From IMG/VR virus record IMGVR_UViG_3300030109_005647, positions 64,001 to 128,000 of that record: DNA of 64,000 nucleotides; one strand, written 5' to 3'. The stretch's first letter is position 1; each line of letters begins with the position of its first letter. The position numbers and the translations under genes are program-made. This document shows positions 1 through 64,000 of the stretch, piece after piece. The notes beneath the pieces were generated by a model, which was given only the letters and a program-made list of their open reading frames with translations, did not search any database and was not told where the DNA came from. Source of the stretch: a virus.

Positions 1-144
1 GGAAACTGCTCCGAGTTCTCCATTGTTGTTGAATTGTAATTGATTGTCTGAGCCAGCGGGTTTAGCTAAAACTGTTGTTGCAGAGTCATCTTTTACTATT
101 TTAAGCAATCTTCTTCTGGACCACTTTCTTCTACCTCTACCCAC
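1..144 (-). CDS. Partial (5' end only) tail-fibre-like protein running off the left edge
   Basis: Not in the ORF track. A GTG at 144 overlaps the upstream TAG; it translates MGRGRRKWSRRRLLKIVKDDSATTVLAKPAGSDNQLQFNNNGELGAVS with no stop. PAGSDNQLQFNNNG resembles the GSxxQxQFN motif of phage fibre proteins. Confidence 0.55.
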   Translation of the reverse strand, partial: MGRGRRKWSRRRLLKIVKDDSATTVLAKPAGSDNQLQFNNNGELGAVS

Positions 145-602
145 TACTTATTCACTCCTGCGTCCACCGCAAAAACAACGGCTAAGGTTAAACCTATGCC
201 GACCACTACACCACCCACTGCCCACCAAGTAGAGTAATCTTCTTTACCAGTCGCTATGTCTGATAATCTTTTTATTTCTTCATCTTTGATATCTATTAAT
301 GTGGTGTGCTTTTCTTGTAAAGCGTCTAGACTAGCTTTTTGAGATTGTATGGTGAGATCTAGTCTTGCCTTTTGTTTACCCAACTCATATTGAAGTTTTA
401 AATCAAATTGTTCTTCAAGGTATTTTTTATCTGAAAAAACTCTTGCTGCGGCAATATTATCCAACAGCACACCAGTGTAAGGTGCGTGTTCGCCTTTTGA
501 CAGTCCAGTTATTTTACCTTTTGGAAGGGGATCTTCCGCTAAACAAACTGGGGTATATGCCAATGAAAAGCATAAAACTAGTGCTGTTATTTTACTCAAC
601 AT
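144..602 (-). CDS. Exported coiled-coil protein with C-terminal TM helix (spanin-like)
   Basis: N-terminal signal peptide (MLSKITALVLCFSLAYTPVCLA), central coiled coil, C-terminal hydrophobic helix WWAVGGVVVGIGLTLAVVFAV; downstream of a holin-like gene. Confidence 0.5.
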   Translation of the reverse strand: MLSKITALVLCFSLAYTPVCLAEDPLPKGKITGLSKGEHAPYTGVLLDNIAAARVFSDKKYLEEQFDLKLQYELGKQKARLDLTIQSQKASLDALQEKHTTLIDIKDEEIKRLSDIATGKEDYSTWWAVGGVVVGIGLTLAVVFAVDAGVNK

Positions 603-996
603 AGTTTAGCCCATATCTTTCTGCTAAAACTTTTGCTAAATCATCAGGTCTGTCGTTATACTCTTTCACTATCTTTTTTATTTCCTGTTTTTTCTTTTTG
701 CTTATTGCCATGTTTTTATCTTTATAGTCTTTCTCTAGCTGTAATAAGATAGTGTCATACTTTTTTAAAATGTTGTCTCTTGTCTCAATTTCTTTTCTAT
801 GTGTGTCTTCTATCGCTTTTATCTGATCTTCATAACTTTTAGAACGAATCTCTAATACGTCTAATGCTTTTGTCTTATTTCTAAACAAAAACCATAAAAC
901 CAGGGTGTAAATAATAACGGCTGGAACATACCAGTTGTGCTTTAACCAAGCCCAAGTTTTCTTTAAAGTTGATTTTAAAGTCAATAAAGTTAACAT
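592..996 (-). CDS. N-terminal TM plus coiled-coil protein (i-spanin/Rz-like topology)
   Basis: TM segment WYVPAVIIYTLVLWFLF followed by a charged coiled coil. Start placed at ATG 996 (TAATG overlap) rather than 1014. Confidence 0.5.
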   Translation of the reverse strand: MLTLLTLKSTLKKTWAWLKHNWYVPAVIIYTLVLWFLFRNKTKALDVLEIRSKSYEDQIKAIEDTHRKEIETRDNILKKYDTILLQLEKDYKDKNMAISKKKKQEIKKIVKEYNDRPDDLAKVLAERYGLNYVE

Positions 997-1214
997 TACT
1001 TTCCATGCTTCCATGTTGCAGCTATATCCGCGATGCCTTGGATACCAATATAAGCAAGTGAAACGGCTACCCAGTCTTCACTGGTTAGAGCACCACCTAC
1101 TAACATAAAATAAGTAGCAGTCATCCAGACCATAAGCTTTCTTGAAAGCAATCTTCCTATTGTTTTATCTAAAAAAGGTTTTACTTGTTTTGCTTGCTCT
1201 TGAATCTCTGTCAT
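996..1214 (-). CDS. Holin-like small membrane protein
   Basis: 72 aa, two hydrophobic helices after SRKL, basic C-terminus; AGGAG RBS. Confidence 0.55.
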   Translation of the reverse strand: MTEIQEQAKQVKPFLDKTIGRLLSRKLMVWMTATYFMLVGGALTSEDWVAVSLAYIGIQGIADIAATWKHGK

Positions 1215-1224
1215 CTTTTATCTC

Positions 1225-2517
1225 CTATGTTTCTGCTTTATATGGTTTTCCATCTGGAGTTTTTCCTCTTATATTTGCTGGTCCGGGGATTGTTACATAG
1301 TAAGGTGCTTGTCTATTTGACTCTGATCTCGGAAAAGCCCTAGTGAATAATTTATTTGCGGTGGAGTGTATTGTAAAACTCCCACCAAATTTTCTAGAAA
1401 AATCTTCCCCATTGTCATCATCTTGCCAATAGGGAATTGGTATAAATTCAAAAGCACCCATGTCGTATGCAGCACCCTGCGGTCTGCTTGTTCCATTAAA
1501 GTCGACTGTAACAGAAGCGATTGTTTTACCTGTGTCAATACAAGGAGATCCCTCTTGAAGTTGAAGCCCCTCGGGAAAACTTGATTCATTAACAAATTGC
1601 GGATCAGCTATGACCTCGCCCCTTCCATCTGTTGCTCCCGCACCGGTGTTGTCTTTTATTGGTCCATTATCCGTACCAAAGGTACCAGCGACACAATTAT
1701 TTGAATACGAAAGGTCTGCATCTATTCCTGTTAAGGCAACGTTTACACTACCACCGTTTATATTTTTGATAATTGTATTTTCAACTACGCCGGCGCGAAT
1801 GATTGTGGTGCCGCTGTTCCCGCGATCCACCAATATCGTACAATTTCTTACTATAAAGTTATGATCGTTTCCGCTGCTGTCGTCAATATAGTTATTAGAT
1901 GTTGTTGATGCAGTGTTATGAAAAATAGAATTTTTAAATAATACGTGTTGGTCGTCACCACCGTTATTAACAATTATCGTGTCTGCACATGTAGCCTTAA
2001 CTTCACAGCGATTCAATAGATTAGGTATATCAGCCGTGGCTCGTCCCGGATCATTGAAAATGTTAACATTTGTCATTTGTTGAAATGTACAATCGGTAAA
2101 TTGTATTGTCGGATTGCCATTGCTGACGGTGTTGGTTGTGCATATATCATTGCCACTTCCATTAAAGTCACGAAAAGTAATGCCTTGAAAAGCGATTACT
2201 GTACTGGCTGGTGCGTTTGCCCCATTAAAAGCTGGTCCTGTGCTAGAGGCTCGGGCGCCTGCACCTGTAAATGCGGGGGTTTGTCCTTCGGCTGCAACGA
2301 AGTTAATGCTTCTAGATGCGAAACATCTACTTTGGGTGTTGCTAAGTCCTGAAAGCGTTTCGCCTGGATTGTAAGTATTAGAGTCTAATATTCGTATTGT
2401 GCCCCCGTCTGAAGGATCCAAGCGAGCTATTCCCGCTCGTAGACTTTTTACAGGTCGGGCTTCGGCACCATCAAAGCTATCATTACCACTAGTATCTGAA
2501 ACAAATATTGTAGTCAT
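1225..2517 (-). CDS. Right-handed beta-helix (pectin-lyase-like) protein with choice-of-anchor-Q-like domain
   Basis: N-terminal FVSDTSGNDSFDG..RPVKSL, Asn-rich beta-helix rungs, C-terminal ADPQFVN..LQLQEGSPCIDTG..DFNGTSRPQGAAYDMGAFE. Confidence 0.75.
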   Translation of the reverse strand: MTTIFVSDTSGNDSFDGAEARPVKSLRAGIARLDPSDGGTIRILDSNTYNPGETLSGLSNTQSRCFASRSINFVAAEGQTPAFTGAGARASSTGPAFNGANAPASTVIAFQGITFRDFNGSGNDICTTNTVSNGNPTIQFTDCTFQQMTNVNIFNDPGRATADIPNLLNRCEVKATCADTIIVNNGGDDQHVLFKNSIFHNTASTTSNNYIDDSSGNDHNFIVRNCTILVDRGNSGTTIIRAGVVENTIIKNINGGSVNVALTGIDADLSYSNNCVAGTFGTDNGPIKDNTGAGATDGRGEVIADPQFVNESSFPEGLQLQEGSPCIDTGKTIASVTVDFNGTSRPQGAAYDMGAFEFIPIPYWQDDDNGEDFSRKFGGSFTIHSTANKLFTRAFPRSESNRQAPYYVTIPGPANIRGKTPDGKPYKAET

Positions 2518-2525
2518 TTAGAACC

Positions 2526-5500
2526 TCAAATCATAATGTGTGCGAACCCCTCTTTTTTATCAATCGTGATTTGTTGGTCCACACAATCTTTAAGATGGTC
2601 AAGGTGAGAAATCAAAATGACCGTTTTAAAGTATGTCTTAATTAGTTCTAAAATTGAAATAAAACCATCCATATTCTCGGCATCTAACGCAGTCCCCGGC
2701 TCATCAAGAATAAAGACGTTAGACTTTGGAAGAGATGATACAGATAGAAGGGCAAGACGAATAGCCATTGCTGCTAGCGTCTTCTCTGCGCCTGAGCCCA
2801 TTTCAATAGGGCGACGATCATATTTTGGATGCTTAATAAATATATTAAGTCTTTTTTCTTCTGCCTCAAAGAAAATCTCAAAGTCTACAACGTTGGCTAA
2901 GATGCGAGACATTTCATCATTGATAATAGGCAGCTTCTTTTTGATAATGTCATAAGCAATGCCGTTAGGGTGCATACACTTCATTAGAAGGTCAAAGGCT
3001 GTCATCTCGTTTTGTAGATTATGTAGCCATTCTTTCTTTTCTTGTAGTGTCTTAACCTTTTGAGCTAGTGAGCCATTCTCTCTGTGGAGTTTTAGCAACT
3101 CGTCTTGGCAGCATTTTATATCCTTTTGTTTTGTTAATAAAGCTTTCGCTACTTTTGCCAACTCCAAAGTAAACAATTCTTTATTTTCTATAAGGTCTTT
3201 GTTTTTATTATAGTCATTAATCAAAAGGTTGAGCTTCTGAACTTCGTTCTGTGCTGTAAGTATGGAGTTCTCCCACTTACCCTTTTCAAGATCGGTTTTA
3301 AGAACAACTTTTTCAGCTTCTCTTCGCTTCTCCATTAGTTTTTTGTATTTTTCTAGATGTGAGTTTATTTTTTCTTCGTCAGTCTTATTCAGTAGACTTT
3401 CTGCTTTATGCTTTTGCTCGTTTATCGATTGAACTTGTCCCACGAGATCTACTAGGGTTTCTTTCGAAGCGTGAGCGTCTTTGATAAACTTACAAGACTT
3501 GAACTTATCTCCACAAGGAACATCGCCAAGAAGCTTTACTTTTTTCTCGTTTAGTTTTTTAAGATTCTCTGCGTTTTCTAGCTCCATTAGAAGATTGCTT
3601 ATTTTGAGAAGTTTTTCGTCTATTTCGTCTTTTTGATTTTTCACGGAGACTATATCAAAAGATTCCTCAAACTTCCCAATCTTGTCTAAAAGTTCTTTCT
3701 TTTCAGCAAGTATTATATCACACTGACTAACACTGGTGTTGTAAGTCTGGATATTCTGTTCTTGTTTAGTTTTTTTCTGTAGAACTTCGTCAATGTTAAT
3801 GACTTCTGCCGGAATAGAACTTATCTTTGTTTCAAGATCTTTTTTGTCCATTTGTAGAGACATTAACTCGCCGTTTAGTTTCTCACAGGTTTGGTTTTGC
3901 TCCTGTATGTTGTTTTCAGAAAACATCATTTGTTTTTCTATTTCATAGATTTCGCTATCATAGTCAATATCTTCTGCTTTACGGAGTGCGCCGCGAAGAT
4001 CTGTTGCCTCGTCTTTGATCAACTTATACTTTTTCTCAAAGAACTGGAGGTCTAGAAACTTTGCGAGTGCTTCTTTCCTTTTTGTAGAACCATCGTTGAT
4101 AAAACGAAGAGAGTCAATCTGCGAAGACATAGAAGTCATTAGGAAATCATCGACGTTGCCAAAATGATTTCTGATAATAGCGTCAGTTTCATTTCTAGTC
4201 GTGCCGTTGAGAATGGTTTCTTCTTCCGTTACAATATCTTTTACCTTAAATAAAATATCTGTTTTGGCTTCTACTGTTTCGTCGCCTCTAAGTTTTTTGA
4301 TATACTTTTCGCTTTTGCGTTCGATTGTATAACTTTTAGGTCCAACATCGATTGTAACTGAACCAAGAGCTTCTTCTTTGTTTTGATTGATAATGTTGAG
4401 GTTTTTACGTTCGTTCTTGCTTGTTGAGTTGAAGATAGTGTAGAGCATACTATCGACAACTGAGGACTTACCAGAAAAGTTTTTACCAAAAATGCCGATG
4501 ATACCGTTTAACTTATCAAAGTTTATAGAGTTGTCCTCGCCATAGTTAAATAAGTTATTCCACTGCATAGAGCGCAAGTTCCAGTTTATATTGCGCTGAA
4601 CGTCTTCTTTTTCCGCTAAGGCGGTATTACATTTGCGATTTAGTTCATATACCGCTTCTAACTGCTCGTCTGTCGCCTCAAAGTCTTTTAAATACTCTTT
4701 GATAAGTTTTTCTTGAACTGTGACGTCACGTAGATTGTCTTCTACATCGTCAGTTGCCAGATCTTCGACGCTGCCTCTTTGACCAGCAGAGCGGTTTAGA
4801 TAACCAATGCTTTCTGGTTTAAATCTGTGTTTGGCTGCGTCAATAGCTCGTCTCATCGTGCTAACAGGCAGACTATTTTCTGAAACAAGACGAATACGAG
4901 CACCCAAAGGGCAATCTGTATTTTTGGGCAATCGACCAGTTCTAGTTAGATTGATAGTGACGAAAGGCTTTGGATTTGGAATTACGACATGCTTCACCGT
5001 AAAGTTTTCTTTGTCTTGGATATCCCAAATAAGAAAACCTTTATCATTCGTCTCTCCGAAGTTCTGCTGAACAGTAGAACCTGGATACCGTATTTTTCCT
5101 GCGTCGTCTAGTGCTTGATTTGTTTTATGGATGTCGCCTAAAAAGGCGTAGTCGAATTCGTCAAAGATCGATATCTCGTTTTCTCCGTGCTGCATTGTCC
5201 AGCCGACATCCGTGCGGCAATTTGAAATAGACCCGTGATACAGACCAATGTTAATAACATTATAGTCGGTAGGATCTCTCCAATTATCCCTATCAAATAC
5301 GCTAAGAACGTTGAGACATATTTCTTCATTTATTTTTACCTCTCCGCTATTCTTCAACAAGAAGAGGTTTGGAAGATCCAAAGCTTCAACTATTGGAGTA
5401 ATAGCATCTTCTCGGCTACTATTTTTCAAGTTGCCGTCATGGTTTCCAAGTATTATATAGGTCGGTGCGACAGAACTTAACCCACTTAGGAATTCTGAAC

Positions 5501-5684
5501 ACATTTTTACAAACTCAGGAGAGATGTTTGTCTTGGAGTGTGCGATATCTCCACAATGAATAATATAATCTACCTTTTCTTCGCGTAAGTGCTCGTAAAG
5601 TTTAGAGAAAACCTCACGATACTCTGTGTGATATTTCAGATTTTTTATGTGCGTATCCGCGATATGGGCGATTTTATAACTCAT
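2526..5684 (-). CDS. Fused SbcD/Mre11 nuclease - SbcC/Rad50 ATPase (T4 gp47-gp46-like)
   Basis: Phosphoesterase motifs IADTH, GDIAH, GNHD, GDIH; Walker A GKNFSGKSS; long coiled coil; signature GSGAEK; Walker B FILDEP; H-loop ISH. Confidence 0.93.
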   Translation of the reverse strand: MSYKIAHIADTHIKNLKYHTEYREVFSKLYEHLREEKVDYIIHCGDIAHSKTNISPEFVKMCSEFLSGLSSVAPTYIILGNHDGNLKNSSREDAITPIVEALDLPNLFLLKNSGEVKINEEICLNVLSVFDRDNWRDPTDYNVINIGLYHGSISNCRTDVGWTMQHGENEISIFDEFDYAFLGDIHKTNQALDDAGKIRYPGSTVQQNFGETNDKGFLIWDIQDKENFTVKHVVIPNPKPFVTINLTRTGRLPKNTDCPLGARIRLVSENSLPVSTMRRAIDAAKHRFKPESIGYLNRSAGQRGSVEDLATDDVEDNLRDVTVQEKLIKEYLKDFEATDEQLEAVYELNRKCNTALAEKEDVQRNINWNLRSMQWNNLFNYGEDNSINFDKLNGIIGIFGKNFSGKSSVVDSMLYTIFNSTSKNERKNLNIINQNKEEALGSVTIDVGPKSYTIERKSEKYIKKLRGDETVEAKTDILFKVKDIVTEEETILNGTTRNETDAIIRNHFGNVDDFLMTSMSSQIDSLRFINDGSTKRKEALAKFLDLQFFEKKYKLIKDEATDLRGALRKAEDIDYDSEIYEIEKQMMFSENNIQEQNQTCEKLNGELMSLQMDKKDLETKISSIPAEVINIDEVLQKKTKQEQNIQTYNTSVSQCDIILAEKKELLDKIGKFEESFDIVSVKNQKDEIDEKLLKISNLLMELENAENLKKLNEKKVKLLGDVPCGDKFKSCKFIKDAHASKETLVDLVGQVQSINEQKHKAESLLNKTDEEKINSHLEKYKKLMEKRREAEKVVLKTDLEKGKWENSILTAQNEVQKLNLLINDYNKNKDLIENKELFTLELAKVAKALLTKQKDIKCCQDELLKLHRENGSLAQKVKTLQEKKEWLHNLQNEMTAFDLLMKCMHPNGIAYDIIKKKLPIINDEMSRILANVVDFEIFFEAEEKRLNIFIKHPKYDRRPIEMGSGAEKTLAAMAIRLALLSVSSLPKSNVFILDEPGTALDAENMDGFISILELIKTYFKTVILISHLDHLKDCVDQQITIDKKEGFAHIMI

Positions 5685-6600
5685 TCATGCTCCAATAAAT
5701 ATTAAAAATACTTTCTAAATTAATTTGCGATGCATCTGATTTCAACTCTTCTGCCTCTGTTTTTGTTATGGAACCGATATCATCTATTTCTGAAGTATCT
5801 AGCTTGTATACGTCTAGTCCGTATTCTAATAACAGAGATATAATTTTCATTGACTTATTTAATGCATCTTCGTCCAAGCCAATATAAACTTTTGTTTGTT
5901 TTTCTACAATCTTTTTAAATAACTTTGTCGTTTCCTTCAAGGTTGAACCAAGAATGGGAATAGAGTTTTTCATTTTGATAGAATCAAACGGACCCTCTAC
6001 AAGAGTTATCGGTTTGTTCCAATCAATCAAAAGATCATTAAAAATAATATTTTTTGACGCTGGTGGATTTTTATAAGACAGCCAATCACCGCTATAAGAC
6101 CGTGCTGTAAAATAATTACAATTACCCTCATCGTCAAAGGACGGTATTATTATACGCTTTTTATACTTACCTGTCAAGCAAAATCCTATCTTATGATATA
6201 ATATATCTTTTTGTCCTATACCTCTGGACCATAAGTAAGATATAGCTTCGTCAGCAGCAGGGGGCAAACCTTTCTTTGCTAGACACATATATTCTGGTGG
6301 GATATCCACAGGTTGCAACTTTTCTTCTGGCTGATTAAAAATCAAGTCCATTGTGGAAAAGTCGACCTCTTGATCTAGCAGAGCCCAATCATGACGGTCA
6401 TCAATTGATCCAAAGCGTTTTATGAGATAGGATATCGCGCCTTTTGTATCGCAAACCCAACATTTAAAAAAACCTTTGGTCACATTGACTGACAGTTTCT
6501 TTTTGTGGTGTTTACAAAAGGGGCAATGATGGAGTGTCTCGTCTCTTGAGTCATATCCAGATCCAAGGACTTCTTTTAGAATAGTTTTTTTATTTCTCAT
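5674..6600 (-). CDS. DnaG-type DNA primase
   Basis: Zn finger CPFC...CWVC, RIIIPSFD, TOPRIM motifs LVEGPFD and GLDED. Confidence 0.9.
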   Translation of the reverse strand: MRNKKTILKEVLGSGYDSRDETLHHCPFCKHHKKKLSVNVTKGFFKCWVCDTKGAISYLIKRFGSIDDRHDWALLDQEVDFSTMDLIFNQPEEKLQPVDIPPEYMCLAKKGLPPAADEAISYLWSRGIGQKDILYHKIGFCLTGKYKKRIIIPSFDDEGNCNYFTARSYSGDWLSYKNPPASKNIIFNDLLIDWNKPITLVEGPFDSIKMKNSIPILGSTLKETTKLFKKIVEKQTKVYIGLDEDALNKSMKIISLLLEYGLDVYKLDTSEIDDIGSITKTEAEELKSDASQINLESIFNIYWSMNEL

Positions 6601-7058
6601 TTAGAATGTTTGTCTGCGACTACTGAAGCTGCAAAAGAATCAGGCTTGATCTTACAAGCGAATCCAGATCCAACTGCGTAGCCTACTAGCATTTTAGCCA
6701 TAGGTGAGGTTCTATTATTACATTCTTCTGGTGAAATGTCAATATGTATTTCTACATTTGTTGTTGGGCATAATTCTGTTATCTTCATTGCCATATTTAT
6801 TGACTTCTCAGCTTCCTTAAGAATGCGGTTGTAAAATCTATCAGGGTCATTATACTTTTCTATTTTATAAAAGTAAAGACCTCCTTTTTGATTTTGGGCA
6901 CCAACAAGGACGATAGTGGTTGTAAATGTGCATTTTCCCGTTTTTACATGAGAATCTGTTCCTACAATAACCTGTCCTTTGTTTTTATTATGAGTTTTTA
7001 TTTTTTGTGTGATATCGAAAAAGTTAATGGATTTACCTGCACCGGTAGTCCAGTTCAT
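6597..7058 (-). CDS. RNase H-like YkuK (DUF458) family protein
   Basis: VIVGTDSH, EAEKSI, EIHIDIS, KPDSFAASVVADKH. Confidence 0.8.
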   Translation of the reverse strand: MNWTTGAGKSINFFDITQKIKTHNKNKGQVIVGTDSHVKTGKCTFTTTIVLVGAQNQKGGLYFYKIEKYNDPDRFYNRILKEAEKSINMAMKITELCPTTNVEIHIDISPEECNNRTSPMAKMLVGYAVGSGFACKIKPDSFAASVVADKHSK

Positions 7059-7567
7059 TTTAGCCCTGCCTTTGCTACTACTATTGCATCAGCAATATCA
7101 AAGTATTTTGGTCTAGGATTACCTTTGTGTGTATATTCTACACTAAAGTCAGGGTAGTTGTCAAGCACCCATTGTAGGATTTGTTTTTTTGTATCTTTAC
7201 CCTTTTGAACCTTTATTTCGTTAAGTTTTCGTGCTTGCTGGGCAGTAAAGTAGGTTGGTTGATGCTTGAACGTCTCATAACATATCCACGACACTGTGCC
7301 ATTAAACTTTTGCAATGCTGCCATAGTTTTTGCTGTAGAGCCTCCAGAACCAAAAAACATAAAAGGTTTCTCTATAAATACCTTCTGGATGGGGTATTGT
7401 GCTTTTAGTTCTTGTAGTCCGTCTTTAACGTGTTGAATTTTATCAAAAAATGTTTCAAACTTATTTTTATTTCTTGTGTCCCAAACGCCAGAGCGGATTA
7501 TTTCACCTTCCCCGTCTAAGATACAAAACCCAGTTATACTGGTGCTTATATCTAATCCTAAAATCAT
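7055..7567 (-). CDS. RuvC-like Holliday junction resolvase
   Basis: ILGLDISTSITG, VFIEKP, K in DTKKQI, DIADAIVVA acidic tetrad pattern. Confidence 0.85.
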   Translation of the reverse strand: MILGLDISTSITGFCILDGEGEIIRSGVWDTRNKNKFETFFDKIQHVKDGLQELKAQYPIQKVFIEKPFMFFGSGGSTAKTMAALQKFNGTVSWICYETFKHQPTYFTAQQARKLNEIKVQKGKDTKKQILQWVLDNYPDFSVEYTHKGNPRPKYFDIADAIVVAKAGLK

Positions 7568-7581
7568 TGTAGTTATTTCCT

Positions 7582-8787
7582 TTAAATGTCTAGTTTTAAT
7601 CTAAACGTGTAGTCTATATCTTCTTTCTTTTTAACTGGTTTCGATAGGTTTGCTATAGCAATAAGATTTTTGTTTTCGTCGTAAATGCCCACTTTACTAA
7701 TAAATGTTTGCGGTTTAAATTCTTCATTGTAGTCATGAAAAGAGGAGCTTATGGTGTTTTTTACCCCAACTGTATTATTTTGAAAATAGCCGCCTGCGCC
7801 AGAACTTGGAGATTTATCATCGTTATACTTTACATATGTTGGATTTGGAGAGAAATTTAGATCTCCCAGTGGGGCATCGCAATTCATAGTTATTGTATTT
7901 ATGTAATTTGTGCCTTGAAAGTTTAATGCAAAACTCGCAGAAGGTGTTATGTCCGCTGGAGCAAGACCGTCATTTGCACCAGCACAAAAATCTCTCCAGC
8001 TACCTCGTCTCGTGCCAATGCCAAAATCAAAGTTATCTTCAGTTAGATTCCAACTACCTGTCAATAAGATAAAACCTTCATTGTATAGAACCACACCGGC
8101 AACTTTATCAGCACCATTTGCTTGAGCAAAAGCAGTGCCACTAGTTTGTATTAGTTCACCATTACGATAAATATCCTCACAACGTGAAACCAAAGTTCCT
8201 GATATGTAAAAATCTAATTTAACAGAATTTCTACGAATCTCTGAACTATAGAAAATACTAGGTATACTTATCAAGGTAACATTTTGTGATTCCTTGTCTC
8301 CCAATGATGAAGAAAACGCATAATGATTACTTACTGGCTTGTAATAGTTTAAAGTATTTTTTAAAGCCAACAAGTGAGAACCTGTCGGATTCGTTGCCGA
8401 CTCAAACGTTTCTCTCACAATTGAAGAAGAAAGTGGATAACTACCTGTTATTATATCACCATATAGGAATTGATTAAAGGCATTATCACTAATTGTGGCA
8501 AAAGAGTTCAAAGAAGAGTCTTTTGTTATAAAAGGAAAGATCCTTGCTTTTACTCCGGCATCAGTGTCTGGGTCATATGTGTGGTCTGCGAGATTTCTAT
8601 CTACGTTTAATTCGTATAGACTAACATGCCCAACTGGTACATTAGTAACATTATTGGTATTTGCACCAATTATTTTATTTTTATTGTTATAATAGATTTC
8701 CGCATTATTAACAAAAAATACATTGTCTGGATAGGTTTTGATCCTATTCTTCAATACATCTTTTGGACCAAACTTATAATAAGACAT
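7582..8787 (-). CDS. Virion structural protein with tail-collar/fibre-attachment-like C-terminus
   Basis: C-terminal ISKVGIYDENKNLIAIANLSKPVKK..FRLKLDI, like DUF3751-type fibre-attachment domains; paralogue of 8789..9871. Confidence 0.65.
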   Translation of the reverse strand: MSYYKFGPKDVLKNRIKTYPDNVFFVNNAEIYYNNKNKIIGANTNNVTNVPVGHVSLYELNVDRNLADHTYDPDTDAGVKARIFPFITKDSSLNSFATISDNAFNQFLYGDIITGSYPLSSSIVRETFESATNPTGSHLLALKNTLNYYKPVSNHYAFSSSLGDKESQNVTLISIPSIFYSSEIRRNSVKLDFYISGTLVSRCEDIYRNGELIQTSGTAFAQANGADKVAGVVLYNEGFILLTGSWNLTEDNFDFGIGTRRGSWRDFCAGANDGLAPADITPSASFALNFQGTNYINTITMNCDAPLGDLNFSPNPTYVKYNDDKSPSSGAGGYFQNNTVGVKNTISSSFHDYNEEFKPQTFISKVGIYDENKNLIAIANLSKPVKKKEDIDYTFRLKLDI

Positions 8788-8788
8788 T

Positions 8789-9871
8789 TTAGTAGTCTAA
8801 TCTAACCCTCAACGTTATTTCGTTTGAAGGAGTCTTCTTAAGAGGCTCTGACAATTTGGCAACAGCTAGAAGCTCATTGTCAGCAGAATAAAGACCTACA
8901 GTTGTAATATACGAAACTGGTTCGGCTTTTGGATTATCATTTTTTACTCTAATCTTGCTAGCAGTTAAGTAAGTCGGATTGGCACTGTAGTTATAATCTT
9001 GCGTGTTGGCACGACAGAAATAAATAGTTGAGTTAAGCTCTGTTGTGTTGTTGAAGTCAAGATTATCATAAGCGTAACGGAAGCCATTAGCTACTGAGTT
9101 TATAGTGGAACCAGTTAATCTGTTGTCTACAGGTCTTTGAGTTCCAGCCAACTCTGCTCCAGTCGGAGCGCGACCATCAGCAACAGTTGGATCACCAAAA
9201 GCGCCGGTAAAGTAAGATGCGGTTATAACAGCAATTCCTGCTTGGTAATAAACGTGTCCAACAACAGTTTCCGATGTTGCATTAAGCTTAAGTAAACCAT
9301 ATTCTCCCGCTGGTGAGTTGACTTTGTAGTCTGTAGCTGCGCCATAATCACCAATTGTGTTTAATTGATCGCGGACGTTAGAATTTCTTGAATCACTTGA
9401 AGTGGCATACAACTTTAATCTAAAAGAGTTTTTCTTAATTTCGTCTTTTGTAAGCAATCGACTAAAGTTTACAAAGAAGCACTCTCGCATTTTTTCTCCA
9501 CCTGCTGCGATATTACCATCCAAATCAAACTCTTGAATTGACCCAGTGGCATCATACCCATAAAGCACTTGAGCATGTTGGTTGTAGATATTGATCTTCT
9601 TAGCATTTTGTGTATTTGACGCTGCAGAAAGTGGACTTTTCGCTGAGTAGCCCGCAGATATATCAAAAATGTGATTTGCAGAGGAGCTTAGATAGGGGTA
9701 GTCAAACACAGCTTCAAACATTCCGTGGGCGAAAGTTTTAATATTAGTTTCACTACCAGCCTCTTTATATGTACCAGAAACAATGGTACCAGTAATTGGA
9801 ATTGCCTCGTGAAGAAGTGTTCTTGTGTTTGCGATATCGCTATTAACTAAAGTTTTAAATGTAGTAGCCAT
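8789..9871 (-). CDS. Virion structural protein with tail-collar/fibre-attachment-like C-terminus
   Basis: C-terminal ITTVGLYSADNELLAVAKLSEPLKK..LRVRLDY; position in the baseplate block. Confidence 0.65.
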   Translation of the reverse strand: MATTFKTLVNSDIANTRTLLHEAIPITGTIVSGTYKEAGSETNIKTFAHGMFEAVFDYPYLSSSANHIFDISAGYSAKSPLSAASNTQNAKKINIYNQHAQVLYGYDATGSIQEFDLDGNIAAGGEKMRECFFVNFSRLLTKDEIKKNSFRLKLYATSSDSRNSNVRDQLNTIGDYGAATDYKVNSPAGEYGLLKLNATSETVVGHVYYQAGIAVITASYFTGAFGDPTVADGRAPTGAELAGTQRPVDNRLTGSTINSVANGFRYAYDNLDFNNTTELNSTIYFCRANTQDYNYSANPTYLTASKIRVKNDNPKAEPVSYITTVGLYSADNELLAVAKLSEPLKKTPSNEITLRVRLDY

Positions 9872-9883
9872 TTATTTTTCCTT

Positions 9884-10828
9884 TTAATCCTGTATCTTGA
9901 GAATTCTAAGCGGTACATCCACCCTGTAACCCGTTGTAACCCCTGTTATTCTAACTGTTGTATCAATAAATAAGAATGTGCTGCCGCCAGAGGCAACACT
10001 AGAACCTAGAGTGTTAAATAAGAAATCAGATGAAACAACATCGGTTGCTGCTTGAAGACCTATTTTGAGTCTGTTGCCGCGTGGACCTTGAATATTGTCA
10101 TCTCTCTCCTGATCTGCAGCAGCGTCTGTATTATCCAAATTGTTCATCGATTTAATGTACTGACCAGTGTTTTGAGTTATATAATATGATGCTATTTGAT
10201 CATCATCAATAAATGATGGGTTTGCAACTGCGCCGTTACCCATAGTGTCATATACTTTTGCGAATCTAGAATCTATTTCAATTAAATATTGAGTCTCTTT
10301 TAGTTCTGGATCTAGTGTCAACGTAGGAGAAACTTGATTTGTATCTAAGCCTTGATCGATTCGAATATGGTGTGCAGTGAGTGGAGTGTTATATCCCTGC
10401 AAAAATCCATTATTTCCAAGCGATACTGCTGATGCATTGGCAGTGTCACTATCAACAACCAGAACATATGTACCAGAATGCATAAACGAAGTTGAAGTAG
10501 CTGTAGGTTTTCCATCTGCTGCTAGTTGATTTATTTTTAGCACAGGCAAATAAAGTAAATTATTGTTTGTTAAACTTATCAATTTAGATTTCATATTCGA
10601 GGTATTGTTTGTAAACGCCTCAAACACCGGTGTTTGTAATATCTCCAAATCATAATATGCTGACCCTGATGGGTGGTTTCCATTATAAGAGGAATAATCA
10701 ATCTCATCATCACCAAATGCAAATTTTGTAATCTTAAATGAACCGTCACCTCTCGCCAAACGTAGACGACCAGTATCGGTTAAAACCGCGTCTAAAATTA
10801 TATCACCTGAATTGTCTAAGAAAGCCAT
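9884..10828 (-). CDS. Putative baseplate/tail structural protein
   Basis: N-terminal DAVLTDTGRLRLARG..FKITKFAFGDDEIDY (LTxxG...F.xGD pattern of fibre/baseplate N-domains); AGGAG RBS. Confidence 0.6.
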   Translation of the reverse strand: MAFLDNSGDIILDAVLTDTGRLRLARGDGSFKITKFAFGDDEIDYSSYNGNHPSGSAYYDLEILQTPVFEAFTNNTSNMKSKLISLTNNNLLYLPVLKINQLAADGKPTATSTSFMHSGTYVLVVDSDTANASAVSLGNNGFLQGYNTPLTAHHIRIDQGLDTNQVSPTLTLDPELKETQYLIEIDSRFAKVYDTMGNGAVANPSFIDDDQIASYYITQNTGQYIKSMNNLDNTDAAADQERDDNIQGPRGNRLKIGLQAATDVVSSDFLFNTLGSSVASGGSTFLFIDTTVRITGVTTGYRVDVPLRILKIQD

Positions 10829-10847
10829 ACGTGTTCTCCTCTTTAAC

Positions 10848-10855
10848 TAAATAGT
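10848..10855 (-). promoter_or_regulatory. Candidate phage promoter ACTATTTA
   Basis: Intergenic; ends 20 nt before the 10828 start. Same motif and spacing at 32236. Confidence 0.5.
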
Positions 10856-10856
10856 A

Positions 10857-13800
10857 TTATAGATCATTTATGATGTTTTTTGGTGTTTTGACTGTAAAAT
10901 TAATATCTATTTTCTTGCCTGTTTGCTTTGATGTAATTCTTAATTTATATTTTTTACCAAAAACTGTATTTCCACTTGGATCGCCTAGTTCAACCTTTGT
11001 AGAAATAAAATTGCCGGTGCCAGTGCCGGTTTCTTGATTTATCTCAAGATTGTCGTAACGCACTGTGTTTTGTAATTGGCTTGGTTGTATTAGTAAATAC
11101 TTTTCAAAATTCTTAAATGAAGAAAATTTTTCATTATTTTGTTTTTTAATCGTATCTTCTATATCATACACCTCTATTTTTGTATACGGCGCCACTCCTA
11201 TGTTTTGCACAATTTTAATTTTATATATTGAAGAAGGATTAGAAAGTTTATCATGAATGTCTCTAAATCTAAAAGTATAATAGTAATCTACATTTGGAAT
11301 AATTGTATCTTGTAGGCTGGTATTTCCTTGCTCTAAAATATAAGATGTAAGACTGACATCTGTTTGAAAATCCGAGTATGAAGCAGGGGCGTTTAAAACC
11401 CTGTATACCTCATAACTACCGATAGAGTCATCAGACTTAAAGGTTATTTTTTTACCATACTCTACATCTTGCGTTATAGAGGCTAATTTAAAAACCTCTT
11501 CATCGTTTGCAAATATAGGTTTTGGTATTTGTTGCAATTCACCTGTTGACAGCCCAAACAAAAACAATATTTTATCGTTAACATTTCTGTAAGGTATCGC
11601 ATTAACCTGTGGTGGTAACGGTGGCGAATCCTCCACACGAGTGTAATTTAACTCGTCAGTCTCAATATTGACCTCTTTCGTGTTGTAATATGGCACCCTT
11701 ACAAATTGCATGTAAGGTGCTACTTGATATCTTAATCTAAAATGTTTTTTAGACTCATCAGATGCAACATAAGGTGGCACAAAGTTAAGTAAAGTAACAG
11801 CTTTGTTTTCTTCAGGGGTGTCTTTTATCATTTTATACTCTGTCCCAACAACAACCTTGTGAGCAAAGATTTTATAAAAATAATTTTTATATGGTATTAT
11901 TTGTGTATCGTAATAAGAAGTATTTTCTTTTTCGGTTATTGGCAAAAATATGCTTTGTAGATACCGCTCAACGCCGTCAGAGTCAATCTTATACTTGGCT
12001 ATTTCATACATTAAAGTTTCTTGATGAGCTAGCTTACCAGTATTTATATCGTATGGTGATCTTAAAAGCTTTTCTTCAAGTAATAATTCTTCTAGTTGCT
12101 TGTTGTAGACTTCTATTTTCAACTTTTGTATTAGATCTGCCAGTTCGCCTTCTATGTTCATATTGTCATCAGCGTCTTTATACACAAATAGATTCTTTGA
12201 AGTGTTTGAAAATTTAAAAGCCATTGTGTCAAGAAACACATCGGAATCATATGATGGTGTTATGGGCATCAAATCAGGATTAATATTAGCCTGTGGAAGA
12301 AACTGGTCTCTAAAATAGAGCTTGAAGGTTGGAAGATTAACTCCTGAATAGATATTATAATTTGTAGTATCTACACCATTTATTAAAGCGCCATAAAACT
12401 TAGCAAATGTTTTTTGACTATCCTCTGTTACGTTGTTCTCTGAGGTTATGTTTGGAATGGTGACGGATGCTGCGTATGTGTTAACTCCATCCAATAGGTT
12501 ATTTTTTGAAAATAATTTGGCAATTGGTCCTTTAGTTTCATTTGGTATATTGATCTTGACTAGATAAGGAAAAATATTATTTTTATCTAGAGCCTGATTA
12601 AAGATGTCAATTGATTTTTCAGAAAAATATATGCCAGTTTTCATTTGTTGTATCCATCTAGGAACAGTTTGGCTTTTATCGTTTATAAGTTGCAAAGGAA
12701 AATTTTGTTTATCATTTTCCAAAAGAAGCATAAAGTTTTGTTTTGATACATCATTTACATTAGCAGCCTCATTTTTAGGAGCAAGCTGTCCCAGTGTATC
12801 ATCAGTTGGGGATATAGTTTTGGCACCGATTAAGCCATCGTCAGTGACAAAATATTTTTCTTTTACACTTTGAATTGTCTCTATTGGGGAGTCTTCTATC
12901 AAATACTTCTCATACAACTGAGAGTAGTTATCTAGATAATCATTTAAATTAGATAACGTAATGTCCTCAATATCAAAGCTTGGTAAGCCTAAAAAAGTTC
13001 TTATTGACTCTTTTTGAGTCTCTAAAAATAAAAAGTCATATATACTTGGTAAAGATTTTTCATCTACAATAAAGTTTTCTATAATTCCTATCGATACCGG
13101 TTCATACTGCGGATCATAGTAGTTATAAATTTTATCATAAGTTGGCTGCACGGCTGTCTTAACACCTAAAGATTTATTATTTATATTCTCTTTAAGATCC
13201 GTCTTAAAATCATAAGGCACGCCATATTTTGTTGCAGCATTAAATTGCACACCTTGACCATCTAAGGTTTGTAAATTATCAAAGTAAGGTTGAAATATTT
13301 TAGAATTTACTGTAGCTTCAAACGTTTCATCGTTAGCTAATCCAATAGCAGTGTTAAATAAAGGCAGAACTTGATTAAAATCAGCAGTAACATAATCTTT
13401 ACTTGTGTATACAAACTTGCTATTTGTTTTTTTTAAGTCATAATCTAAATCAAACTTCTTTTGCGCATCTACGCTTGTCGGCATAATTTTTTTAAAAAAC
13501 ACATTTAGGCTATATGTCGTGTTGTCGGGAATATTTAATCTGTATTCACCAGTAACTTTTATATTTCTATATTCTATCGTTTTATTATCAAAAACAAATA
13601 TGTTTCTTTGTCTTGGATCGTCACCAGGATCGTTACTAGATACTTTTAAATCAATGTCTAGTTTATTTATATTTGCAGAAGAGTTCTCTACAAACCCATT
13701 TTCTGTCTCAGTTCTTTCAATTGATTGTAGAGAAGATGGAAAGTCAAAAGAATCTGGTCCAAAAACTTGATATTTTACTTGATTTGGCGCTACTAATTCT

Positions 13801-13946
13801 ATTAGTGCCGATACCGCTGTGACATTTTTGAAATCCTCACCCAATACAGCATCTACATCATCTAGACTTGCTGCGGCGGTGGCTCGAATACTGTTTGGAT
13901 TATCAAAAAGATAAATATAGTTTGTGTAGTTGGCACTAGTAAACAC
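10857..13946 (-). CDS. Large structural protein with fibronectin-III-like C-terminal domains
   Basis: ~1030 aa; PPLPPQV, YEVYR, DTIIPNVDYYYTFRFRD..SNPS FN3-like patterns. Start moved to GTG 13946, 8 nt after GGAGG. Confidence 0.6.
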   Translation of the reverse strand: MFTSANYTNYIYLFDNPNSIRATAAASLDDVDAVLGEDFKNVTAVSALIELVAPNQVKYQVFGPDSFDFPSSLQSIERTETENGFVENSSANINKLDIDLKVSSNDPGDDPRQRNIFVFDNKTIEYRNIKVTGEYRLNIPDNTTYSLNVFFKKIMPTSVDAQKKFDLDYDLKKTNSKFVYTSKDYVTADFNQVLPLFNTAIGLANDETFEATVNSKIFQPYFDNLQTLDGQGVQFNAATKYGVPYDFKTDLKENINNKSLGVKTAVQPTYDKIYNYYDPQYEPVSIGIIENFIVDEKSLPSIYDFLFLETQKESIRTFLGLPSFDIEDITLSNLNDYLDNYSQLYEKYLIEDSPIETIQSVKEKYFVTDDGLIGAKTISPTDDTLGQLAPKNEAANVNDVSKQNFMLLLENDKQNFPLQLINDKSQTVPRWIQQMKTGIYFSEKSIDIFNQALDKNNIFPYLVKINIPNETKGPIAKLFSKNNLLDGVNTYAASVTIPNITSENNVTEDSQKTFAKFYGALINGVDTTNYNIYSGVNLPTFKLYFRDQFLPQANINPDLMPITPSYDSDVFLDTMAFKFSNTSKNLFVYKDADDNMNIEGELADLIQKLKIEVYNKQLEELLLEEKLLRSPYDINTGKLAHQETLMYEIAKYKIDSDGVERYLQSIFLPITEKENTSYYDTQIIPYKNYFYKIFAHKVVVGTEYKMIKDTPEENKAVTLLNFVPPYVASDESKKHFRLRYQVAPYMQFVRVPYYNTKEVNIETDELNYTRVEDSPPLPPQVNAIPYRNVNDKILFLFGLSTGELQQIPKPIFANDEEVFKLASITQDVEYGKKITFKSDDSIGSYEVYRVLNAPASYSDFQTDVSLTSYILEQGNTSLQDTIIPNVDYYYTFRFRDIHDKLSNPSSIYKIKIVQNIGVAPYTKIEVYDIEDTIKKQNNEKFSSFKNFEKYLLIQPSQLQNTVRYDNLEINQETGTGTGNFISTKVELGDPSGNTVFGKKYKLRITSKQTGKKIDINFTVKTPKNIINDL

Positions 13947-14157
13947 TACTACCACCTCCCGTAAGGTTTTGTGGCACGAGTGGAGTAATCTCATTTACAC
14001 TTAGAGATTCGGCGCTTTGAGGATCCTGAAGTTCACTTGGAAGAGGCTGGTTTTGTTGGTTTTGATCTGTCACCTGAACACCAGAAAAGGTATTAGAGGT
14101 TACGTTTTTTAAGTCTTGTAATATCATATTAAAAGAAGTGTTTACAAAATCTTCCAT
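13936..14157 (-). CDS. Small hypothetical protein (Q/P-rich)
   Basis: 73 aa; fills the gap with TAATG coupling to the upstream gene. Confidence 0.5.
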   Translation of the reverse strand: MEDFVNTSFNMILQDLKNVTSNTFSGVQVTDQNQQNQPLPSELQDPQSAESLSVNEITPLVPQNLTGGGSSVY

Positions 14158-17100
14158 TATGTCCCGCCTCCTGGTAGCAATCCAGGTAACGGACCACCTG
14201 GAGCTTGTAAATTAGATGGATCTTGAGCGATTACTTGCACTGGTCCGGTATTTAATTGTGTTTGACCTATGGCTTGTCCTGGGGTTATCACATTGTCTCC
14301 TGTGTCTGTAGACTGTTGGCTCAATATAAAGTAATTATTAACCAAAGGAAGATTTGCTTCGTTCACTAATTTCTTATTTATGTAATATGAATAGTTATAT
14401 CTTACCAACCTACAAAGTGTTTTTTTAACAGAAGAAGTTGGGTCTGACAAGCTATCTAAGAGTTCTTTGTTTACAACCTTCCACACTGGCTTGTTTACAT
14501 TTCTTCTAGTTATTGTTTTCTGCGGTCCCTGTTCATAAGGATTGGACTTATCTTTTAAGTATACGGTTTCGTTTGACTCTTCAAAACCACTTAGATACTC
14601 TACTCTAACTATGTTTTGATGCTTAAACCAGAAAAATGAAAGCAATAGAGGGTTGATCACGCCATTTCTAATATAGTTTTGATCAGTAGCGGAGTAATCT
14701 CTAAATGGTCCTATGTTATCAGTGGTAGTTGCCAAGCTTAAAACCTGTAATGGTGGCAGAGTTGGTAGACCGCCGATAGAGTGAACAAAAAAGAAAGTTA
14801 AATTGCCAAAAATTCCTGATGGGTAGGGTAGAAAATCTTCTTTAGACATGTTCAATTTGAAAGATCCTGCTTCAGAAAACAACTTTCTATTTACAAAAGA
14901 TGATATTAAAAAATTGTCGGCTGCAGTGAAAATCTGTAAATCTGGCTTTGGTAAAAAAGTATTTCCTATCAAATTTTGTATGCCGGGTGATATTAAACTC
15001 TGGATGCCCTCATTTTCAGAACTGCTCTCTTGGTTGGTATCTTCTTCTACTAGACCGTTACTATCTGATAGATTGATCTTTGTGAGATTGACAATATCAA
15101 AACCAGATTTCTTAAGAAAAGACAAGTTATCCTTCTGCAGAGATAGGTTTTGCTTTTTTTGAGCCGATCCGACCTGTTCTGGGTTGATTGAGTTTTCGAT
15201 ATTAACGTCACTCTTAAATTTTAAAATATTTGTAAAAACACGTTGAGCAATTGTTTCAACTGGTGTTGAATTATTGAAAAATGAATAATCCAAAACAGTT
15301 GTGGGAAGCATAACACAAGACTTGATAAACTTTATTGGTAAATTTAAGTATGAATAAACTGATGTTTCTGGTATAGCCGTAGATAGTCCTTTCGACGTAA
15401 ACGCCTCTTTCAAAGATTCTGATGTGGTATTTCCATCAGTAGCAGACTTTGGAATTATTTTTGAAAATAAAAATAAACAAGAGTTTTTATAATCATCAAC
15501 AAGAACCTCTGTAAAATTAAAGGTTCTTCTTCCCGAGACCCCCTCTAGTGTAAGAGTGCTGTCTTGAAAGTTTTTATCTAGATATCCGAGAAAATCATAG
15601 CCATGATCAGTAGCAATAAATTTGTTATTATCTTTACTACTAACTTGTATAATTTTAGTGCCTAAAGAAGCTTCTATGTTGCCTTGCTGTTTTAATTGAC
15701 CGTAAAATTGTGGATTTGTAGATTTTGCCGGTTTAGATCCAAAGCTGCTAAGAGTTTGTAACAACTTGGACTTTAAATCGGTCAAGAAATCCTCCAACAA
15801 AAGTAAATCAGTTAATGTCGCAGTGTATAGGTTTGATAACTTTAAAAAGTAATTAACAAAATCAATGACAGATACATCTGGAGAATAAAAGAAAGTAAAC
15901 ACACTAAAGTCTGGAGATGCAAAATAATCGTAAACATCCTTTATGACTGTGTAGCTATCTGCTAGTTCCGTAACGGGAACTTGATCGTAGGGTGATTGAT
16001 TATTTACAATTTTTTGGATAGTTAAACTTTTTAACTTCTCGGTTGTGATATCAAATCCGCTTTTTTTATCGTTAGAGGCAAAACTGACCAATCTACTGAC
16101 TGATTCAATGGCTGGAGTGAGACCAAGTACTAATTCTCTAACATAATTAATTGTTGGATCTTTATATTCAACTTCTATTCTATACTTATTCTCACTTCCA
16201 ACAAGCGCTGGAGTAAAATGTTTAAATGAAAAATATTCTAGTCCAGTCGTGCTTTCTGTTTCTGGTAAATCAAAGTTGTTTTTATTTATTACTATCTTCT
16301 CTTTGTTAGACATGTAGCCAGCTTGATTTTGATTTTTACCTTTTACATCAAAGCTTATAAAAGTTTCGTTTTGAGTTATCTGACCAAGCAGTTCATCTTT
16401 TTCATAAATTAAAAGCTTTTCTAGCGTCGTTAGCTGCATCATATTATTTAAGAACGATTTATATCCAGATTGTGTAAGTGACTGTTTTGCATTATCAAAA
16501 AGAAAAGGATAAGCGGTTAAGTTTTTTATAATTTCTAATTTATCTACAACAAATGCGCCTTGTATGTTGGCTTGTTTGTCTTGCGATAAATAGATATCAC
16601 TAATATAGGTTTTATTTTTTGTTTCGGAAAAATCTAAAATGTTTTTGCTAGCTTGAAACCTAGCCGTTAAAGAATTTAACGTTTCAAAAGATTTTGTTAT
16701 GTTTACAATATTTCTTTTAACTTTGTCTTTGACGCGATTGTCGATGTATTTCGTCATCGCAACAATTTTATAATCTAAAGAAGGGTGTGGTTCATTAGGA
16801 GTATGTTCTGCCCCGACCATAAAAGACTTTGATTCTTCGTGATAATGAACTGGACCAGCCCACACATCACCAGCTTTACCAAACTTTCCTGTAAATTGAT
16901 TAACTTTATCTGGTGGATACTGTGCTAAAGTAAATACTAAACCTTCATTTTGTAAAGACTTATCTAGAATTACTATTTCTCTAGATGGATCTGCTATAAA
17001 GACATCATTAATACTTTCGTGCTGTATAGCGGTCACAATTATGTAAGCTAAAAACTCCGTGCCTGCTGAGAAATCAAACTCTACTTCTGATATTAATTCT

Positions 17101-17570
17101 GATAATATTGTGCCATCATCTAGAGTTTCCTCTGGTAATTCTATAACATTTCCACTACTTTTAAAGTTTCCATCCCCAATAAGATTTAAAATCTTTGTTT
17201 GTATATGCGGGTTTAAGCCTGTGTTGTCGGTTGTTAGCTCTACTTTTGTAGCAGTGCTTACCAAGCTATTATAAAACTCTTTATCTGTTATCTGATGGAC
17301 ATACGTTTTTACAAATTGTGATAATTCTGAGTCTAGTAATAGTGCCAACTCTGATTGAATATTATAATTTTTTAATATTTTTGCTGATAAAACTAACCTA
17401 CTTGTTGATGAGTCGCCAGGGGTTAAAACGGTTTGAGACGAATTATCATAGTAACCAGGATTGTTGCTTTTAGACTTCACAACCTTCTGTTTATAATTTG
17501 AATCTAATGTTATCTTTTTAACATAAGTTTTTGGCAATAATTCCTGTGATAAGCTGTTTAATGATATCAT
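14157..17570 (-). CDS. Large hypothetical protein, likely virion/baseplate
   Basis: ~1137 aa in the structural block; His-rich motif GPVHYH..MVGAEH..PH; Pro/Gly C-tail. Start at ATG 17570 (TAATG). Confidence 0.6.
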   Translation of the reverse strand: MISLNSLSQELLPKTYVKKITLDSNYKQKVVKSKSNNPGYYDNSSQTVLTPGDSSTSRLVLSAKILKNYNIQSELALLLDSELSQFVKTYVHQITDKEFYNSLVSTATKVELTTDNTGLNPHIQTKILNLIGDGNFKSSGNVIELPEETLDDGTILSELISEVEFDFSAGTEFLAYIIVTAIQHESINDVFIADPSREIVILDKSLQNEGLVFTLAQYPPDKVNQFTGKFGKAGDVWAGPVHYHEESKSFMVGAEHTPNEPHPSLDYKIVAMTKYIDNRVKDKVKRNIVNITKSFETLNSLTARFQASKNILDFSETKNKTYISDIYLSQDKQANIQGAFVVDKLEIIKNLTAYPFLFDNAKQSLTQSGYKSFLNNMMQLTTLEKLLIYEKDELLGQITQNETFISFDVKGKNQNQAGYMSNKEKIVINKNNFDLPETESTTGLEYFSFKHFTPALVGSENKYRIEVEYKDPTINYVRELVLGLTPAIESVSRLVSFASNDKKSGFDITTEKLKSLTIQKIVNNQSPYDQVPVTELADSYTVIKDVYDYFASPDFSVFTFFYSPDVSVIDFVNYFLKLSNLYTATLTDLLLLEDFLTDLKSKLLQTLSSFGSKPAKSTNPQFYGQLKQQGNIEASLGTKIIQVSSKDNNKFIATDHGYDFLGYLDKNFQDSTLTLEGVSGRRTFNFTEVLVDDYKNSCLFLFSKIIPKSATDGNTTSESLKEAFTSKGLSTAIPETSVYSYLNLPIKFIKSCVMLPTTVLDYSFFNNSTPVETIAQRVFTNILKFKSDVNIENSINPEQVGSAQKKQNLSLQKDNLSFLKKSGFDIVNLTKINLSDSNGLVEEDTNQESSSENEGIQSLISPGIQNLIGNTFLPKPDLQIFTAADNFLISSFVNRKLFSEAGSFKLNMSKEDFLPYPSGIFGNLTFFFVHSIGGLPTLPPLQVLSLATTTDNIGPFRDYSATDQNYIRNGVINPLLLSFFWFKHQNIVRVEYLSGFEESNETVYLKDKSNPYEQGPQKTITRRNVNKPVWKVVNKELLDSLSDPTSSVKKTLCRLVRYNYSYYINKKLVNEANLPLVNNYFILSQQSTDTGDNVITPGQAIGQTQLNTGPVQVIAQDPSNLQAPGGPLPGLLPGGGT

Positions 17571-18631
17571 TAGTCGCAAACGTCCCTTGTGTCATCTTCA
17601 TCTGCATAGACATTTTCTATCTCTACAGAGTTATTTAGATCCTCACAGTTAAATATTTTAGTATTGTATATTTGTTCTGTTTTATCGCTAGAGATAATCG
17701 GACATATAATCGATTCGTCTATTTCAGAGTCGACCAAGAAATCAAATAAATAATCAACAGTCTGAGTGTCTATTTTTTCGTCCAAGTTGTCACTAAACAA
17801 ATCCTCTTTACTTTTGTAAAAATCTATTGGTGATAATACTTCCTCTATCGAAGCTTGACCATTTTTGCCAATAGTTTCCACATCGGTTACTTCAAACATC
17901 TCAACTTCAAAGTTTTCCTTACCATAAAATATATTGGACTCTTCTAGTCTAATGATTAAAGCGTCTTTAAATGTTTTTATAGTATCACCATTATTAAAAT
18001 CTAGACCATCCAAGAAAAAAGGATCAGTAGCTTGATTAACCTGTTCTGGATATATTTTATTATATTTGTTGTTGTTTCTTACAATCTCATATTCAATGTT
18101 ACTATCTAGTTGCGGGATGTTTAAAAACTTTTCTCCCTTAGAACTGCTAATACTAGTATAATTTACTGAAGCTGATAGTGGTGCCTTTAAAAAAGCGGCA
18201 TTCCATGCTGGAGCGTATCCGGCTGACGGATCATAAACAGCCAAAGGCTGTTGTAGTACCTCTGTTTGTTCTGGTCCATCTTGTAAAATTAAATCCCCTC
18301 TTTCTACTGGCGCCTCGAATATACTATTTTCTGTTAAGAATTCAGCGCCTATAATAAGGTCATTAACAATGTTTGGATTCTTATTAAAGATTGCAATATC
18401 TCTACCAGAATAAACAGGTTGTGCTGTCATTCTAGGAGTGTTCTCTTGAATTCTAGGTTCGATTTCACTTTGAGTTTCAGTTGTTACTCCTGCGAAAGCA
18501 TTATCATAAATAATGTCGTCATCAAAAAAGGCATAATAAACAGGCTTTAACTTACCTACGGCAAGCAAATATTTACCGTAAGATGTGAGTTCTAAATTTA
18601 TTACTTGTTCTTTTGGATCTAAATAACTCAA
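17570..18631 (-). CDS. Putative baseplate/tail structural protein (N-terminal paralogue of 9884..10828)
   Basis: LELTSYGKYLLAVG..YYAFFDDDIIYD; TTG start 7 nt after AGGAG. Confidence 0.6.
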   Translation of the reverse strand: MSYLDPKEQVINLELTSYGKYLLAVGKLKPVYYAFFDDDIIYDNAFAGVTTETQSEIEPRIQENTPRMTAQPVYSGRDIAIFNKNPNIVNDLIIGAEFLTENSIFEAPVERGDLILQDGPEQTEVLQQPLAVYDPSAGYAPAWNAAFLKAPLSASVNYTSISSSKGEKFLNIPQLDSNIEYEIVRNNNKYNKIYPEQVNQATDPFFLDGLDFNNGDTIKTFKDALIIRLEESNIFYGKENFEVEMFEVTDVETIGKNGQASIEEVLSPIDFYKSKEDLFSDNLDEKIDTQTVDYLFDFLVDSEIDESIICPIISSDKTEQIYNTKIFNCEDLNNSVEIENVYADEDDTRDVCD

Positions 18632-18641
18632 TTAATAACTC

Positions 18642-21600
18642 CTATTGCCCAAAGGGATCGGAACCGCCAAGGTTGCCAAGCTGCGCTAATGACTGCCCTA
18701 CTGCTGTAGCGCTGTCCACTGTTGTCGATGGACCTCCATCTGGTGTGCTTACACCTGCTCCAGTACTACTACCAAAACCGCCTGGACCAGAAGGATCTAT
18801 GAAATCTGTAGTGCCGCCTGCGCCGACTCCAGGTAATGCCGATGCTGGTGTCTCTGGTAGTGGAGCATATTCATTCTGGTCGGCATCAGACTTAGACGGT
18901 GCGCCAAACTTTTCTTGTATTTCTTGCGTCGGAACTTTAACAGAACCATCTTGCGGGGTCATTGTAATTTCCGCATCTAATTTTACTAGCTCTACCATAC
19001 TAAAGAAATCATATGGCCAGTTATATGTGATATTTGGAAACTGCTGTTGATTTGCAAATTTAAAATCAAACTGACCGCCATCATTAATATTGGTTGTTCT
19101 CTCAAAGTAATTAGTCGCTGCTCGTTTCTTAGCCTTGAATACCATCCATTGTATATCACTAGTATACTCTCGTGATTTAGATATTTGTTCTTCGTTCCCT
19201 AATATCTTTTTGCCATTGATCAAATTCAACTTAAGAGAGTTAAATACTTCGTGTGATATTGTAACTTCATCGCTGTCATGGTAAAATGGTGATGCTCCAA
19301 TTGACACTGGGGGTAGGTTTTGCCAAATGTTAGCCAAGTCTTCTTGTGTTAGAGTGCGTGTAAATTCAAAAATATACATGGCAAATGGACCACCAGGAAT
19401 TTGTTCAATACCAAGTTTACCAGGAACATTGTTTTTGTAAGTTATAAAGTCCATGTGTGGTGGAATAACATATCTCTGCATTTTGTCTACCATATCCACA
19501 ATACTTTGATCTGCTAATGGATTTTCTGGTAGCGTCCCGTCTCCTGGCTGGTTTCCTTGTAGTATTAATTCTGCCTGATTAACAGCATCTCTGGATATTT
19601 TAAATGTAACTTTATTACCGCCTACAACTCTAAATGGAATAGCGACCACAGCTTCGCTAATTTCTTTACTTGATCCCACTTTTCCTATGCGTTGTGGTAC
19701 TTTACCGTTTGTTTTGTCGAACCCAAGAAGGTCAGCGAGTGAACCAGTGAGGCTTGTATCGTTAACACTAGATGGGTCGGCTATAGAAAGAAACGCACCA
19801 TTTGCCTCGTCAATTTCTCCATATTGGTGCCACATGCCAACTCTTCCAGTGTCACCAGTGCTGGCTATTGTTGATTGTGTTACGTTTTTAAAATTCAACA
19901 TGGGGCATTCCCATTTTGGCTCAATAATCATAACATCAATTTCATTAATATCTTTTTTAACCGTTTTTGGTTGACCGGTAATCGCATCAAAATCTGTCTC
20001 TAATATTCTTGCCTTTCCAATGTTAAAAGAAGAAGTAAAATGCTGTGCGTATTTTGTGGCGGCTTGGTCAAACGCAGAGCCTTGGGCTCCTTGAAAGCTA
20101 GCGGTTAAATTATTCATTATTTCATCTAAATCGAAATAAGTAAAATCGTCTGGATCGAGCGGTCTATAGGTTAAAGTTAATATTCCTGCGCCCGTCTTGC
20201 TGTCTAGGGTAGCATGTTTATATACAGGAGCGAAAGCTGAGAAGTCGACTGCTGTTCCTACCGGTACGCCATATGCTGATCCTTGTTCATAGTTAAAGAA
20301 TGTAGTGTTTTCATTTTTAAAGTTAGGACTATTTGAAATTCTTACCTGCATTGTATACTCTTTAAACGATTCTCCTCCTGGCTGAATTAATTTTTTAGTA
20401 TTGCTTGCAAAATCAGGATGATTTGATGGCAACGAGGTCAGTCTTGTCATCCTTCCTTGTGGTAAGAAAAAGTTAATCGATTCTGCGAAGAAATTATTTG
20501 CCGCTAAGGTATAAAGTAGTGTGCTTTGATTATCTGAAACTTTAAACGTGTATTGTGAGGTACTTTGTAATCCTTCAAACTTCTCTCCAGCATATGAAGT
20601 ACCAAAACCAGAGGCTTGGTTAGCAATTCTAGCATCATTTATATGTAAATCATACCATGTTAAACTTCCAACGTTGCCACCTATATTCCCATCAGGATCT
20701 ATAATTGCTTCAAATGGTATTCTTGTAAACGGCTGTGTTCTTTCATAGAAAGGATTAGTGCCTGTAGATGATGTCACATAAGCAACGCTTCTTCTTGTGT
20801 CATTAACAGAATTACTGGGCATTGGAAAGTCAACCGCCAAGCCTGCTTTAATAGAATTATACATTATGCCTGGTGCGTAGAAAGGTGTAAGTCCAGCGCG
20901 TGCTGAACCGCTCGTTAAGTTATTCCCCTCAAATGGTCCTAGATATGAAGCGCTAAATAAGTTTGCCAACTGCGTTGTTCTTTGAGCAGGGTAAAAACCG
21001 TCATAGGGCAAGAACTTTATCAACGATTTACAACGCATAGTAACTCTATCTATCACTGTATCATCTGTTGCGTCCTCTGTGATTTCAAAGAACTTTAATA
21101 AATCAGTAGTGTTATAAACTTTGTAAAATTCTGGATTGGTGGCATCTAAAACAGATGACCCGGTTAAATCTAAGAATGGCTTTGTTGGGTTAATCTGTGG
21201 ATTTCGTGCGTTAATATCGAAACCAGTGTTGATGTAATCTGTCATATACTCTGATATTCTAAACTCTGGTATAATAGAATAATCTTTTCCTAGTGTTCGA
21301 ATCTCATTAGCATATTCAGCATATGTTGTGTAAGAAGGATTTAGTCCTGATTGTAAGCCGGCATCCCAAGCGGTATCGTTGACGATGCCAATCGTTGAAG
21401 AACTAACCGGCAGCGTGTAAAGAGGGCTAACAAAGTGATCACCGGCAGAGTTCATAAATACTGTACAGTTATTTTGAAGCTCACCTGCGCCATCCGTACC
21501 CTCAAGATTTGCTGCGGCGCTCTTTACGTTTAGTCTCGCATCAAGTGCAAAAATACTTTGCTTTGGAATGGTGAACCCAATAGAATTAACTGCGTTTTCT

Positions 21601-24600
21601 TCTTCTCTCAACTCTTGAGAGTCATCTTTTGAAGCGTCACCTTTCCAGAATAAATTTTCAAAATTCTCGCGACCTCTAACTTTAGAAAGGTAAGTGTTTT
21701 GTTCTTTCGGGAAAACTGTTTCTCTAACAGTGTATGAAAGTAATTCATCTATCGGGTTTAACTCTGATACACCAGCAAAATCACCAGCACTGTATAGATA
21801 ATAGTTTATGACATCTAGTGTCTGCTGTTCTGATTTTTTATTTCTTTCAGCGAGTATATCACTATCTAGATCTATTCCATCGGCTCCGTGATCCGTAAAG
21901 TAGCCCAAATTATTAAGGTATGAGTGGTTTATTGTAATCCCTTTGGTTGTAAAGTCTTCTGGATTGGAAGATATTCCAAGCTTTACTGATAGCTTATGAC
22001 GTAGCTGCTTATATTTACTTGTAATTGGAGGCTCTATAACTGATGTAATACTGCCTTTAGCTCCGTCAATTACAATTGGATCTCCCTCTGAATTTGTTGC
22101 CTTTTGAGGTTTTAGATAACTTAGCCTGTTTTCACCTCGATGTGTTCTTACAATTGGATGATTGTCTTTTCTATATAGTTTCCAGTTTGAGCCGCCTACT
22201 GGACCTCCACGAGAAGATAAAATACCTTGTAGCACTCTAGAAGGTGGCGCAAATACATTAACTGAAAAATTATCAACCAACCCTCCCTTGTACACTCTTA
22301 AATCTGCTTCTGGAGGAGTACTGTCCATCTCCCCGACATTTGGAAATCCTAGTTGATTTGCGCTAGATGTCAAGGGGTTAACAATATTCGTATTAAGACC
22401 AGCAAAATCAACAGGAATAAACTCAGCGCTAGACGCTGCAGCCAACTCAAGTAAACCAAAGACCCTAATTCCACTCGAATTAACAAAACTACCAACAACA
22501 CTAGAGGTAATAAAAGTTAAATCAGTAGAGGCAAGACTTGCATTACTAAAATCTGGCTGTTCAAAACCATAAAGAGCGGAGCCAGTATAGTCATTTATCA
22601 AGCTAGCTGTGATCCATGCATATTGAACATCTGTTTGCGGTATTTGATGTGTAACAAAGAAATTATCAAATACAGTTTCGGTCGAAACAGTCCCAAAGTC
22701 ACCAGTAAACTCATTAGAATATTTTATCTGTTTCCTACCATTTCTATTGACCTTGTGAAAAGAACCAGTGCCAATGTATTTCAAATTAGCCCCAGGATCG
22801 TTTATAGAAGAAGAGCCGCCAGGATATGTTCCCCAGGATGCTCTTTCGTAATCTGCTATAGTTCTTGCGTCACTAAATAAACCAAATTGATTTGTATGAT
22901 CTGACAACAACTCTTGAAGAGGAAGTCTCACACTTAAATTTCTAAAAGGTAGCGCATTATAAACACTATATTCCGCCGCGGCGACATCTAACATTCCTTC
23001 GCACATCGTCGCAGGATCACCGGGAGCGGAGAATCGATTCACAATAATCGCTTTGTTCTTACCGGTTAAATCTCTTCTAGGCAGCGCAAAGTCAACAACA
23101 CCTGACACGTATAAAGAATCAGTCACCGTTGTCGCCAAATCGCCATCAGATTCCGCTAAATAACGATTATTCAATGAACGACCATTAGTCATTACAATTT
23201 CATAAGTTTTAGAATAGTTTCCAATGTTCGTGCTACTATCAGAGTCAATACCGGTGCCATCTGAAGACGCCGTTATTTGTTGAATATTTTTTATATTTAC
23301 AGGTCTTTTGGCATACTCTTCACGGAAGAACACAGACTTTGGATTCTCTACTGCAACATTAACTAAATCTAATGCGGTAGAAGATACTTTTAATCTCCAG
23401 CCCTCTAGTCTTTCACCTTCTCTTTGAGGTTCTTCATTGTCTGTCACAAGATTAGTCATGACATGGCGATAGGCGCGACCACCCACATATTTTTCTGTAA
23501 ATGGACCCTGCATTGGGACATCGCCAAAAGGACCGTAACTATCGTGATGTAAGTTTGTAATTGCCAACTCTGGTTTAAAGTCTGCTAAGTCTGTCATAGC
23601 AGGGTTTGCGACGACAGAAGAGCTATAAAGACTAAATGGAAACACCAAATCTCCTTTATAAACTTCGGAAAATGACTCAGCATTATCTTGAGATACCCCT
23701 ACAGAAAATTTATATTTTCTCTTACCCTTGTTTAAGATCAAATTATCATCACAAGATTTAAACGATTCAAGTTCTGATTCTGCAGGCTCTATAGAAATTA
23801 ACGCACCCTCTGTTGCGCCGGGGGCTGTTGGACGCTTCCGAAGTGAGTCCCAAAAGCCCACTTTTTTATTTTCATATGCGTTGCCGCCGCCGTGAATTTC
23901 AGGCTCTTTTATCGCATTAATTTTATAAGGTCTTGCAAATCTTCGTAAAGCATACGTGGATCCCTGGTAAGTTCCACTTGAACCTTTAAAACTTGGAGCG
24001 CTGGCATCATTTAAATTATTTACAACATTTAATATCGCTTGTCGATCTGAATCTATAATGGAATCACCACTTGTCAACGCCGATCTTTCTGCTCTTTCTT
24101 TAGCCCATAAACAATTTTCAGCTTCAGTTTCAGATAAAGGCTTGTGACCCTCTTTCCAGGGGTATAGCATCTCATTTATTCCAAATATCGAAGCCTCTGG
24201 ATCTGACTGTTTAAACTCATATGTAGGAAACTTTGATTGATATTTATTTCTCTCTAAAATATGCGATTCAATAACGTTTCTAAGAGGTCTTTCATCTAAA
24301 CCAGAAGACATTGGCGCTAACTTTTGAATCATAGAGGAAACTGCTAGATCAAACCATTTAAAATATTCAATATATTTATCAACATCCGGTGTTGTTGTTC
24401 TTTGGAAAAACAACTGCCTTAGCATTTTAAGTGCTTTGTATTCTCCACGATATCTATCAACACCTTGACCAATAAGATTATTAAAATCAACCACTGTTGA
24501 CATAAAATTTAACATATCTTCTGATATGTTTTGATAGGGGCTTTTTTCTACATATAAATCAAAAAAAGTAGGTCTGCTATCTCTTGTAAAGTAGATGTCG

Positions 24601-27600
24601 TCGTTTTGTAAAACCTTGACGGTGTTTTCACTAGCCATAGTCTCTGGTATGTTTTGCTTTGCAATGATTATGTCATCAGTTAAAACAACGTCAGTGCTAG
24701 ATGCCTTAAACTCGTGTCCAATGCCGGTGTGTTGTTTATTTGAAAGATTACTTAAAAATCCATATCTATTTATTTGTTCCACAGAGCCTGACGTAAAATC
24801 ATCTACGATGAAACTACCTGCTGTGTCTGAGCCTGTTACATTATCAAAATTCCAGTGCAGCAATAATGTTTCTTTATTTGGAACATAAACGTTATTTATA
24901 GAAGTATTAAAAAGATAAGCATTTTGCTCTGGGTTCTTAATGCTATAATTGTTTGGGTTTGAGGCGTGTAACGATAAGTCATTAATTGTTAACTTATTCT
25001 GCCATGCTCTGATAGTGTTAAATTTAACGTCAGATTGCTGTAAGACTGATCCAGTAAAGTTTGTTTTATGGGAACCGACAAATAAACGCTTTGGAGATGC
25101 CAAGAAATTGATTGCCTGCTGTTGCGTTATAGATCCTGTTAGGGTGAATTGATTCATTGTGACATCTAAAACTTTACTAATACCAGAAAATTGAACAACA
25201 TATCCGGTATTTTCAGTTGCGCCGTTTGATAAAGTTGCAGGTGAGGCACCAGTAGCGCCATCTTCAACAAAAGTCCCCTCGATATCGGTTAATGTAATTG
25301 AATTCCCTATTGGACCAGCTACGTTTGCTGTAATTGTTATATCATCTGGTGTAGAGCCGATAGCAGCAGTGATACCTTTAATTCCACTTGTTGCATTACC
25401 TGATCCGGCGCCGTATTGAATAATTGAAGTATCGCTGCTTCCATTAATTGCCGCCACAAGTCGAGTAGCAGTTGAGTTAGCCGCAATGGGCGAAGTGCCT
25501 TTTACTTGTATTTCGTTGGCAGTGCCTGCAGATGGCGTGGCAGCTTCAAGTATCCTGATAGTGATATCATTTCCGGTTCCACCTGCAGCAACTGGAACAT
25601 TAATTTTAAATCTATCGTTTTGTGCCTGACCAGCAAAACTTAATAATATATTAACACCGGATGCTTTTGAATCACTTAGTGTTCCTGATACTTGATTTGC
25701 GTTTGGATATGCCTCTGGATATAACGATACCAAAAAACTCCAATTGGTGTCACTGTAAACATCGTCATAATAAGAGGACACTAATTCTGGTAAAAAACCT
25801 CCAGCGGTTCCAGTTAGAACAAATCTTGCTTTATCAGAGTATGTATTTAATTTTTCTGATTTTACAACAAAGTTAGCGTAGTCGTTTGTGTTCCAAGTTG
25901 TATGCTGGGGGATGCTATCTTCTGCGGTATGTTGACCGAACAGCGATGCGGTTATCATAATCGGATATTGATTGGCATAACTCGCGAACCCATGTTTAAA
26001 CGTGTTAAGGTTTGATTGATCTACTCTATTTGGAAAAGTAATGTTTGCTTCGACACTAAATGGGAGACTAGCTTCTTGAGATGTTCTTGCATTGAAGTCC
26101 TTGCTAGCAGACATAAAAGTAACAGAATTGCTATTTAAGCTGCTAGAATATTGGTGAACACTTGCGTCGGCATTTGGTATAGTATTAAAATTGATTAACT
26201 TAAACTTACCAGATGCAGTCCTAAAGTTATCTTCCAAAACATAATCAACATTGTTTGAATAGATGTTTAATTTATATACTTGATCATCAATTCCAAAACA
26301 TCTTATTAGGTTTCTAAAAGATTTCTCTGTTCCTTTGGATTTGTTTATATAAGTCAAGTTGTTGTAAATGTTTTTATATATGATGTTTTTAACATCATTA
26401 AACTTTTCAGTATATTTTATATTATTATCTCTATTCTCAAAATACTCTAAACTATCAATGGCGTTAAATATCTCTGGTGTGATAAACCCTTTTGACTGTA
26501 AAATCCTATTCATAAAGGGTATTGGTTTTTGAGAACCACTAACATAATCGTTTTGCGGAAGAGAAGGCATTGATTTAGCAAAGTTTGTTGCACTATCAAA
26601 GTAACTACTTATGATTTGTGTTAAATTCCATAACGAATTAGCAATGATGCCTTCATCATCTGGATTATTAGCGTCGTGTTCTTCTAGAATCCAACCTGGT
26701 AGTGTATAGTATATTGTTGATGGATTTGTATAATCATATTGTTTACCCTCTTTTCTTCTATCAGAAAGATATGAAACAACATCAGGGTGAGATGAATATA
26801 TAATTGGATCTCTGAACTCTACTCCAGAATAAGAAGCTAGTCCTGATTCATTGATTGCGGACCCAGTGTCCCTAGAATATAAAGAAGAGTAGCCAGTCCA
26901 CGATCCATTACTAATTCGACCAGAGTAATCTAAAACTTTTGCGTCTGTGGATGCTGTAAGAGTCAACCCTTCGTTAAACTTATAGTATAAACCAAGATGA
27001 GTATTGGCATCGTCAGTATTGGTGCCTCCACCAACTTGATCAAACCATCGTGTTTGTATTTGTTTTGAAGTTCTCCAGTTTTTCCAAAATCTAAATTCAT
27101 CAACAGAGCCAGATAACTTACCCCAGCCTCTGCCCGCCTGTGGTGATCCATCGTTTGTACCCGATGGGTGTGTAGCAAGGGCGCCAATGGTACCGACTAT
27201 GGTGCCACTTACATAGTCAACAGTTGTTCCTGTTTTTATTGTATGATTGTAGCCGCCATCAACAAAAAGATCCACTGCGGTGTTTGAGCCATCATTTTTA
27301 AATCTAAATGAGTAATGGTGCCAATTATCATCAGCAACGGATGATGTGGTAAGTGAAGAACCTATATTTTCTTTTGATATGCCAGACGTACCTGACATGT
27401 AGGTTACATAAAATGGAGACAGAGTGTTTGTCGCTGCGCCATGTCCCGACATCTCAATTGTCATTCGACCATAATCTAAACTTGAAGAGATTGAACTTGT
27501 AGTGAATATATCGAATACAACCTCAGTTTGGGTAGCCGCAGGATTAAAAGCTGCTTTTTTAAGCCAAAACTCTACGGTATTTCCATCGTTTCCGCCTATC

Positions 27601-28163
27601 TTTAAGTTACACTCGCGATCTTTTGAAAGATCGTAAAGATTTGCTTTTTCTCTATAGTGTGCTTCGCCGGTGTCAGGATCAATGTAAACGTTTGTGCCAA
27701 AGCCCGCATGTGGACCTCCGTTAAACGATACAAATTCATAGGTGCCTGAGCCGGCGGCTCCGTATGAACCCCAGGTGCTATAATCAGTAGATGTATCGGT
27801 CGCTGATAGACTAGCTGTTGAAAAAACAGCGTATCCGGTGCTTCTTGGGTACCCGTTTTCAAAAAGATATAAATCTAGACCAGAGGAGGAGAGTTCCCAA
27901 AGTATTTTTTCTTTTTTAGATCCATCATAAGGATACGTCTCATAAACTCTTGTAATGGAATCATAGTAATACTTTTCTGCAGAGCCAAATTTAGCAAAAT
28001 TTTCTGGTTTTGAATAATCAACTAAAGGAATAAATCTATCGCGATCTTCAATGAATACTTTTACATAATCAGGTGATTCCACCCCACTAGCAGTAAGAGA
28101 AGATAAGTTAGTGTTCGAAATATATTTGTATTTTTGTTCTTTAAATAAATCTTTTAAGGACAT
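18642..28163 (-). CDS. Giant baseplate wedge-like protein with LamG/concanavalin A-like domains
   Basis: 3173 aa; TVEFWLK..WHHYSF..LFVDG..GSVDEFRFW LamG motifs and a second LamG-like unit; KSKGTEKSFRNLIRCFG resembles the KGT motif of P2 gpI/T4 gp7-type wedge proteins; follows the gp25/gp6 homologues. Confidence 0.75.
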   Translation of the reverse strand: MSLKDLFKEQKYKYISNTNLSSLTASGVESPDYVKVFIEDRDRFIPLVDYSKPENFAKFGSAEKYYYDSITRVYETYPYDGSKKEKILWELSSSGLDLYLFENGYPRSTGYAVFSTASLSATDTSTDYSTWGSYGAAGSGTYEFVSFNGGPHAGFGTNVYIDPDTGEAHYREKANLYDLSKDRECNLKIGGNDGNTVEFWLKKAAFNPAATQTEVVFDIFTTSSISSSLDYGRMTIEMSGHGAATNTLSPFYVTYMSGTSGISKENIGSSLTTSSVADDNWHHYSFRFKNDGSNTAVDLFVDGGYNHTIKTGTTVDYVSGTIVGTIGALATHPSGTNDGSPQAGRGWGKLSGSVDEFRFWKNWRTSKQIQTRWFDQVGGGTNTDDANTHLGLYYKFNEGLTLTASTDAKVLDYSGRISNGSWTGYSSLYSRDTGSAINESGLASYSGVEFRDPIIYSSHPDVVSYLSDRRKEGKQYDYTNPSTIYYTLPGWILEEHDANNPDDEGIIANSLWNLTQIISSYFDSATNFAKSMPSLPQNDYVSGSQKPIPFMNRILQSKGFITPEIFNAIDSLEYFENRDNNIKYTEKFNDVKNIIYKNIYNNLTYINKSKGTEKSFRNLIRCFGIDDQVYKLNIYSNNVDYVLEDNFRTASGKFKLINFNTIPNADASVHQYSSSLNSNSVTFMSASKDFNARTSQEASLPFSVEANITFPNRVDQSNLNTFKHGFASYANQYPIMITASLFGQHTAEDSIPQHTTWNTNDYANFVVKSEKLNTYSDKARFVLTGTAGGFLPELVSSYYDDVYSDTNWSFLVSLYPEAYPNANQVSGTLSDSKASGVNILLSFAGQAQNDRFKINVPVAAGGTGNDITIRILEAATPSAGTANEIQVKGTSPIAANSTATRLVAAINGSSDTSIIQYGAGSGNATSGIKGITAAIGSTPDDITITANVAGPIGNSITLTDIEGTFVEDGATGASPATLSNGATENTGYVVQFSGISKVLDVTMNQFTLTGSITQQQAINFLASPKRLFVGSHKTNFTGSVLQQSDVKFNTIRAWQNKLTINDLSLHASNPNNYSIKNPEQNAYLFNTSINNVYVPNKETLLLHWNFDNVTGSDTAGSFIVDDFTSGSVEQINRYGFLSNLSNKQHTGIGHEFKASSTDVVLTDDIIIAKQNIPETMASENTVKVLQNDDIYFTRDSRPTFFDLYVEKSPYQNISEDMLNFMSTVVDFNNLIGQGVDRYRGEYKALKMLRQLFFQRTTTPDVDKYIEYFKWFDLAVSSMIQKLAPMSSGLDERPLRNVIESHILERNKYQSKFPTYEFKQSDPEASIFGINEMLYPWKEGHKPLSETEAENCLWAKERAERSALTSGDSIIDSDRQAILNVVNNLNDASAPSFKGSSGTYQGSTYALRRFARPYKINAIKEPEIHGGGNAYENKKVGFWDSLRKRPTAPGATEGALISIEPAESELESFKSCDDNLILNKGKRKYKFSVGVSQDNAESFSEVYKGDLVFPFSLYSSSVVANPAMTDLADFKPELAITNLHHDSYGPFGDVPMQGPFTEKYVGGRAYRHVMTNLVTDNEEPQREGERLEGWRLKVSSTALDLVNVAVENPKSVFFREEYAKRPVNIKNIQQITASSDGTGIDSDSSTNIGNYSKTYEIVMTNGRSLNNRYLAESDGDLATTVTDSLYVSGVVDFALPRRDLTGKNKAIIVNRFSAPGDPATMCEGMLDVAAAEYSVYNALPFRNLSVRLPLQELLSDHTNQFGLFSDARTIADYERASWGTYPGGSSSINDPGANLKYIGTGSFHKVNRNGRKQIKYSNEFTGDFGTVSTETVFDNFFVTHQIPQTDVQYAWITASLINDYTGSALYGFEQPDFSNASLASTDLTFITSSVVGSFVNSSGIRVFGLLELAAASSAEFIPVDFAGLNTNIVNPLTSSANQLGFPNVGEMDSTPPEADLRVYKGGLVDNFSVNVFAPPSRVLQGILSSRGGPVGGSNWKLYRKDNHPIVRTHRGENRLSYLKPQKATNSEGDPIVIDGAKGSITSVIEPPITSKYKQLRHKLSVKLGISSNPEDFTTKGITINHSYLNNLGYFTDHGADGIDLDSDILAERNKKSEQQTLDVINYYLYSAGDFAGVSELNPIDELLSYTVRETVFPKEQNTYLSKVRGRENFENLFWKGDASKDDSQELREEENAVNSIGFTIPKQSIFALDARLNVKSAAANLEGTDGAGELQNNCTVFMNSAGDHFVSPLYTLPVSSSTIGIVNDTAWDAGLQSGLNPSYTTYAEYANEIRTLGKDYSIIPEFRISEYMTDYINTGFDINARNPQINPTKPFLDLTGSSVLDATNPEFYKVYNTTDLLKFFEITEDATDDTVIDRVTMRCKSLIKFLPYDGFYPAQRTTQLANLFSASYLGPFEGNNLTSGSARAGLTPFYAPGIMYNSIKAGLAVDFPMPSNSVNDTRRSVAYVTSSTGTNPFYERTQPFTRIPFEAIIDPDGNIGGNVGSLTWYDLHINDARIANQASGFGTSYAGEKFEGLQSTSQYTFKVSDNQSTLLYTLAANNFFAESINFFLPQGRMTRLTSLPSNHPDFASNTKKLIQPGGESFKEYTMQVRISNSPNFKNENTTFFNYEQGSAYGVPVGTAVDFSAFAPVYKHATLDSKTGAGILTLTYRPLDPDDFTYFDLDEIMNNLTASFQGAQGSAFDQAATKYAQHFTSSFNIGKARILETDFDAITGQPKTVKKDINEIDVMIIEPKWECPMLNFKNVTQSTIASTGDTGRVGMWHQYGEIDEANGAFLSIADPSSVNDTSLTGSLADLLGFDKTNGKVPQRIGKVGSSKEISEAVVAIPFRVVGGNKVTFKISRDAVNQAELILQGNQPGDGTLPENPLADQSIVDMVDKMQRYVIPPHMDFITYKNNVPGKLGIEQIPGGPFAMYIFEFTRTLTQEDLANIWQNLPPVSIGASPFYHDSDEVTISHEVFNSLKLNLINGKKILGNEEQISKSREYTSDIQWMVFKAKKRAATNYFERTTNINDGGQFDFKFANQQQFPNITYNWPYDFFSMVELVKLDAEITMTPQDGSVKVPTQEIQEKFGAPSKSDADQNEYAPLPETPASALPGVGAGGTTDFIDPSGPGGFGSSTGAGVSTPDGGPSTTVDSATAVGQSLAQLGNLGGSDPFGQ

Positions 28164-28164
28164 A

Positions 28165-29997
28165 TTATTCTACTCTAAACCTAAACCTTTCTGGTTGCTC
28201 AACGTAACTTCCATTAATTAGATAAGAAAAGCTTAATTCATAGACAGTATCGCTATCAAATAAGTTCATTTCTAAGTCAAAGTAGCTACCACTCGCATCA
28301 TAAGATAACCGAGTGTGGTTTAGCGAACCGGTCCCAAAAGGAATAACTTCTAGATTATCGCTCACGCGGGTGAAGCGATAGTAAGTATTGTCAATTATAC
28401 TTGTTTCTATTTCGTTATTCGCTACTGTATAAATAGTTGGGGACCAATCTTTTTGACGAGTATAGAGTCTAAATCTTACCTTTTCACCTTGATTATAAAC
28501 TGCACGTAAGTTGGTGACTTTAGAGACATATCTTTGGTCAAAATTATAATTTTGACTGTTAAAGGTTTGTACAGTTACCGCTGAACCGGTGTGGTACTCA
28601 ATCCCGTCTTTATTCCAAACATCAAATATTTTTGTGATGCTTGAAGAGGCGTAAGCAAATGAACATGAGTAAATACCCGTTTCGACGTGAGAGCCTGTAA
28701 TGGTTAGAGTGTCTGGTGAGTTTACGCCGCCGCCGAAAGGTAAAGAAAGTTTATTTCCAGTAGGGGCGGTGCTGCCGCTATAAATATTAACGAAAATATT
28801 TCCTGTCCCTATCGCTGGGATATCTTTAAGCTGTCCTCTGACCACGTTGTATAGATATAGATTCATTAAATTATCAGAAGCTGGAACAAGAGAGGAACTT
28901 AAGAAAAAATCTCCACGATTATCTTTTTTGCTGTCATCCCATCGGGCTTCGATAATGGGTCGTTTGTGAAAAAACTGTGATCCACGCGCAAAGAACATTT
29001 TAGTATAATAAGATTGTTCTTCAGTTTCATTGGCGGCGGTAAGACGCACACCAAAGCCATGATTACTTAAATCACCAGAAACCCAATCCTCCACGAGATG
29101 GCTTACATCAACCTCTAAGTTTTCGAAACCAGAGTCAAAAGATTGTGTGAAAGTATATTCTGCACTGTCGATATAACTGCCACCTTCAACATTGGCGCCG
29201 CCAGTAAAGTTAGCCACTGTAACACCATTGACGCTATCTGTATTATCTTTATCACCTATTGTGCCAGCAGTTGTCTGAGTAACTGTAACTTTAGTGCTAT
29301 CTGTAACTACAGCAGTAAACCCAGCATTTGTGGTCGCAGTAATTGACGCGGCAATTGCCGTTGCTATGTTCGCATTGCTCGTGGCGCCGCCATAGCCTAA
29401 TTCTACAGTGCCCCCCGCAGTGCCTCCTGGTTGTGACCCAAAGGGAGTAGTATCTTTAAACTGATACGTTGTGGCAACGCCAGCCGCATCGACCAAAATA
29501 AATGTTTCATTATTTCCTATCGATCCGTGACCAGTGACCGTAATTAGAGCGGTTGATCTTCCTGAATTCTCTGCCCACGGAACGCCACTAGAAGCAGAAA
29601 GATAGTTAGATGCATCTTCATCTGTATAATTTTCCATGTCCAGACCAAGACCTTCATTCCAAGATTGAGATATCGGCTGTACTAATAAAGCGTAATCCTT
29701 CGGCGTAGTTTGTGTATGCTCCGCGTCATACATGGTTAAGAAGAAATTAACACTACCAGATGCTGGAATTATGCCACTTGTTCTATCTGTATTTATTGCA
29801 GTTGTGTCGAATTCAATAAGAACTCGCGCTAATTCTGAGGATAGACCAGTGCTTGAACTTACTTGGGCATATATGCTAAAAACTTCAAGGATATCAGATT
29901 GACCCATATTTCCGCTGACACCACGGGTATCAAGGTTTGATTTGAAAGCGTTTGTTATGGTGTTATCTTTTGTCGCGTAGTATCTTTTTATAGCCAT
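28165..29997 (-). CDS. Virion protein with DNRLRE-like domain and an inserted module
   Basis: ATKDNTI..NMG..RVLIEFD..PISQSWNEG..W..GG pattern; Ig-like C-terminus. Confidence 0.6.
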   Translation of the reverse strand: MAIKRYYATKDNTITNAFKSNLDTRGVSGNMGQSDILEVFSIYAQVSSSTGLSSELARVLIEFDTTAINTDRTSGIIPASGSVNFFLTMYDAEHTQTTPKDYALLVQPISQSWNEGLGLDMENYTDEDASNYLSASSGVPWAENSGRSTALITVTGHGSIGNNETFILVDAAGVATTYQFKDTTPFGSQPGGTAGGTVELGYGGATSNANIATAIAASITATTNAGFTAVVTDSTKVTVTQTTAGTIGDKDNTDSVNGVTVANFTGGANVEGGSYIDSAEYTFTQSFDSGFENLEVDVSHLVEDWVSGDLSNHGFGVRLTAANETEEQSYYTKMFFARGSQFFHKRPIIEARWDDSKKDNRGDFFLSSSLVPASDNLMNLYLYNVVRGQLKDIPAIGTGNIFVNIYSGSTAPTGNKLSLPFGGGVNSPDTLTITGSHVETGIYSCSFAYASSSITKIFDVWNKDGIEYHTGSAVTVQTFNSQNYNFDQRYVSKVTNLRAVYNQGEKVRFRLYTRQKDWSPTIYTVANNEIETSIIDNTYYRFTRVSDNLEVIPFGTGSLNHTRLSYDASGSYFDLEMNLFDSDTVYELSFSYLINGSYVEQPERFRFRVE

Positions 29998-31793
29998 TAT
30001 TGAACAGTCCCTATGATGTCTGTGTTTGGAAATTTAATTTCAAAAACTGAATCGAATGGGCAAATTATTTTTCTACCATCTCTGCTTAAATTCCCGTCAA
30101 CAGAAAAGTTTGTATCTGAATATAAAGAGCCAGTTTTTGTTTCAACCTGTACGTCAATAACATCCAACACTAAAGGTGAATTTTTCAAGACAGAGAATAT
30201 ATCTGTTATAAAAAATGATTCTCCAATTTCATATTTGCCTCTACTATTAAAGAAATTAGCAATGCTATTTTTTGAAGAGTCTAAAGCGGCAAATTTATCT
30301 ACGTCTGGGTATGCTATTATTTTGTAATTTACTTGTAAGTTTATTATTTTAGCATCCAATATATCAATTGTATCGTTAATCATTTTAAACTTAGAAATGT
30401 AAGTTCTTAAATTATTTTTAATCGTAGCGCTGCTAACCTCTAAATTTCCTAAATTATTCTGGGAGACAACATACAAATTAATATTTCTCTGGTTAAATGA
30501 GTCTGAGTCTTGATAGACGCCCACTTTCTTAATAGTGCCGAATTTTGGAGGCATGTTGTATGCGGCTGTCATCATGTCTTCTTTTGTTACTATTCTATTC
30601 TGCATAGAATAACTTCCAAAGGCTCTTTCTTTTATTTCTTCTTGAGATGGGAAAGGATTATCACCTACGAAAGCCTCTTCGTTTATCACCTCTAAGCTAT
30701 CTCTTGTGGTAGTAACAGAGTTGGCATTGAGAACAGCCTCGCTCTCAAAAGAGAAAATAGGATCATATACAACGTTAACTGTATTTTGAGCAGTGTTTGT
30801 ATCTTCAGAAGAATTAATTCTATAGATTATTGTTAATACTGTGTTACTTGGGCTTACACCAAGAGAGTCTGTTTTTATTAAAGAAGCCGGGTCAAAAGAA
30901 TCATCTATTATGTGCGTTCTGCCGTGCGTGTTTATCAAAACCTTGCTCGGGTCCAAAACCTCTTCAACGTTTTCTTCTGATCCCGCACCAAATTGTAAAA
31001 AAACTGAATTTCTTTCTTTTATAACGGTATATCGGCGTGGAACAGAAATTGGTTTCATAATACTTGCAACAGTCTGACTGTCGGACCCATTATTGTCAAC
31101 TCCAACAAATACAGTGTTCTGGCTTAGGTAGTCGACTTCAAAATATGGATTTCCATCTGAATCGATTACAGAAACAATTTCTGTAATGTTTTCTCCCGGT
31201 ACCTCAACTTGTCTATAACGAATATACGAACCTAGTACTTGCTCTGTAACAGCTAGTTCTCCTGAGATGGCTTGTCCTCTTGCGCGAATGGCGTAAGATG
31301 TTGGGACGCCAGTGTTATTATCAACCTCACCAACAACAACCTCATTTTGTTCTGTATCTTTAAAATTGACATCTTCCAAAAGAGTAAATGTTTTTCCACC
31401 ATTAGTTTTAAATTTGCTATTAGATTTTAATATTGGCGCATAATCATAATCTGGAGCACCAGTGAGATTAGCAGGAACTAAAATAAAAAATGTTAAAGTG
31501 CCGTATGAAGCGGGGGATAAATCTGCTTTATATCCCATCTGTCTAGATATTTTTAATATATTGTCGTACTCTGTTGCGGTTGTTAAAAAGCTTTCGTTTA
31601 CTTGATAATCCAAATAAAAAGAAAGAATATCGCCAACATAAGAAACAGTATCCAACATCAAAGATCCAAAAGAGTTAACAGAAAAGTCTCTAAATGTCTC
31701 TGGGTAGTATCTTCTGGCATAGTTTACCAAATCGTTCTTTATAGTGGTAAAGTCTCTACTTGTGTAGTCTATAGATGGTTTTTTTGGTGGCAT
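29997..31793 (-). CDS. Baseplate wedge subunit (T4 gp6 / baseplate-J-like)
   Basis: IDYTSRDFTTIKNDL, GSLMLDTVSYVGDILSFYLD..NESFLTTA, FLQFG, QNRIVTKED. Confidence 0.88.
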   Translation of the reverse strand: MPPKKPSIDYTSRDFTTIKNDLVNYARRYYPETFRDFSVNSFGSLMLDTVSYVGDILSFYLDYQVNESFLTTATEYDNILKISRQMGYKADLSPASYGTLTFFILVPANLTGAPDYDYAPILKSNSKFKTNGGKTFTLLEDVNFKDTEQNEVVVGEVDNNTGVPTSYAIRARGQAISGELAVTEQVLGSYIRYRQVEVPGENITEIVSVIDSDGNPYFEVDYLSQNTVFVGVDNNGSDSQTVASIMKPISVPRRYTVIKERNSVFLQFGAGSEENVEEVLDPSKVLINTHGRTHIIDDSFDPASLIKTDSLGVSPSNTVLTIIYRINSSEDTNTAQNTVNVVYDPIFSFESEAVLNANSVTTTRDSLEVINEEAFVGDNPFPSQEEIKERAFGSYSMQNRIVTKEDMMTAAYNMPPKFGTIKKVGVYQDSDSFNQRNINLYVVSQNNLGNLEVSSATIKNNLRTYISKFKMINDTIDILDAKIINLQVNYKIIAYPDVDKFAALDSSKNSIANFFNSRGKYEIGESFFITDIFSVLKNSPLVLDVIDVQVETKTGSLYSDTNFSVDGNLSRDGRKIICPFDSVFEIKFPNTDIIGTVQ

Positions 31794-31810
31794 AATCTAA
31801 ATTAATCCTT

Positions 31811-32215
31811 TTAATTCTGTATAGTTTCGACTAGTGTTACCGAATCTGTATTTTTCGTGCCTTTTATAAGATATTCAAATCTCACAGACAATAGATTTCT
31901 TTGTCCTGTTGTTGATATTTCGCGGTTAGAACCTCTATTAACCTGTAGATCAATTATTTGTATTTCTGGTAAATAGGTTGCAACTTGACTTCTTATTCTT
32001 TCCTCTATATCGAATTCAGGTGTGTTTTCAAATAGATAGTTTCTTAATCCAACCCCATAATCTGGAATCATAATACGTTCACCAGGAGCAGTAAGCATTA
32101 ACATTTTTACCTTTTGTTTTGTATTTTCTTTGGCAGTTTTTGTTAAACCGTAAAAAAGATCTGTTCTGTCTTCGAGTAAAGGTAACTTTGCATCTAACCC
32201 TATAGTGCCTTGCAT
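31811..32215 (-). CDS. Baseplate gp25/GPW-like sheath initiator
   Basis: VKMLMLTAPGERIMIPDYGVGL..LFE hallmark. Confidence 0.9.
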   Translation of the reverse strand: MQGTIGLDAKLPLLEDRTDLFYGLTKTAKENTKQKVKMLMLTAPGERIMIPDYGVGLRNYLFENTPEFDIEERIRSQVATYLPEIQIIDLQVNRGSNREISTTGQRNLLSVRFEYLIKGTKNTDSVTLVETIQN

Positions 32216-32235
32216 TTATTGACCCCCAATACAAA

Positions 32236-32243
32236 TAAATAGT
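32236..32243 (-). promoter_or_regulatory. Candidate phage promoter ACTATTTA
   Basis: Intergenic; ends 21 nt before the gp25 start. Confidence 0.5.
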
Positions 32244-32257
32244 TTATTTAATAAATA

Positions 32258-35200
32258 CTAATCTTCGCAATCCAAAGTATTTTCGGAGCCCTGTATTATG
32301 TTATTGGCTTCTTGAGTGCCATCAGACAGCGTGCTTTGGTCTGAATCGTCCGGTATGCCATCTAGAATTTTTGCTACGATTCCAATTGGAGTTAGTGGTC
32401 CAGGTAAAAGCCAAGGCGTTCTCCAGGTTGGATCGACCATGTTTGCTGCGCCTTTTAATAAAGTTTCTAGAAAAAGATTAATTAAATTAAAATCAAAAGA
32501 ATCAGCAGGAAGTTGGGCTTCAGGTGTATACTTATAAAAATCTTGATTATTTTCTCTATCTGCCGTAGCAGCAACATTGTTTTTAGAGGAATTTAGAGTT
32601 TGTAACGTGTTCCTAAATAAATTATCCATATTAGGGTAATTTTTTTGAACCGATTCTGTAAGCAATACAGCAACAAAAGATAAAATATTTTTATACTGCA
32701 TTGAGTCCACGAGCGCTCGAAAAGTATCAGAATTTGCGAAACTAGCCTCAAAGCCTGCCCCTTCACCGCAAACTTCAGGAAAGAAGCTAAACTGACTGTC
32801 GCCCTTAAACGCTGTTGGTTTTACTGTACAAGTTTGAATTTTAACAAGAGGTAGTTTGAAATACTTTTTACCATCAGTGCCCTCTTGAACGAAGTATTTT
32901 CTTTGAAGGGCAGCGTTAACGAAATCTTTCCTACTTAGTTTATCTATTTGATTATTTAAATCAGAACTGTCTTCGGCATTTAAAATTAAACTAAATGAAT
33001 TTGCTAAATCAGCAAATAAACTTAAATAATTTGTGTCAGATAGTTCATCAACAGGTATTAATATATTTAAAGTCTTATAGCCACTCAAAGAAGAAAAGTA
33101 TTTACTTTGATCTTTTAGTTCCTGTTCTATAGCGTTTATTGCGTGAACTGGCAATGGGCTAAACTGTAAATTAGTCACAACTAAAGATATAAAATCACTA
33201 ACACTATTGAATACATTTTCGGGCGATGCGAGAGTGCTGCGATAAGTTTGGTATTCTGTAGAGTCATATGATATATAACCATTAATTTTAGACAATTCTT
33301 TGACTTGATCGCTCGTTAAATACTGAAAAGCTTGGTTATCAAAGTACACGTCTTGAATATCATAAGAGGGCACTTTGTTGCCAGTGCTAGACACTGAACC
33401 AAACAAATACTTAGAAATTATGCTGCCGCCAAAGACATCCTGATTAAAGTTTCCCCTAAGATATATTCCAGATTGTTGAACTTCCGAAGGTGTTAAAAGA
33501 GTTTTTGTCGCATCAATCATCGGCGCAGTCTCTGGTAGCGCGAGAAAGATCGTGTCATACAAGCTTTTTTCAAATACTCCACTCTCGCCAAAGCGCTTGT
33601 GTTGTACTTCAAATCCATTTTCTAAAAAGAATCCACCGTTAAATAATCTGCTTGGTTTACCTTCAGCATCTTTAGAATAAAAACCATTTGGTATTTTTGT
33701 TATGTGATTGTCAAAATCAATCTCAATTACAGGGGGAGGATTATAATTTTGACTAGTGGCAAGTATGTTATTCAGACAAGTTTGATATACATTTTGTAAA
33801 GGATCTGTAAATTCTTGAGCAAACTCTCCCTCTTCAAAAAATGTGCCCTTCGTTGCAAACCCAGAATTAACTATTTTTTCCACAACTACCGGTTGTATTT
33901 GTTTTATAGATGTAGAGATTATTTCTCTTAATGAGTTAGATTTTATTTGTTCATCTGTCAACCCAGGGTTGTCCAAGTCTAAATTGTTTCTAGCTATATA
34001 AACCTGTCTTATTGACTCCTGCAAGACGTTTTCAAAAAAGAATATATCATTTTGTTCAAAAATTAACACTTTTCGTTTTACCTGATCCACAAGGTATGTA
34101 AAATAAAATGAATCAAAGTCTTTTTTATCTTCGGAGTCAGGAGGGATAATAGCATCGATACCATAAGATGCAAAAGTAAAAAAGCTTTTTAAAAACTCAT
34201 TTATTGTAAGTACCCTCACATATGCTTCATAAAAAGAATATATCTTTGCTTTTTCTACTGCAGTTGGTACCGCATTGAGACCTAGAATACAGCCTAATTT
34301 ATCAGAATTTTCTTTAAATCTAGTGACTATATCTTCGTATCCAAACAATGATTTATCACAAGAGTTTTTCTTGTTTACTTGAAGTTTATCAAAGTTTTCT
34401 TTTTTAAATAAATCGTTACCAGAAGAAACATACTCTGCGTGCTCTTTAATCATTTGTTCTATCAACGCGCCGAAAAATGATATACTTTTAACTGTTGATA
34501 AAATGTTGTTTGAATACTCCGATTGATCTTCCGTGCTGTTTAGATTATTAATACTGTCAAAAAAGTCTTGATAGGAGTGAGATTCCAAACTAGAAAAGAA
34601 AGATGTTGATCCAACTACTAATGCGGCAGTGCTTGGAGGAATATTATCTGTTTCAAAGTCTCCGTAATTTAGTCGATATTGTATTGGAGATCCCTCTGGT
34701 TGATCGCTTAATATAGTACTCAAATATATTTTGATATATTGAGTTAAAAGTGTGGTTTCTGTTATAATGCCGTTTTTTGATGCCGCTACAATATTGTTAT
34801 AAACTTTTTTACCGACAGTGTTAAATTGATTCACTAAGCCATTTAAAGTTGCTTTATTGACATCCTGAAGACCTTGAATGCTAGAATTATTAGGGTCCGC
34901 AAACTTGTAAAGGCTATTCATCGCATTGGTTAAATTCGCAGGAGCTAGTGGTCCTTGAAAGAATTTTGCTAGGCTTTCTGGACCTGTGCCAAACTGATTT
35001 GTAAAAATCATTTTGAACCCGACTAATTCTCTCTCAAAAATCTCTTGAATAGAAAGAAAAGAATCATTAAGAAATTTTTCATCTATGTATTGAGATGTGT
35101 CATGCTGCAATGTTTTGAATATTGGAGGATTATCTGATCCGTCCGCATCTGGACCGCAAAAAACTGGCGTATTAAATAAACTTGGGTTCTGCAGTTGATA

Positions 35201-37351
35201 GATTGAATCCATAACCTTTTCTAGTATCTGATTTTCTGAATCATTCAATGCCTTTAAAGCATCCTCTGTGAGTTTTTGCCTTAAATCTTCAGCTAAAAAA
35301 TCATCACTGACGGGACTACATAACGCATTTAAAACTTTTTTCGTATTCTCTAGGGCATCTATTTTTTCTTTACATAGTTTTGAATCAATGCTTCCAGCAA
35401 ATAAGAGAAACAATTCTTTAACACCCTGTTCATCTCCCAGGGCGTCTCGCAGAGACTTAAAGCGTTCTAAAGACAAAAGACCATAGAAGATTTTGTTAAT
35501 TATTGAATTGTAATTCAATCCAGTTGAAAATGTTGAAAACAGAGAGCACATTTCAGATACAGTCAGAAGATCATTTAAACTGTCAAAAAAGTCATCTAAA
35601 ACATTCCTGCTCACTTTGTTTTCCAGGTAAGCCTCTATTTCGTCAAATATCTCCGGGTTCGTAACTATTTCTTGAAGATTATCTTGCTCATATGGAAATT
35701 GTAGGTCCCCTAAATCATCCAACTCTTCTGATTCTTGGGCTGCTCCATCAGGACTTTTGAGGTTGGAAAAATCTGCAGCACTCGTACCATCACACAAGCC
35801 AGCTAATTCTCTCAATATCGCTCCAATTGTCTCGACAACTATTTGTGTTACTAGGCTGTATATCGCTTCTTTTAATGTTTGACTTGAATCGGAACCCATA
35901 CGCATCCCTTGATATTGATCAAGGGTGCCTGCTATGTTCTCCATAGCCTCTCTAGCTGGGTTGGCTAAACTATCTGCCTGTCTACGAATGAGTTCACCGG
36001 CTTTTATATTTGCATCTTGTATGTCTTCTAGTGCCTCTTTTGATATGTTCTTGATTTCATTTACAGTATTTTCTAATTGTTGTTGACCGGATAAAGCAGA
36101 TAAAAGAGATAGTGCGGCGGGTATAGCACCCAAGACAACAACACAAATTATATCTCTCTCCTGTGGATTTGCTTGTCGATATGTTTGTATTAAAAAATCT
36201 CTTACTATAGCTACAGTTGTTGAACTAGGGGTCGGTTGATTTAAATCACTATCTTGAAGACTTGTTTCTGTCTTTATTAGTGAAGCTAAAATGGCGGCTT
36301 CTGGATTTACACTATTGTATAAATACAATATTATGTTTTGTACATCTCTATTGGTCAGGTTTCTCATAATTGTATTACAAACCTGAGATAGAGGAGAAGA
36401 CTTGATCAGCTTAACTGTACATTTTGCTGCTTGTCGTATTAAATATTCTACAGGTATTGAATTCAATACTTTTTTATAAACATCGTCAATTGTCTTTATC
36501 TCGGTGGCATTTCGTAAAATATTAAGAACCACTGGATCACCAACTTGAAGAAGTGTTTTACGGACATCATCATTTATAATTCTTTTATCAGTGATACCCA
36601 ATCTCAATAATTCTTGATCCACCTGCTCAGTGGTCTTATAAGCGGTGGAGCCGTCATTATAAATTTTTCTCAATAGTTTATTTGGCTTGTTTAATCTATC
36701 TTCTCCATCTCCTATACCAACAACGCCTCTTTTTTCATCCTTATCTACTATAGGAGAATCTAGTGCTTCTGTTTCCTCTTCAATCCCAAGATTGTTTATT
36801 GGGTTTTCTATTAAATCTATAGTATCTGACAATGTAACATCAACAAATAATAGAACCTGAAAGTAGATTAGAGATCCAGCGTCTTTGTTGCCTGGGTCGA
36901 CATAAAAGTTTCGAGTAATGAGCATTTGCTGCGGAAGTCTTTCTGATACTTCCTCGCTTGCTATATCATCTTCACTATCTTCGGCAAAACCCAATACAAA
37001 ATTAAAAGTTTTATCTGTTTTAAAACTTTGGGCAAAAACACTTAAAGCTTCGCTTTTAATAGTAACAATTAATTCTTCATTAAAATCATTAGAGCTAAAC
37101 TTTTCTTTCCCTAGAATGTCTAAAACTTGCTTTATTGAAAATTGAGTTGTTATGTGATAAACATTTGTCTCTTTTCTTATTGTTTCATCAAAAGTTTGAA
37201 ATATAATTTCATCTTGACTGTTCTTGATGTTAGTATTTTCATCAAGAAAGCTCTCAGCATTTGGAGAAGCAAAAGCAATGCCTTCTGCTTCGTCATAGCT
37301 TATTTCTGTAGAGCCAATTTGTTTATACCATCTTGTTATTTGATTTGCCAT
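32258..37351 (-). CDS. Large acidic helical hypothetical protein (between spike and gp25)
   Basis: 1697-aa uninterrupted ORF; no motif recognised. Confidence 0.6.
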   Translation of the reverse strand: MANQITRWYKQIGSTEISYDEAEGIAFASPNAESFLDENTNIKNSQDEIIFQTFDETIRKETNVYHITTQFSIKQVLDILGKEKFSSNDFNEELIVTIKSEALSVFAQSFKTDKTFNFVLGFAEDSEDDIASEEVSERLPQQMLITRNFYVDPGNKDAGSLIYFQVLLFVDVTLSDTIDLIENPINNLGIEEETEALDSPIVDKDEKRGVVGIGDGEDRLNKPNKLLRKIYNDGSTAYKTTEQVDQELLRLGITDKRIINDDVRKTLLQVGDPVVLNILRNATEIKTIDDVYKKVLNSIPVEYLIRQAAKCTVKLIKSSPLSQVCNTIMRNLTNRDVQNIILYLYNSVNPEAAILASLIKTETSLQDSDLNQPTPSSTTVAIVRDFLIQTYRQANPQERDIICVVVLGAIPAALSLLSALSGQQQLENTVNEIKNISKEALEDIQDANIKAGELIRRQADSLANPAREAMENIAGTLDQYQGMRMGSDSSQTLKEAIYSLVTQIVVETIGAILRELAGLCDGTSAADFSNLKSPDGAAQESEELDDLGDLQFPYEQDNLQEIVTNPEIFDEIEAYLENKVSRNVLDDFFDSLNDLLTVSEMCSLFSTFSTGLNYNSIINKIFYGLLSLERFKSLRDALGDEQGVKELFLLFAGSIDSKLCKEKIDALENTKKVLNALCSPVSDDFLAEDLRQKLTEDALKALNDSENQILEKVMDSIYQLQNPSLFNTPVFCGPDADGSDNPPIFKTLQHDTSQYIDEKFLNDSFLSIQEIFERELVGFKMIFTNQFGTGPESLAKFFQGPLAPANLTNAMNSLYKFADPNNSSIQGLQDVNKATLNGLVNQFNTVGKKVYNNIVAASKNGIITETTLLTQYIKIYLSTILSDQPEGSPIQYRLNYGDFETDNIPPSTAALVVGSTSFFSSLESHSYQDFFDSINNLNSTEDQSEYSNNILSTVKSISFFGALIEQMIKEHAEYVSSGNDLFKKENFDKLQVNKKNSCDKSLFGYEDIVTRFKENSDKLGCILGLNAVPTAVEKAKIYSFYEAYVRVLTINEFLKSFFTFASYGIDAIIPPDSEDKKDFDSFYFTYLVDQVKRKVLIFEQNDIFFFENVLQESIRQVYIARNNLDLDNPGLTDEQIKSNSLREIISTSIKQIQPVVVEKIVNSGFATKGTFFEEGEFAQEFTDPLQNVYQTCLNNILATSQNYNPPPVIEIDFDNHITKIPNGFYSKDAEGKPSRLFNGGFFLENGFEVQHKRFGESGVFEKSLYDTIFLALPETAPMIDATKTLLTPSEVQQSGIYLRGNFNQDVFGGSIISKYLFGSVSSTGNKVPSYDIQDVYFDNQAFQYLTSDQVKELSKINGYISYDSTEYQTYRSTLASPENVFNSVSDFISLVVTNLQFSPLPVHAINAIEQELKDQSKYFSSLSGYKTLNILIPVDELSDTNYLSLFADLANSFSLILNAEDSSDLNNQIDKLSRKDFVNAALQRKYFVQEGTDGKKYFKLPLVKIQTCTVKPTAFKGDSQFSFFPEVCGEGAGFEASFANSDTFRALVDSMQYKNILSFVAVLLTESVQKNYPNMDNLFRNTLQTLNSSKNNVAATADRENNQDFYKYTPEAQLPADSFDFNLINLFLETLLKGAANMVDPTWRTPWLLPGPLTPIGIVAKILDGIPDDSDQSTLSDGTQEANNIIQGSENTLDCED

Positions 37352-37363
37352 AGTTTTCTCTTG

Positions 37364-38332
37364 TTAAGTTGTGTATACGGTTTTACTAGCGCTATTCTCA
37401 TAGCCAAAAGGTTCTGCCGTTGTAAGACCATCAAGTGTTGTTTTTAATTCGTTCATTATAACATCAGCTTGAGCAATTCCAGTGTTGCTAGCGCATTTTA
37501 TACCGCTAACAATAAGATCTATACTTGGTGAAACTTTGCCGCCTGCTACCGCTGCAGGACCTCCACCGGCTGCGACACCTACAGCTTGAATAGCTACACT
37601 ATCGTGCTGGTGTTTTGATATTTCAAGATTAAACTCACTTTGTGCTATTAGAAAGTTTCTAACTATCAATTGAAGTTCGTTTATTCTTTCTACCAATTTT
37701 TTTATGTTTTTGTTGTTTTGCTCTGCTTTCGTTACAGGCTGTAGTAACTCGCCTTTATTAGCGGCAATAAACTCTATTCTGGAGTGGCTTGCAATATCAG
37801 TACCGTGCGAAGAATTTAAATCTGTCCTAGTCGCTATAACTAATTTTTGCCTAGATAAAAGCCTGACAGAATCAGCCTTTGCGATGAAAGACGACACACC
37901 GCGTGCCTGAGATGTGGTGCCTTTTGATATATTCTCGTTTCCATCAGGATCATTAAGCTGGGAGATATTAATATATGCCGCGTCCTTAGCTAGATTTGGT
38001 TCTGTGACCAAAGACGCTTGAGATTTCACACCGGTGACATATCTACGAATGTCACTAGAAGACGGACCAGCACAAATAGAAATTTCTCCAGCGCCCATAT
38101 ATCTTCCATAACCAGAATCAGGATCACCTGGGCGATTTCTTCCTTGTCTAATATATGTCCCATTTTGACCGTAATCTACTTTTTCCCCTGGTAGCCTTCT
38201 AAGTCTTGCGACCCGTTCAACTAATGGATCACCATTGATTCCACACTTATTAAAATAAGTTGAATCTAAATTTGCCGCTCTTTGAGCCTCTGGTGAAAGA
38301 TCGTCAGGATTAAAAACCGATTTAAGAGACAT
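37364..38332 (-). CDS. Putative baseplate central spike (gp5-C/gpV-like)
   Basis: Beta-strand repeats FIAKADSVRLLSRQKLVIAT, short coiled coil, then an HQH (HxH) motif; adjacent to the muramidase gene. Confidence 0.5.
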   Translation of the reverse strand: MSLKSVFNPDDLSPEAQRAANLDSTYFNKCGINGDPLVERVARLRRLPGEKVDYGQNGTYIRQGRNRPGDPDSGYGRYMGAGEISICAGPSSSDIRRYVTGVKSQASLVTEPNLAKDAAYINISQLNDPDGNENISKGTTSQARGVSSFIAKADSVRLLSRQKLVIATRTDLNSSHGTDIASHSRIEFIAANKGELLQPVTKAEQNNKNIKKLVERINELQLIVRNFLIAQSEFNLEISKHQHDSVAIQAVGVAAGGGPAAVAGGKVSPSIDLIVSGIKCASNTGIAQADVIMNELKTTLDGLTTAEPFGYENSASKTVYTT

Positions 38333-38353
38333 ATATGTTTCCTTTTATATTAT

Positions 38354-40630
38354 TTAGCATTTTTGTTGTAATGAGTTGTTACTTCCCACTCCCTCCACTG
38401 TTTTTACTTTTTTACCTGCTTTTACTTCTTCTTCGCTTGGTCTTGTACCGGGAAGCAGACTAAGAACTAAATCTCTATAAGCCTTCTTCTCTTTTCCAGT
38501 TCTATAGTGTACTTTATGACCACCGGTTGGATTAAGTCCTGCAGCAATAGCAGCTAGTTTAATTTTTCTTGTTTGTTCAAAAACAGAGAAATATCTGATT
38601 TTGTATTGAGCAGCCTTTCGTATTTGAGCTTTATCCATAGCCTCGCGGCGTTTTTTTAAACCGCTATTATCACCACCAGCATCAGGATTTTGACCATAAG
38701 GAGGACCAAGGACAACAACATTAGTGCCCCCTGACTGTAGGGATGCTAACTTTTTATAAAGTTTTTCCAGTTCTTGATCCCAAGCTCCACCAGGCTTTAA
38801 ACTTTTTGAATTAGCTTTAGCAGAACTGGCGTCGTTTCCTCCACAAGATCCAAAAATGACTGCGACAGCTTTTTGAGACGTCACAGAAGTCAATGCTGTG
38901 CCGCCCTTATTAGATTTTGAAGTTGGACCATTTAAATTACTTGACTGAGGACCGACTGCCTTTCTTCCATCTACCGCCTGCCAGCTTATTTTTGAACCAG
39001 GATAGTTCTTTTTTGCCCAAGCCAATATCGCGCCTTTGTTGGCATTTGTATTTGAATCTCCATATATATAAACTACTTTTCCATTCGCTTTAGCGGAATC
39101 TACTGCTGCTTGTGCTTTTTCATTAGCCTTTGCCACAACATTAGGAGTCTGTTCGGTTGTCTCTACTTCATTTGGTTTTTTTAAATTTTCATCGTTTTTG
39201 CTTGCTTCTGTTTTGGATTTATACCAACTGGGGTAATAGGACTCTTTCGCTTTCTTAGCTTTCGCTTTCTTAGCTGCCGCTTCAACTTCCTCGGCTGATG
39301 GATCAGGAGAATCAACCTCAACTACTGTTGTTGCTGTTGTTGTGCTTGGCACTGATACTTGCGAGCCGGTTTGTCTTTGTTTATCCAAGTCGGATATAGC
39401 TTTCATTTTTGCGCCATATTTACAAATAGATCTTGGTTGACCGTTGTAAAATTTTCCCATTGAACACCAATCAAAAGTTTGCATAGCTTTTAAAAGGTAT
39501 TGATTTCCACTTTTTGATTTTTTAACAACCGTACAAAACTTAATAAGCGCGTCGGCTTGTGCCTCTACTGATCTTGTCATGCCTATGGCACAGTCTTTTG
39601 GATCTTTATAGCCTAAAGCTTTTGGGACACCTCCCCACGGATGAATTTGGAAAATACCCCATGATGTGTTTGCGTACGCACCTTTGTCCCAAAGCGATCT
39701 CCCTTGTCCCCAAATTCCAGTGCTATTGGTAAATCTTTTACCAGCCCAAGTTACATTTGGCTGTTTTTTAAAAACTGCTCGATACTTTTTAGTCCAATGG
39801 TTGCTTATCATAAAAAGAAAATGCGGCATTTTATTTAAATCGGCTTCACCGTTCCAGTTATTTGCTTTTGGCTTACGACCACCAGTTTCAGTAATTATAA
39901 ATCCCCTAATGAGTGAGATGTCGCAATTCAATGTTTGTGATATATGTTTTAATACAGGAAGAGGAATATTTCTATCTAACGCTTCTAATTTACCAAGTAA
40001 GCTGCGAGTACCAAATTTATGACCATTGGTTCCACCGCCGGTGGCACCTTTCATGGCGCACTCGCCAAAGTGACCCGATGCTGCTAACCTTCTTGCTACA
40101 GCGTCAAATCCTGCACCAGCTAAAGGAAACTCAAATAATGGATCAGTTAACGTTACAGGATCTCCAAAACTTACAGCGACTTTAGCTCCAGGGGTCGGAG
40201 TTTCACCTAGATAATCATATGATTTAAAAATACCTAAATTTGCTACAATATCTTCAATTTTTTTAACATAATCATCATAACCAGCTTCTCCAGGCTGTTT
40301 AAGATCTGGGGTTTCTATATGTGTTAACGAGGGTACATTGACGATTGCCAAAAACGGTTCAAAATTTTCACTTTGTATGTTTTCTTCAGATAGTTTTACG
40401 CTAGCCAATAGTGGATCAAAAAACAAGTTCCCCGCTGTGGATAAGCCATCTGGAAATACTTGTGCTATGAAGTCCCCATAAAATATATTTTTTGATTTAT
40501 AGCTATCGCTCTGTGCTTGGCTTTGCGCTTGATTTTTTAACCATCCAACAAAATCTCCATTTATCTTGTCAAAAGGGACTGAATCTACGGGGGTGCTAGT
40601 ATTATTTAAGAAAGAACGATTTTTTGCCAT
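38354..40630 (-). CDS. Tail-associated N-acetylmuramidase (DUF3380-like) fused to an SGNH hydrolase
   Basis: Muramidase: IITETGG, TSWGIFQI, DWCSMGKFYNG..KY. SGNH: IYGDSNT, VDGR, GGNDA, VVLGPP, HKVH. N-terminal PTPGAKVAVSFGDP resembles the gp5 OB-fold. Confidence 0.72.
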   Translation of the reverse strand: MAKNRSFLNNTSTPVDSVPFDKINGDFVGWLKNQAQSQAQSDSYKSKNIFYGDFIAQVFPDGLSTAGNLFFDPLLASVKLSEENIQSENFEPFLAIVNVPSLTHIETPDLKQPGEAGYDDYVKKIEDIVANLGIFKSYDYLGETPTPGAKVAVSFGDPVTLTDPLFEFPLAGAGFDAVARRLAASGHFGECAMKGATGGGTNGHKFGTRSLLGKLEALDRNIPLPVLKHISQTLNCDISLIRGFIITETGGRKPKANNWNGEADLNKMPHFLFMISNHWTKKYRAVFKKQPNVTWAGKRFTNSTGIWGQGRSLWDKGAYANTSWGIFQIHPWGGVPKALGYKDPKDCAIGMTRSVEAQADALIKFCTVVKKSKSGNQYLLKAMQTFDWCSMGKFYNGQPRSICKYGAKMKAISDLDKQRQTGSQVSVPSTTTATTVVEVDSPDPSAEEVEAAAKKAKAKKAKESYYPSWYKSKTEASKNDENLKKPNEVETTEQTPNVVAKANEKAQAAVDSAKANGKVVYIYGDSNTNANKGAILAWAKKNYPGSKISWQAVDGRKAVGPQSSNLNGPTSKSNKGGTALTSVTSQKAVAVIFGSCGGNDASSAKANSKSLKPGGAWDQELEKLYKKLASLQSGGTNVVVLGPPYGQNPDAGGDNSGLKKRREAMDKAQIRKAAQYKIRYFSVFEQTRKIKLAAIAAGLNPTGGHKVHYRTGKEKKAYRDLVLSLLPGTRPSEEEVKAGKKVKTVEGVGSNNSLQQKC

Positions 40631-40633
40631 CCT

Positions 40634-40930
40634 TTATTTTTCCCCTTGGATTACGTCAAAAAGCTCTCTTTTGTCGTCTTCCGATAGTTCTACACTAGAA
40701 TCAGTTTTCTTAGCCATAATGGACGTAAGTTTTACTAATTGTTCATTGGATCTTTGTAAAGTTTCTACATACTTGGCTGCGATCAAACCTAAATCTTTGT
40801 GAGTTTCTTGACCATTGGTGATTTCTGCAAAAACTTGTGTGAGGAGTGTGGCTGTGATATCGCGATCGTCGCGAATATTGTCTATTGCTTCTTTAATGTA
40901 GACCTCTAGGTCCTTTACTGATCGTCCCAT
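40634..40930 (-). CDS. Small helical hypothetical protein
   Basis: 98 aa; overlaps the sigma-like gene's end. Confidence 0.6.
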   Translation of the reverse strand: MGRSVKDLEVYIKEAIDNIRDDRDITATLLTQVFAEITNGQETHKDLGLIAAKYVETLQRSNEQLVKLTSIMAKKTDSSVELSEDDKRELFDVIQGEK

Positions 40931-41613
40931 TCTTTTTTAAACTCCGCGTATCTCTTACGCACCTTGTTTAGAGAACTTACAACCTGCTTTGTGTTAAGCC
41001 CAGTTATCTCTCTAATATACAAGTAAATAGCTTTTTTGTTAAAAATTTCTATATTACTCGCTTCGTTAAAAAGAATCTCGATTGCTTTAATAGTCTTCAC
41101 TTCATTTTCGCGGAGGGGCATCTTTTTCCAACCTTCAATTTCTTTATTAAGGTGTGAGAAAAATTCATGCTTGTTTCTATCTTCAATATAGGTATTGTGA
41201 ACTACTAATTGTTGTATAGTGGTTGTATTTGACTGACCGGAGTGAGTTAGAAAATATTCTTCAAGATGGGTTTCTCTTTTAGCCTTTTTGGAGGTTTTTT
41301 TAACTTCCGCAATGAACCAATTTTTTGAAACAACACTAAAATAGGTGAACGCTTTGGAGCCTTTATCTGGATCGAAGTTGTTTAAAACAGTAATGAGCCA
41401 GTTTTTACAATCGTCTTTGAGTGAGTCAATATTAGGGAGAGATGTGAACTTATAAGTGTAAACTATCTTGTCAACCATTTCGTCAAACACTGGTCCAATG
41501 TATTCTTTGTAAAGCTCGTTGCGGCGCTTGGGCTCTTGCGTTTGACAATACTCCACAATAGCATCTTGATGCTCTCTGCGAAAATAATGGTTTTTAGTTC
41601 TCTTCCTTGGCAT
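40915..41613 (-). CDS. Phage sigma-70-like factor (T4 gp55-like late sigma)
   Basis: NNFDPDKGSKAFTYFSVVSKN matches sigma region 2.3-2.4; HTH-like C-terminus IREITGLNTKQV. Start at ATG 41613 (MPRKRTKNHYF). Confidence 0.7.
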   Translation of the reverse strand: MPRKRTKNHYFRREHQDAIVEYCQTQEPKRRNELYKEYIGPVFDEMVDKIVYTYKFTSLPNIDSLKDDCKNWLITVLNNFDPDKGSKAFTYFSVVSKNWFIAEVKKTSKKAKRETHLEEYFLTHSGQSNTTTIQQLVVHNTYIEDRNKHEFFSHLNKEIEGWKKMPLRENEVKTIKAIEILFNEASNIEIFNKKAIYLYIREITGLNTKQVVSSLNKVRKRYAEFKKEWDDQ

Positions 41614-41884
41614 ACTCTTCTTCCTCTTGTCTAAGGACACGCTGAAAACTTTGGCATTCCTCAACGAGAGATTTTGAGTGACGAAGTAGGTTTCCTAGTG
41701 TTTCGTCGCCATAAAAACGCTCAAGACCATTAACAATGTTAATATGATCTCTGTATTCTTCTAGTGTTTCACTGAAGCCGTCTAATTCTTCTTGAAAAGT
41801 TAAAAACCTCCTTAAGAGTTGAACGATATACCAGACAAAAACAATATTAAGAATGGTTGAGAGAGTCAAGAAAAGGTGTGTCAT
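41594..41884 (-). CDS. Membrane-anchored coiled-coil protein
   Basis: N-terminal TM LFLTLSTILNIVFVWYIV; conserved-looking FYGDETL. Confidence 0.6.
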   Translation of the reverse strand: MTHLFLTLSTILNIVFVWYIVQLLRRFLTFQEELDGFSETLEEYRDHINIVNGLERFYGDETLGNLLRHSKSLVEECQSFQRVLRQEEEEYAKEEN

Positions 41885-42129
41885 CTGCTACTATCTAGTT
41901 CCTTTTTTTGATTTTTGAGATCTTCTTTTGAGTTTTCAATAAACTCATTCGTTAAATCACCAGTTTTTTTCTTTTTTTGCTGTTTATTAGCATTATAGGA
42001 GAAGTTTGTTGGCTTTCGTCCAATGTTTTTAGAACTACACCAAGGGCATTCATCTATTGATTCGGACATTAAATGGTTTTCTTTCCACTCTCCTAAACAG
42101 TCTCCACACTGATAAACATAAATTGGCAA
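41881..42129 (-). CDS. FmdB-type zinc-ribbon protein
   Basis: MPIYVYQCGDC...CPWCSS; TTG start after AAGGAG. Confidence 0.8.
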   Translation of the reverse strand: MPIYVYQCGDCLGEWKENHLMSESIDECPWCSSKNIGRKPTNFSYNANKQQKKKKTGDLTNEFIENSKEDLKNQKKELDSSR

Positions 42130-42141
42130 TTTAGCTCTCCT

Positions 42142-42375
42142 TTATAGCGTGTCGGGTTGATCGGTAATGACATCCCAATCTGTTGACGACGTTGTGTTGT
42201 CATTAAGTTTCACTAGCGGCGGATTTAAAACAACTAATCCTTCTGGTGAGCTTGTCATCTTAAAATTCTCCAACATTGGAACAATATCAGATTGCTCCAT
42301 TAGAGATTTTTGCAGTGCCATCATTAGCGCACCAATAGCTTGTTTTGATAAATTTGTATGTTTTACTTCAGTCAT
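42142..42375 (-). CDS. Hypothetical protein
   Basis: 77 aa; AAGGAG RBS. Confidence 0.6.
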   Translation of the reverse strand: MTEVKHTNLSKQAIGALMMALQKSLMEQSDIVPMLENFKMTSSPEGLVVLNPPLVKLNDNTTSSTDWDVITDQPDTL

Positions 42376-42384
42376 GTTTACTCC

Positions 42385-43224
42385 TTATTCTTCACTAACT
42401 GCGCGACCTTTAAGCTGTTCCCAGTCTTTTTCTGGTCTTACTTCTAAATTTTTATTCCAAACCGATTTTAACACTGCAGGGTTCATACCTGCTGATTCAG
42501 CAAAACTGATCAAAGCGTTGATATCTTTTGGAAAACACGAGCCTCCAAATCCAAATTTGCCATCAGGACCAGGGGAGCTAAAATGTGTTTTACCTATTCT
42601 TTGGTCGTAAAGACCATACTCTACTACTTTATCATAGTCTACGTTTATTTTTTCACATACTTGTCTAATTTCATTAGAAAAACTAACCTTTGTAGCCAGA
42701 AAACAATTAGTAAAGTATTTTACCATCTCTGCTGTGTTTGATCCTGTTTTGATTATGGATGCCGTAGGATAACACTTTCTATAAAGATTCTTAACTTTTG
42801 TAGTTCCAGGTCTTGGACCACCAATTATAACTCTATTTTGATTTTTAAAATCATTAATAAAATTAGCCTCGGTTAAGAACTCTGGATTAAATAACACTTG
42901 TAAATTGTTACATTCTTTGTTAAATTTTTCAGTTGTTCCTGGTAAAACTGTAGATTTTATAACTGCAATGTTGTCGTTGCCAAAAGAGTCTAGCTTGTAA
43001 ACCGTTTCAGAGACGATAGATAAGTCACAGTCTCCACTTTTTCTCATCGGAGTGGGAAGGCAAACAAAAATAATCTCTGCCCTCTGGCTTAATTGTTCAA
43101 GAGAATCACAGGTTGATTGTTTAAATTTATCATAAGTTTCAATCTGAACAAAGTCCTTAAAGCCTTCTCTTATGGCAGTTCCAACAAAACCTTGTCCTAC
43201 CACTCCAATCGTATTATTTTTCAT
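42385..43224 (-). CDS. ugd: UDP-glucose/GDP-mannose dehydrogenase family (short form)
   Basis: GQGFVG, CLPTP, IKSTVLPG, NPEFL, AEMVKYFTNCFLATKVSFSNE, catalytic GFGGSCFPKD. Confidence 0.9.
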   Translation of the reverse strand: MKNNTIGVVGQGFVGTAIREGFKDFVQIETYDKFKQSTCDSLEQLSQRAEIIFVCLPTPMRKSGDCDLSIVSETVYKLDSFGNDNIAVIKSTVLPGTTEKFNKECNNLQVLFNPEFLTEANFINDFKNQNRVIIGGPRPGTTKVKNLYRKCYPTASIIKTGSNTAEMVKYFTNCFLATKVSFSNEIRQVCEKINVDYDKVVEYGLYDQRIGKTHFSSPGPDGKFGFGGSCFPKDINALISFAESAGMNPAVLKSVWNKNLEVRPEKDWEQLKGRAVSEE

Positions 43225-44077
43225 TTTTCAACCTCTCAAAGCACTTATTTATTCCTTCTTTAATTGCAACTGATGTTTGCCAGCCAAGTTGTTTTATTTT
43301 ATCAGTCTTAGCACACGTAAATAAAACATCTCCCTTTCTCTTTCCAACATAATCGAACCTAACACTTGGTAGGTTTTTTTGTACTATTTCTTTAATTTCA
43401 TTTAAAGAAATATTTGTCCCGGTGCCAATGTCGTAATGCTCGCCATTAAAATCACCCTTTCTTGTCATCGCAAAAATGTTTGCACGCACAGCATCAGAGA
43501 CATGAAGCATGTCTCTACACTGATCTCCCTCTCCTGTGATATACGGATTTACGCCCTTTCTTATACTGTCCATCCAGTTGGCAATTGCAGTGCAATAAGG
43601 ACCGTCTACAGTCTGATCTTCCGAGTATACATTAAAATATCTAAGAGATACTGTATCTAAATCATATAAATCTGAATATAGTTTGCATTCCATCTCGGAT
43701 ACTAATTTTTGTAAAGCATAGGGACTCGTAGGTCCATTACCATTACCCACAACAGAAGAAGAGCTAGAATAGATAACCCTTTTTGCTCCAACTTGTTTAG
43801 CAAAATCTAAAACACAGCTTGTGCATAAAACATTATTTTCCATCGTTATAACAGGGTTTTCTACACTATAAGCAACGCGTGGGAAACAAGCTAAATGAAA
43901 AACATATTCTGGTTTGAAATTATAGTAATGAGGGTGAAATTTATCCTTGAGGTCTTTTTTTATGTCATGACCTTCTACCAGATCGATACCTAATACCTCG
44001 TGACCCGCTTCTTCTAGCGCTTTAACGAGATGGCTTCCTATGTATCCGCGATGACCAGTAACCAAACATCTACTCAT
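43214..44077 (-). CDS. NAD-dependent nucleotide-sugar epimerase/dehydratase (extended SDR)
   Basis: LVTGHRGYIG, SSSSV, YALQK (YxxxK), LRYFNVY, RDMLHVSD. Confidence 0.9.
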   Translation of the reverse strand: MSRCLVTGHRGYIGSHLVKALEEAGHEVLGIDLVEGHDIKKDLKDKFHPHYYNFKPEYVFHLACFPRVAYSVENPVITMENNVLCTSCVLDFAKQVGAKRVIYSSSSSVVGNGNGPTSPYALQKLVSEMECKLYSDLYDLDTVSLRYFNVYSEDQTVDGPYCTAIANWMDSIRKGVNPYITGEGDQCRDMLHVSDAVRANIFAMTRKGDFNGEHYDIGTGTNISLNEIKEIVQKNLPSVRFDYVGKRKGDVLFTCAKTDKIKQLGWQTSVAIKEGINKCFERLKNEK

Positions 44078-44095
44078 TTAACTCTCCGTGTTTCT

Positions 44096-44103
44096 TAAAT
44101 ATT
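44096..44103 (-). promoter_or_regulatory. Candidate promoter variant AATATTTA (overlaps a TATAAT)
   Basis: Intergenic; TATTTA ends 19 nt before the 44077 start. Confidence 0.4.
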
Positions 44104-44125
44104 ATACATCATCTCATTTAATAAT

Positions 44126-44950
44126 TTAATTAATTTTAAATTGATGTGGCTTATCCCAAAAACCTTTAGCTTCGACCATTCTCTCTTCTTCGTACACCAG
44201 CTTCTTATTCAAAACATACTCTTCAAAATTTATTATTGGATAAACATCTAGCTTTGTTTTTTTAGATGCATTAAAAAATTTAACGCTTTTGTCTTTTTCT
44301 AAAAACTTTTTATATGCAAGAGAATGTATATTTCTCATCTGATTATTTGCTTTGTATACTTTATTTTCTGGTATATCAGCCCTATAAGATTTATCAAAGT
44401 GGTTAGGATCGCTGGTTGAGCCTCTATCTGCCGTCCAGCCTAAATCGGCGCCTACAAAAATAATTTCATTAAAGCCCATATAATAAGATAACTGTAGTGC
44501 TAAACTTATAGTAGTTGCGCTCTTGTCAATCCTGTCAACAACATTGGTTGAAAAGCAGCTTTCTAGAATATTTCCAGATGTATCCGGCTTGTTTTCTGAC
44601 ATAGAATCAAACCATTTTATTTGTGGATATTTATTTTTAGGATCGATAGTTGGTTTAAAGATTCGTGCTATAAAGGATGTTGTTTTTGGATCAGACGCGG
44701 ACCTTCTTACTGATTCTGTCCAAGCAGAACCCCACACTGGGTTTCTAACATTAGTAGAAGAAAATAAATAATAAGTTGGTTTCCATTTTGGATTCTTATC
44801 ATAAATAAGAGAAATTCTATTCATAGCTATTGTTGTTTCATTTTTTAACAAATCTAAATTAGTTTCAGCTAGACTTGGACCATTTGCTATGATAAAAACC
44901 CTCTGTGCAGTGTGCCTGTCTTTAAATTGTTCAAATACTGTATTTTTCAT
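44126..44950 (-). CDS. DUF115/Maf-GT42-like (CMP-ulosonate-type) glycosyltransferase domain protein
   Basis: FIIANGPSL, IAMNRI, ALQLSYYMGFNEIIFVGADL, DPNHF. Confidence 0.72.
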   Translation of the reverse strand: MKNTVFEQFKDRHTAQRVFIIANGPSLAETNLDLLKNETTIAMNRISLIYDKNPKWKPTYYLFSSTNVRNPVWGSAWTESVRRSASDPKTTSFIARIFKPTIDPKNKYPQIKWFDSMSENKPDTSGNILESCFSTNVVDRIDKSATTISLALQLSYYMGFNEIIFVGADLGWTADRGSTSDPNHFDKSYRADIPENKVYKANNQMRNIHSLAYKKFLEKDKSVKFFNASKKTKLDVYPIINFEEYVLNKKLVYEEERMVEAKGFWDKPHQFKIN

Positions 44951-44951
44951 T

Positions 44952-45647
44952 TTAACTTTCCTCTGTGAACAACATTACTGTTCTTTTATAGTTTAAACCA
45001 CTTTTTCTATCCTCATAAGTGTGATAACCGTTTATCCCATTTTTTTTCATTCTATCGATTACATACTTTTTTGTTGGCGTATAATGCAATCCGTTCCACT
45101 CATTAGATTTAGAATTGCCACCATGGTATTTGTATGTTGATTCTTCACTATCTAAAGTTTTAAATTCTAATATTATGTTTTTGCCTATTGCAGCTAGCTT
45201 ATCTAAACAAGCATCCATATTTGGTACACGATGTATTAAACCCAAACCAAGAACTATATCAAATTTATTCTTTTCGTCTAATTTGTATAAGTCAAACACT
45301 TCAAATTTAGTGTTTTCAAGACCATAAACATCTTTAGCAAAATTTGCTCTTTCTATTCTTGTATGATCGGGGTCGATGCCGTAAACCTTTGACATTTCTT
45401 TTTTCGCTGACATTATAGAAAAATATCCGTCACTGCATCCTACATCAATCATTGTCTTTCCTTTTGGAGATAGGCTTTCTACAATTGGATCTAATCTTTT
45501 CCATTTGTTTGTATTGAACCCAGGGCTGTTCACTTTATTGCTGACGGTTTTTATTCCCCCTGGAAACTCGTATAAATGATTCCAAGATTTTTCTAATTTA
45601 AATTTTTTTACTTTTTCTTTTATTTCTTCCTTTGTGTATTTAGACAT
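44952..45647 (-). CDS. Class I SAM-dependent methyltransferase (CmoB/DUF1698-like)
   Basis: MIDVGCSDGYFS, GIDPD, FDIVLGLGLIH. Confidence 0.85.
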   Translation of the reverse strand: MSKYTKEEIKEKVKKFKLEKSWNHLYEFPGGIKTVSNKVNSPGFNTNKWKRLDPIVESLSPKGKTMIDVGCSDGYFSIMSAKKEMSKVYGIDPDHTRIERANFAKDVYGLENTKFEVFDLYKLDEKNKFDIVLGLGLIHRVPNMDACLDKLAAIGKNIILEFKTLDSEESTYKYHGGNSKSNEWNGLHYTPTKKYVIDRMKKNGINGYHTYEDRKSGLNYKRTVMLFTEES

Positions 45648-46353
45648 TTAAATAAACCTCCATAATTTTTTGTGCCTCGGCAGATGTTAGAAATCCACTT
45701 CTGACGGACGCCCAAGACGATGCATCTTTACTATCGTATACTTCCAAAAAGTCACTCTTTTCTCTACCTTGTAACTCTCTTGGTTTTGCAAATTTTACGC
45801 TCTCATAAGATACAGGTAACTCTTGATCTGGAAACAAAGCAAAGAACACAGAAGTGCGATGATTACCACTAACAATATAAAATTTTTTTAAATTATTTTT
45901 TTTAATAAAGTATCCAGTGATATTTCCTTGTTTGCGATCAGGAAATTGTTTTGGACTATATCCGTTTTCTCTAAAAGAATCAATTAGTTGCTTTATCTTT
46001 AAAACTTGTTTATAAACAAAATCTTCTGTTTCAAAGCTTATAAACGCAATATCAGTCATTGTTTTTAAGGGTTTTTTGTAAATCCAAGGTAAAAATGGAT
46101 TAGTCACTGTATAATTTTTCAGTTTATCAACCGCATTGTATAAACTATAAATTGAATCTGGAGAATATGAAATGTAATGTTTATACAGTGGGCTTTCCTT
46201 GTAATAAGAAGCGGCATTAAACTTAGTTTCTGCGCTCTCCATATCGATAATTTGTTTTGCTGTTCTATAACAGGGGTTTTTTTCAACACCGATCGGTATT
46301 CTACTTAAATTACAAACATCGGATTTTTTTATTTTAATTAATTGACTATTCAT
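45640..46353 (-). CDS. Hypothetical protein with a ParB/Srx-like motif
   Basis: LIDSFRENGY..FYIVSGNHR (cf. DGxHR). Confidence 0.55.
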   Translation of the reverse strand: MNSQLIKIKKSDVCNLSRIPIGVEKNPCYRTAKQIIDMESAETKFNAASYYKESPLYKHYISYSPDSIYSLYNAVDKLKNYTVTNPFLPWIYKKPLKTMTDIAFISFETEDFVYKQVLKIKQLIDSFRENGYSPKQFPDRKQGNITGYFIKKNNLKKFYIVSGNHRTSVFFALFPDQELPVSYESVKFAKPRELQGREKSDFLEVYDSKDASSWASVRSGFLTSAEAQKIMEVYLNV

Positions 46354-46357
46354 TTTT

Positions 46358-47422
46358 TTATTTTAGATAACTACTAAGCTTGTCATTTCTTTTTATAGAA
46401 ATTGCGGCGCAAGATGGATATGGATTAGTGGCAGCAAAATCATTAATTATAATCCTCTTACTATGATTACAATTAGAAATAATTGTCTTGTATGTTATAC
46501 CTTTTTCTTTTAAGTATTCTTTAACCACGCTTAAGTATTTTTCTGGTCGAGCCGTCATAAATATAATTTCGTTTCCTGTATCTGACAAGCGTTTTAAGAT
46601 TTCAACATTTTCTTCTATAGGTTTGAAGTAGTTGGACCAGTTCCTAGAGCCATATTTGCCACAATTTTCCAGTATAACACCGTCTATATCAAAAACATAT
46701 GTATTATGTTTTTCCATTTCTTTGTACCACTCATTTGCAGTTCCCCAATCTACATAACGATCAGCTTCAACATATTCAAAAATATGAGAATTACAAATTA
46801 TCAAATAAGATATGACATGGCTGACGTATATTTCATTTTCATGCTTATATACATCACTGGAACATATATTTTCATATGCTCGAACAAAATCTATTGAGTC
46901 AACACAATATACACCCAAGCAAATTATGTTAGATACCATCTCTTTTTCTAGAATATCAACAATAACATCATCATCGTTTTTAATGATAAAACTCTTTTGT
47001 TGCAATCTATCCACCTGTACATTGTGATCTATAGTTAAACCTACAATGTGATCTTTTTCTGGTAGGTAATTTATTTCGACTACGCAGTCAGAGTCTTTTA
47101 TTGTTAGCTGTCCAGATAGATTTGCCTGCTGAATGGTCTTATAAACCGTTTCAGCAGAGCAAGTGGTAGGCTTTTCTAGTATTATAATCTCAACCGTATC
47201 CCCAAAAGCCTGATTTAGAATAATATCTGCTTCATAAACATCACAGTGTTCTCTCAAAACCGTAATTATTGTTTTCTCATATCTTTGATAATTCGAAGAG
47301 GTCAAAACCTTTTCAATCATTAAATGTCCAGATGGATGTGTAAGCAACCATTTTGGTTTCATGTTGGGATACCTGCTTGACTTACCAGCGGCAGGAATAA
47401 GTAGGGTTTTTTGTTTTAACAT
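46358..47422 (-). CDS. Sugar-phosphate nucleotidyltransferase fused to a HAD phosphatase
   Basis: LLIPAAGKSSRY..KPKW, DSD, DWGT; C-terminal FDIDGV, MTAR, IIND. Start at ATG 47422. Confidence 0.82.
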   Translation of the reverse strand: MLKQKTLLIPAAGKSSRYPNMKPKWLLTHPSGHLMIEKVLTSSNYQRYEKTIITVLREHCDVYEADIILNQAFGDTVEIIILEKPTTCSAETVYKTIQQANLSGQLTIKDSDCVVEINYLPEKDHIVGLTIDHNVQVDRLQQKSFIIKNDDDVIVDILEKEMVSNIICLGVYCVDSIDFVRAYENICSSDVYKHENEIYVSHVISYLIICNSHIFEYVEADRYVDWGTANEWYKEMEKHNTYVFDIDGVILENCGKYGSRNWSNYFKPIEENVEILKRLSDTGNEIIFMTARPEKYLSVVKEYLKEKGITYKTIISNCNHSKRIIINDFAATNPYPSCAAISIKRNDKLSSYLK

Positions 47423-47423
47423 T

Positions 47424-48221
47424 TTATGGTATACCAAATATCTTACCAAGATATTGTAATCTATTTTGTAAGTATTTTAAAGTTGTTCCATTTGAATATG
47501 GAATAATTCTAAGTAGATTTAAGACTAAAAGTCTTTTTGAAGCTTCAATCTCTTCAAAGGACATTTCTTGTAGCATCTTGTCATACAAATGTATTGTCTT
47601 TATTAAAGGCTTGTCCATGTTATGACGCCATGACCAATCTAAGACGACATCTTGCATTATTTTTGAATAGTCAACATACTTTGTCTGTATAAAAGAGTCA
47701 AGAAAATCAATGAAATATATTTTATTTCTATAGATTAATATATTTTCAAAAGTAAGATCGCCATGATTTTGCGATACCGGCGTTTTTGACCAGTCATGCT
47801 CTTTACAATAACTATAATATTTATTTGTATAAGAGGGTAGTCGAGAAGTTAATGAACTTAACTTCTTGTTTATTAGGGGTGTTATATCTTTAGTGTTGTC
47901 AACTTTTTCTTGTAGATACTTGTAGATTTTATCAAAAATAGGCATTATGTTATTTATGCTGCTCAAGGATACATAGTTGTGCATCGGTGCGCCGCGAATA
48001 AATTCCATATCGAAATAAAAAAGATTGTTAGTATAGCCTGATTTGTAAACAATTGGCGTGTGGAAATCACTATGATTAAACGATTGTTGCTTTTCCATCT
48101 GTTTGAATAAACGAGAATTGTATTCCTGAGAGGAAGATACTTTTCGAATAAACTTTTTTCCGGCTTCCTCTTGAAGATAAATGTGGCATCCAGAGTGCCC
48201 GTTCATTTTTTTTATTATCAT
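47424..48221 (-). CDS. APH/choline-kinase-like phosphotransferase
   Basis: GHSG loop, IRK, HGDLTFENI, FIDF. Confidence 0.8.
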   Translation of the reverse strand: MIIKKMNGHSGCHIYLQEEAGKKFIRKVSSSQEYNSRLFKQMEKQQSFNHSDFHTPIVYKSGYTNNLFYFDMEFIRGAPMHNYVSLSSINNIMPIFDKIYKYLQEKVDNTKDITPLINKKLSSLTSRLPSYTNKYYSYCKEHDWSKTPVSQNHGDLTFENILIYRNKIYFIDFLDSFIQTKYVDYSKIMQDVVLDWSWRHNMDKPLIKTIHLYDKMLQEMSFEEIEASKRLLVLNLLRIIPYSNGTTLKYLQNRLQYLGKIFGIP

Positions 48222-48238
48222 CTGTGCCTTGTTTGATG

Positions 48239-49168
48239 CTATCTTCCTTGCGGTCTGTCATAATTAAGATAATTCAACGAATTTAGATCTAAATCTTTTT
48301 CAAAATATAGGTACCTTATTGCTGTTTTAACTTTTGATTTCTTAATATCAGGAGGATGGTTTACAATTTCATTACTCCAGTTTTTAATCCAGCCCTGCTT
48401 TTCAGAGGTATGAATAGGATCTCCGTGTTTCCAAGTGCCTTTCCATTTGTTATAGAAATAGTTCCAAGCAGTTTTTTTATATATACCACCTCTACTGTTA
48501 TGCCATATTTTTTGTTGTTCTGCGTCATCGGGCTTTCTTTTTATGATGCTTTCACCCTTTTGTTCTACTGTAACAAAATTACGATCCTCAAAAGACTCAA
48601 TCGGATAATCTGGCTCATGGTTTAATTTAATGCCATGGACTATATCGTTAATAGAAGATTTCTCTTTATTAAAGATCAACGCTCTCAAAAAATAGTCTGT
48701 CTCTTTGTATTGTGCAGGTAAGTTTTCATCCCACATGCCAATTTTTTTGATTGCCTCTGGTCTGTAAGCAGTGACCGTATCTCCACATAGCCCTGTGACA
48801 AAACTATAACCTTTTTTATTAAAAAGTGCATCTAGATTCGAACAAAAATTTGGGTGGACCACGGCATCATTTTGTAGTGTCACTAGTATCTCTGTATCTG
48901 GATTTTTTAAGTCCACAATGCCATTAATAAAAGCTTGATTATAATTCTCAGATACGTTTCCATTTGACCAATCAGGTCTTAGTACGTTATGAAGAACGTT
49001 AACTTTTTCTTTAAACTCTGGGTCTAGGTTAAATTCAGAGTGATTGTTTATGATATTAACTTCTGTATTTTTTACAGTTGAAAAGTCAGATTTAAACAAT
49101 TTACGCAGCGTATCATTGAGCACTTCACATCTTTTGTATGTAACAATATAAACTTTTATTTTTTTCAT
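48239..49168 (-). CDS. GT-A (GT2-like) glycosyltransferase
   Basis: VYIVTYKR, IINNHS, LQND, IGMWDE...ETDYFLR. Confidence 0.7.
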   Translation of the reverse strand: MKKIKVYIVTYKRCEVLNDTLRKLFKSDFSTVKNTEVNIINNHSEFNLDPEFKEKVNVLHNVLRPDWSNGNVSENYNQAFINGIVDLKNPDTEILVTLQNDAVVHPNFCSNLDALFNKKGYSFVTGLCGDTVTAYRPEAIKKIGMWDENLPAQYKETDYFLRALIFNKEKSSINDIVHGIKLNHEPDYPIESFEDRNFVTVEQKGESIIKRKPDDAEQQKIWHNSRGGIYKKTAWNYFYNKWKGTWKHGDPIHTSEKQGWIKNWSNEIVNHPPDIKKSKVKTAIRYLYFEKDLDLNSLNYLNYDRPQGR

Positions 49169-50142
49169 AAAATATTACTATCTTTTAGTTGTTCCAAACA
49201 GCCACTCCAGTCAGAGAAACGAAAAGCTTTGTCGTCAATATAAGCCACCGCTCTAGGCTTTTCAGCAGTAACTTTTGCGACATATTTTGATGCATTATGT
49301 TTTTCTAGCCACTCCCATATCATTTGCGTTCCAGTTTTTCCATTTACCAAGCCGCGATCAGATTTCGCTTTGCAGGTATAAATAATAACATTATATTTTT
49401 CAGCCAATGTTGCTAACGCCTCTATCGCTCCGTCAACCGGTGAATCATAAATTGTTCCATCATAATAACCCTTTGAGCATTGGTGGACCACTCCATCAAA
49501 ATCGACACCAATATTTACTTGCTCATCAGGATACGAGTATTCCCTGATTTTAGATCTCCAATGTTTAGCGTTTTTAATATCATCTGGAGAATTTTTGCCG
49601 ATAGGAGGGCACACGTTTCCAGATCCATGGGTGAGTTCATATGTCAGCAAAAGAGTTAGCACTTCTGAGGTATGATAATATTCTGCGCCTAAGATGACCT
49701 GTGTTAAGTTTGGGATCTGTATTTTGATAGGTCTGCTAGTGATCATTGCTATATGCATATTGTTATCACCAGCCCACTGTAGGGCTTTAATAATGTCAGT
49801 TGAGCTTCCAGAAGAAGAAACACCCAAAACCAAAGATTTTTTCATTTGAGTTTTAGTTTTTGTAGTGGTTCTTGCTCTGAGCCAGTCAACCATCCACTGT
49901 TCAAAACTCGTATCATTAATTAAAGAAGTTGCGACGATAGCAGAGCCAGGGCAAATTGCGTTTTTTGTGCCATTTGACAATCTAGTCATATCTACTGCTG
50001 CGTGATCCGCAATGGCTAAATTACCGCCATGTCCTAATACATATATATCATTAGACGAATTGAATTTTTTTTGAAGCTCAGTCCAATCGCCTGAATTAAC
50101 GACTTGTACAAATTTTTCTCCAATATTCTCAAAATCAAGCAT
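49165..50142 (-). CDS. GmhA-like SIS sugar-phosphate isomerase fused to a HAD phosphatase
   Basis: LGHGGNLAIADH, GVSSSGSS (SIS); GVDFDGV, YTC, KP...YIDD (HAD). Confidence 0.8.
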   Translation of the reverse strand: MLDFENIGEKFVQVVNSGDWTELQKKFNSSNDIYVLGHGGNLAIADHAAVDMTRLSNGTKNAICPGSAIVATSLINDTSFEQWMVDWLRARTTTKTKTQMKKSLVLGVSSSGSSTDIIKALQWAGDNNMHIAMITSRPIKIQIPNLTQVILGAEYYHTSEVLTLLLTYELTHGSGNVCPPIGKNSPDDIKNAKHWRSKIREYSYPDEQVNIGVDFDGVVHQCSKGYYDGTIYDSPVDGAIEALATLAEKYNVIIYTCKAKSDRGLVNGKTGTQMIWEWLEKHNASKYVAKVTAEKPRAVAYIDDKAFRFSDWSGCLEQLKDSNIL

Positions 50143-50815
50143 GTTGTATTTCCTTGTATGTTTCTATTAAAGCTATGGTGTCCATACCCATAGCAATTAT
50201 ACCATAACCGGTATACTTTTTAATTTGTTTTTTAACATCTTTTGGTATGTGAACAGCCATTTTTTCTATTGGAATTTGCTTTTTTATCTTTTCTACTGCC
50301 GACATATATTTGGGATTATCAAAATCCGCAGGACAGCCTAAACTAGCTGAGAGGTCGTAAGGACCAATCATATAGTAATCAAAGCCAGTTATGTCTTTAA
50401 TGTTTTTTACGCCGAGCGAAGTTTCTATCTGGGCAATCAATATTGGAGATTCAGAAACAATATCCTTGTTTAGACCCCATCTATTTTGTCTCACCAAACC
50501 CAAGCCTCTTAAACCTCCATATTTTGGGTATTTACACAAACTATGGATCTCTTCAACTTCAGATTTTTGTTCGACTGTGGAAAATATTATACCTGATGCT
50601 CCTGCGTCCAAACAATATTTTGCCATGAACTTATCTTGTTTACCAAGCCTAACGAAACATTTTTTATTATTTGAAGTTATAACCTGTATACAGCTATACA
50701 AGGTTTCTTTATTATAACAAGCATGTTCAGTGTCTAGAACAACGCCATCTAGATCATTTTGACAAAGAATATCGGATATAATTGTGGAGGGTATCTGCTG
50801 CCAAGCTAATTTCAT
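50135..50815 (-). CDS. HpcH/HpaI class II pyruvate aldolase
   Basis: LDTEHA, FVRL, LDAGA, QIET, IGPYDLS. Start at ATG 50815 (ATGA overlap). Confidence 0.88.
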   Translation of the reverse strand: MKLAWQQIPSTIISDILCQNDLDGVVLDTEHACYNKETLYSCIQVITSNNKKCFVRLGKQDKFMAKYCLDAGASGIIFSTVEQKSEVEEIHSLCKYPKYGGLRGLGLVRQNRWGLNKDIVSESPILIAQIETSLGVKNIKDITGFDYYMIGPYDLSASLGCPADFDNPKYMSAVEKIKKQIPIEKMAVHIPKDVKKQIKKYTGYGIIAMGMDTIALIETYKEIQHA

Positions 50816-51465
50816 ATGTTCACCATAATATTTGCTAGCTTCCAATCATCTTCTATATCTATATCTAAACTTTCTTTTTGTTCTGTTGTATAGAAATATG
50901 GTTGAGATCCTATTCTGTTCCCTGTTTTTGTCATTTGACCAGCAAAAAACATATAAAATAAAGAGTTCTCCTCATAATAACAAGGAAGATCTTGAGTTTG
51001 CTCAAGTTTCATTGGATTATGATTTACAGGGCACATTCCATAACCTTCTTTCCTCCACAATCTAGTATGTAAAGCGTTGCATGAAACGACAGAATCATAA
51101 TTACCATCTATTAAAATTCTTTTGGCATCATTTAGTGTATTTACGTTTAAAAATGGAGAAGTTACGTGAACTTGGCATATGATATCATTCTGTTGACAAT
51201 ATTTTTTTACAAAATTTGCTATCAAATCGCAAACTGGTGTTTCATCTCCCAAAAGGTGAGACTGTCTAGCATACGCGGTGACATGTTGTAGTTCTTTATC
51301 TGCTGAGACCTGTTCAAGTATTTCTTCACTGTCAGTGTCAACAAAAACTTCAAAACTTTTTAATTTATAGAGTGTGTGTTTATATAATGGTAAATCTTTA
51401 AATATTCTAAAGTTTTTACCAGGCACACGTTGTGAGTTTTTTTTTATAGGAATAAAAATTTTCAA
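50812..51465 (-). CDS. CMP-ulosonate synthetase (NeuA/KdsB-like cytidylyltransferase)
   Basis: IPIKKNSQRVPGKN, VDTDSE, VTSPF, EENS, LDIDIEDDW. Confidence 0.88.
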   Translation of the reverse strand: MKIFIPIKKNSQRVPGKNFRIFKDLPLYKHTLYKLKSFEVFVDTDSEEILEQVSADKELQHVTAYARQSHLLGDETPVCDLIANFVKKYCQQNDIICQVHVTSPFLNVNTLNDAKRILIDGNYDSVVSCNALHTRLWRKEGYGMCPVNHNPMKLEQTQDLPCYYEENSLFYMFFAGQMTKTGNRIGSQPYFYTTEQKESLDIDIEDDWKLANIMVNI

Positions 51466-52226
51466 TTAACAGCCTCTTTAAATAAGCTCTTATCTAGATC
51501 TTTTAAGTTTAATATTTTTTCTAAAGTGCCATCTAGTTTTACAATTGGATGATCAATTAAGGTCTCTTTAGCGTGTTTCCACATATTTTTTTGATTGTGT
51601 CTTTTTGAAGAAAAAGCCATGTGTGCAAACTCATCTTCCGTAACTTTTTTTTCTTTTTCTATTCCTGACTTACACCCAGGTATAAAACCGTCGAGATAAA
51701 AACTAAATCCATATATGGACAAAGATTTTGGTTTAAAGCTAAGTAGGTCATATATTGCTAAGTAACCAGTATTTGGTCTGCTTTTTACTTTCTTAGCAAG
51801 TTTTGTATGAAAGTCATGTGATACGATTCTTACAGGCATAACTGATTGTATCTTTTTTACTGTTTTTTTATTCACCATGTAATGAAATTTTGTTTTCTTG
51901 GAAACACCAGAATAAGACGACTCTGGAGGAGCCACCAAAAAATCAACGCCATATTCATTTTTTAATTCGCTTGCATTTATTTTTCCTGCGTTCTGCGCTG
52001 TTTCAATCAAGCAAGAATATAGAATATCACACTTAACACCTATGTCATTGGGGTATTGTCTGGTTGTTTCTATACTCCTATTGATTCTAACGACTAAATC
52101 ATTTTTATCAATCTCATCGCCTAAATTTTTACCCATCATATATTTGGCAGGACCAACAATAGCTATATTCTTATCGCGAACAAGCTCACTGAATTTAAAA
52201 TTATTATCTTCGTTTGATATTTTCAT
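51462..52226 (-). CDS. GT29 sialyltransferase-like glycosyltransferase
   Basis: Sialylmotif L-like IAIVGPA..GDEIDKNDLVVRIN..DIGVKCD; motif S-like RPNTGYLAI..IYGFSF; VS-like His in KRHNQ. Confidence 0.75.
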   Translation of the reverse strand: MKISNEDNNFKFSELVRDKNIAIVGPAKYMMGKNLGDEIDKNDLVVRINRSIETTRQYPNDIGVKCDILYSCLIETAQNAGKINASELKNEYGVDFLVAPPESSYSGVSKKTKFHYMVNKKTVKKIQSVMPVRIVSHDFHTKLAKKVKSRPNTGYLAIYDLLSFKPKSLSIYGFSFYLDGFIPGCKSGIEKEKKVTEDEFAHMAFSSKRHNQKNMWKHAKETLIDHPIVKLDGTLEKILNLKDLDKSLFKEAVN

Positions 52227-52800
52227 TTTTTTTAAAAATTCCAATTTTGTTTTCTACCAATTGTCCAGAAATTAAATTTTCTTTGCCAAAGAAATGGTAT
52301 GCGTATTTACTCTCAATATGTCTACCCATATCATCCATAACACATATGCCACCATCTTTTAATAAATTCCAAGCAGCAAAAATACTTTTCATCCTACCAG
52401 GACCCTTATAAGGTCTTGGTGGGTTATGACCTAACGGTCCATCTACGAATATCATGTCCCAGTTTTCTGATTTAATGCTTTTTGGTAATGCCATTTTTAA
52501 TTTTCTTAAATCAAATCCTATTTTCTCATGGTCTTTTGCCTCTGTGTTGTATTTTACAGTATGTATCTCCAATCCAGATCCGTTGAATTTTGAGATCCAC
52601 TCCTCATCATCTTCTAGGAAAGCTGTACGACCACCCTCATTTATCTTTTGCCAAACAAATGCGTCGTGTCCTAATCCAAAAACTAAAAAGTTACAGGGAG
52701 ATAATAAATTTAACTCTTTTGCGACAGCTAAGTACTGATTTGTCGACATCAAACCATAACCTTTTATCTTCATCTGCTTAATTAATTGATTATAACTCAT
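52204..52800 (-). CDS. DUF579 (GXM/IRX15-like) polysaccharide O-methyltransferase
   Basis: SPCNFLVFGLGHD..W..IN.GGRTAFLEDDEEWI, WDMIFVDGP, PGRMKSIFAA closely follow plant glucuronoxylan methyltransferase motifs. Confidence 0.82.
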   Translation of the reverse strand: MSYNQLIKQMKIKGYGLMSTNQYLAVAKELNLLSPCNFLVFGLGHDAFVWQKINEGGRTAFLEDDEEWISKFNGSGLEIHTVKYNTEAKDHEKIGFDLRKLKMALPKSIKSENWDMIFVDGPLGHNPPRPYKGPGRMKSIFAAWNLLKDGGICVMDDMGRHIESKYAYHFFGKENLISGQLVENKIGIFKKNENIKRR

Positions 52801-52802
52801 TG

Positions 52803-53546
52803 TTAATATTCCATAAAATTCTTTTTTACTACTTCTAAGGCTTGTTCTAGCGTTTGTATTTCATAAGTACCCTGGTTGATTCTAGTGTCTGCGTGCATAT
52901 GATATATTCTAGGGGTTAGGTGCTCTTCGCCAAAAGTGTGATGAAACTTTCTTTGCTTTTCTCTGTTTGCCTTACTTCTAATGTTATATTCTACAGGAAA
53001 AACATAAAATTGAAGACCGTTTTGTATAGCCTCCCACAGTGATACTCTAAAGGATGGTTGATCCCATGGACAATGTTGATAATATTTGTAAAAATTTTCT
53101 CTCCATTTTTTAAACAAAGTGGTGACTTTATCGCTTTTATTAAACACCATAACACCAGTATTTACCTCAGAAAAAGAATAAGGAATGTCTCCATACTCTG
53201 GTATGGCTTCTGAATACTTTTTTCTTTTCCTAGCTAGATCATGAGTAGCCGCAAGATCAAAGTTGTCTAATAAATCATACATATCTTCTATATTATAATC
53301 AATAATCGTATCTGTATCCAGGAACAGTGTTTTTTCATATGGTGACATTATAATATAATCAATTTTAGGTCTAAGATGTTTTGCTCTTATTAAAACACAC
53401 TTATCTACATATTCAGAATCGACTGGTTTATCTACAAATGCCGTAATATGTAACTCTGGATTGTGTTTTTTTACAGATTCTGCAGATATCAACATTTCTT
53501 TTAAAAAATTTTCTCCAAAAGCAATATACAATACGCCTCTTTTCAT
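52803..53546 (-). CDS. GT-A glycosyltransferase (GT8/nucleotide-diphospho-sugar transferase-like)
   Basis: LFLDTD (DxD), VNTGVM, WDQPSF, EYN. Confidence 0.78.
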   Translation of the reverse strand: MKRGVLYIAFGENFLKEMLISAESVKKHNPELHITAFVDKPVDSEYVDKCVLIRAKHLRPKIDYIIMSPYEKTLFLDTDTIIDYNIEDMYDLLDNFDLAATHDLARKRKKYSEAIPEYGDIPYSFSEVNTGVMVFNKSDKVTTLFKKWRENFYKYYQHCPWDQPSFRVSLWEAIQNGLQFYVFPVEYNIRSKANREKQRKFHHTFGEEHLTPRIYHMHADTRINQGTYEIQTLEQALEVVKKNFMEY

Positions 53547-54541
53547 TTTTTTATGCTCCTAATGTTAAAATAAAGTCTCTCTGCCCAAGAAATAGGATTA
53601 TATAATCTATCAAATTCTTCTTTTGCGTTCTTCGCAACTTTTGTTCTGACTTTTGGGTCTTTATATTTTAATATCCCTTTTATCCAGCTTTGCTTATTAA
53701 AAGCAATGGTCCCGCATCTTGGGTCTCCCAATATGTGGAAATTACTTGGGGTTAAATCAGTCACTATAGGTATTCCTAGTTGATGAAAAACAAATGACCT
53801 GCCGGCATTTGATTTATTTTTCATACGAATTACGTGATCAGTAGAGTGCATACCATAATGGTCATTTATTGGAAAGTTATGATTTTTCATATCAATGTAA
53901 GTTACATTTGGTACAATTCCAACGTCACAAGTCATTAAGTTTTGTTTGATTGTATCCAAGCCCCACTTCTTGATAGCGATATTTTTAATGTTTGGTCTGC
54001 CATATTGCCAATTTATATTCTCGTGAGTCGTGACGACTAATAATTCAATGTCACAAATCTTATCAATATACTCTAAAGCCGATTTTAAATGGGGCTCGAA
54101 TTTACTTAGGTGAGGGTAATGCCCGTGATATCCAATTCTTAAGACATCTTTCTCAATATGTTCTTTTTGTTTACAATTTTGGAACATATTTTCTATGAGG
54201 GGAAATAAAAATACATTTTCATAAGTTGACAAACTATCCATTTCTTCTAATGAGCCAACTATGACAAAATCAATATTTAAATTTTTCTTTTCAGCAGATA
54301 AGTTAATAACGCCAACAGTTCTTTCAGGATATTTTGTTTTTATTTTTGAAGCAGCTTCTGCATCTTCTTTACCACAAATGATAATATCATGATCTTCAAC
54401 CCTGCTATTTGGATTGGCTATCTCTGATTGTATCCCTGCTTGTTTAAAATAATTGTTTAAATCGTGAACCCATATTCTATACGAGCCAACATTTATGAAA
54501 GGTGTGGTGCAATAAAATAATATTTTTTTTTCTTTTGACAT
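53543..54541 (-). CDS. GT-B glycosyltransferase (divergent)
   Basis: GSYRI, IGYHG, CDVGIVP, KSNAGR..LGIPIVT. Confidence 0.65.
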   Translation of the reverse strand: MSKEKKILFYCTTPFINVGSYRIWVHDLNNYFKQAGIQSEIANPNSRVEDHDIIICGKEDAEAASKIKTKYPERTVGVINLSAEKKNLNIDFVIVGSLEEMDSLSTYENVFLFPLIENMFQNCKQKEHIEKDVLRIGYHGHYPHLSKFEPHLKSALEYIDKICDIELLVVTTHENINWQYGRPNIKNIAIKKWGLDTIKQNLMTCDVGIVPNVTYIDMKNHNFPINDHYGMHSTDHVIRMKNKSNAGRSFVFHQLGIPIVTDLTPSNFHILGDPRCGTIAFNKQSWIKGILKYKDPKVRTKVAKNAKEEFDRLYNPISWAERLYFNIRSIKK

Positions 54542-54545
54542 GATT

Positions 54546-55436
54546 TTATTTTTTAATAAACTCTTTGTATTTATTTGATACTTCTTTCATATCATAACTC
54601 ACTTCATGTATATTTTTAATTTTTTTATCAAAACTAAGGACTGGTGGTTTGTATAATTCAACAGGCTTAAAATCCCAATCTTTTTCCTGTATTACAATGG
54701 CATCCAAACCAGCTATTTCTTTTGTGCCGCCGGCGGAAGAGCAGATAATTTGGCATCCACTAGCCCTTGCATCAACAACAACATTAGGGCAGTGATCAAG
54801 CCAAGCTAAATGCAGAAAATATTTTGATCTCTTGTATAAAGAAATTAAGTTAGGTACGGATATCTCTCCAACATAAAATATTCTTTCACTTTTTTGTATT
54901 TTTTTATCTGATTTTCCTGCGATTACTAGGCAATCTTTTTCAGAGGAGTGTTCTAAAAAATATCTAATATTGTCGTCTAATCTTTTATGTGGACGCCATG
55001 ATGCGGCGCAAGACCAAACATTTTCGAATTTATCTATTTTTGGATGACTCAGAGGTGTAACAGTTTCAATAAAATCTGTGTCAGCGCCATTGTGGATTAC
55101 AGCAGAATATTCATGCTCTCCGAAATATTCTGTTGTTAGCTTTTTATTAAAATTAGATTGAAATATAACACCGGTGGAATGGTGATATGTTTTTTCAATA
55201 TTTTGATTTTGTATTTTATACGGTTGAGATAAATTAAAGTATATCCCATCTAATCTCTGAAAAAGAGGAATTTTGCTTTGAAAATCTCTTGTTTCTATAA
55301 AGCATAGTCTAGCATCGGCGGTAGAGGTTTTGTTAAATGTGACACCATTTTTTTTGCCATATTTAACTAATTTTGATGCGAAATGGTTAGGTCCCGAAGC
55401 GCTTTGAAGGTTTACGTTTTCTAGTTGTATATTCAT
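54546..55436 (-). CDS. GT4 glycosyltransferase
   Basis: SGPNHF, IHNGAD, RPHKR, DHCPNVVVDARASGCQII..GGTKE. Confidence 0.85.
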   Translation of the reverse strand: MNIQLENVNLQSASGPNHFASKLVKYGKKNGVTFNKTSTADARLCFIETRDFQSKIPLFQRLDGIYFNLSQPYKIQNQNIEKTYHHSTGVIFQSNFNKKLTTEYFGEHEYSAVIHNGADTDFIETVTPLSHPKIDKFENVWSCAASWRPHKRLDDNIRYFLEHSSEKDCLVIAGKSDKKIQKSERIFYVGEISVPNLISLYKRSKYFLHLAWLDHCPNVVVDARASGCQIICSSAGGTKEIAGLDAIVIQEKDWDFKPVELYKPPVLSFDKKIKNIHEVSYDMKEVSNKYKEFIKK

Positions 55437-57052
55437 ATTCTTTTATATGGAGTTTTACTCCTGATTTTGTCTGCCAATTCAGATTGTTTTTTTGCCTTAA
55501 TCTTATCTACACTTAAGGGGTTTTGTCTATTGTAAACATAAAGCGCTTCTGGTATATATCGTGATCTCTCTGCAGACATCTCTAATAGTGGCAACATTAT
55601 AGCTTGATCATAAGTCATTTCGAAATATTTACCGCTCTCTTTAAGATCTTTTTGATCTAACTTTTCCCACAGGCAATATTTAAAAGTTCTAAGATGTGAT
55701 GCTCGCCAACTGTCTTTTCTAAACGAATTATTTTTGATAATCTCCTCTGGGTATTCAGAAGGCTCTACGCCTCTTTGACCGGTTGGGTTATATATATAAC
55801 TTCCATAAGTTAATAGTGTATCTGTCGTGTATTCATCACTTAACCTAGATAAAACCGCCGTAGATGATAACCAATCATCGCCATCCATCAATATTACGAT
55901 ATCCTGTTTTTTTATACTCTTCTCATTTAAGATGTAAGCAATGTTTCCCAAAGCATACTTTTTTTCTTTATTTTGTATTAATTCAAATCGGGTATCATCT
56001 CTTATCATTTGCTTGATTATATCTGAGGAGTTATCAGTCGACATATCATCAACCAAATAACACTTAAAATTAGTATAACTTTGACGCCTAATACTGTTTA
56101 TACATTTGTCAATCCACTTTTCACAATTATAAAAAGGAACAACAAAAATAAATTTATCATTTTCAATATGTGTTTCCTTTGGCTCCGGTAAAGATAAATT
56201 TTCAAATGCTAATTTTTCTATTTGTGTCCAGAATATTTCTGTTCGTTTTCTCAAATAATATAAAGTGTTTTCTCTTGTTTGGAACCAAGGCTCGTCTTTG
56301 TGTTGAACATTTTCATTTAAAATCAACTCACAGTCCAATAATTTGGCTTCTATTGTCATCCTTGGGCAAGTATCACCAGCATTTGGAAAAAATATAATTC
56401 CTTTGGAATTTGCTAGCTTTTGTAAAAGTTCCTTATGACTCAAACCCCAAACCAATTCATACTCTAAGTTATTCTCTTCAGCATATGCTTTGGATTCGCT
56501 TACGCCTTTAATCCAAGAAGGTGAATTTAAAATTAAATATTTATTATTTTTGTTTTTTGTATCTAGAGAACAAATGTAATCCAATGTTTCATTTGAAAAA
56601 ACAGAGCTTAAGACTTGACTCCTATCGTTATCTAAAAATGGAAATTTATTTCTATAATGATCAAATTGATTTCTAGACATCCACCAAGCCATCTTTGCAT
56701 TGTTTAAAAATATTGAGGTTATTTTTCCTTGACTTGTTAATTCGCAATTACAAGTTTCACCCTCTAATATGTGTTTACCTGGGGATCTATATTTACAATA
56801 TTTATAATCATACTCCAGAACAGAGTAATTTAAATTTTTAGCAGCAAATAAAAGGACTTGTTGCGATGCGTTGGCAAAATTGCCAAAAATCCAAAAAGCT
56901 TTGGTATTTTTTTTCATTAATGAAATTAAGCGTGGATCTGAGGACAGCACCTTATTGCAAGGAAAATAAGATGCTTTAATCAATGCTTCAGTTGTTAACT
57001 CGGCGCCTCCCTCATAATGTTCAACAAATAAATCGGATACAAAAAAAATCAT
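55433..57052 (-). CDS. Fused GT-B (GT4-like) and GT2 glycosyltransferase
   Basis: GGAE..KG..DTCPRMTIEAKLLDC, then VVPFYN, VDDMSTD, MDGDD, YVYNR. Confidence 0.85.
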   Translation of the reverse strand: MIFFVSDLFVEHYEGGAELTTEALIKASYFPCNKVLSSDPRLISLMKKNTKAFWIFGNFANASQQVLLFAAKNLNYSVLEYDYKYCKYRSPGKHILEGETCNCELTSQGKITSIFLNNAKMAWWMSRNQFDHYRNKFPFLDNDRSQVLSSVFSNETLDYICSLDTKNKNNKYLILNSPSWIKGVSESKAYAEENNLEYELVWGLSHKELLQKLANSKGIIFFPNAGDTCPRMTIEAKLLDCELILNENVQHKDEPWFQTRENTLYYLRKRTEIFWTQIEKLAFENLSLPEPKETHIENDKFIFVVPFYNCEKWIDKCINSIRRQSYTNFKCYLVDDMSTDNSSDIIKQMIRDDTRFELIQNKEKKYALGNIAYILNEKSIKKQDIVILMDGDDWLSSTAVLSRLSDEYTTDTLLTYGSYIYNPTGQRGVEPSEYPEEIIKNNSFRKDSWRASHLRTFKYCLWEKLDQKDLKESGKYFEMTYDQAIMLPLLEMSAERSRYIPEALYVYNRQNPLSVDKIKAKKQSELADKIRSKTPYKRI

Positions 57053-58332
57053 GCGTAGTTTGAAATTTTAGAGAATAGATCATCTATTTCTTCATCTGAA
57101 ATACTTTCGACAAAATACTCATCAATAATTTCTTTAAATTTATTAATTTGTTTTTCACTATTAAATTCTTCTAGAATCCAATCTTGAAGTTTTTTTGCTT
57201 GAGATTTAAATCGTCCATAATCTTTATAAACTTCTCTTAGCTTTATTTTACAAGAACCCTGCTGTGGATATGCCCACATAGAGTCTTTCTGTATCACTCC
57301 ATCCCAAACAGCGTCTGGGGGGACCGGCTGAAGGTCATAATCAATTCTAGCAAAATGAGGTTTGTTTTTCTCTCTACCTTTTTTATCTTTTGTCGGTTTA
57401 TAGAGAAAATCCAAGTGACCAGACCAATCTGTTGCTAAAACAGGTAATCCACAATATGCAGCCTCAAAAAGTGGTAGACCAAACCCCTCTCCGTGTGTTA
57501 AGCTTATTAACGCATTAATGCTCTTGTGAGAATACAAACAATGCATCTCTTCATCTGTTAGATCACCGTGAAGAAGATAAACTTTACATTCTCTATCTTT
57601 ATACTGTGGTCTAGAAAGAAGTTTTTCTAATTCTTGAGTTACTGCATTTTTATCTAATATACTGCCGCCTCTAACAAATGTTTTAACAACTAGTCCGACC
57701 TCTGGATTGTCTATAAATTCTTCAACAAACCACTTCACCGTCGAGCCTAAATTTTTGCGTGGACCCCACTGTGCGACTGTAAGAAAATTAAATTTAGTGT
57801 TTAAATCTAGATCAAGATCTGAAGTTAAATTATTTAGAATATCTTCTTTTACCGGGTAATGAACAATATCAACTTTTTTAGCACATTTTAATATTAAAGG
57901 TTGATTTGTATTTCTGTCTATTGCCTCGTATATAGTATTTACTAAACCAGCTTTTGAATGCTGAGATATGGTGACTACTCTATCCATCTCATTGCACTTT
58001 TGTAACCATATCGGTGCTACTTTTGTTGTTTCAATGCCCGCTGTAACTCCAATGTTGATGGGAGCCATTTTTTGCCACTCATTTGGAATTGTAACCTGCA
58101 CGGACATATCATATTGCCCTCTTTCTTGGCTATATAATGCTGTCTTTTTAATAATTTTATCCATCCAGTCTCTTTCTTCTGAATTTTCCCATATCCAAGA
58201 AGATTTGCCCCAGTTAACCGGGAGCAAATAGATGTCTAGACCTTTAATTTCCCTAAGAACGCGCAACACAAAACGACAATGTTCGCCGTATCCAGTTCGT
58301 GTTAATGCTGGTCCTCTTACTAGAACTTTCAT
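57049..58332 (-). CDS. GT4 glycosyltransferase
   Basis: RTGYG, PRKN, GEGFGLPLFEAAYCGLPVLAT..SGHLDF. Start at ATG 58332 after GGAGG. Confidence 0.9.
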   Translation of the reverse strand: MKVLVRGPALTRTGYGEHCRFVLRVLREIKGLDIYLLPVNWGKSSWIWENSEERDWMDKIIKKTALYSQERGQYDMSVQVTIPNEWQKMAPINIGVTAGIETTKVAPIWLQKCNEMDRVVTISQHSKAGLVNTIYEAIDRNTNQPLILKCAKKVDIVHYPVKEDILNNLTSDLDLDLNTKFNFLTVAQWGPRKNLGSTVKWFVEEFIDNPEVGLVVKTFVRGGSILDKNAVTQELEKLLSRPQYKDRECKVYLLHGDLTDEEMHCLYSHKSINALISLTHGEGFGLPLFEAAYCGLPVLATDWSGHLDFLYKPTKDKKGREKNKPHFARIDYDLQPVPPDAVWDGVIQKDSMWAYPQQGSCKIKLREVYKDYGRFKSQAKKLQDWILEEFNSEKQINKFKEIIDEYFVESISDEEIDDLFSKISNYA

Positions 58333-59600
58333 TAGGCTACCTCCTTGATGGTCCAACGTTTTGAGTATTTTCTAGTCGACCAAGAGCCTTTCTCTTCATG
58401 TAATTTAGTCATTACATCAACCCAAGTTTTTTTAAAGTTTTCAAAATTATAATTTTCCATAACGTGGGCGCGACCAAGAAGACCGATTTGCTTTCTCTCT
58501 TCTTCAGAAAGGTTGTAAATTTTTTCCATCGCGGCGACCACATCATCACCATTAAGTCGATCCTCATATATCCAAGGAATTTGTTGAGATCCGATAACAG
58601 CCCTGGATGATGGGTAAAGAGCTACTCCAAATTCTTTTTCATCAGCTTTAATTTGTTCTTGGAGACCTCCTGTCATATTAACAATGATAGGAGTGCCACA
58701 GGAAAGCGATTCTAAAGTTGCCAATCCAAAACCTTCAGCATCAGAGATGTTCACCGTGCAGTCAGATATATTGTACATAAAAGATAATCTCTTTAAATCA
58801 ACTTTTTGCTGACTGAACAGGATTTGACCCTCAGTTAGATTTAAATGTTCTATTATGGCTTGCAGATCTTGACCATTCGGGTCTTTTACATCAGTATGCA
58901 TAACTAAACATGCTTTATCGTGACCAACTTTATCTAGAAATTCCTTAAACCAAAAAATTAAAGAACCAGATTGTTTTCGTCGCGCATTTCGATTATTCCA
59001 AAAGAAAACAAATTTATTGGGATCATAATATTCCCCAAATACTTGTTTTTTAAACTCTTCCAGTTCTTCTTGATTATCAACAGGAGCAAAAATTTCACTA
59101 TTAACCGCATGTGGGATGTATTGAGATTCTACACTTGGTGCTACAGTTTTAACAATATCATCTGTCACTTTTGAAATTGTTGCGATAAAATCATTCGACT
59201 CGTAAAGTTGTTTATTATAAGTGGGATAAGGATAATTATCCCAAACATGGTAATAAACCATAGGCATAAGAGGACGGATTTCATTTTCCATTTCCCACAA
59301 CCAGCCCCAAAAACGGGGATCAGTCATAAACCAAATAATGTCTGGCTTTTCTTGTCTAATAATCGAGCGGACCATCTCCTGATTGCCGTATCCATCAACA
59401 GGGAACATAAGCCAATCGTCTCCGTATTGTTCAGTCTTGATTGGGTCATAGTTTGGGTGTTTGATTGCGCCACCAAAAGAACGAATTTGGAACTTACCAG
59501 TTTTTAATAACGCTTCACAAATATACCTAGTTTGAGTTCCAACGCCACTAGGACTAAGAGGCATATCACTAAGAGTGAAGACCTTAATTTTTTTATCCAT
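58332..59600 (-). CDS. GT4 glycosyltransferase
   Basis: PSGVG, IPHAV, NRNARRK, AEGFGLATLESLSCGTPII..GGLQE. Confidence 0.9.
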   Translation of the reverse strand: MDKKIKVFTLSDMPLSPSGVGTQTRYICEALLKTGKFQIRSFGGAIKHPNYDPIKTEQYGDDWLMFPVDGYGNQEMVRSIIRQEKPDIIWFMTDPRFWGWLWEMENEIRPLMPMVYYHVWDNYPYPTYNKQLYESNDFIATISKVTDDIVKTVAPSVESQYIPHAVNSEIFAPVDNQEELEEFKKQVFGEYYDPNKFVFFWNNRNARRKQSGSLIFWFKEFLDKVGHDKACLVMHTDVKDPNGQDLQAIIEHLNLTEGQILFSQQKVDLKRLSFMYNISDCTVNISDAEGFGLATLESLSCGTPIIVNMTGGLQEQIKADEKEFGVALYPSSRAVIGSQQIPWIYEDRLNGDDVVAAMEKIYNLSEEERKQIGLLGRAHVMENYNFENFKKTWVDVMTKLHEEKGSWSTRKYSKRWTIKEVA

Positions 59601-59607
59601 TTAAACC

Positions 59608-60408
59608 TCATGAGCAATGCTTTGTCTTGTAGTATTCACACACGCCATATTTGCCGTAGCAGGAAAGTCTATTTTTGACGTGGTTACTTTTATTAATATT
59701 ATATACGGCTTTGTTCAATAGTTTAAGGGCATTGCCTATTTTCTTTTCGCCGTTAGTGACTTTAAATAGTTCAACATTATTTTTATTAGCTGTTCTTTTC
59801 AACAAGGCAAAATGGGTAGTAATATCATTATAATTCTTCTCGTGTTTTTTAGCCCAGAAATGTTTATAAAGGGTAAGCTGATAGGTTATCATTTTATCTG
59901 ATTTTTTACGACTGTCCCAGCCCCAAGAGCAAGTTTTCCAATCAATTATGTGATACTTTTTAGTGTCTGGAGTGTAAACGACAAGATCTATAAAACCCTT
60001 AAAATTTTTATTTTTATTTTCAATATTTTCATAAAGCTGTTCTTCTACAGAAACCATCTTAAACTTACCAAAATATTTTTTCAGAGCGGGGAGAATAAAC
60101 TTTATAATGTGCTTTCCTTGAGTTCGCATAGAAGCAACAAGTTCCGGTTTAAACTCAATCTTAGGTGTGGACTTTTTTACTTTTTGTAAATTTTTTACAA
60201 ACTCTTGTTCAAAAAGTTTCTCTAAACCCTCAGATTTTTTATTTTCGTCGTTATCCTGTACAATTACTTCACAAACAGTGTGAAGAGCAGAACCGAACGA
60301 GGTGTGCTCGTTTCCTTTAAATTGCTTTATCTTGTCAATATAATTTAATTTATGTTTCCAAGCACAACCTGTCCATTCTTTAAGCTCGGAGTAAGATATG
60401 TGAGACAT
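59608..60408 (-). CDS. PD-(D/E)XK nuclease, Cas4/AddB-like with four Cys (Fe-S)
   Basis: ISYSEL..C, GSALH, GFIDL, IIDWKT, QLTLY, C-terminal C..C..C. Confidence 0.85.
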   Translation of the reverse strand: MSHISYSELKEWTGCAWKHKLNYIDKIKQFKGNEHTSFGSALHTVCEVIVQDNDENKKSEGLEKLFEQEFVKNLQKVKKSTPKIEFKPELVASMRTQGKHIIKFILPALKKYFGKFKMVSVEEQLYENIENKNKNFKGFIDLVVYTPDTKKYHIIDWKTCSWGWDSRKKSDKMITYQLTLYKHFWAKKHEKNYNDITTHFALLKRTANKNNVELFKVTNGEKKIGNALKLLNKAVYNINKSNHVKNRLSCYGKYGVCEYYKTKHCS

Positions 60409-60828
60409 TTATTCCTCTGTTGTTTTTCTTTGGGCTCTTTTTCTTCTTGTCGTATTTGCCCTTGGGGTTGCTTTTTTTACCGGGTTTTTCTTTAAACCAT
60501 AAGGTAAAGATTCCTTGAGTTCTGCTTTTGCTTGCTTTTTCACAGGAGTCTCTGTTACGGTTGCGGTTTTATCTATTTTAACATAATTGTTTGAAATGTC
60601 AATTTGTTTCTTTTCAAAAACATATACCCCTTTTCTTTTACTTTTCGACAAATTTCCACTGCTCTCTGTTGGTAAAAAAATATAATCTCCAAGCGTAAAC
60701 TTGGTTTGTATTTTTTTTATTATTATATCTAATTTTACATCTATTTTTTTAGCCCTAGAATCGGAATAGATTTCAATTTCAAAAAATCTTTTGTTATCGT
60801 TTTTACTTTTTATTTCACTGACGTGCAT
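60409..60828 (-). CDS. Basic hypothetical protein
   Basis: Lys/Arg-rich C-terminus; start at ATG 60828 after AAGGAG. Confidence 0.55.
   Translation of the reverse strand: MHVSEIKSKNDNKRFFEIEIYSDSRAKKIDVKLDIIIKKIQTKFTLGDYIFLPTESSGNLSKSKRKGVYVFEKKQIDISNNYVKIDKTATVTETPVKKQAKAELKESLPYGLKKNPVKKATPRANTTRRKRAQRKTTEE
60575..60602 (-). promoter_or_regulatory. Sigma-70-type promoter inside a CDS
   Basis: TTGACA-N16-TAAAAT with extended -10 TGn, ~170 nt upstream of the nuclease gene. Confidence 0.5.
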
Positions 60829-60838
60829 ATTGCTCCTT

Positions 60839-61507
60839 TTAGAAATCAAAAAATGAATCCAATATGCCATAAAGCACTGGACTCAACTCTTTGAGTTTAT
60901 TCTTGTTTCCTAATAAATAGTTCTCAAATCCATTTGCCCAATATTCTCGTAAAGCAGTTATTGCATAGGGAGAATAAAATAAATTAGAAGAAATAGTCCT
61001 TAATTTATCATAACCAATTTCTCTATATAAGTGTTGATCGAAGTTATAGTCATATTCAGAATTTTTATAATCTTCTAAACTGTATTTGCTATCATCTAGC
61101 AAATGATACAGAGTGCTTCTTTTGGAAATAAATTCTCTCTCTAGTCTACCATCTCCATAAATTTTTTCTTTATTTTTTTTCTCAACTGCATGAGCTAACT
61201 CGTGAAGAATATCGTCTAGTAGGTCTTCCTCATTGTCCTGATCTGGTGACAGATATATTGCTCCGTCTTGAAACATTGCATTATATTCTCTGCCATCTTT
61301 AAAAAATTCATCAACATAGCCAACAAAAAGCCCATCAACATTATCAAAGAAATAATCTGGGGTTAGCATTTCTATCTTTTTTTTAACAAAATTAATGTTA
61401 ATATCATTTTCAAATGGTTGTGCAAAAACAAGCGGCTTCCCATGGATTTTGTATTGTTTAAGCTTCTTTTTAGATTTTTCTACACCTTCAGAAATATATT
61501 GTTTCAT
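60839..61507 (-). CDS. HExxH zincin-like metallopeptidase-domain protein
   Basis: ILHELAHAVE with downstream REYWANGFE (candidate third ligand). Confidence 0.65.
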   Translation of the reverse strand: MKQYISEGVEKSKKKLKQYKIHGKPLVFAQPFENDININFVKKKIEMLTPDYFFDNVDGLFVGYVDEFFKDGREYNAMFQDGAIYLSPDQDNEEDLLDDILHELAHAVEKKNKEKIYGDGRLEREFISKRSTLYHLLDDSKYSLEDYKNSEYDYNFDQHLYREIGYDKLRTISSNLFYSPYAITALREYWANGFENYLLGNKNKLKELSPVLYGILDSFFDF

Positions 61508-61789
61508 TTAATCAACACTTCCAAACGCCCCATTTTCAGAGATACTAGGATTTGTCATTGTCTCGGAATCAACAAGCCCCTGTTTGTATCCACGGATGAA
61601 ATTCTCTTCTGCAATAACCAAAACAAACTCAGGAAATTCACTTGCCATCACTTGAATAATCATTTCAACATTTACCTCATCATTCTCAGGGTTTAATTTG
61701 TCACCGACATAGTTAATTAGCCACTTTTTCATTTCATTTACTGGATTTACTGCTTGTAGTAGTTCTGGATTTTCATTATTTAAAGACAT
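61508..61789 (-). CDS. Hypothetical protein
   Basis: 93 aa; AAGGAGG RBS. Confidence 0.65.
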   Translation of the reverse strand: MSLNNENPELLQAVNPVNEMKKWLINYVGDKLNPENDEVNVEMIIQVMASEFPEFVLVIAEENFIRGYKQGLVDSETMTNPSISENGAFGSVD

Positions 61790-61807
61790 ATAAGTCCTCC
61801 TTTTATG

Positions 61808-61815
61808 TAAATATA
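61808..61815 (-). promoter_or_regulatory. Candidate promoter variant TATATTTA
   Basis: Intergenic; TATTTA ends 19 nt before the 61789 start. Confidence 0.4.
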
Positions 61816-61833
61816 ACAGATATTTGGCATAGT

Positions 61834-63147
61834 TTAAAGGATTTTAGAAGCGATAGTAGCTACTTTGGAGCGCTCACCCTTTAAGAGAGTTACATGTCCA
61901 GAAATATCATAACTTTTAAACTTTTCGACGGCGTGTGTGAGACCGTTTGATGTTTCGTCTAGATATACATTATCAATCTGTTCTACGTCACCTGTTAAAA
62001 TAATTTTTGTTCCCTCGCCAACTCTGGTAAGAATAGTTTTGAGTTCGTGGGCTGTAAGATTTTGAGCTTCATCAATGATGATAAATGCATTCGCTATAGA
62101 GCGACCACGAATATAAGTTAAAGCCTCTACTTCTATTTTGCCTCTATCCATATAGCTTTCCAGAGTGGCTTTGTCATTTGCCATTAAATATTCTAAATTA
62201 TCACGAATGGGAGCAACCCAAGGAGACATTTTTTCTTCCATTGTTCCCGGTAAAAATCCAATATCTCTACCCATCGGCTGTATTGGTCTAGACACCACAA
62301 GCCTACTATAAGTTTCTTTTTCTACAACTTGGCTAAGACCGGCTGCGATCGCCATTAAAGTTTTACCACAACCAGCCTTGCCAACCAGTGTAACAACATT
62401 GATTTTTGGATCTTCCAATAAATCCATTGCAAATATTTGCTCTTTATTTCTAGGTTTTAACCCCCAAAGTCTTTTTTTATTACCCGGGTTGAGTAACTTT
62501 ATAGGCTTTTCGTAAGATTCAAATTTACCTAGAGCAGTCTTTTTTTCATTTTGATTAGAAATCAGCATGAGGAACTGATTTGGATTTAATCGTAAATCTT
62601 CTTCTTCGATATAAACCTCTTCGCCGGAATAAAACCGGTCAAGAACCGGTTCGTCTACCAAATGAGTAATGAAACCAGTGTATATTGTATCTGTATCTTT
62701 TACAACTTGATCTGAATCAAAATCCTCGGTCGTTAAACCCAAAGAATCGCACTTAACACGCATGTTAATATCTCGTGTGACCACGATTACTTTTCTTCTT
62801 GGGTTTTCATTTTTCTGGTTTAACGCAACGCTAATGATCTCGTTATCAGGAACAGAAAGATCAAAATCTTCTGGTAGACCTTCTCTTTTAACCATCTTCA
62901 CGCATATTAGACCCTTACCCTTATCTATTCTCACACCTTTAGATAAACTACCTTTTTCACGGAGAACATCAAGATTGCGAATAAGCATTCTTGCATTGGT
63001 TCCGGCGCCGTCTTGTCTTTTTTTGTTGTTATCTATTTCTTCAAGAACCTTGAGGGGAAGAACAATATCGTTATTACCATAAGAGCGAATACAACTCGCG
63101 TCTGTCAAACAAACGCTTGTATCAAGAATATAAATTTTTTTAGCCAT
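61834..63147 (-). CDS. phoH: PhoH-family ATPase with N-terminal PIN domain (PhoH2/YlaK type)
   Basis: PIN: ILDTSV, VLEEID, DNEII, VTRDINMRVK. PhoH: GKAGCGKT, IGFLPG, YIRGRS, IIDEAQN, GDVEQID. Confidence 0.93.
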   Translation of the reverse strand: MAKKIYILDTSVCLTDASCIRSYGNNDIVLPLKVLEEIDNNKKRQDGAGTNARMLIRNLDVLREKGSLSKGVRIDKGKGLICVKMVKREGLPEDFDLSVPDNEIISVALNQKNENPRRKVIVVTRDINMRVKCDSLGLTTEDFDSDQVVKDTDTIYTGFITHLVDEPVLDRFYSGEEVYIEEEDLRLNPNQFLMLISNQNEKKTALGKFESYEKPIKLLNPGNKKRLWGLKPRNKEQIFAMDLLEDPKINVVTLVGKAGCGKTLMAIAAGLSQVVEKETYSRLVVSRPIQPMGRDIGFLPGTMEEKMSPWVAPIRDNLEYLMANDKATLESYMDRGKIEVEALTYIRGRSIANAFIIIDEAQNLTAHELKTILTRVGEGTKIILTGDVEQIDNVYLDETSNGLTHAVEKFKSYDISGHVTLLKGERSKVATIASKIL

Positions 63148-63229
63148 GTTAACTCACTTTGTTAAACACTTGATCTTCTTCATCAAAACACCCACTTTCA
63201 ATAAGTATAATCTGAAAAAGCAGTCATTA

Positions 63230-63237
63230 TAAATAGT
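63230..63237 (-). promoter_or_regulatory. Candidate phage promoter ACTATTTA upstream of phoH
   Basis: In the divergent intergenic region, 83 nt before the phoH start. Confidence 0.4.
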
Positions 63238-63327
63238 CTTTTTGTTTATAAAAAAGGAAAAAGCGGTGCGGCGCCCTTATTTATTTATATGAGAGTAAAA
63301 ATCTCAGAGACATGGGAGGATAAAAAA

Positions 63328-64000
63328 ATGAGTAGGGTTATGATTGGTGCCCTAGCGTTCGTTATGCTGTTTGCTTTCTCTTGCGGCACGATGAATTCAA
63401 GTGTAAAAAATGATTTTCCAAGAGAAGGATTTGCGTTTATTAGTAAAACAGTTCAGTTAAAAAGATGTTTTGGTAAAGACAATTGCGCCACAATGGATTT
63501 ACGATCTTCAGGTTCTGGTTACGTCGTTAAGCTTTCCGACAAGGGCGCATACATAGTTACCGCCGCTCACGTTTGTGATGGCGAAAAAGGTTTGTTAGAA
63601 TCAGTTGAGCAAACTATTCACATGAGAGTCTCAACATTATCATTAAAAAGGTATGATGCTATTGTTCTAAAAAAAGATCAGTCAATTGACGCTTGTTTAC
63701 TTTTTGCAGAGGGTTTAACTGAAGGGGTGGAGGTTATACCTCTAGCCACGAAACCTCCGAAAAGAGGTGAAAAAGTTTATAATATAGCGGCTCCTTTAGG
63801 TATGTTTGATTATGATATGGTTCCAGTCTTCGAAGGTAGATATGCTGGTGAGGAAAATGGTCAAGATGTCTATTCCTTAGCTGCTACTTTTGGTTCTTCT
63901 GGATCTATGATTCTTAATTCTAAAGGTGAGTTAGTGGGAATGGTTCACTCTGTTTTAGTAAAGTTTAGAAATATTGCTATTTCTTCGCCTTATGAAAAAC
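63328..64000 (+). CDS. Trypsin-like serine protease, putative lipoprotein (3' truncated by the window)
   Basis: Not in the ORF track (no stop in window). GGAGG RBS; MSRVMIGALAFVMLFAFSC signal/lipobox; SGSG, TAAHVC, IDACL, GSSGS catalytic triad motifs. Confidence 0.85.
   Translation, partial: MSRVMIGALAFVMLFAFSCGTMNSSVKNDFPREGFAFISKTVQLKRCFGKDNCATMDLRSSGSGYVVKLSDKGAYIVTAAHVCDGEKGLLESVEQTIHMRVSTLSLKRYDAIVLKKDQSIDACLLFAEGLTEGVEVIPLATKPPKRGEKVYNIAAPLGMFDYDMVPVFEGRYAGEENGQDVYSLAATFGSSGSMILNSKGELVGMVHSVLVKFRNIAISSPYEK

Follow-up and report, generated by a model that had tools for sequence, protein, structure and literature searches.

Can a phage make an activated ulosonic acid with a pyruvate aldolase as the condensing enzyme? 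This question is raised by four overlapping minus-strand genes at 49165-52244 of the window, by which we mean the whole stretch of 64,000 nucleotides analysed (positions 64,001 to 128,000 of IMGVR_UViG_3300030109_005647, an uncultured marine phage record of 138,595 bases and 78% completeness). They encode a GT29-like glycosyltransferase, a CTP_transf_3 cytidylyltransferase, an HpcH/HpaI aldolase and a SIS-HAD fusion. All four had been named in the original prediction and are present on the minus strand where it placed them, its end coordinate of 52226 being an ATG inside the GT29-like ORF. Adjacent genes overlap by 8, 4 and 4 bases, which suggests translational coupling. The module lies in a co-directional glycan island (Table 1), in which UGDH-like, SDR epimerase, MptE-like, methyltransferase, unknown, nucleotidyltransferase-HAD, kinase and GT2-like genes are followed by the module and then by GXM-like, GT8-like, unknown, GT4, GT2, GT4 and GT4 genes. 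With moderate confidence, we read the four genes as a putative self-contained and PEP-independent pathway to the CMP form of a sialic-acid-like or Kdo-like sugar (a 3-deoxy-2-ulosonic acid), in which the class II HpcH/HpaI pyruvate aldolase would replace KdsA/NeuB; the same aldolase-cytidylyltransferase pairing recurs widely in bacteria.

Table 1. The glycan island and its features, in window coordinates
Feature	Position	Strand	Basis
Glycan island, ~17 kb	42385..59600	-	Pfam; every gene co-directional
MptE-like/DUF115 protein	44126..44950	-	Pfam PF01973, 37.7 bits (cut-off 34.6)
Nucleotidyltransferase-HAD fusion	46358-47449	-	Weak HAD, Bud32, CotS and APH matches across this gene and the next, Pfam and NCBIfam
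Protein-kinase-like/APH-like kinase	47424-48221	-	As for the preceding row
GT2-like protein	48239..49168	-	Glycos_transf_2, 16.5 bits, under Pfam cut-off
SIS-HAD fusion, 325 aa	49165..50142	-	Profiles, AF2 model, motifs
HpcH/HpaI-family class II (metal-dependent) pyruvate aldolase	ORF 50135..50845	-	Pfam PF03328
CTP_transf_3 cytidylyltransferase, NeuA/PseF-like, 217 aa, TTG start	50812..51465	-	Pfam PF02348
GT29-like (sialyltransferase-fold) glycosyltransferase, 254-260 aa, soluble form	51462..52244	-	Pfam, AF2, Foldseek
IRX15/GXM (DUF579)-family methyltransferase-like, directly upstream of GT29	52204..52800	-	Pfam PF21729, 106.1 bits
GT8-like transferase	52803-53546	-	Pfam Nucleotid_trans, 26.2 bits
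332-aa protein	53543-54541	-	No Pfam family found

As judged from their sequences, all four module enzymes appear catalytically intact. The aldolase scores 70.3 bits against Pfam HpcH_HpaI (cut-off 25), covering profile positions 15-219 of 221, and its best PDB matches are YfaU 2vws (7.5e-20) and HpaI 4b5s (1e-19). Its H41, R66, E141 and D164 line up with HpaI residues, the motifs being EHA, VRP, QIET and GPxDLS, and these four residues are invariant among 20 homologues. Since both the family consensus and the homologues start only at query residue 11-12, the ATG at 50815 is the probable start, giving 226 aa. The cytidylyltransferase, the only PF02348 gene in the whole virus record, scores 56.7 bits against that family (cut-off 22.6) and finds its best PDB match in murine CMP-Neu5Ac synthetase 1qwj (8e-14), with which its N-terminal motif and C-terminal S-x-D-I-D motif align; it misses the NCBIfam equivalog cut-offs of both PseF (74.5 bits, cut-off 205.7) and KdsB (16.9 bits).

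The fusion protein consists of a GmhA-like sugar-phosphate isomerase domain (residues ~1-175), a disordered linker and a small capless HAD phosphatase (~205-325). Its SIS domain falls below the Pfam SIS cut-off (19.7 bits, cut-off 25) and reaches 30.1 bits with NCBIfam gmhA (cut-off 209), while the top five entries of a PDB profile search are all GmhA (best E 4.6e-8). The fold is confirmed despite the sub-threshold Pfam score by the AF2 model (pLDDT 79), which matches GmhA 5i01 in Foldseek (TMt 0.74) and, over the SIS domain, GmhA 1x92 in VIA-align with Z 20.0, rmsd 2.7 and 172 aligned residues. Residues H38-G-G-N41, H47, S109-S-S-G112 and E160 are invariant in 16/16 sequences. The identity of the HAD part is likewise confirmed by its DxD/K/DD motifs (D214, D216, K295, D303 and D304, invariant in the same number of sequences) together with a VIA-align Z of about 10 to HAD proteins. 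Among named Atlas clusters, the fusion comes closest to bacterial SIS_2-HAD proteins that carry the annotation heptose bisphosphate phosphatase; at a score of 0.78 this serves as a lead only.

For the transferase step, the GT29-like protein exceeds the Pfam PF00777 (Glyco_transf_29) cut-off of 23 with 35.1 bits, and its alignment to ST8SiaIII 5bo6 covers the sialylmotif L-like and S-like stretches. Its AF2 model (pLDDT 92.8) retrieves in Foldseek, among the matches listed, GT29 enzymes at all of ranks 1-21, such as ST8SiaIII, ST6Gal1, ST3Gal1 and ST6GalNAc2 (best E 1.3e-7). The neighbouring genes also recur in some related phages: by tblastn, GXM-like homologues adjoin GT29 in L081-L083, L093, L102, L103, L108 and L115, and the GT8-like and 332-aa genes are kept upstream of GT29 in L081, L083, L085, L094, L099-L103 and L108. 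On the other side, the GT2-like gene overlaps the SIS-HAD stop by 4 bases and has homologues of 42-63% identity in 11/24 dereplicated viral loci. The MptE-like protein, which weakly matches the NCBIfam WaaZ Kdo transferase (9.3e-6), is a second candidate for the CMP-ulosonic-acid transferase; such genes are found near HpcH in 13/80 cellular and 9/39 viral loci.

The observation in the original prediction that the window holds no NeuB or KdsA extends to the whole 138,595-base record at its 78% completeness, in which KdsA (PF00793), NeuB, DHDPS-type lyase and PEP mutase were all searched for and not found. Among 36 related viral records, NeuB is present in four and KdsA in two, and 32 are without either; in the 100%-complete phage records G032, G033 and G038 neither was found. 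In five cellular genomes, NeuB is encoded away from the HpcH loci.

A gene-neighbourhood survey of HpcH with cytidylyltransferase had been proposed earlier, and its outcome supports the core idea. The cellular set comprises the best 80 of at least 587 loci found with two family-specific peptide patterns, and by this choice it represents one subfamily; cytidylyltransferases were sought within 8 kb on either side of the HpcH homologue using a home-made HMM, of whose matches 10/10 in a spot check were PF02348 by Pfam. A CTP_transf_3 gene lies in this range at 72 of the 80 cellular loci, these 72 spanning 16 named phyla, and at 32 of the 39 viral loci. Its distance in the cellular set is within 3 kb at 65 loci and within 300 bp at 36, and 69 have it on the same strand. 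Compared with a base rate of 2-6 PF02348 genes per 1.0-4.9 Mb genome, the linkage of this HpcH subfamily to CTP_transf_3 is far in excess, in cells as well as in phages.

Moreover, the fuller module recurs. SAR86 locus L021 carries a contiguous co-directional run of SIS_2, IMPase-family phosphatase, 2-Hacid_dh, HpcH, KdsB-like CTP_transf_3 and ELM1-like genes; Prochlorococcus L007 has SIS, HAD_2 and HpcH with an abutting KdsB-like gene, its SIS being 43% identical to that of the window; and Opitutaceae L070 has MptE-like, HpcH and PseF-like cytidylyltransferase genes. The three loci keep the aldolase but differ in phosphatase, in cytidylyltransferase subtype and in transferase. The combination of SIS, phosphatase, HpcH and cytidylyltransferase thus appears to have been rebuilt independently in SAR86 and Prochlorococcus, with non-orthologous phosphatases (IMPase and HAD_2). 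As a D-2-hydroxyacid dehydrogenase occurs in 52/80 cellular modules and SIS in 11/80 only, the cellular chemistry may differ from that of the phage. In the 25 distinct viral loci, SIS-HAD is present in 16, directly beside HpcH in 14, and the window-type cytidylyltransferase in 20, a synteny that partly reflects shared descent because these loci come from related phages. Two of them (L085 and L100) hold the GT29-CMPt-HpcH-SIS_HAD block with no kinase or nucleotidyltransferase beside it.

In the proposed pathway, the GmhA-like SIS domain would isomerise a ketose phosphate into an aldose phosphate, HpcH would join the pyruvate enolate to the aldehyde to give a 4-hydroxy-2-oxo (3-deoxy-2-ulosonic) acid, the HAD domain would take off the phosphate, be it ahead of the aldol reaction, which would then start from a free aldose, or following it in the manner of KdsC, and the NeuA/PseF-like enzyme would make the CMP-sugar; CMP activation and phosphatase together would pull the reversible aldol reaction forward. 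The GT29-like enzyme, possibly also the MptE-like one, would then attach the sugar to a host-surface or virion glycan that the other island genes would assemble. All reactions in this scheme are predictions from gene content, as are its substrate, its acceptor and a chain length of C8, C9 or C10; a C10 product is possible since the SIS domain is closest to a heptose isomerase. The aldolase route of the original prediction is thus strengthened by the intact motifs, the HpcH-CTP_transf_3 linkage, the recurring module and the absence of NeuB and KdsA; its order of isomerase, phosphatase and free aldose has no more support than a Kdo-like one in which the aldose phosphate is condensed and the phosphatase acts last.

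HpcH might instead have an accessory or tailoring role in ulosonic-acid synthesis of the conventional kind, re-setting C4 stereochemistry by retro-aldol/aldol or making a side-chain precursor, while the backbone comes from a host NeuB or KdsA, or from one encoded at another place in cellular clusters, and the phage cytidylyltransferase activates a host-derived or modified sugar. We regard this as possible but doubtful. NeuB does lie within 8 kb of HpcH in 15/80 cellular and 3/39 viral loci, directly upstream of it in L003, and 4/5 checked carriers have NeuB somewhere in the genome. For example, locus L024 of genome G047 combines two NeuB-like genes, HpcH and one cytidylyltransferase, and of the two PF02348 genes in that genome the one outside the cluster is probably a housekeeping KdsB, so that the aldolase product there may be without an activating enzyme of its own. 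A host could also supply Kdo or a nonulosonic acid, and the phage record is 78% complete. Near HpcH, however, CTP_transf_3 outnumbers NeuB fivefold (72 vs 15 of 80) and is directly adjacent in 36 cases, and several of the NeuB-positive loci (L003, L007, L010, L013, L023; also genomes G048-G051) have two or three cytidylyltransferases, as would fit a pair of pathways running side by side. Complete phage genomes carry the cytidylyltransferase and HpcH without NeuB or KdsA, and the recurrence of an isomerase and a phosphatase as partners suggests that sugar phosphates are the starting material of a de novo synthesis.

The kinase and the nucleotidyltransferase-HAD fusion of the island may belong to an activation pathway of their own or to a nucleotide-heptose route. 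In the latter case SIS-HAD would be a GmhA-GmhB-type bifunctional enzyme, and HpcH with the cytidylyltransferase a separate two-gene unit acting on another aldehyde. The closeness of the SIS domain to GmhA in profile and fold speaks for this, as do the presence of all four activity types within four genes of the window, the HAD-NTP_transferase fusions found two genes away from HpcH in loci of the L084 type and the Atlas lead mentioned above. It nevertheless seems rather unlikely, as a homologue of the kinase was found neither in the 119 loci nor in the 36 related viral records, and the canonical heptose kinase families PfkB and GHMP occur in 1/19 and 0/19 of the SIS-HAD-bearing records (own and complete G038 included). 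SIS-HAD adjoins HpcH even without a nearby nucleotidyltransferase, SAR86 and Prochlorococcus run the GmhA-like SIS, phosphatase, HpcH and KdsB-like genes without kinase or NDP-transferase, and the gmhA equivalog cut-off is far off. Finally, phage glycan islands are mosaics and the genes around the module differ between related phages, so a chance juxtaposition with no common pathway comes to mind; against the overlaps within the module and a linkage repeated in 16 named phyla and phages, it is highly unlikely.

Compared with known systems, the putative aldolase pathway is built of familiar parts. HpcH belongs to the family of the catabolic aldolases HpaI, YfaU (RhmA) and GarL, whose chemistry is pyruvate plus aldehyde giving a 4-hydroxy-2-oxo acid, and its catalytic residues align with theirs. 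It differs in being ~30% identical and well under every equivalog cut-off (HpaI, 91.9 bits vs 368.8), in a distinctive W-Q-Q-I-P-S motif, and in lying among glycan-related, biosynthetic genes instead of catabolic ones, nearly always with a cytidylyltransferase close by. The SIS domain keeps the G-x-G-G and S-S-S-G loops and the conserved His of GmhA, its best match in fold and profile, and is joined to a phosphatase as in GmhA-GmhB type fusions; however, it is ~18% identical, carries Asp where the catalytic Glu of GmhA aligns, has no heptose kinase partners found in the related viral records examined, and is linked to an aldolase instead of LPS-core genes.

The textbook Kdo pathway, KdsD-KdsA-KdsC-KdsB, shares with the module the four-step logic of isomerase, condensing enzyme, phosphatase and CMP-transferase and, of the four enzyme classes, three (SIS-fold isomerase, HAD phosphatase and CTP_transf_3), and some cellular versions even have a KdsB-like enzyme exceeding the NF003952 cut-off. 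In the phage, by contrast, the SIS domain resembles GmhA and lacks the CBS domains found in KdsD, the HAD shows no detectable similarity to KdsC, the cytidylyltransferase is NeuA/PseF-like rather than KdsB-like, and the HpcH class II pyruvate aldolase occupies the place of KdsA, so the predicted donor is pyruvate, not PEP. From the NeuB/PseI/LegI pathways with NeuA/PseF/LegF and sialyltransferases, the phage differs in that no NeuB-family synthase was found in the record and no dehydratase (NDP-sugar), aminotransferase and hydrolase set adjoining the module, whereas its NeuA/PseF-like CMP-transferase, its GT29-fold transferase and the MptE/Maf-like protein of the island resemble theirs.

The four-gene module is real and conserved, and it extends as the original prediction had placed it, with neighbouring genes overlapping by 8, 4 and 4 bases. 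Its aldolase matches the Pfam family HpcH_HpaI (PF03328) with 70.3 bits against a cut-off of 25, and the match covers profile positions 15-219 of 221, that is the whole TIM-barrel domain. Residues H41, R66, E141 and D164 align with the EHA, VRP, QIET and GPxDLS motifs of HpaI (4b5s) and YfaU (2vws) and are invariant in 20 homologues; from the HpaI literature, we take the His to be catalytic, the Arg to hold the pyruvate enolate, and the Glu and Asp to be metal ligands. The NCBIfam equivalog cut-offs are all missed (HpaI 91.9 vs 368.8, GarL 80.3 vs 406.75, RhmA 72.7 vs 441), and judged from its sequence the aldolase belongs to the HpcH/HpaI family but to none of its characterised equivalogs.

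Coordinates of the features discussed, as positions in the window
Feature	Position	Strand	Remark
Very long ORFs, 3173 and 1697 aa	18642-28163 and 32258-37351	-	neighbours of the gp25-like gene
gp25 baseplate-wedge protein	31811-32215		
N-acetylmuramidase and GDSL-lipase-like domains, 758 aa	38354-40630	-	probable tail-associated lysin
UDP-glucose/GDP-mannose dehydrogenase-like ORF, only 279 aa	42385-43224	-	N-terminal and central domains
Nucleotidyltransferase-HAD fusion and overlapping protein-kinase-like (APH/Bud32/CotS-like) kinase	46358-48221	-	
SIS-HAD fusion	49165-50142	-	
HpcH aldolase	50135-50845	-	start most likely ATG at 50815
Cytidylyltransferase (CTP_transf_3)	50812-51465	-	
GT29-like transferase	51462-52244	-	
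IRX15/GXM (DUF579) family member	52204-52800	-	Pfam 106 bits
PIN-PhoH fusion, 437 aa	61834-63147	-	

The cytidylyltransferase (Pfam CTP_transf_3, 56.7 bits, cut-off 22.6) aligns over residues 9-212 with 1qwj, with the N-terminal nucleotide loop and the C-terminal SxDID motif conserved. This CMP-Neu5Ac synthetase and PseF are its nearest relatives rather than KdsB, and it stays below the equivalog cut-offs of both PseF (74.5 vs 205.7) and KdsB (16.9 vs 155.2). The GT29-like protein matches PF00777 over residues 26-180 with 35.1 bits (cut-off 23), and the top Foldseek matches of its AF2 model (pLDDT 92.8) are all animal GT29 sialyltransferases, with E from 1.3e-7 to 1.9e-5 and TM about 0.4-0.5. 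With the sialylmotifs as usually defined, an L-like stretch (VGPAKYM..G.EID..D.VVRIN) and an S-like stretch (PNTG...IYGF) align with ST8SiaIII, and the invariant S-K-R-H-x-Q may be sialylmotif VS; sialylmotif III was not identified in the protein.

As for the SIS-HAD fusion, its SIS domain scores 19.7 bits against Pfam SIS, below the cut-off of 25, and the assignment is drawn from structure. In the AF2 model (pLDDT 79, from a 16-sequence alignment), the best fold match of this domain by VIA-align is GmhA 1x92, with a Z of 20.0 and an rmsd of 2.7 over 172 residues, while other SIS enzymes reach about 17; Foldseek gives a TMt of 0.74 to GmhA 5i01, and five GmhA entries rank top in a PDB profile search. 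The C-terminal 120 residues form a small HAD domain without a Pfam HAD match. Compared with HAD structures, it scores Z 9-10.4 (residues 203-325), and its DxD, K and DD motifs (D214, D216, K295, D303 and D304) are invariant.

Taken as a pathway, the SIS domain would convert a ketose phosphate to an aldose phosphate, HpcH would perform the aldol addition of pyruvate, and the HAD domain would remove the phosphate either before the aldolase, as originally predicted, or after it; in Kdo and animal sialic acid synthesis the phosphatase follows condensation. The cytidylyltransferase would then activate the sugar acid as its CMP derivative for transfer by the GT29-like enzyme, and both the phosphatase and the use of CTP would drive the reversible aldol reaction towards its product. 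We give about an even chance to the reading that marine phages make a CMP-ulosonic acid with an aldolase and without PEP, and that bacteria have a counterpart of this route on a much wider scale.

The original prediction had found neither NeuB nor KdsA in the window. This holds, and likewise no match to the NeuB-family synthase (PF03102) or to KdsA (PF00793) occurs across the whole record of 138,595 bases, which is 78% complete by CheckV and of which the window represents bases 64001-128000. Of 36 related viral records, 4 carry NeuB and 2 carry a KdsA-family gene; since both KdsA-positive records are also among the four NeuB-positive ones, 32 lack both. Both synthases are missing in three of the four related records that are at least 90% complete (G032, G033 and G038, each 100%), and one of these phages, G038, bears the cytidylyltransferase, HpcH and SIS-HAD. 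Two other candidates were rejected: condensation by a sialic acid lyase of the DHDPS family, which is absent from the module's own record, and a PEP mutase or phosphonate reading, for which this record has no PF13714 match at E <= 1.

The survey of HpcH-cytidylyltransferase neighbourhoods proposed in the original prediction was carried out within 8 kb of HpcH, using an HMM built from 14 diverse CTP_transf_3 sequences. For loci drawn from one motif-defined HpcH subfamily, in which viral synteny partly reflects shared descent, the pairing was borne out, with a cytidylyltransferase in 72 of the 80 cellular loci (65 within 3 kb and 36 within 300 bp) and in 32 of the 39 viral ones; a NeuB gene lies near HpcH in only 15 cellular and 3 viral loci. 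In 69 cellular loci the cytidylyltransferase is on the same strand as HpcH, and the linked loci are distributed over 16 named phyla. The base rate is merely 2-6 PF02348 genes per genome of 1-5 Mb, and all 10 HMM matches taken for a spot check are PF02348 by Pfam. As for the 8 cellular loci without a match, the contig ends within about 1 kb of HpcH in 6, though not in L064 and L073. The counts for HAD_2 are to be read as lower bounds, because the two-sequence HAD_2 HMM missed the HAD_2-NTP_transferase fusion of the viral locus L084, which Pfam detects.

On the viral side, tblastn with the proteins of the window's island shows the block of GT29, cytidylyltransferase, HpcH and SIS-HAD to be syntenic in L083, L085, L094 and L099-L101, while L081, L082 and L115 have the same block with an inserted dehydrogenase pair. 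Among 25 distinct viral loci, SIS-HAD is present in 16 (adjoining HpcH in 14) and a cytidylyltransferase of the window type in 20. Some variants were also observed. In L081, L084 and L113, a 2-Hacid_dh and an SDR gene lie between HpcH and a divergent SIS-HAD, and in a second phage lineage (L084:5456-6862, likewise L086-L092 and L116) a HAD_2-NTP_transferase fusion of 468 aa, followed by a TylF-like O-methyltransferase, is located two genes upstream of HpcH.

The aldolase subfamily itself is widely distributed. Its patterns matched at least 587 species genomes in GTDB (one genome per species), and the best 80 of these at least 587 matches have merely 29-38% identity to the phage protein; the 39 IMG/VR loci with a homologue are mostly at 43-67%, with the three weakest at 29-34%. 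Bacterial carriers among the loci include Bremerella sp. JC770 (L012), Phormidium sp. FACHB-1136 (L019) and Zoogloeaceae bacterium G21618-S1 (L024). In a FastTree phylogeny of 110 HpcH sequences, the window's protein groups with 32 viral rows in a single clade (support 100), separate from the cellular groups. HpcH matches 979 metagenomic protein clusters and SIS-HAD 1164; the best clusters of both are at 60-90% identity and come mostly from marine surveys, and the Atlas clusters of the SIS-HAD fusion are 100% viral, where matches scoring under 0.9 serve as leads only. Against phages by tblastn, HpcH matches no more than two Staphylococcus phage records, both unannotated and at 34% identity; with SIS-HAD as query, tblastn finds only PNK-like or HAD phosphatases aligned over the HAD part alone.

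In bacteria, several loci present a similar set of genes with different partners. For example, a SAR86 locus (L021) has a gap-free co-directional run of a GmhA-like SIS_2, a phosphatase of the inositol-monophosphatase family, a D-2-hydroxyacid dehydrogenase, HpcH, a cytidylyltransferase and an ELM1-like gene; this cytidylyltransferase is KdsB-like and, with 222 bits, exceeds the NF003952 cut-off. In a Prochlorococcus single-cell genome (L007), a SIS gene, a HAD_2 hydrolase and HpcH follow one another and a KdsB-like gene abuts them, the SIS being 43% identical to that of the phage; further upstream, NeuB is accompanied by a second cytidylyltransferase, which is PseF-like. An Opitutaceae locus (L070) has an MptE-like gene, HpcH and a PseF-like cytidylyltransferase, and NeuB was not found in the locus. 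Between these loci and the phage, the phosphatase varies among a fused HAD, HAD_2 and IMPase, the transferase among GT29-like, MptE-like and ELM1-like types, and the cytidylyltransferase differs in subtype, while the aldolase is constant. Such exchange of partners around a constant aldolase and an unchanged overall logic is our strongest ground for placing isomerase, phosphatase, aldolase and CMP-transferase in a single pathway.

Another conserved bacterial cluster (L024, L013, L014, L037, L042, L056 and L075) combines NeuB with HpcH and in some cases has a single cytidylyltransferase. In the L024 type, the order is NeuB, GNAT, an unknown gene, a PF01182 isomerase-like gene, 2-Hacid_dh, SDR and FkbM methyltransferase, then HAD_2, HpcH, a hexapeptide acyltransferase, a methyltransferase, SDR and a KdsB-like cytidylyltransferase. 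In the Nitrospira MAG locus among them (L013:6034-7833), a 600-aa ORF directly upstream of HpcH is a fusion of a D-2-hydroxyacid dehydrogenase with an N-terminus that weakly resembles CTP_transf_3.

Clusters of the L024 type raise the question whether HpcH may be accessory to the NeuB pathway there, considering that the two enzymes share a cluster in a large cellular group; in the L024 genome this is possible because it has just two PF02348 genes, one of them in the cluster. However, other NeuB-positive regions hold two or three cytidylyltransferases, which fits two parallel pathways. It may also be that the cellular modules use substrates different from those of the phage, as a 2-hydroxyacid dehydrogenase is usual among them (52 of 80) and a SIS domain occurs in just 11 of 80, and a hydroxypyruvate donor is one possibility for these modules.

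For the phage module, the SIS-HAD fusion, the APH-like kinase and the nucleotidyltransferase-HAD fusion beside it could together make up an NDP-heptose pathway. Yet the kinase has a homologue in none of the 36 related viral records and is confined to the module's own; PfkB is found in 1 and GHMP in 0 of the 19 SIS-HAD-bearing records, with the own one included; and SIS-HAD still adjoins HpcH where no nucleotidyltransferase is near. The kinase and the nucleotidyltransferase-HAD fusion look like a salvage-type activation pair for a sugar or phospho-alcohol. Alternatively, the host may supply Kdo or a nonulosonic acid.

Within the aldolase route, the length of the product is a separate matter. 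A C10 acid would follow because the nearest relatives of the SIS domain are all heptose isomerases: the domain would yield D-glycero-D-manno-heptose 7-phosphate, and the aldolase a 3-deoxy-dec-2-ulosonic acid to be CMP-activated and transferred by the GT29-like enzyme, so that the module would be a genetic basis of the 'higher-carbon ulosonic acids', which so far are known only from mass spectrometry and have no known pathway. On this reading, bacteria and marine phages would also commonly make CMP-ulosonic acids of various chain lengths through an aldolase, without PEP. We consider this extension unlikely. The identity to GmhA is about 18%, and the score against the gmhA equivalog TIGR00441 is far off its cut-off (30.1 vs 209.45 bits); in the alignment a His corresponds, but an Asp stands opposite the catalytic Glu, and for the C-terminal His the alignment is unclear. 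The cytidylyltransferase and the transferase resemble enzymes of C9 sugars.

The source is a large tailed phage, as indicated by the gp25 and muramidase/GDSL proteins, ORFs of 1045 to 3173 aa and the PIN-PhoH fusion; all long ORFs of the window are on the minus strand, and the two longest listed beside gp25 are presumably fibre or baseplate proteins. The nearest cultured-phage relatives of the PIN-PhoH protein are of the PhoH2 type in large Bacillus, Arthrobacter and Xanthomonas phages, at 34-38% identity. Megablast of 46000-55000 gave no match to cultured phages, and the two structural ORFs have no useful cultured relative; by such comparisons no cultured phage is close to this one, and near-identical DNA occurs in marine metagenome runs. 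The module is part of a glycan island of about 19 genes in one direction (42385-59600). Within it, the short dehydrogenase-like ORF is without a C-terminal domain, and no continuation was seen in another frame. A further member is of the IRX15/GXM family, which we take to be that of plant glucuronoxylan 4-O-methyltransferases; it adjoins the GT29-like and a GT8-like gene, and among the other genes of the island are UDP-glucose dehydrogenase-like and UXS-like SDR genes. In the related viral locus L085 (10733-14952), a sugar C-methyltransferase, an FdtA-like ketoisomerase, a sulfotransferase-like protein and a sugar N-formyltransferase follow downstream of the module, which looks like a second, deoxy-amino-sugar pathway within the same island.

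To our knowledge, a PEP-dependent synthase is part of all textbook routes to Kdo and to sialic, pseudaminic and legionaminic acids, and genome mining for such sugars is keyed on NeuB and KdsA. Full-text searches of the Creative Commons articles in PMC and bioRxiv (main texts) found none in which an aldolase of the HpcH/HpaI type is connected with a pathway to a CMP-sugar, Kdo, Kdn or a nonulosonic acid, and none linking GT29 to marine phages. Higher-carbon (about C10) ulosonic acids have been reported by mass spectrometry (Kleikamp et al. 2020, PMC8157484; SugarBase preprint, 10.64898/2026.04.20.719630), and one of these two describes CMP-activated forms in Magnetospirillum gryphiswaldense, while a Methanococcus is likewise reported to have such acids; the portions of both that we drew on give no biosynthetic route. 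If our reading is true, a set of producers of CMP-ulosonic acids (at least 587 species genomes, and abundant marine phages) would be invisible to current searches. Chain length would then be set by the aldehyde acceptor and not by a NeuB-type pocket, which would make unusual acids from C7 to C10 accessible; marine phages would own a complete pathway fed by central metabolites together with a GT29-fold transferase, presumably remodelling host or virion glycans; and a PEP-free enzymatic route to CMP-sugars would be available for synthesis.

Compared with known systems, the module would work like the nonulosonic-acid pathways, although their defining NeuB is missing from its record. KdsA, which defines the Kdo pathway, is missing likewise, yet the module would follow a Kdo-like sequence in which a class II pyruvate aldolase stands in place of the PEP-dependent synthase.
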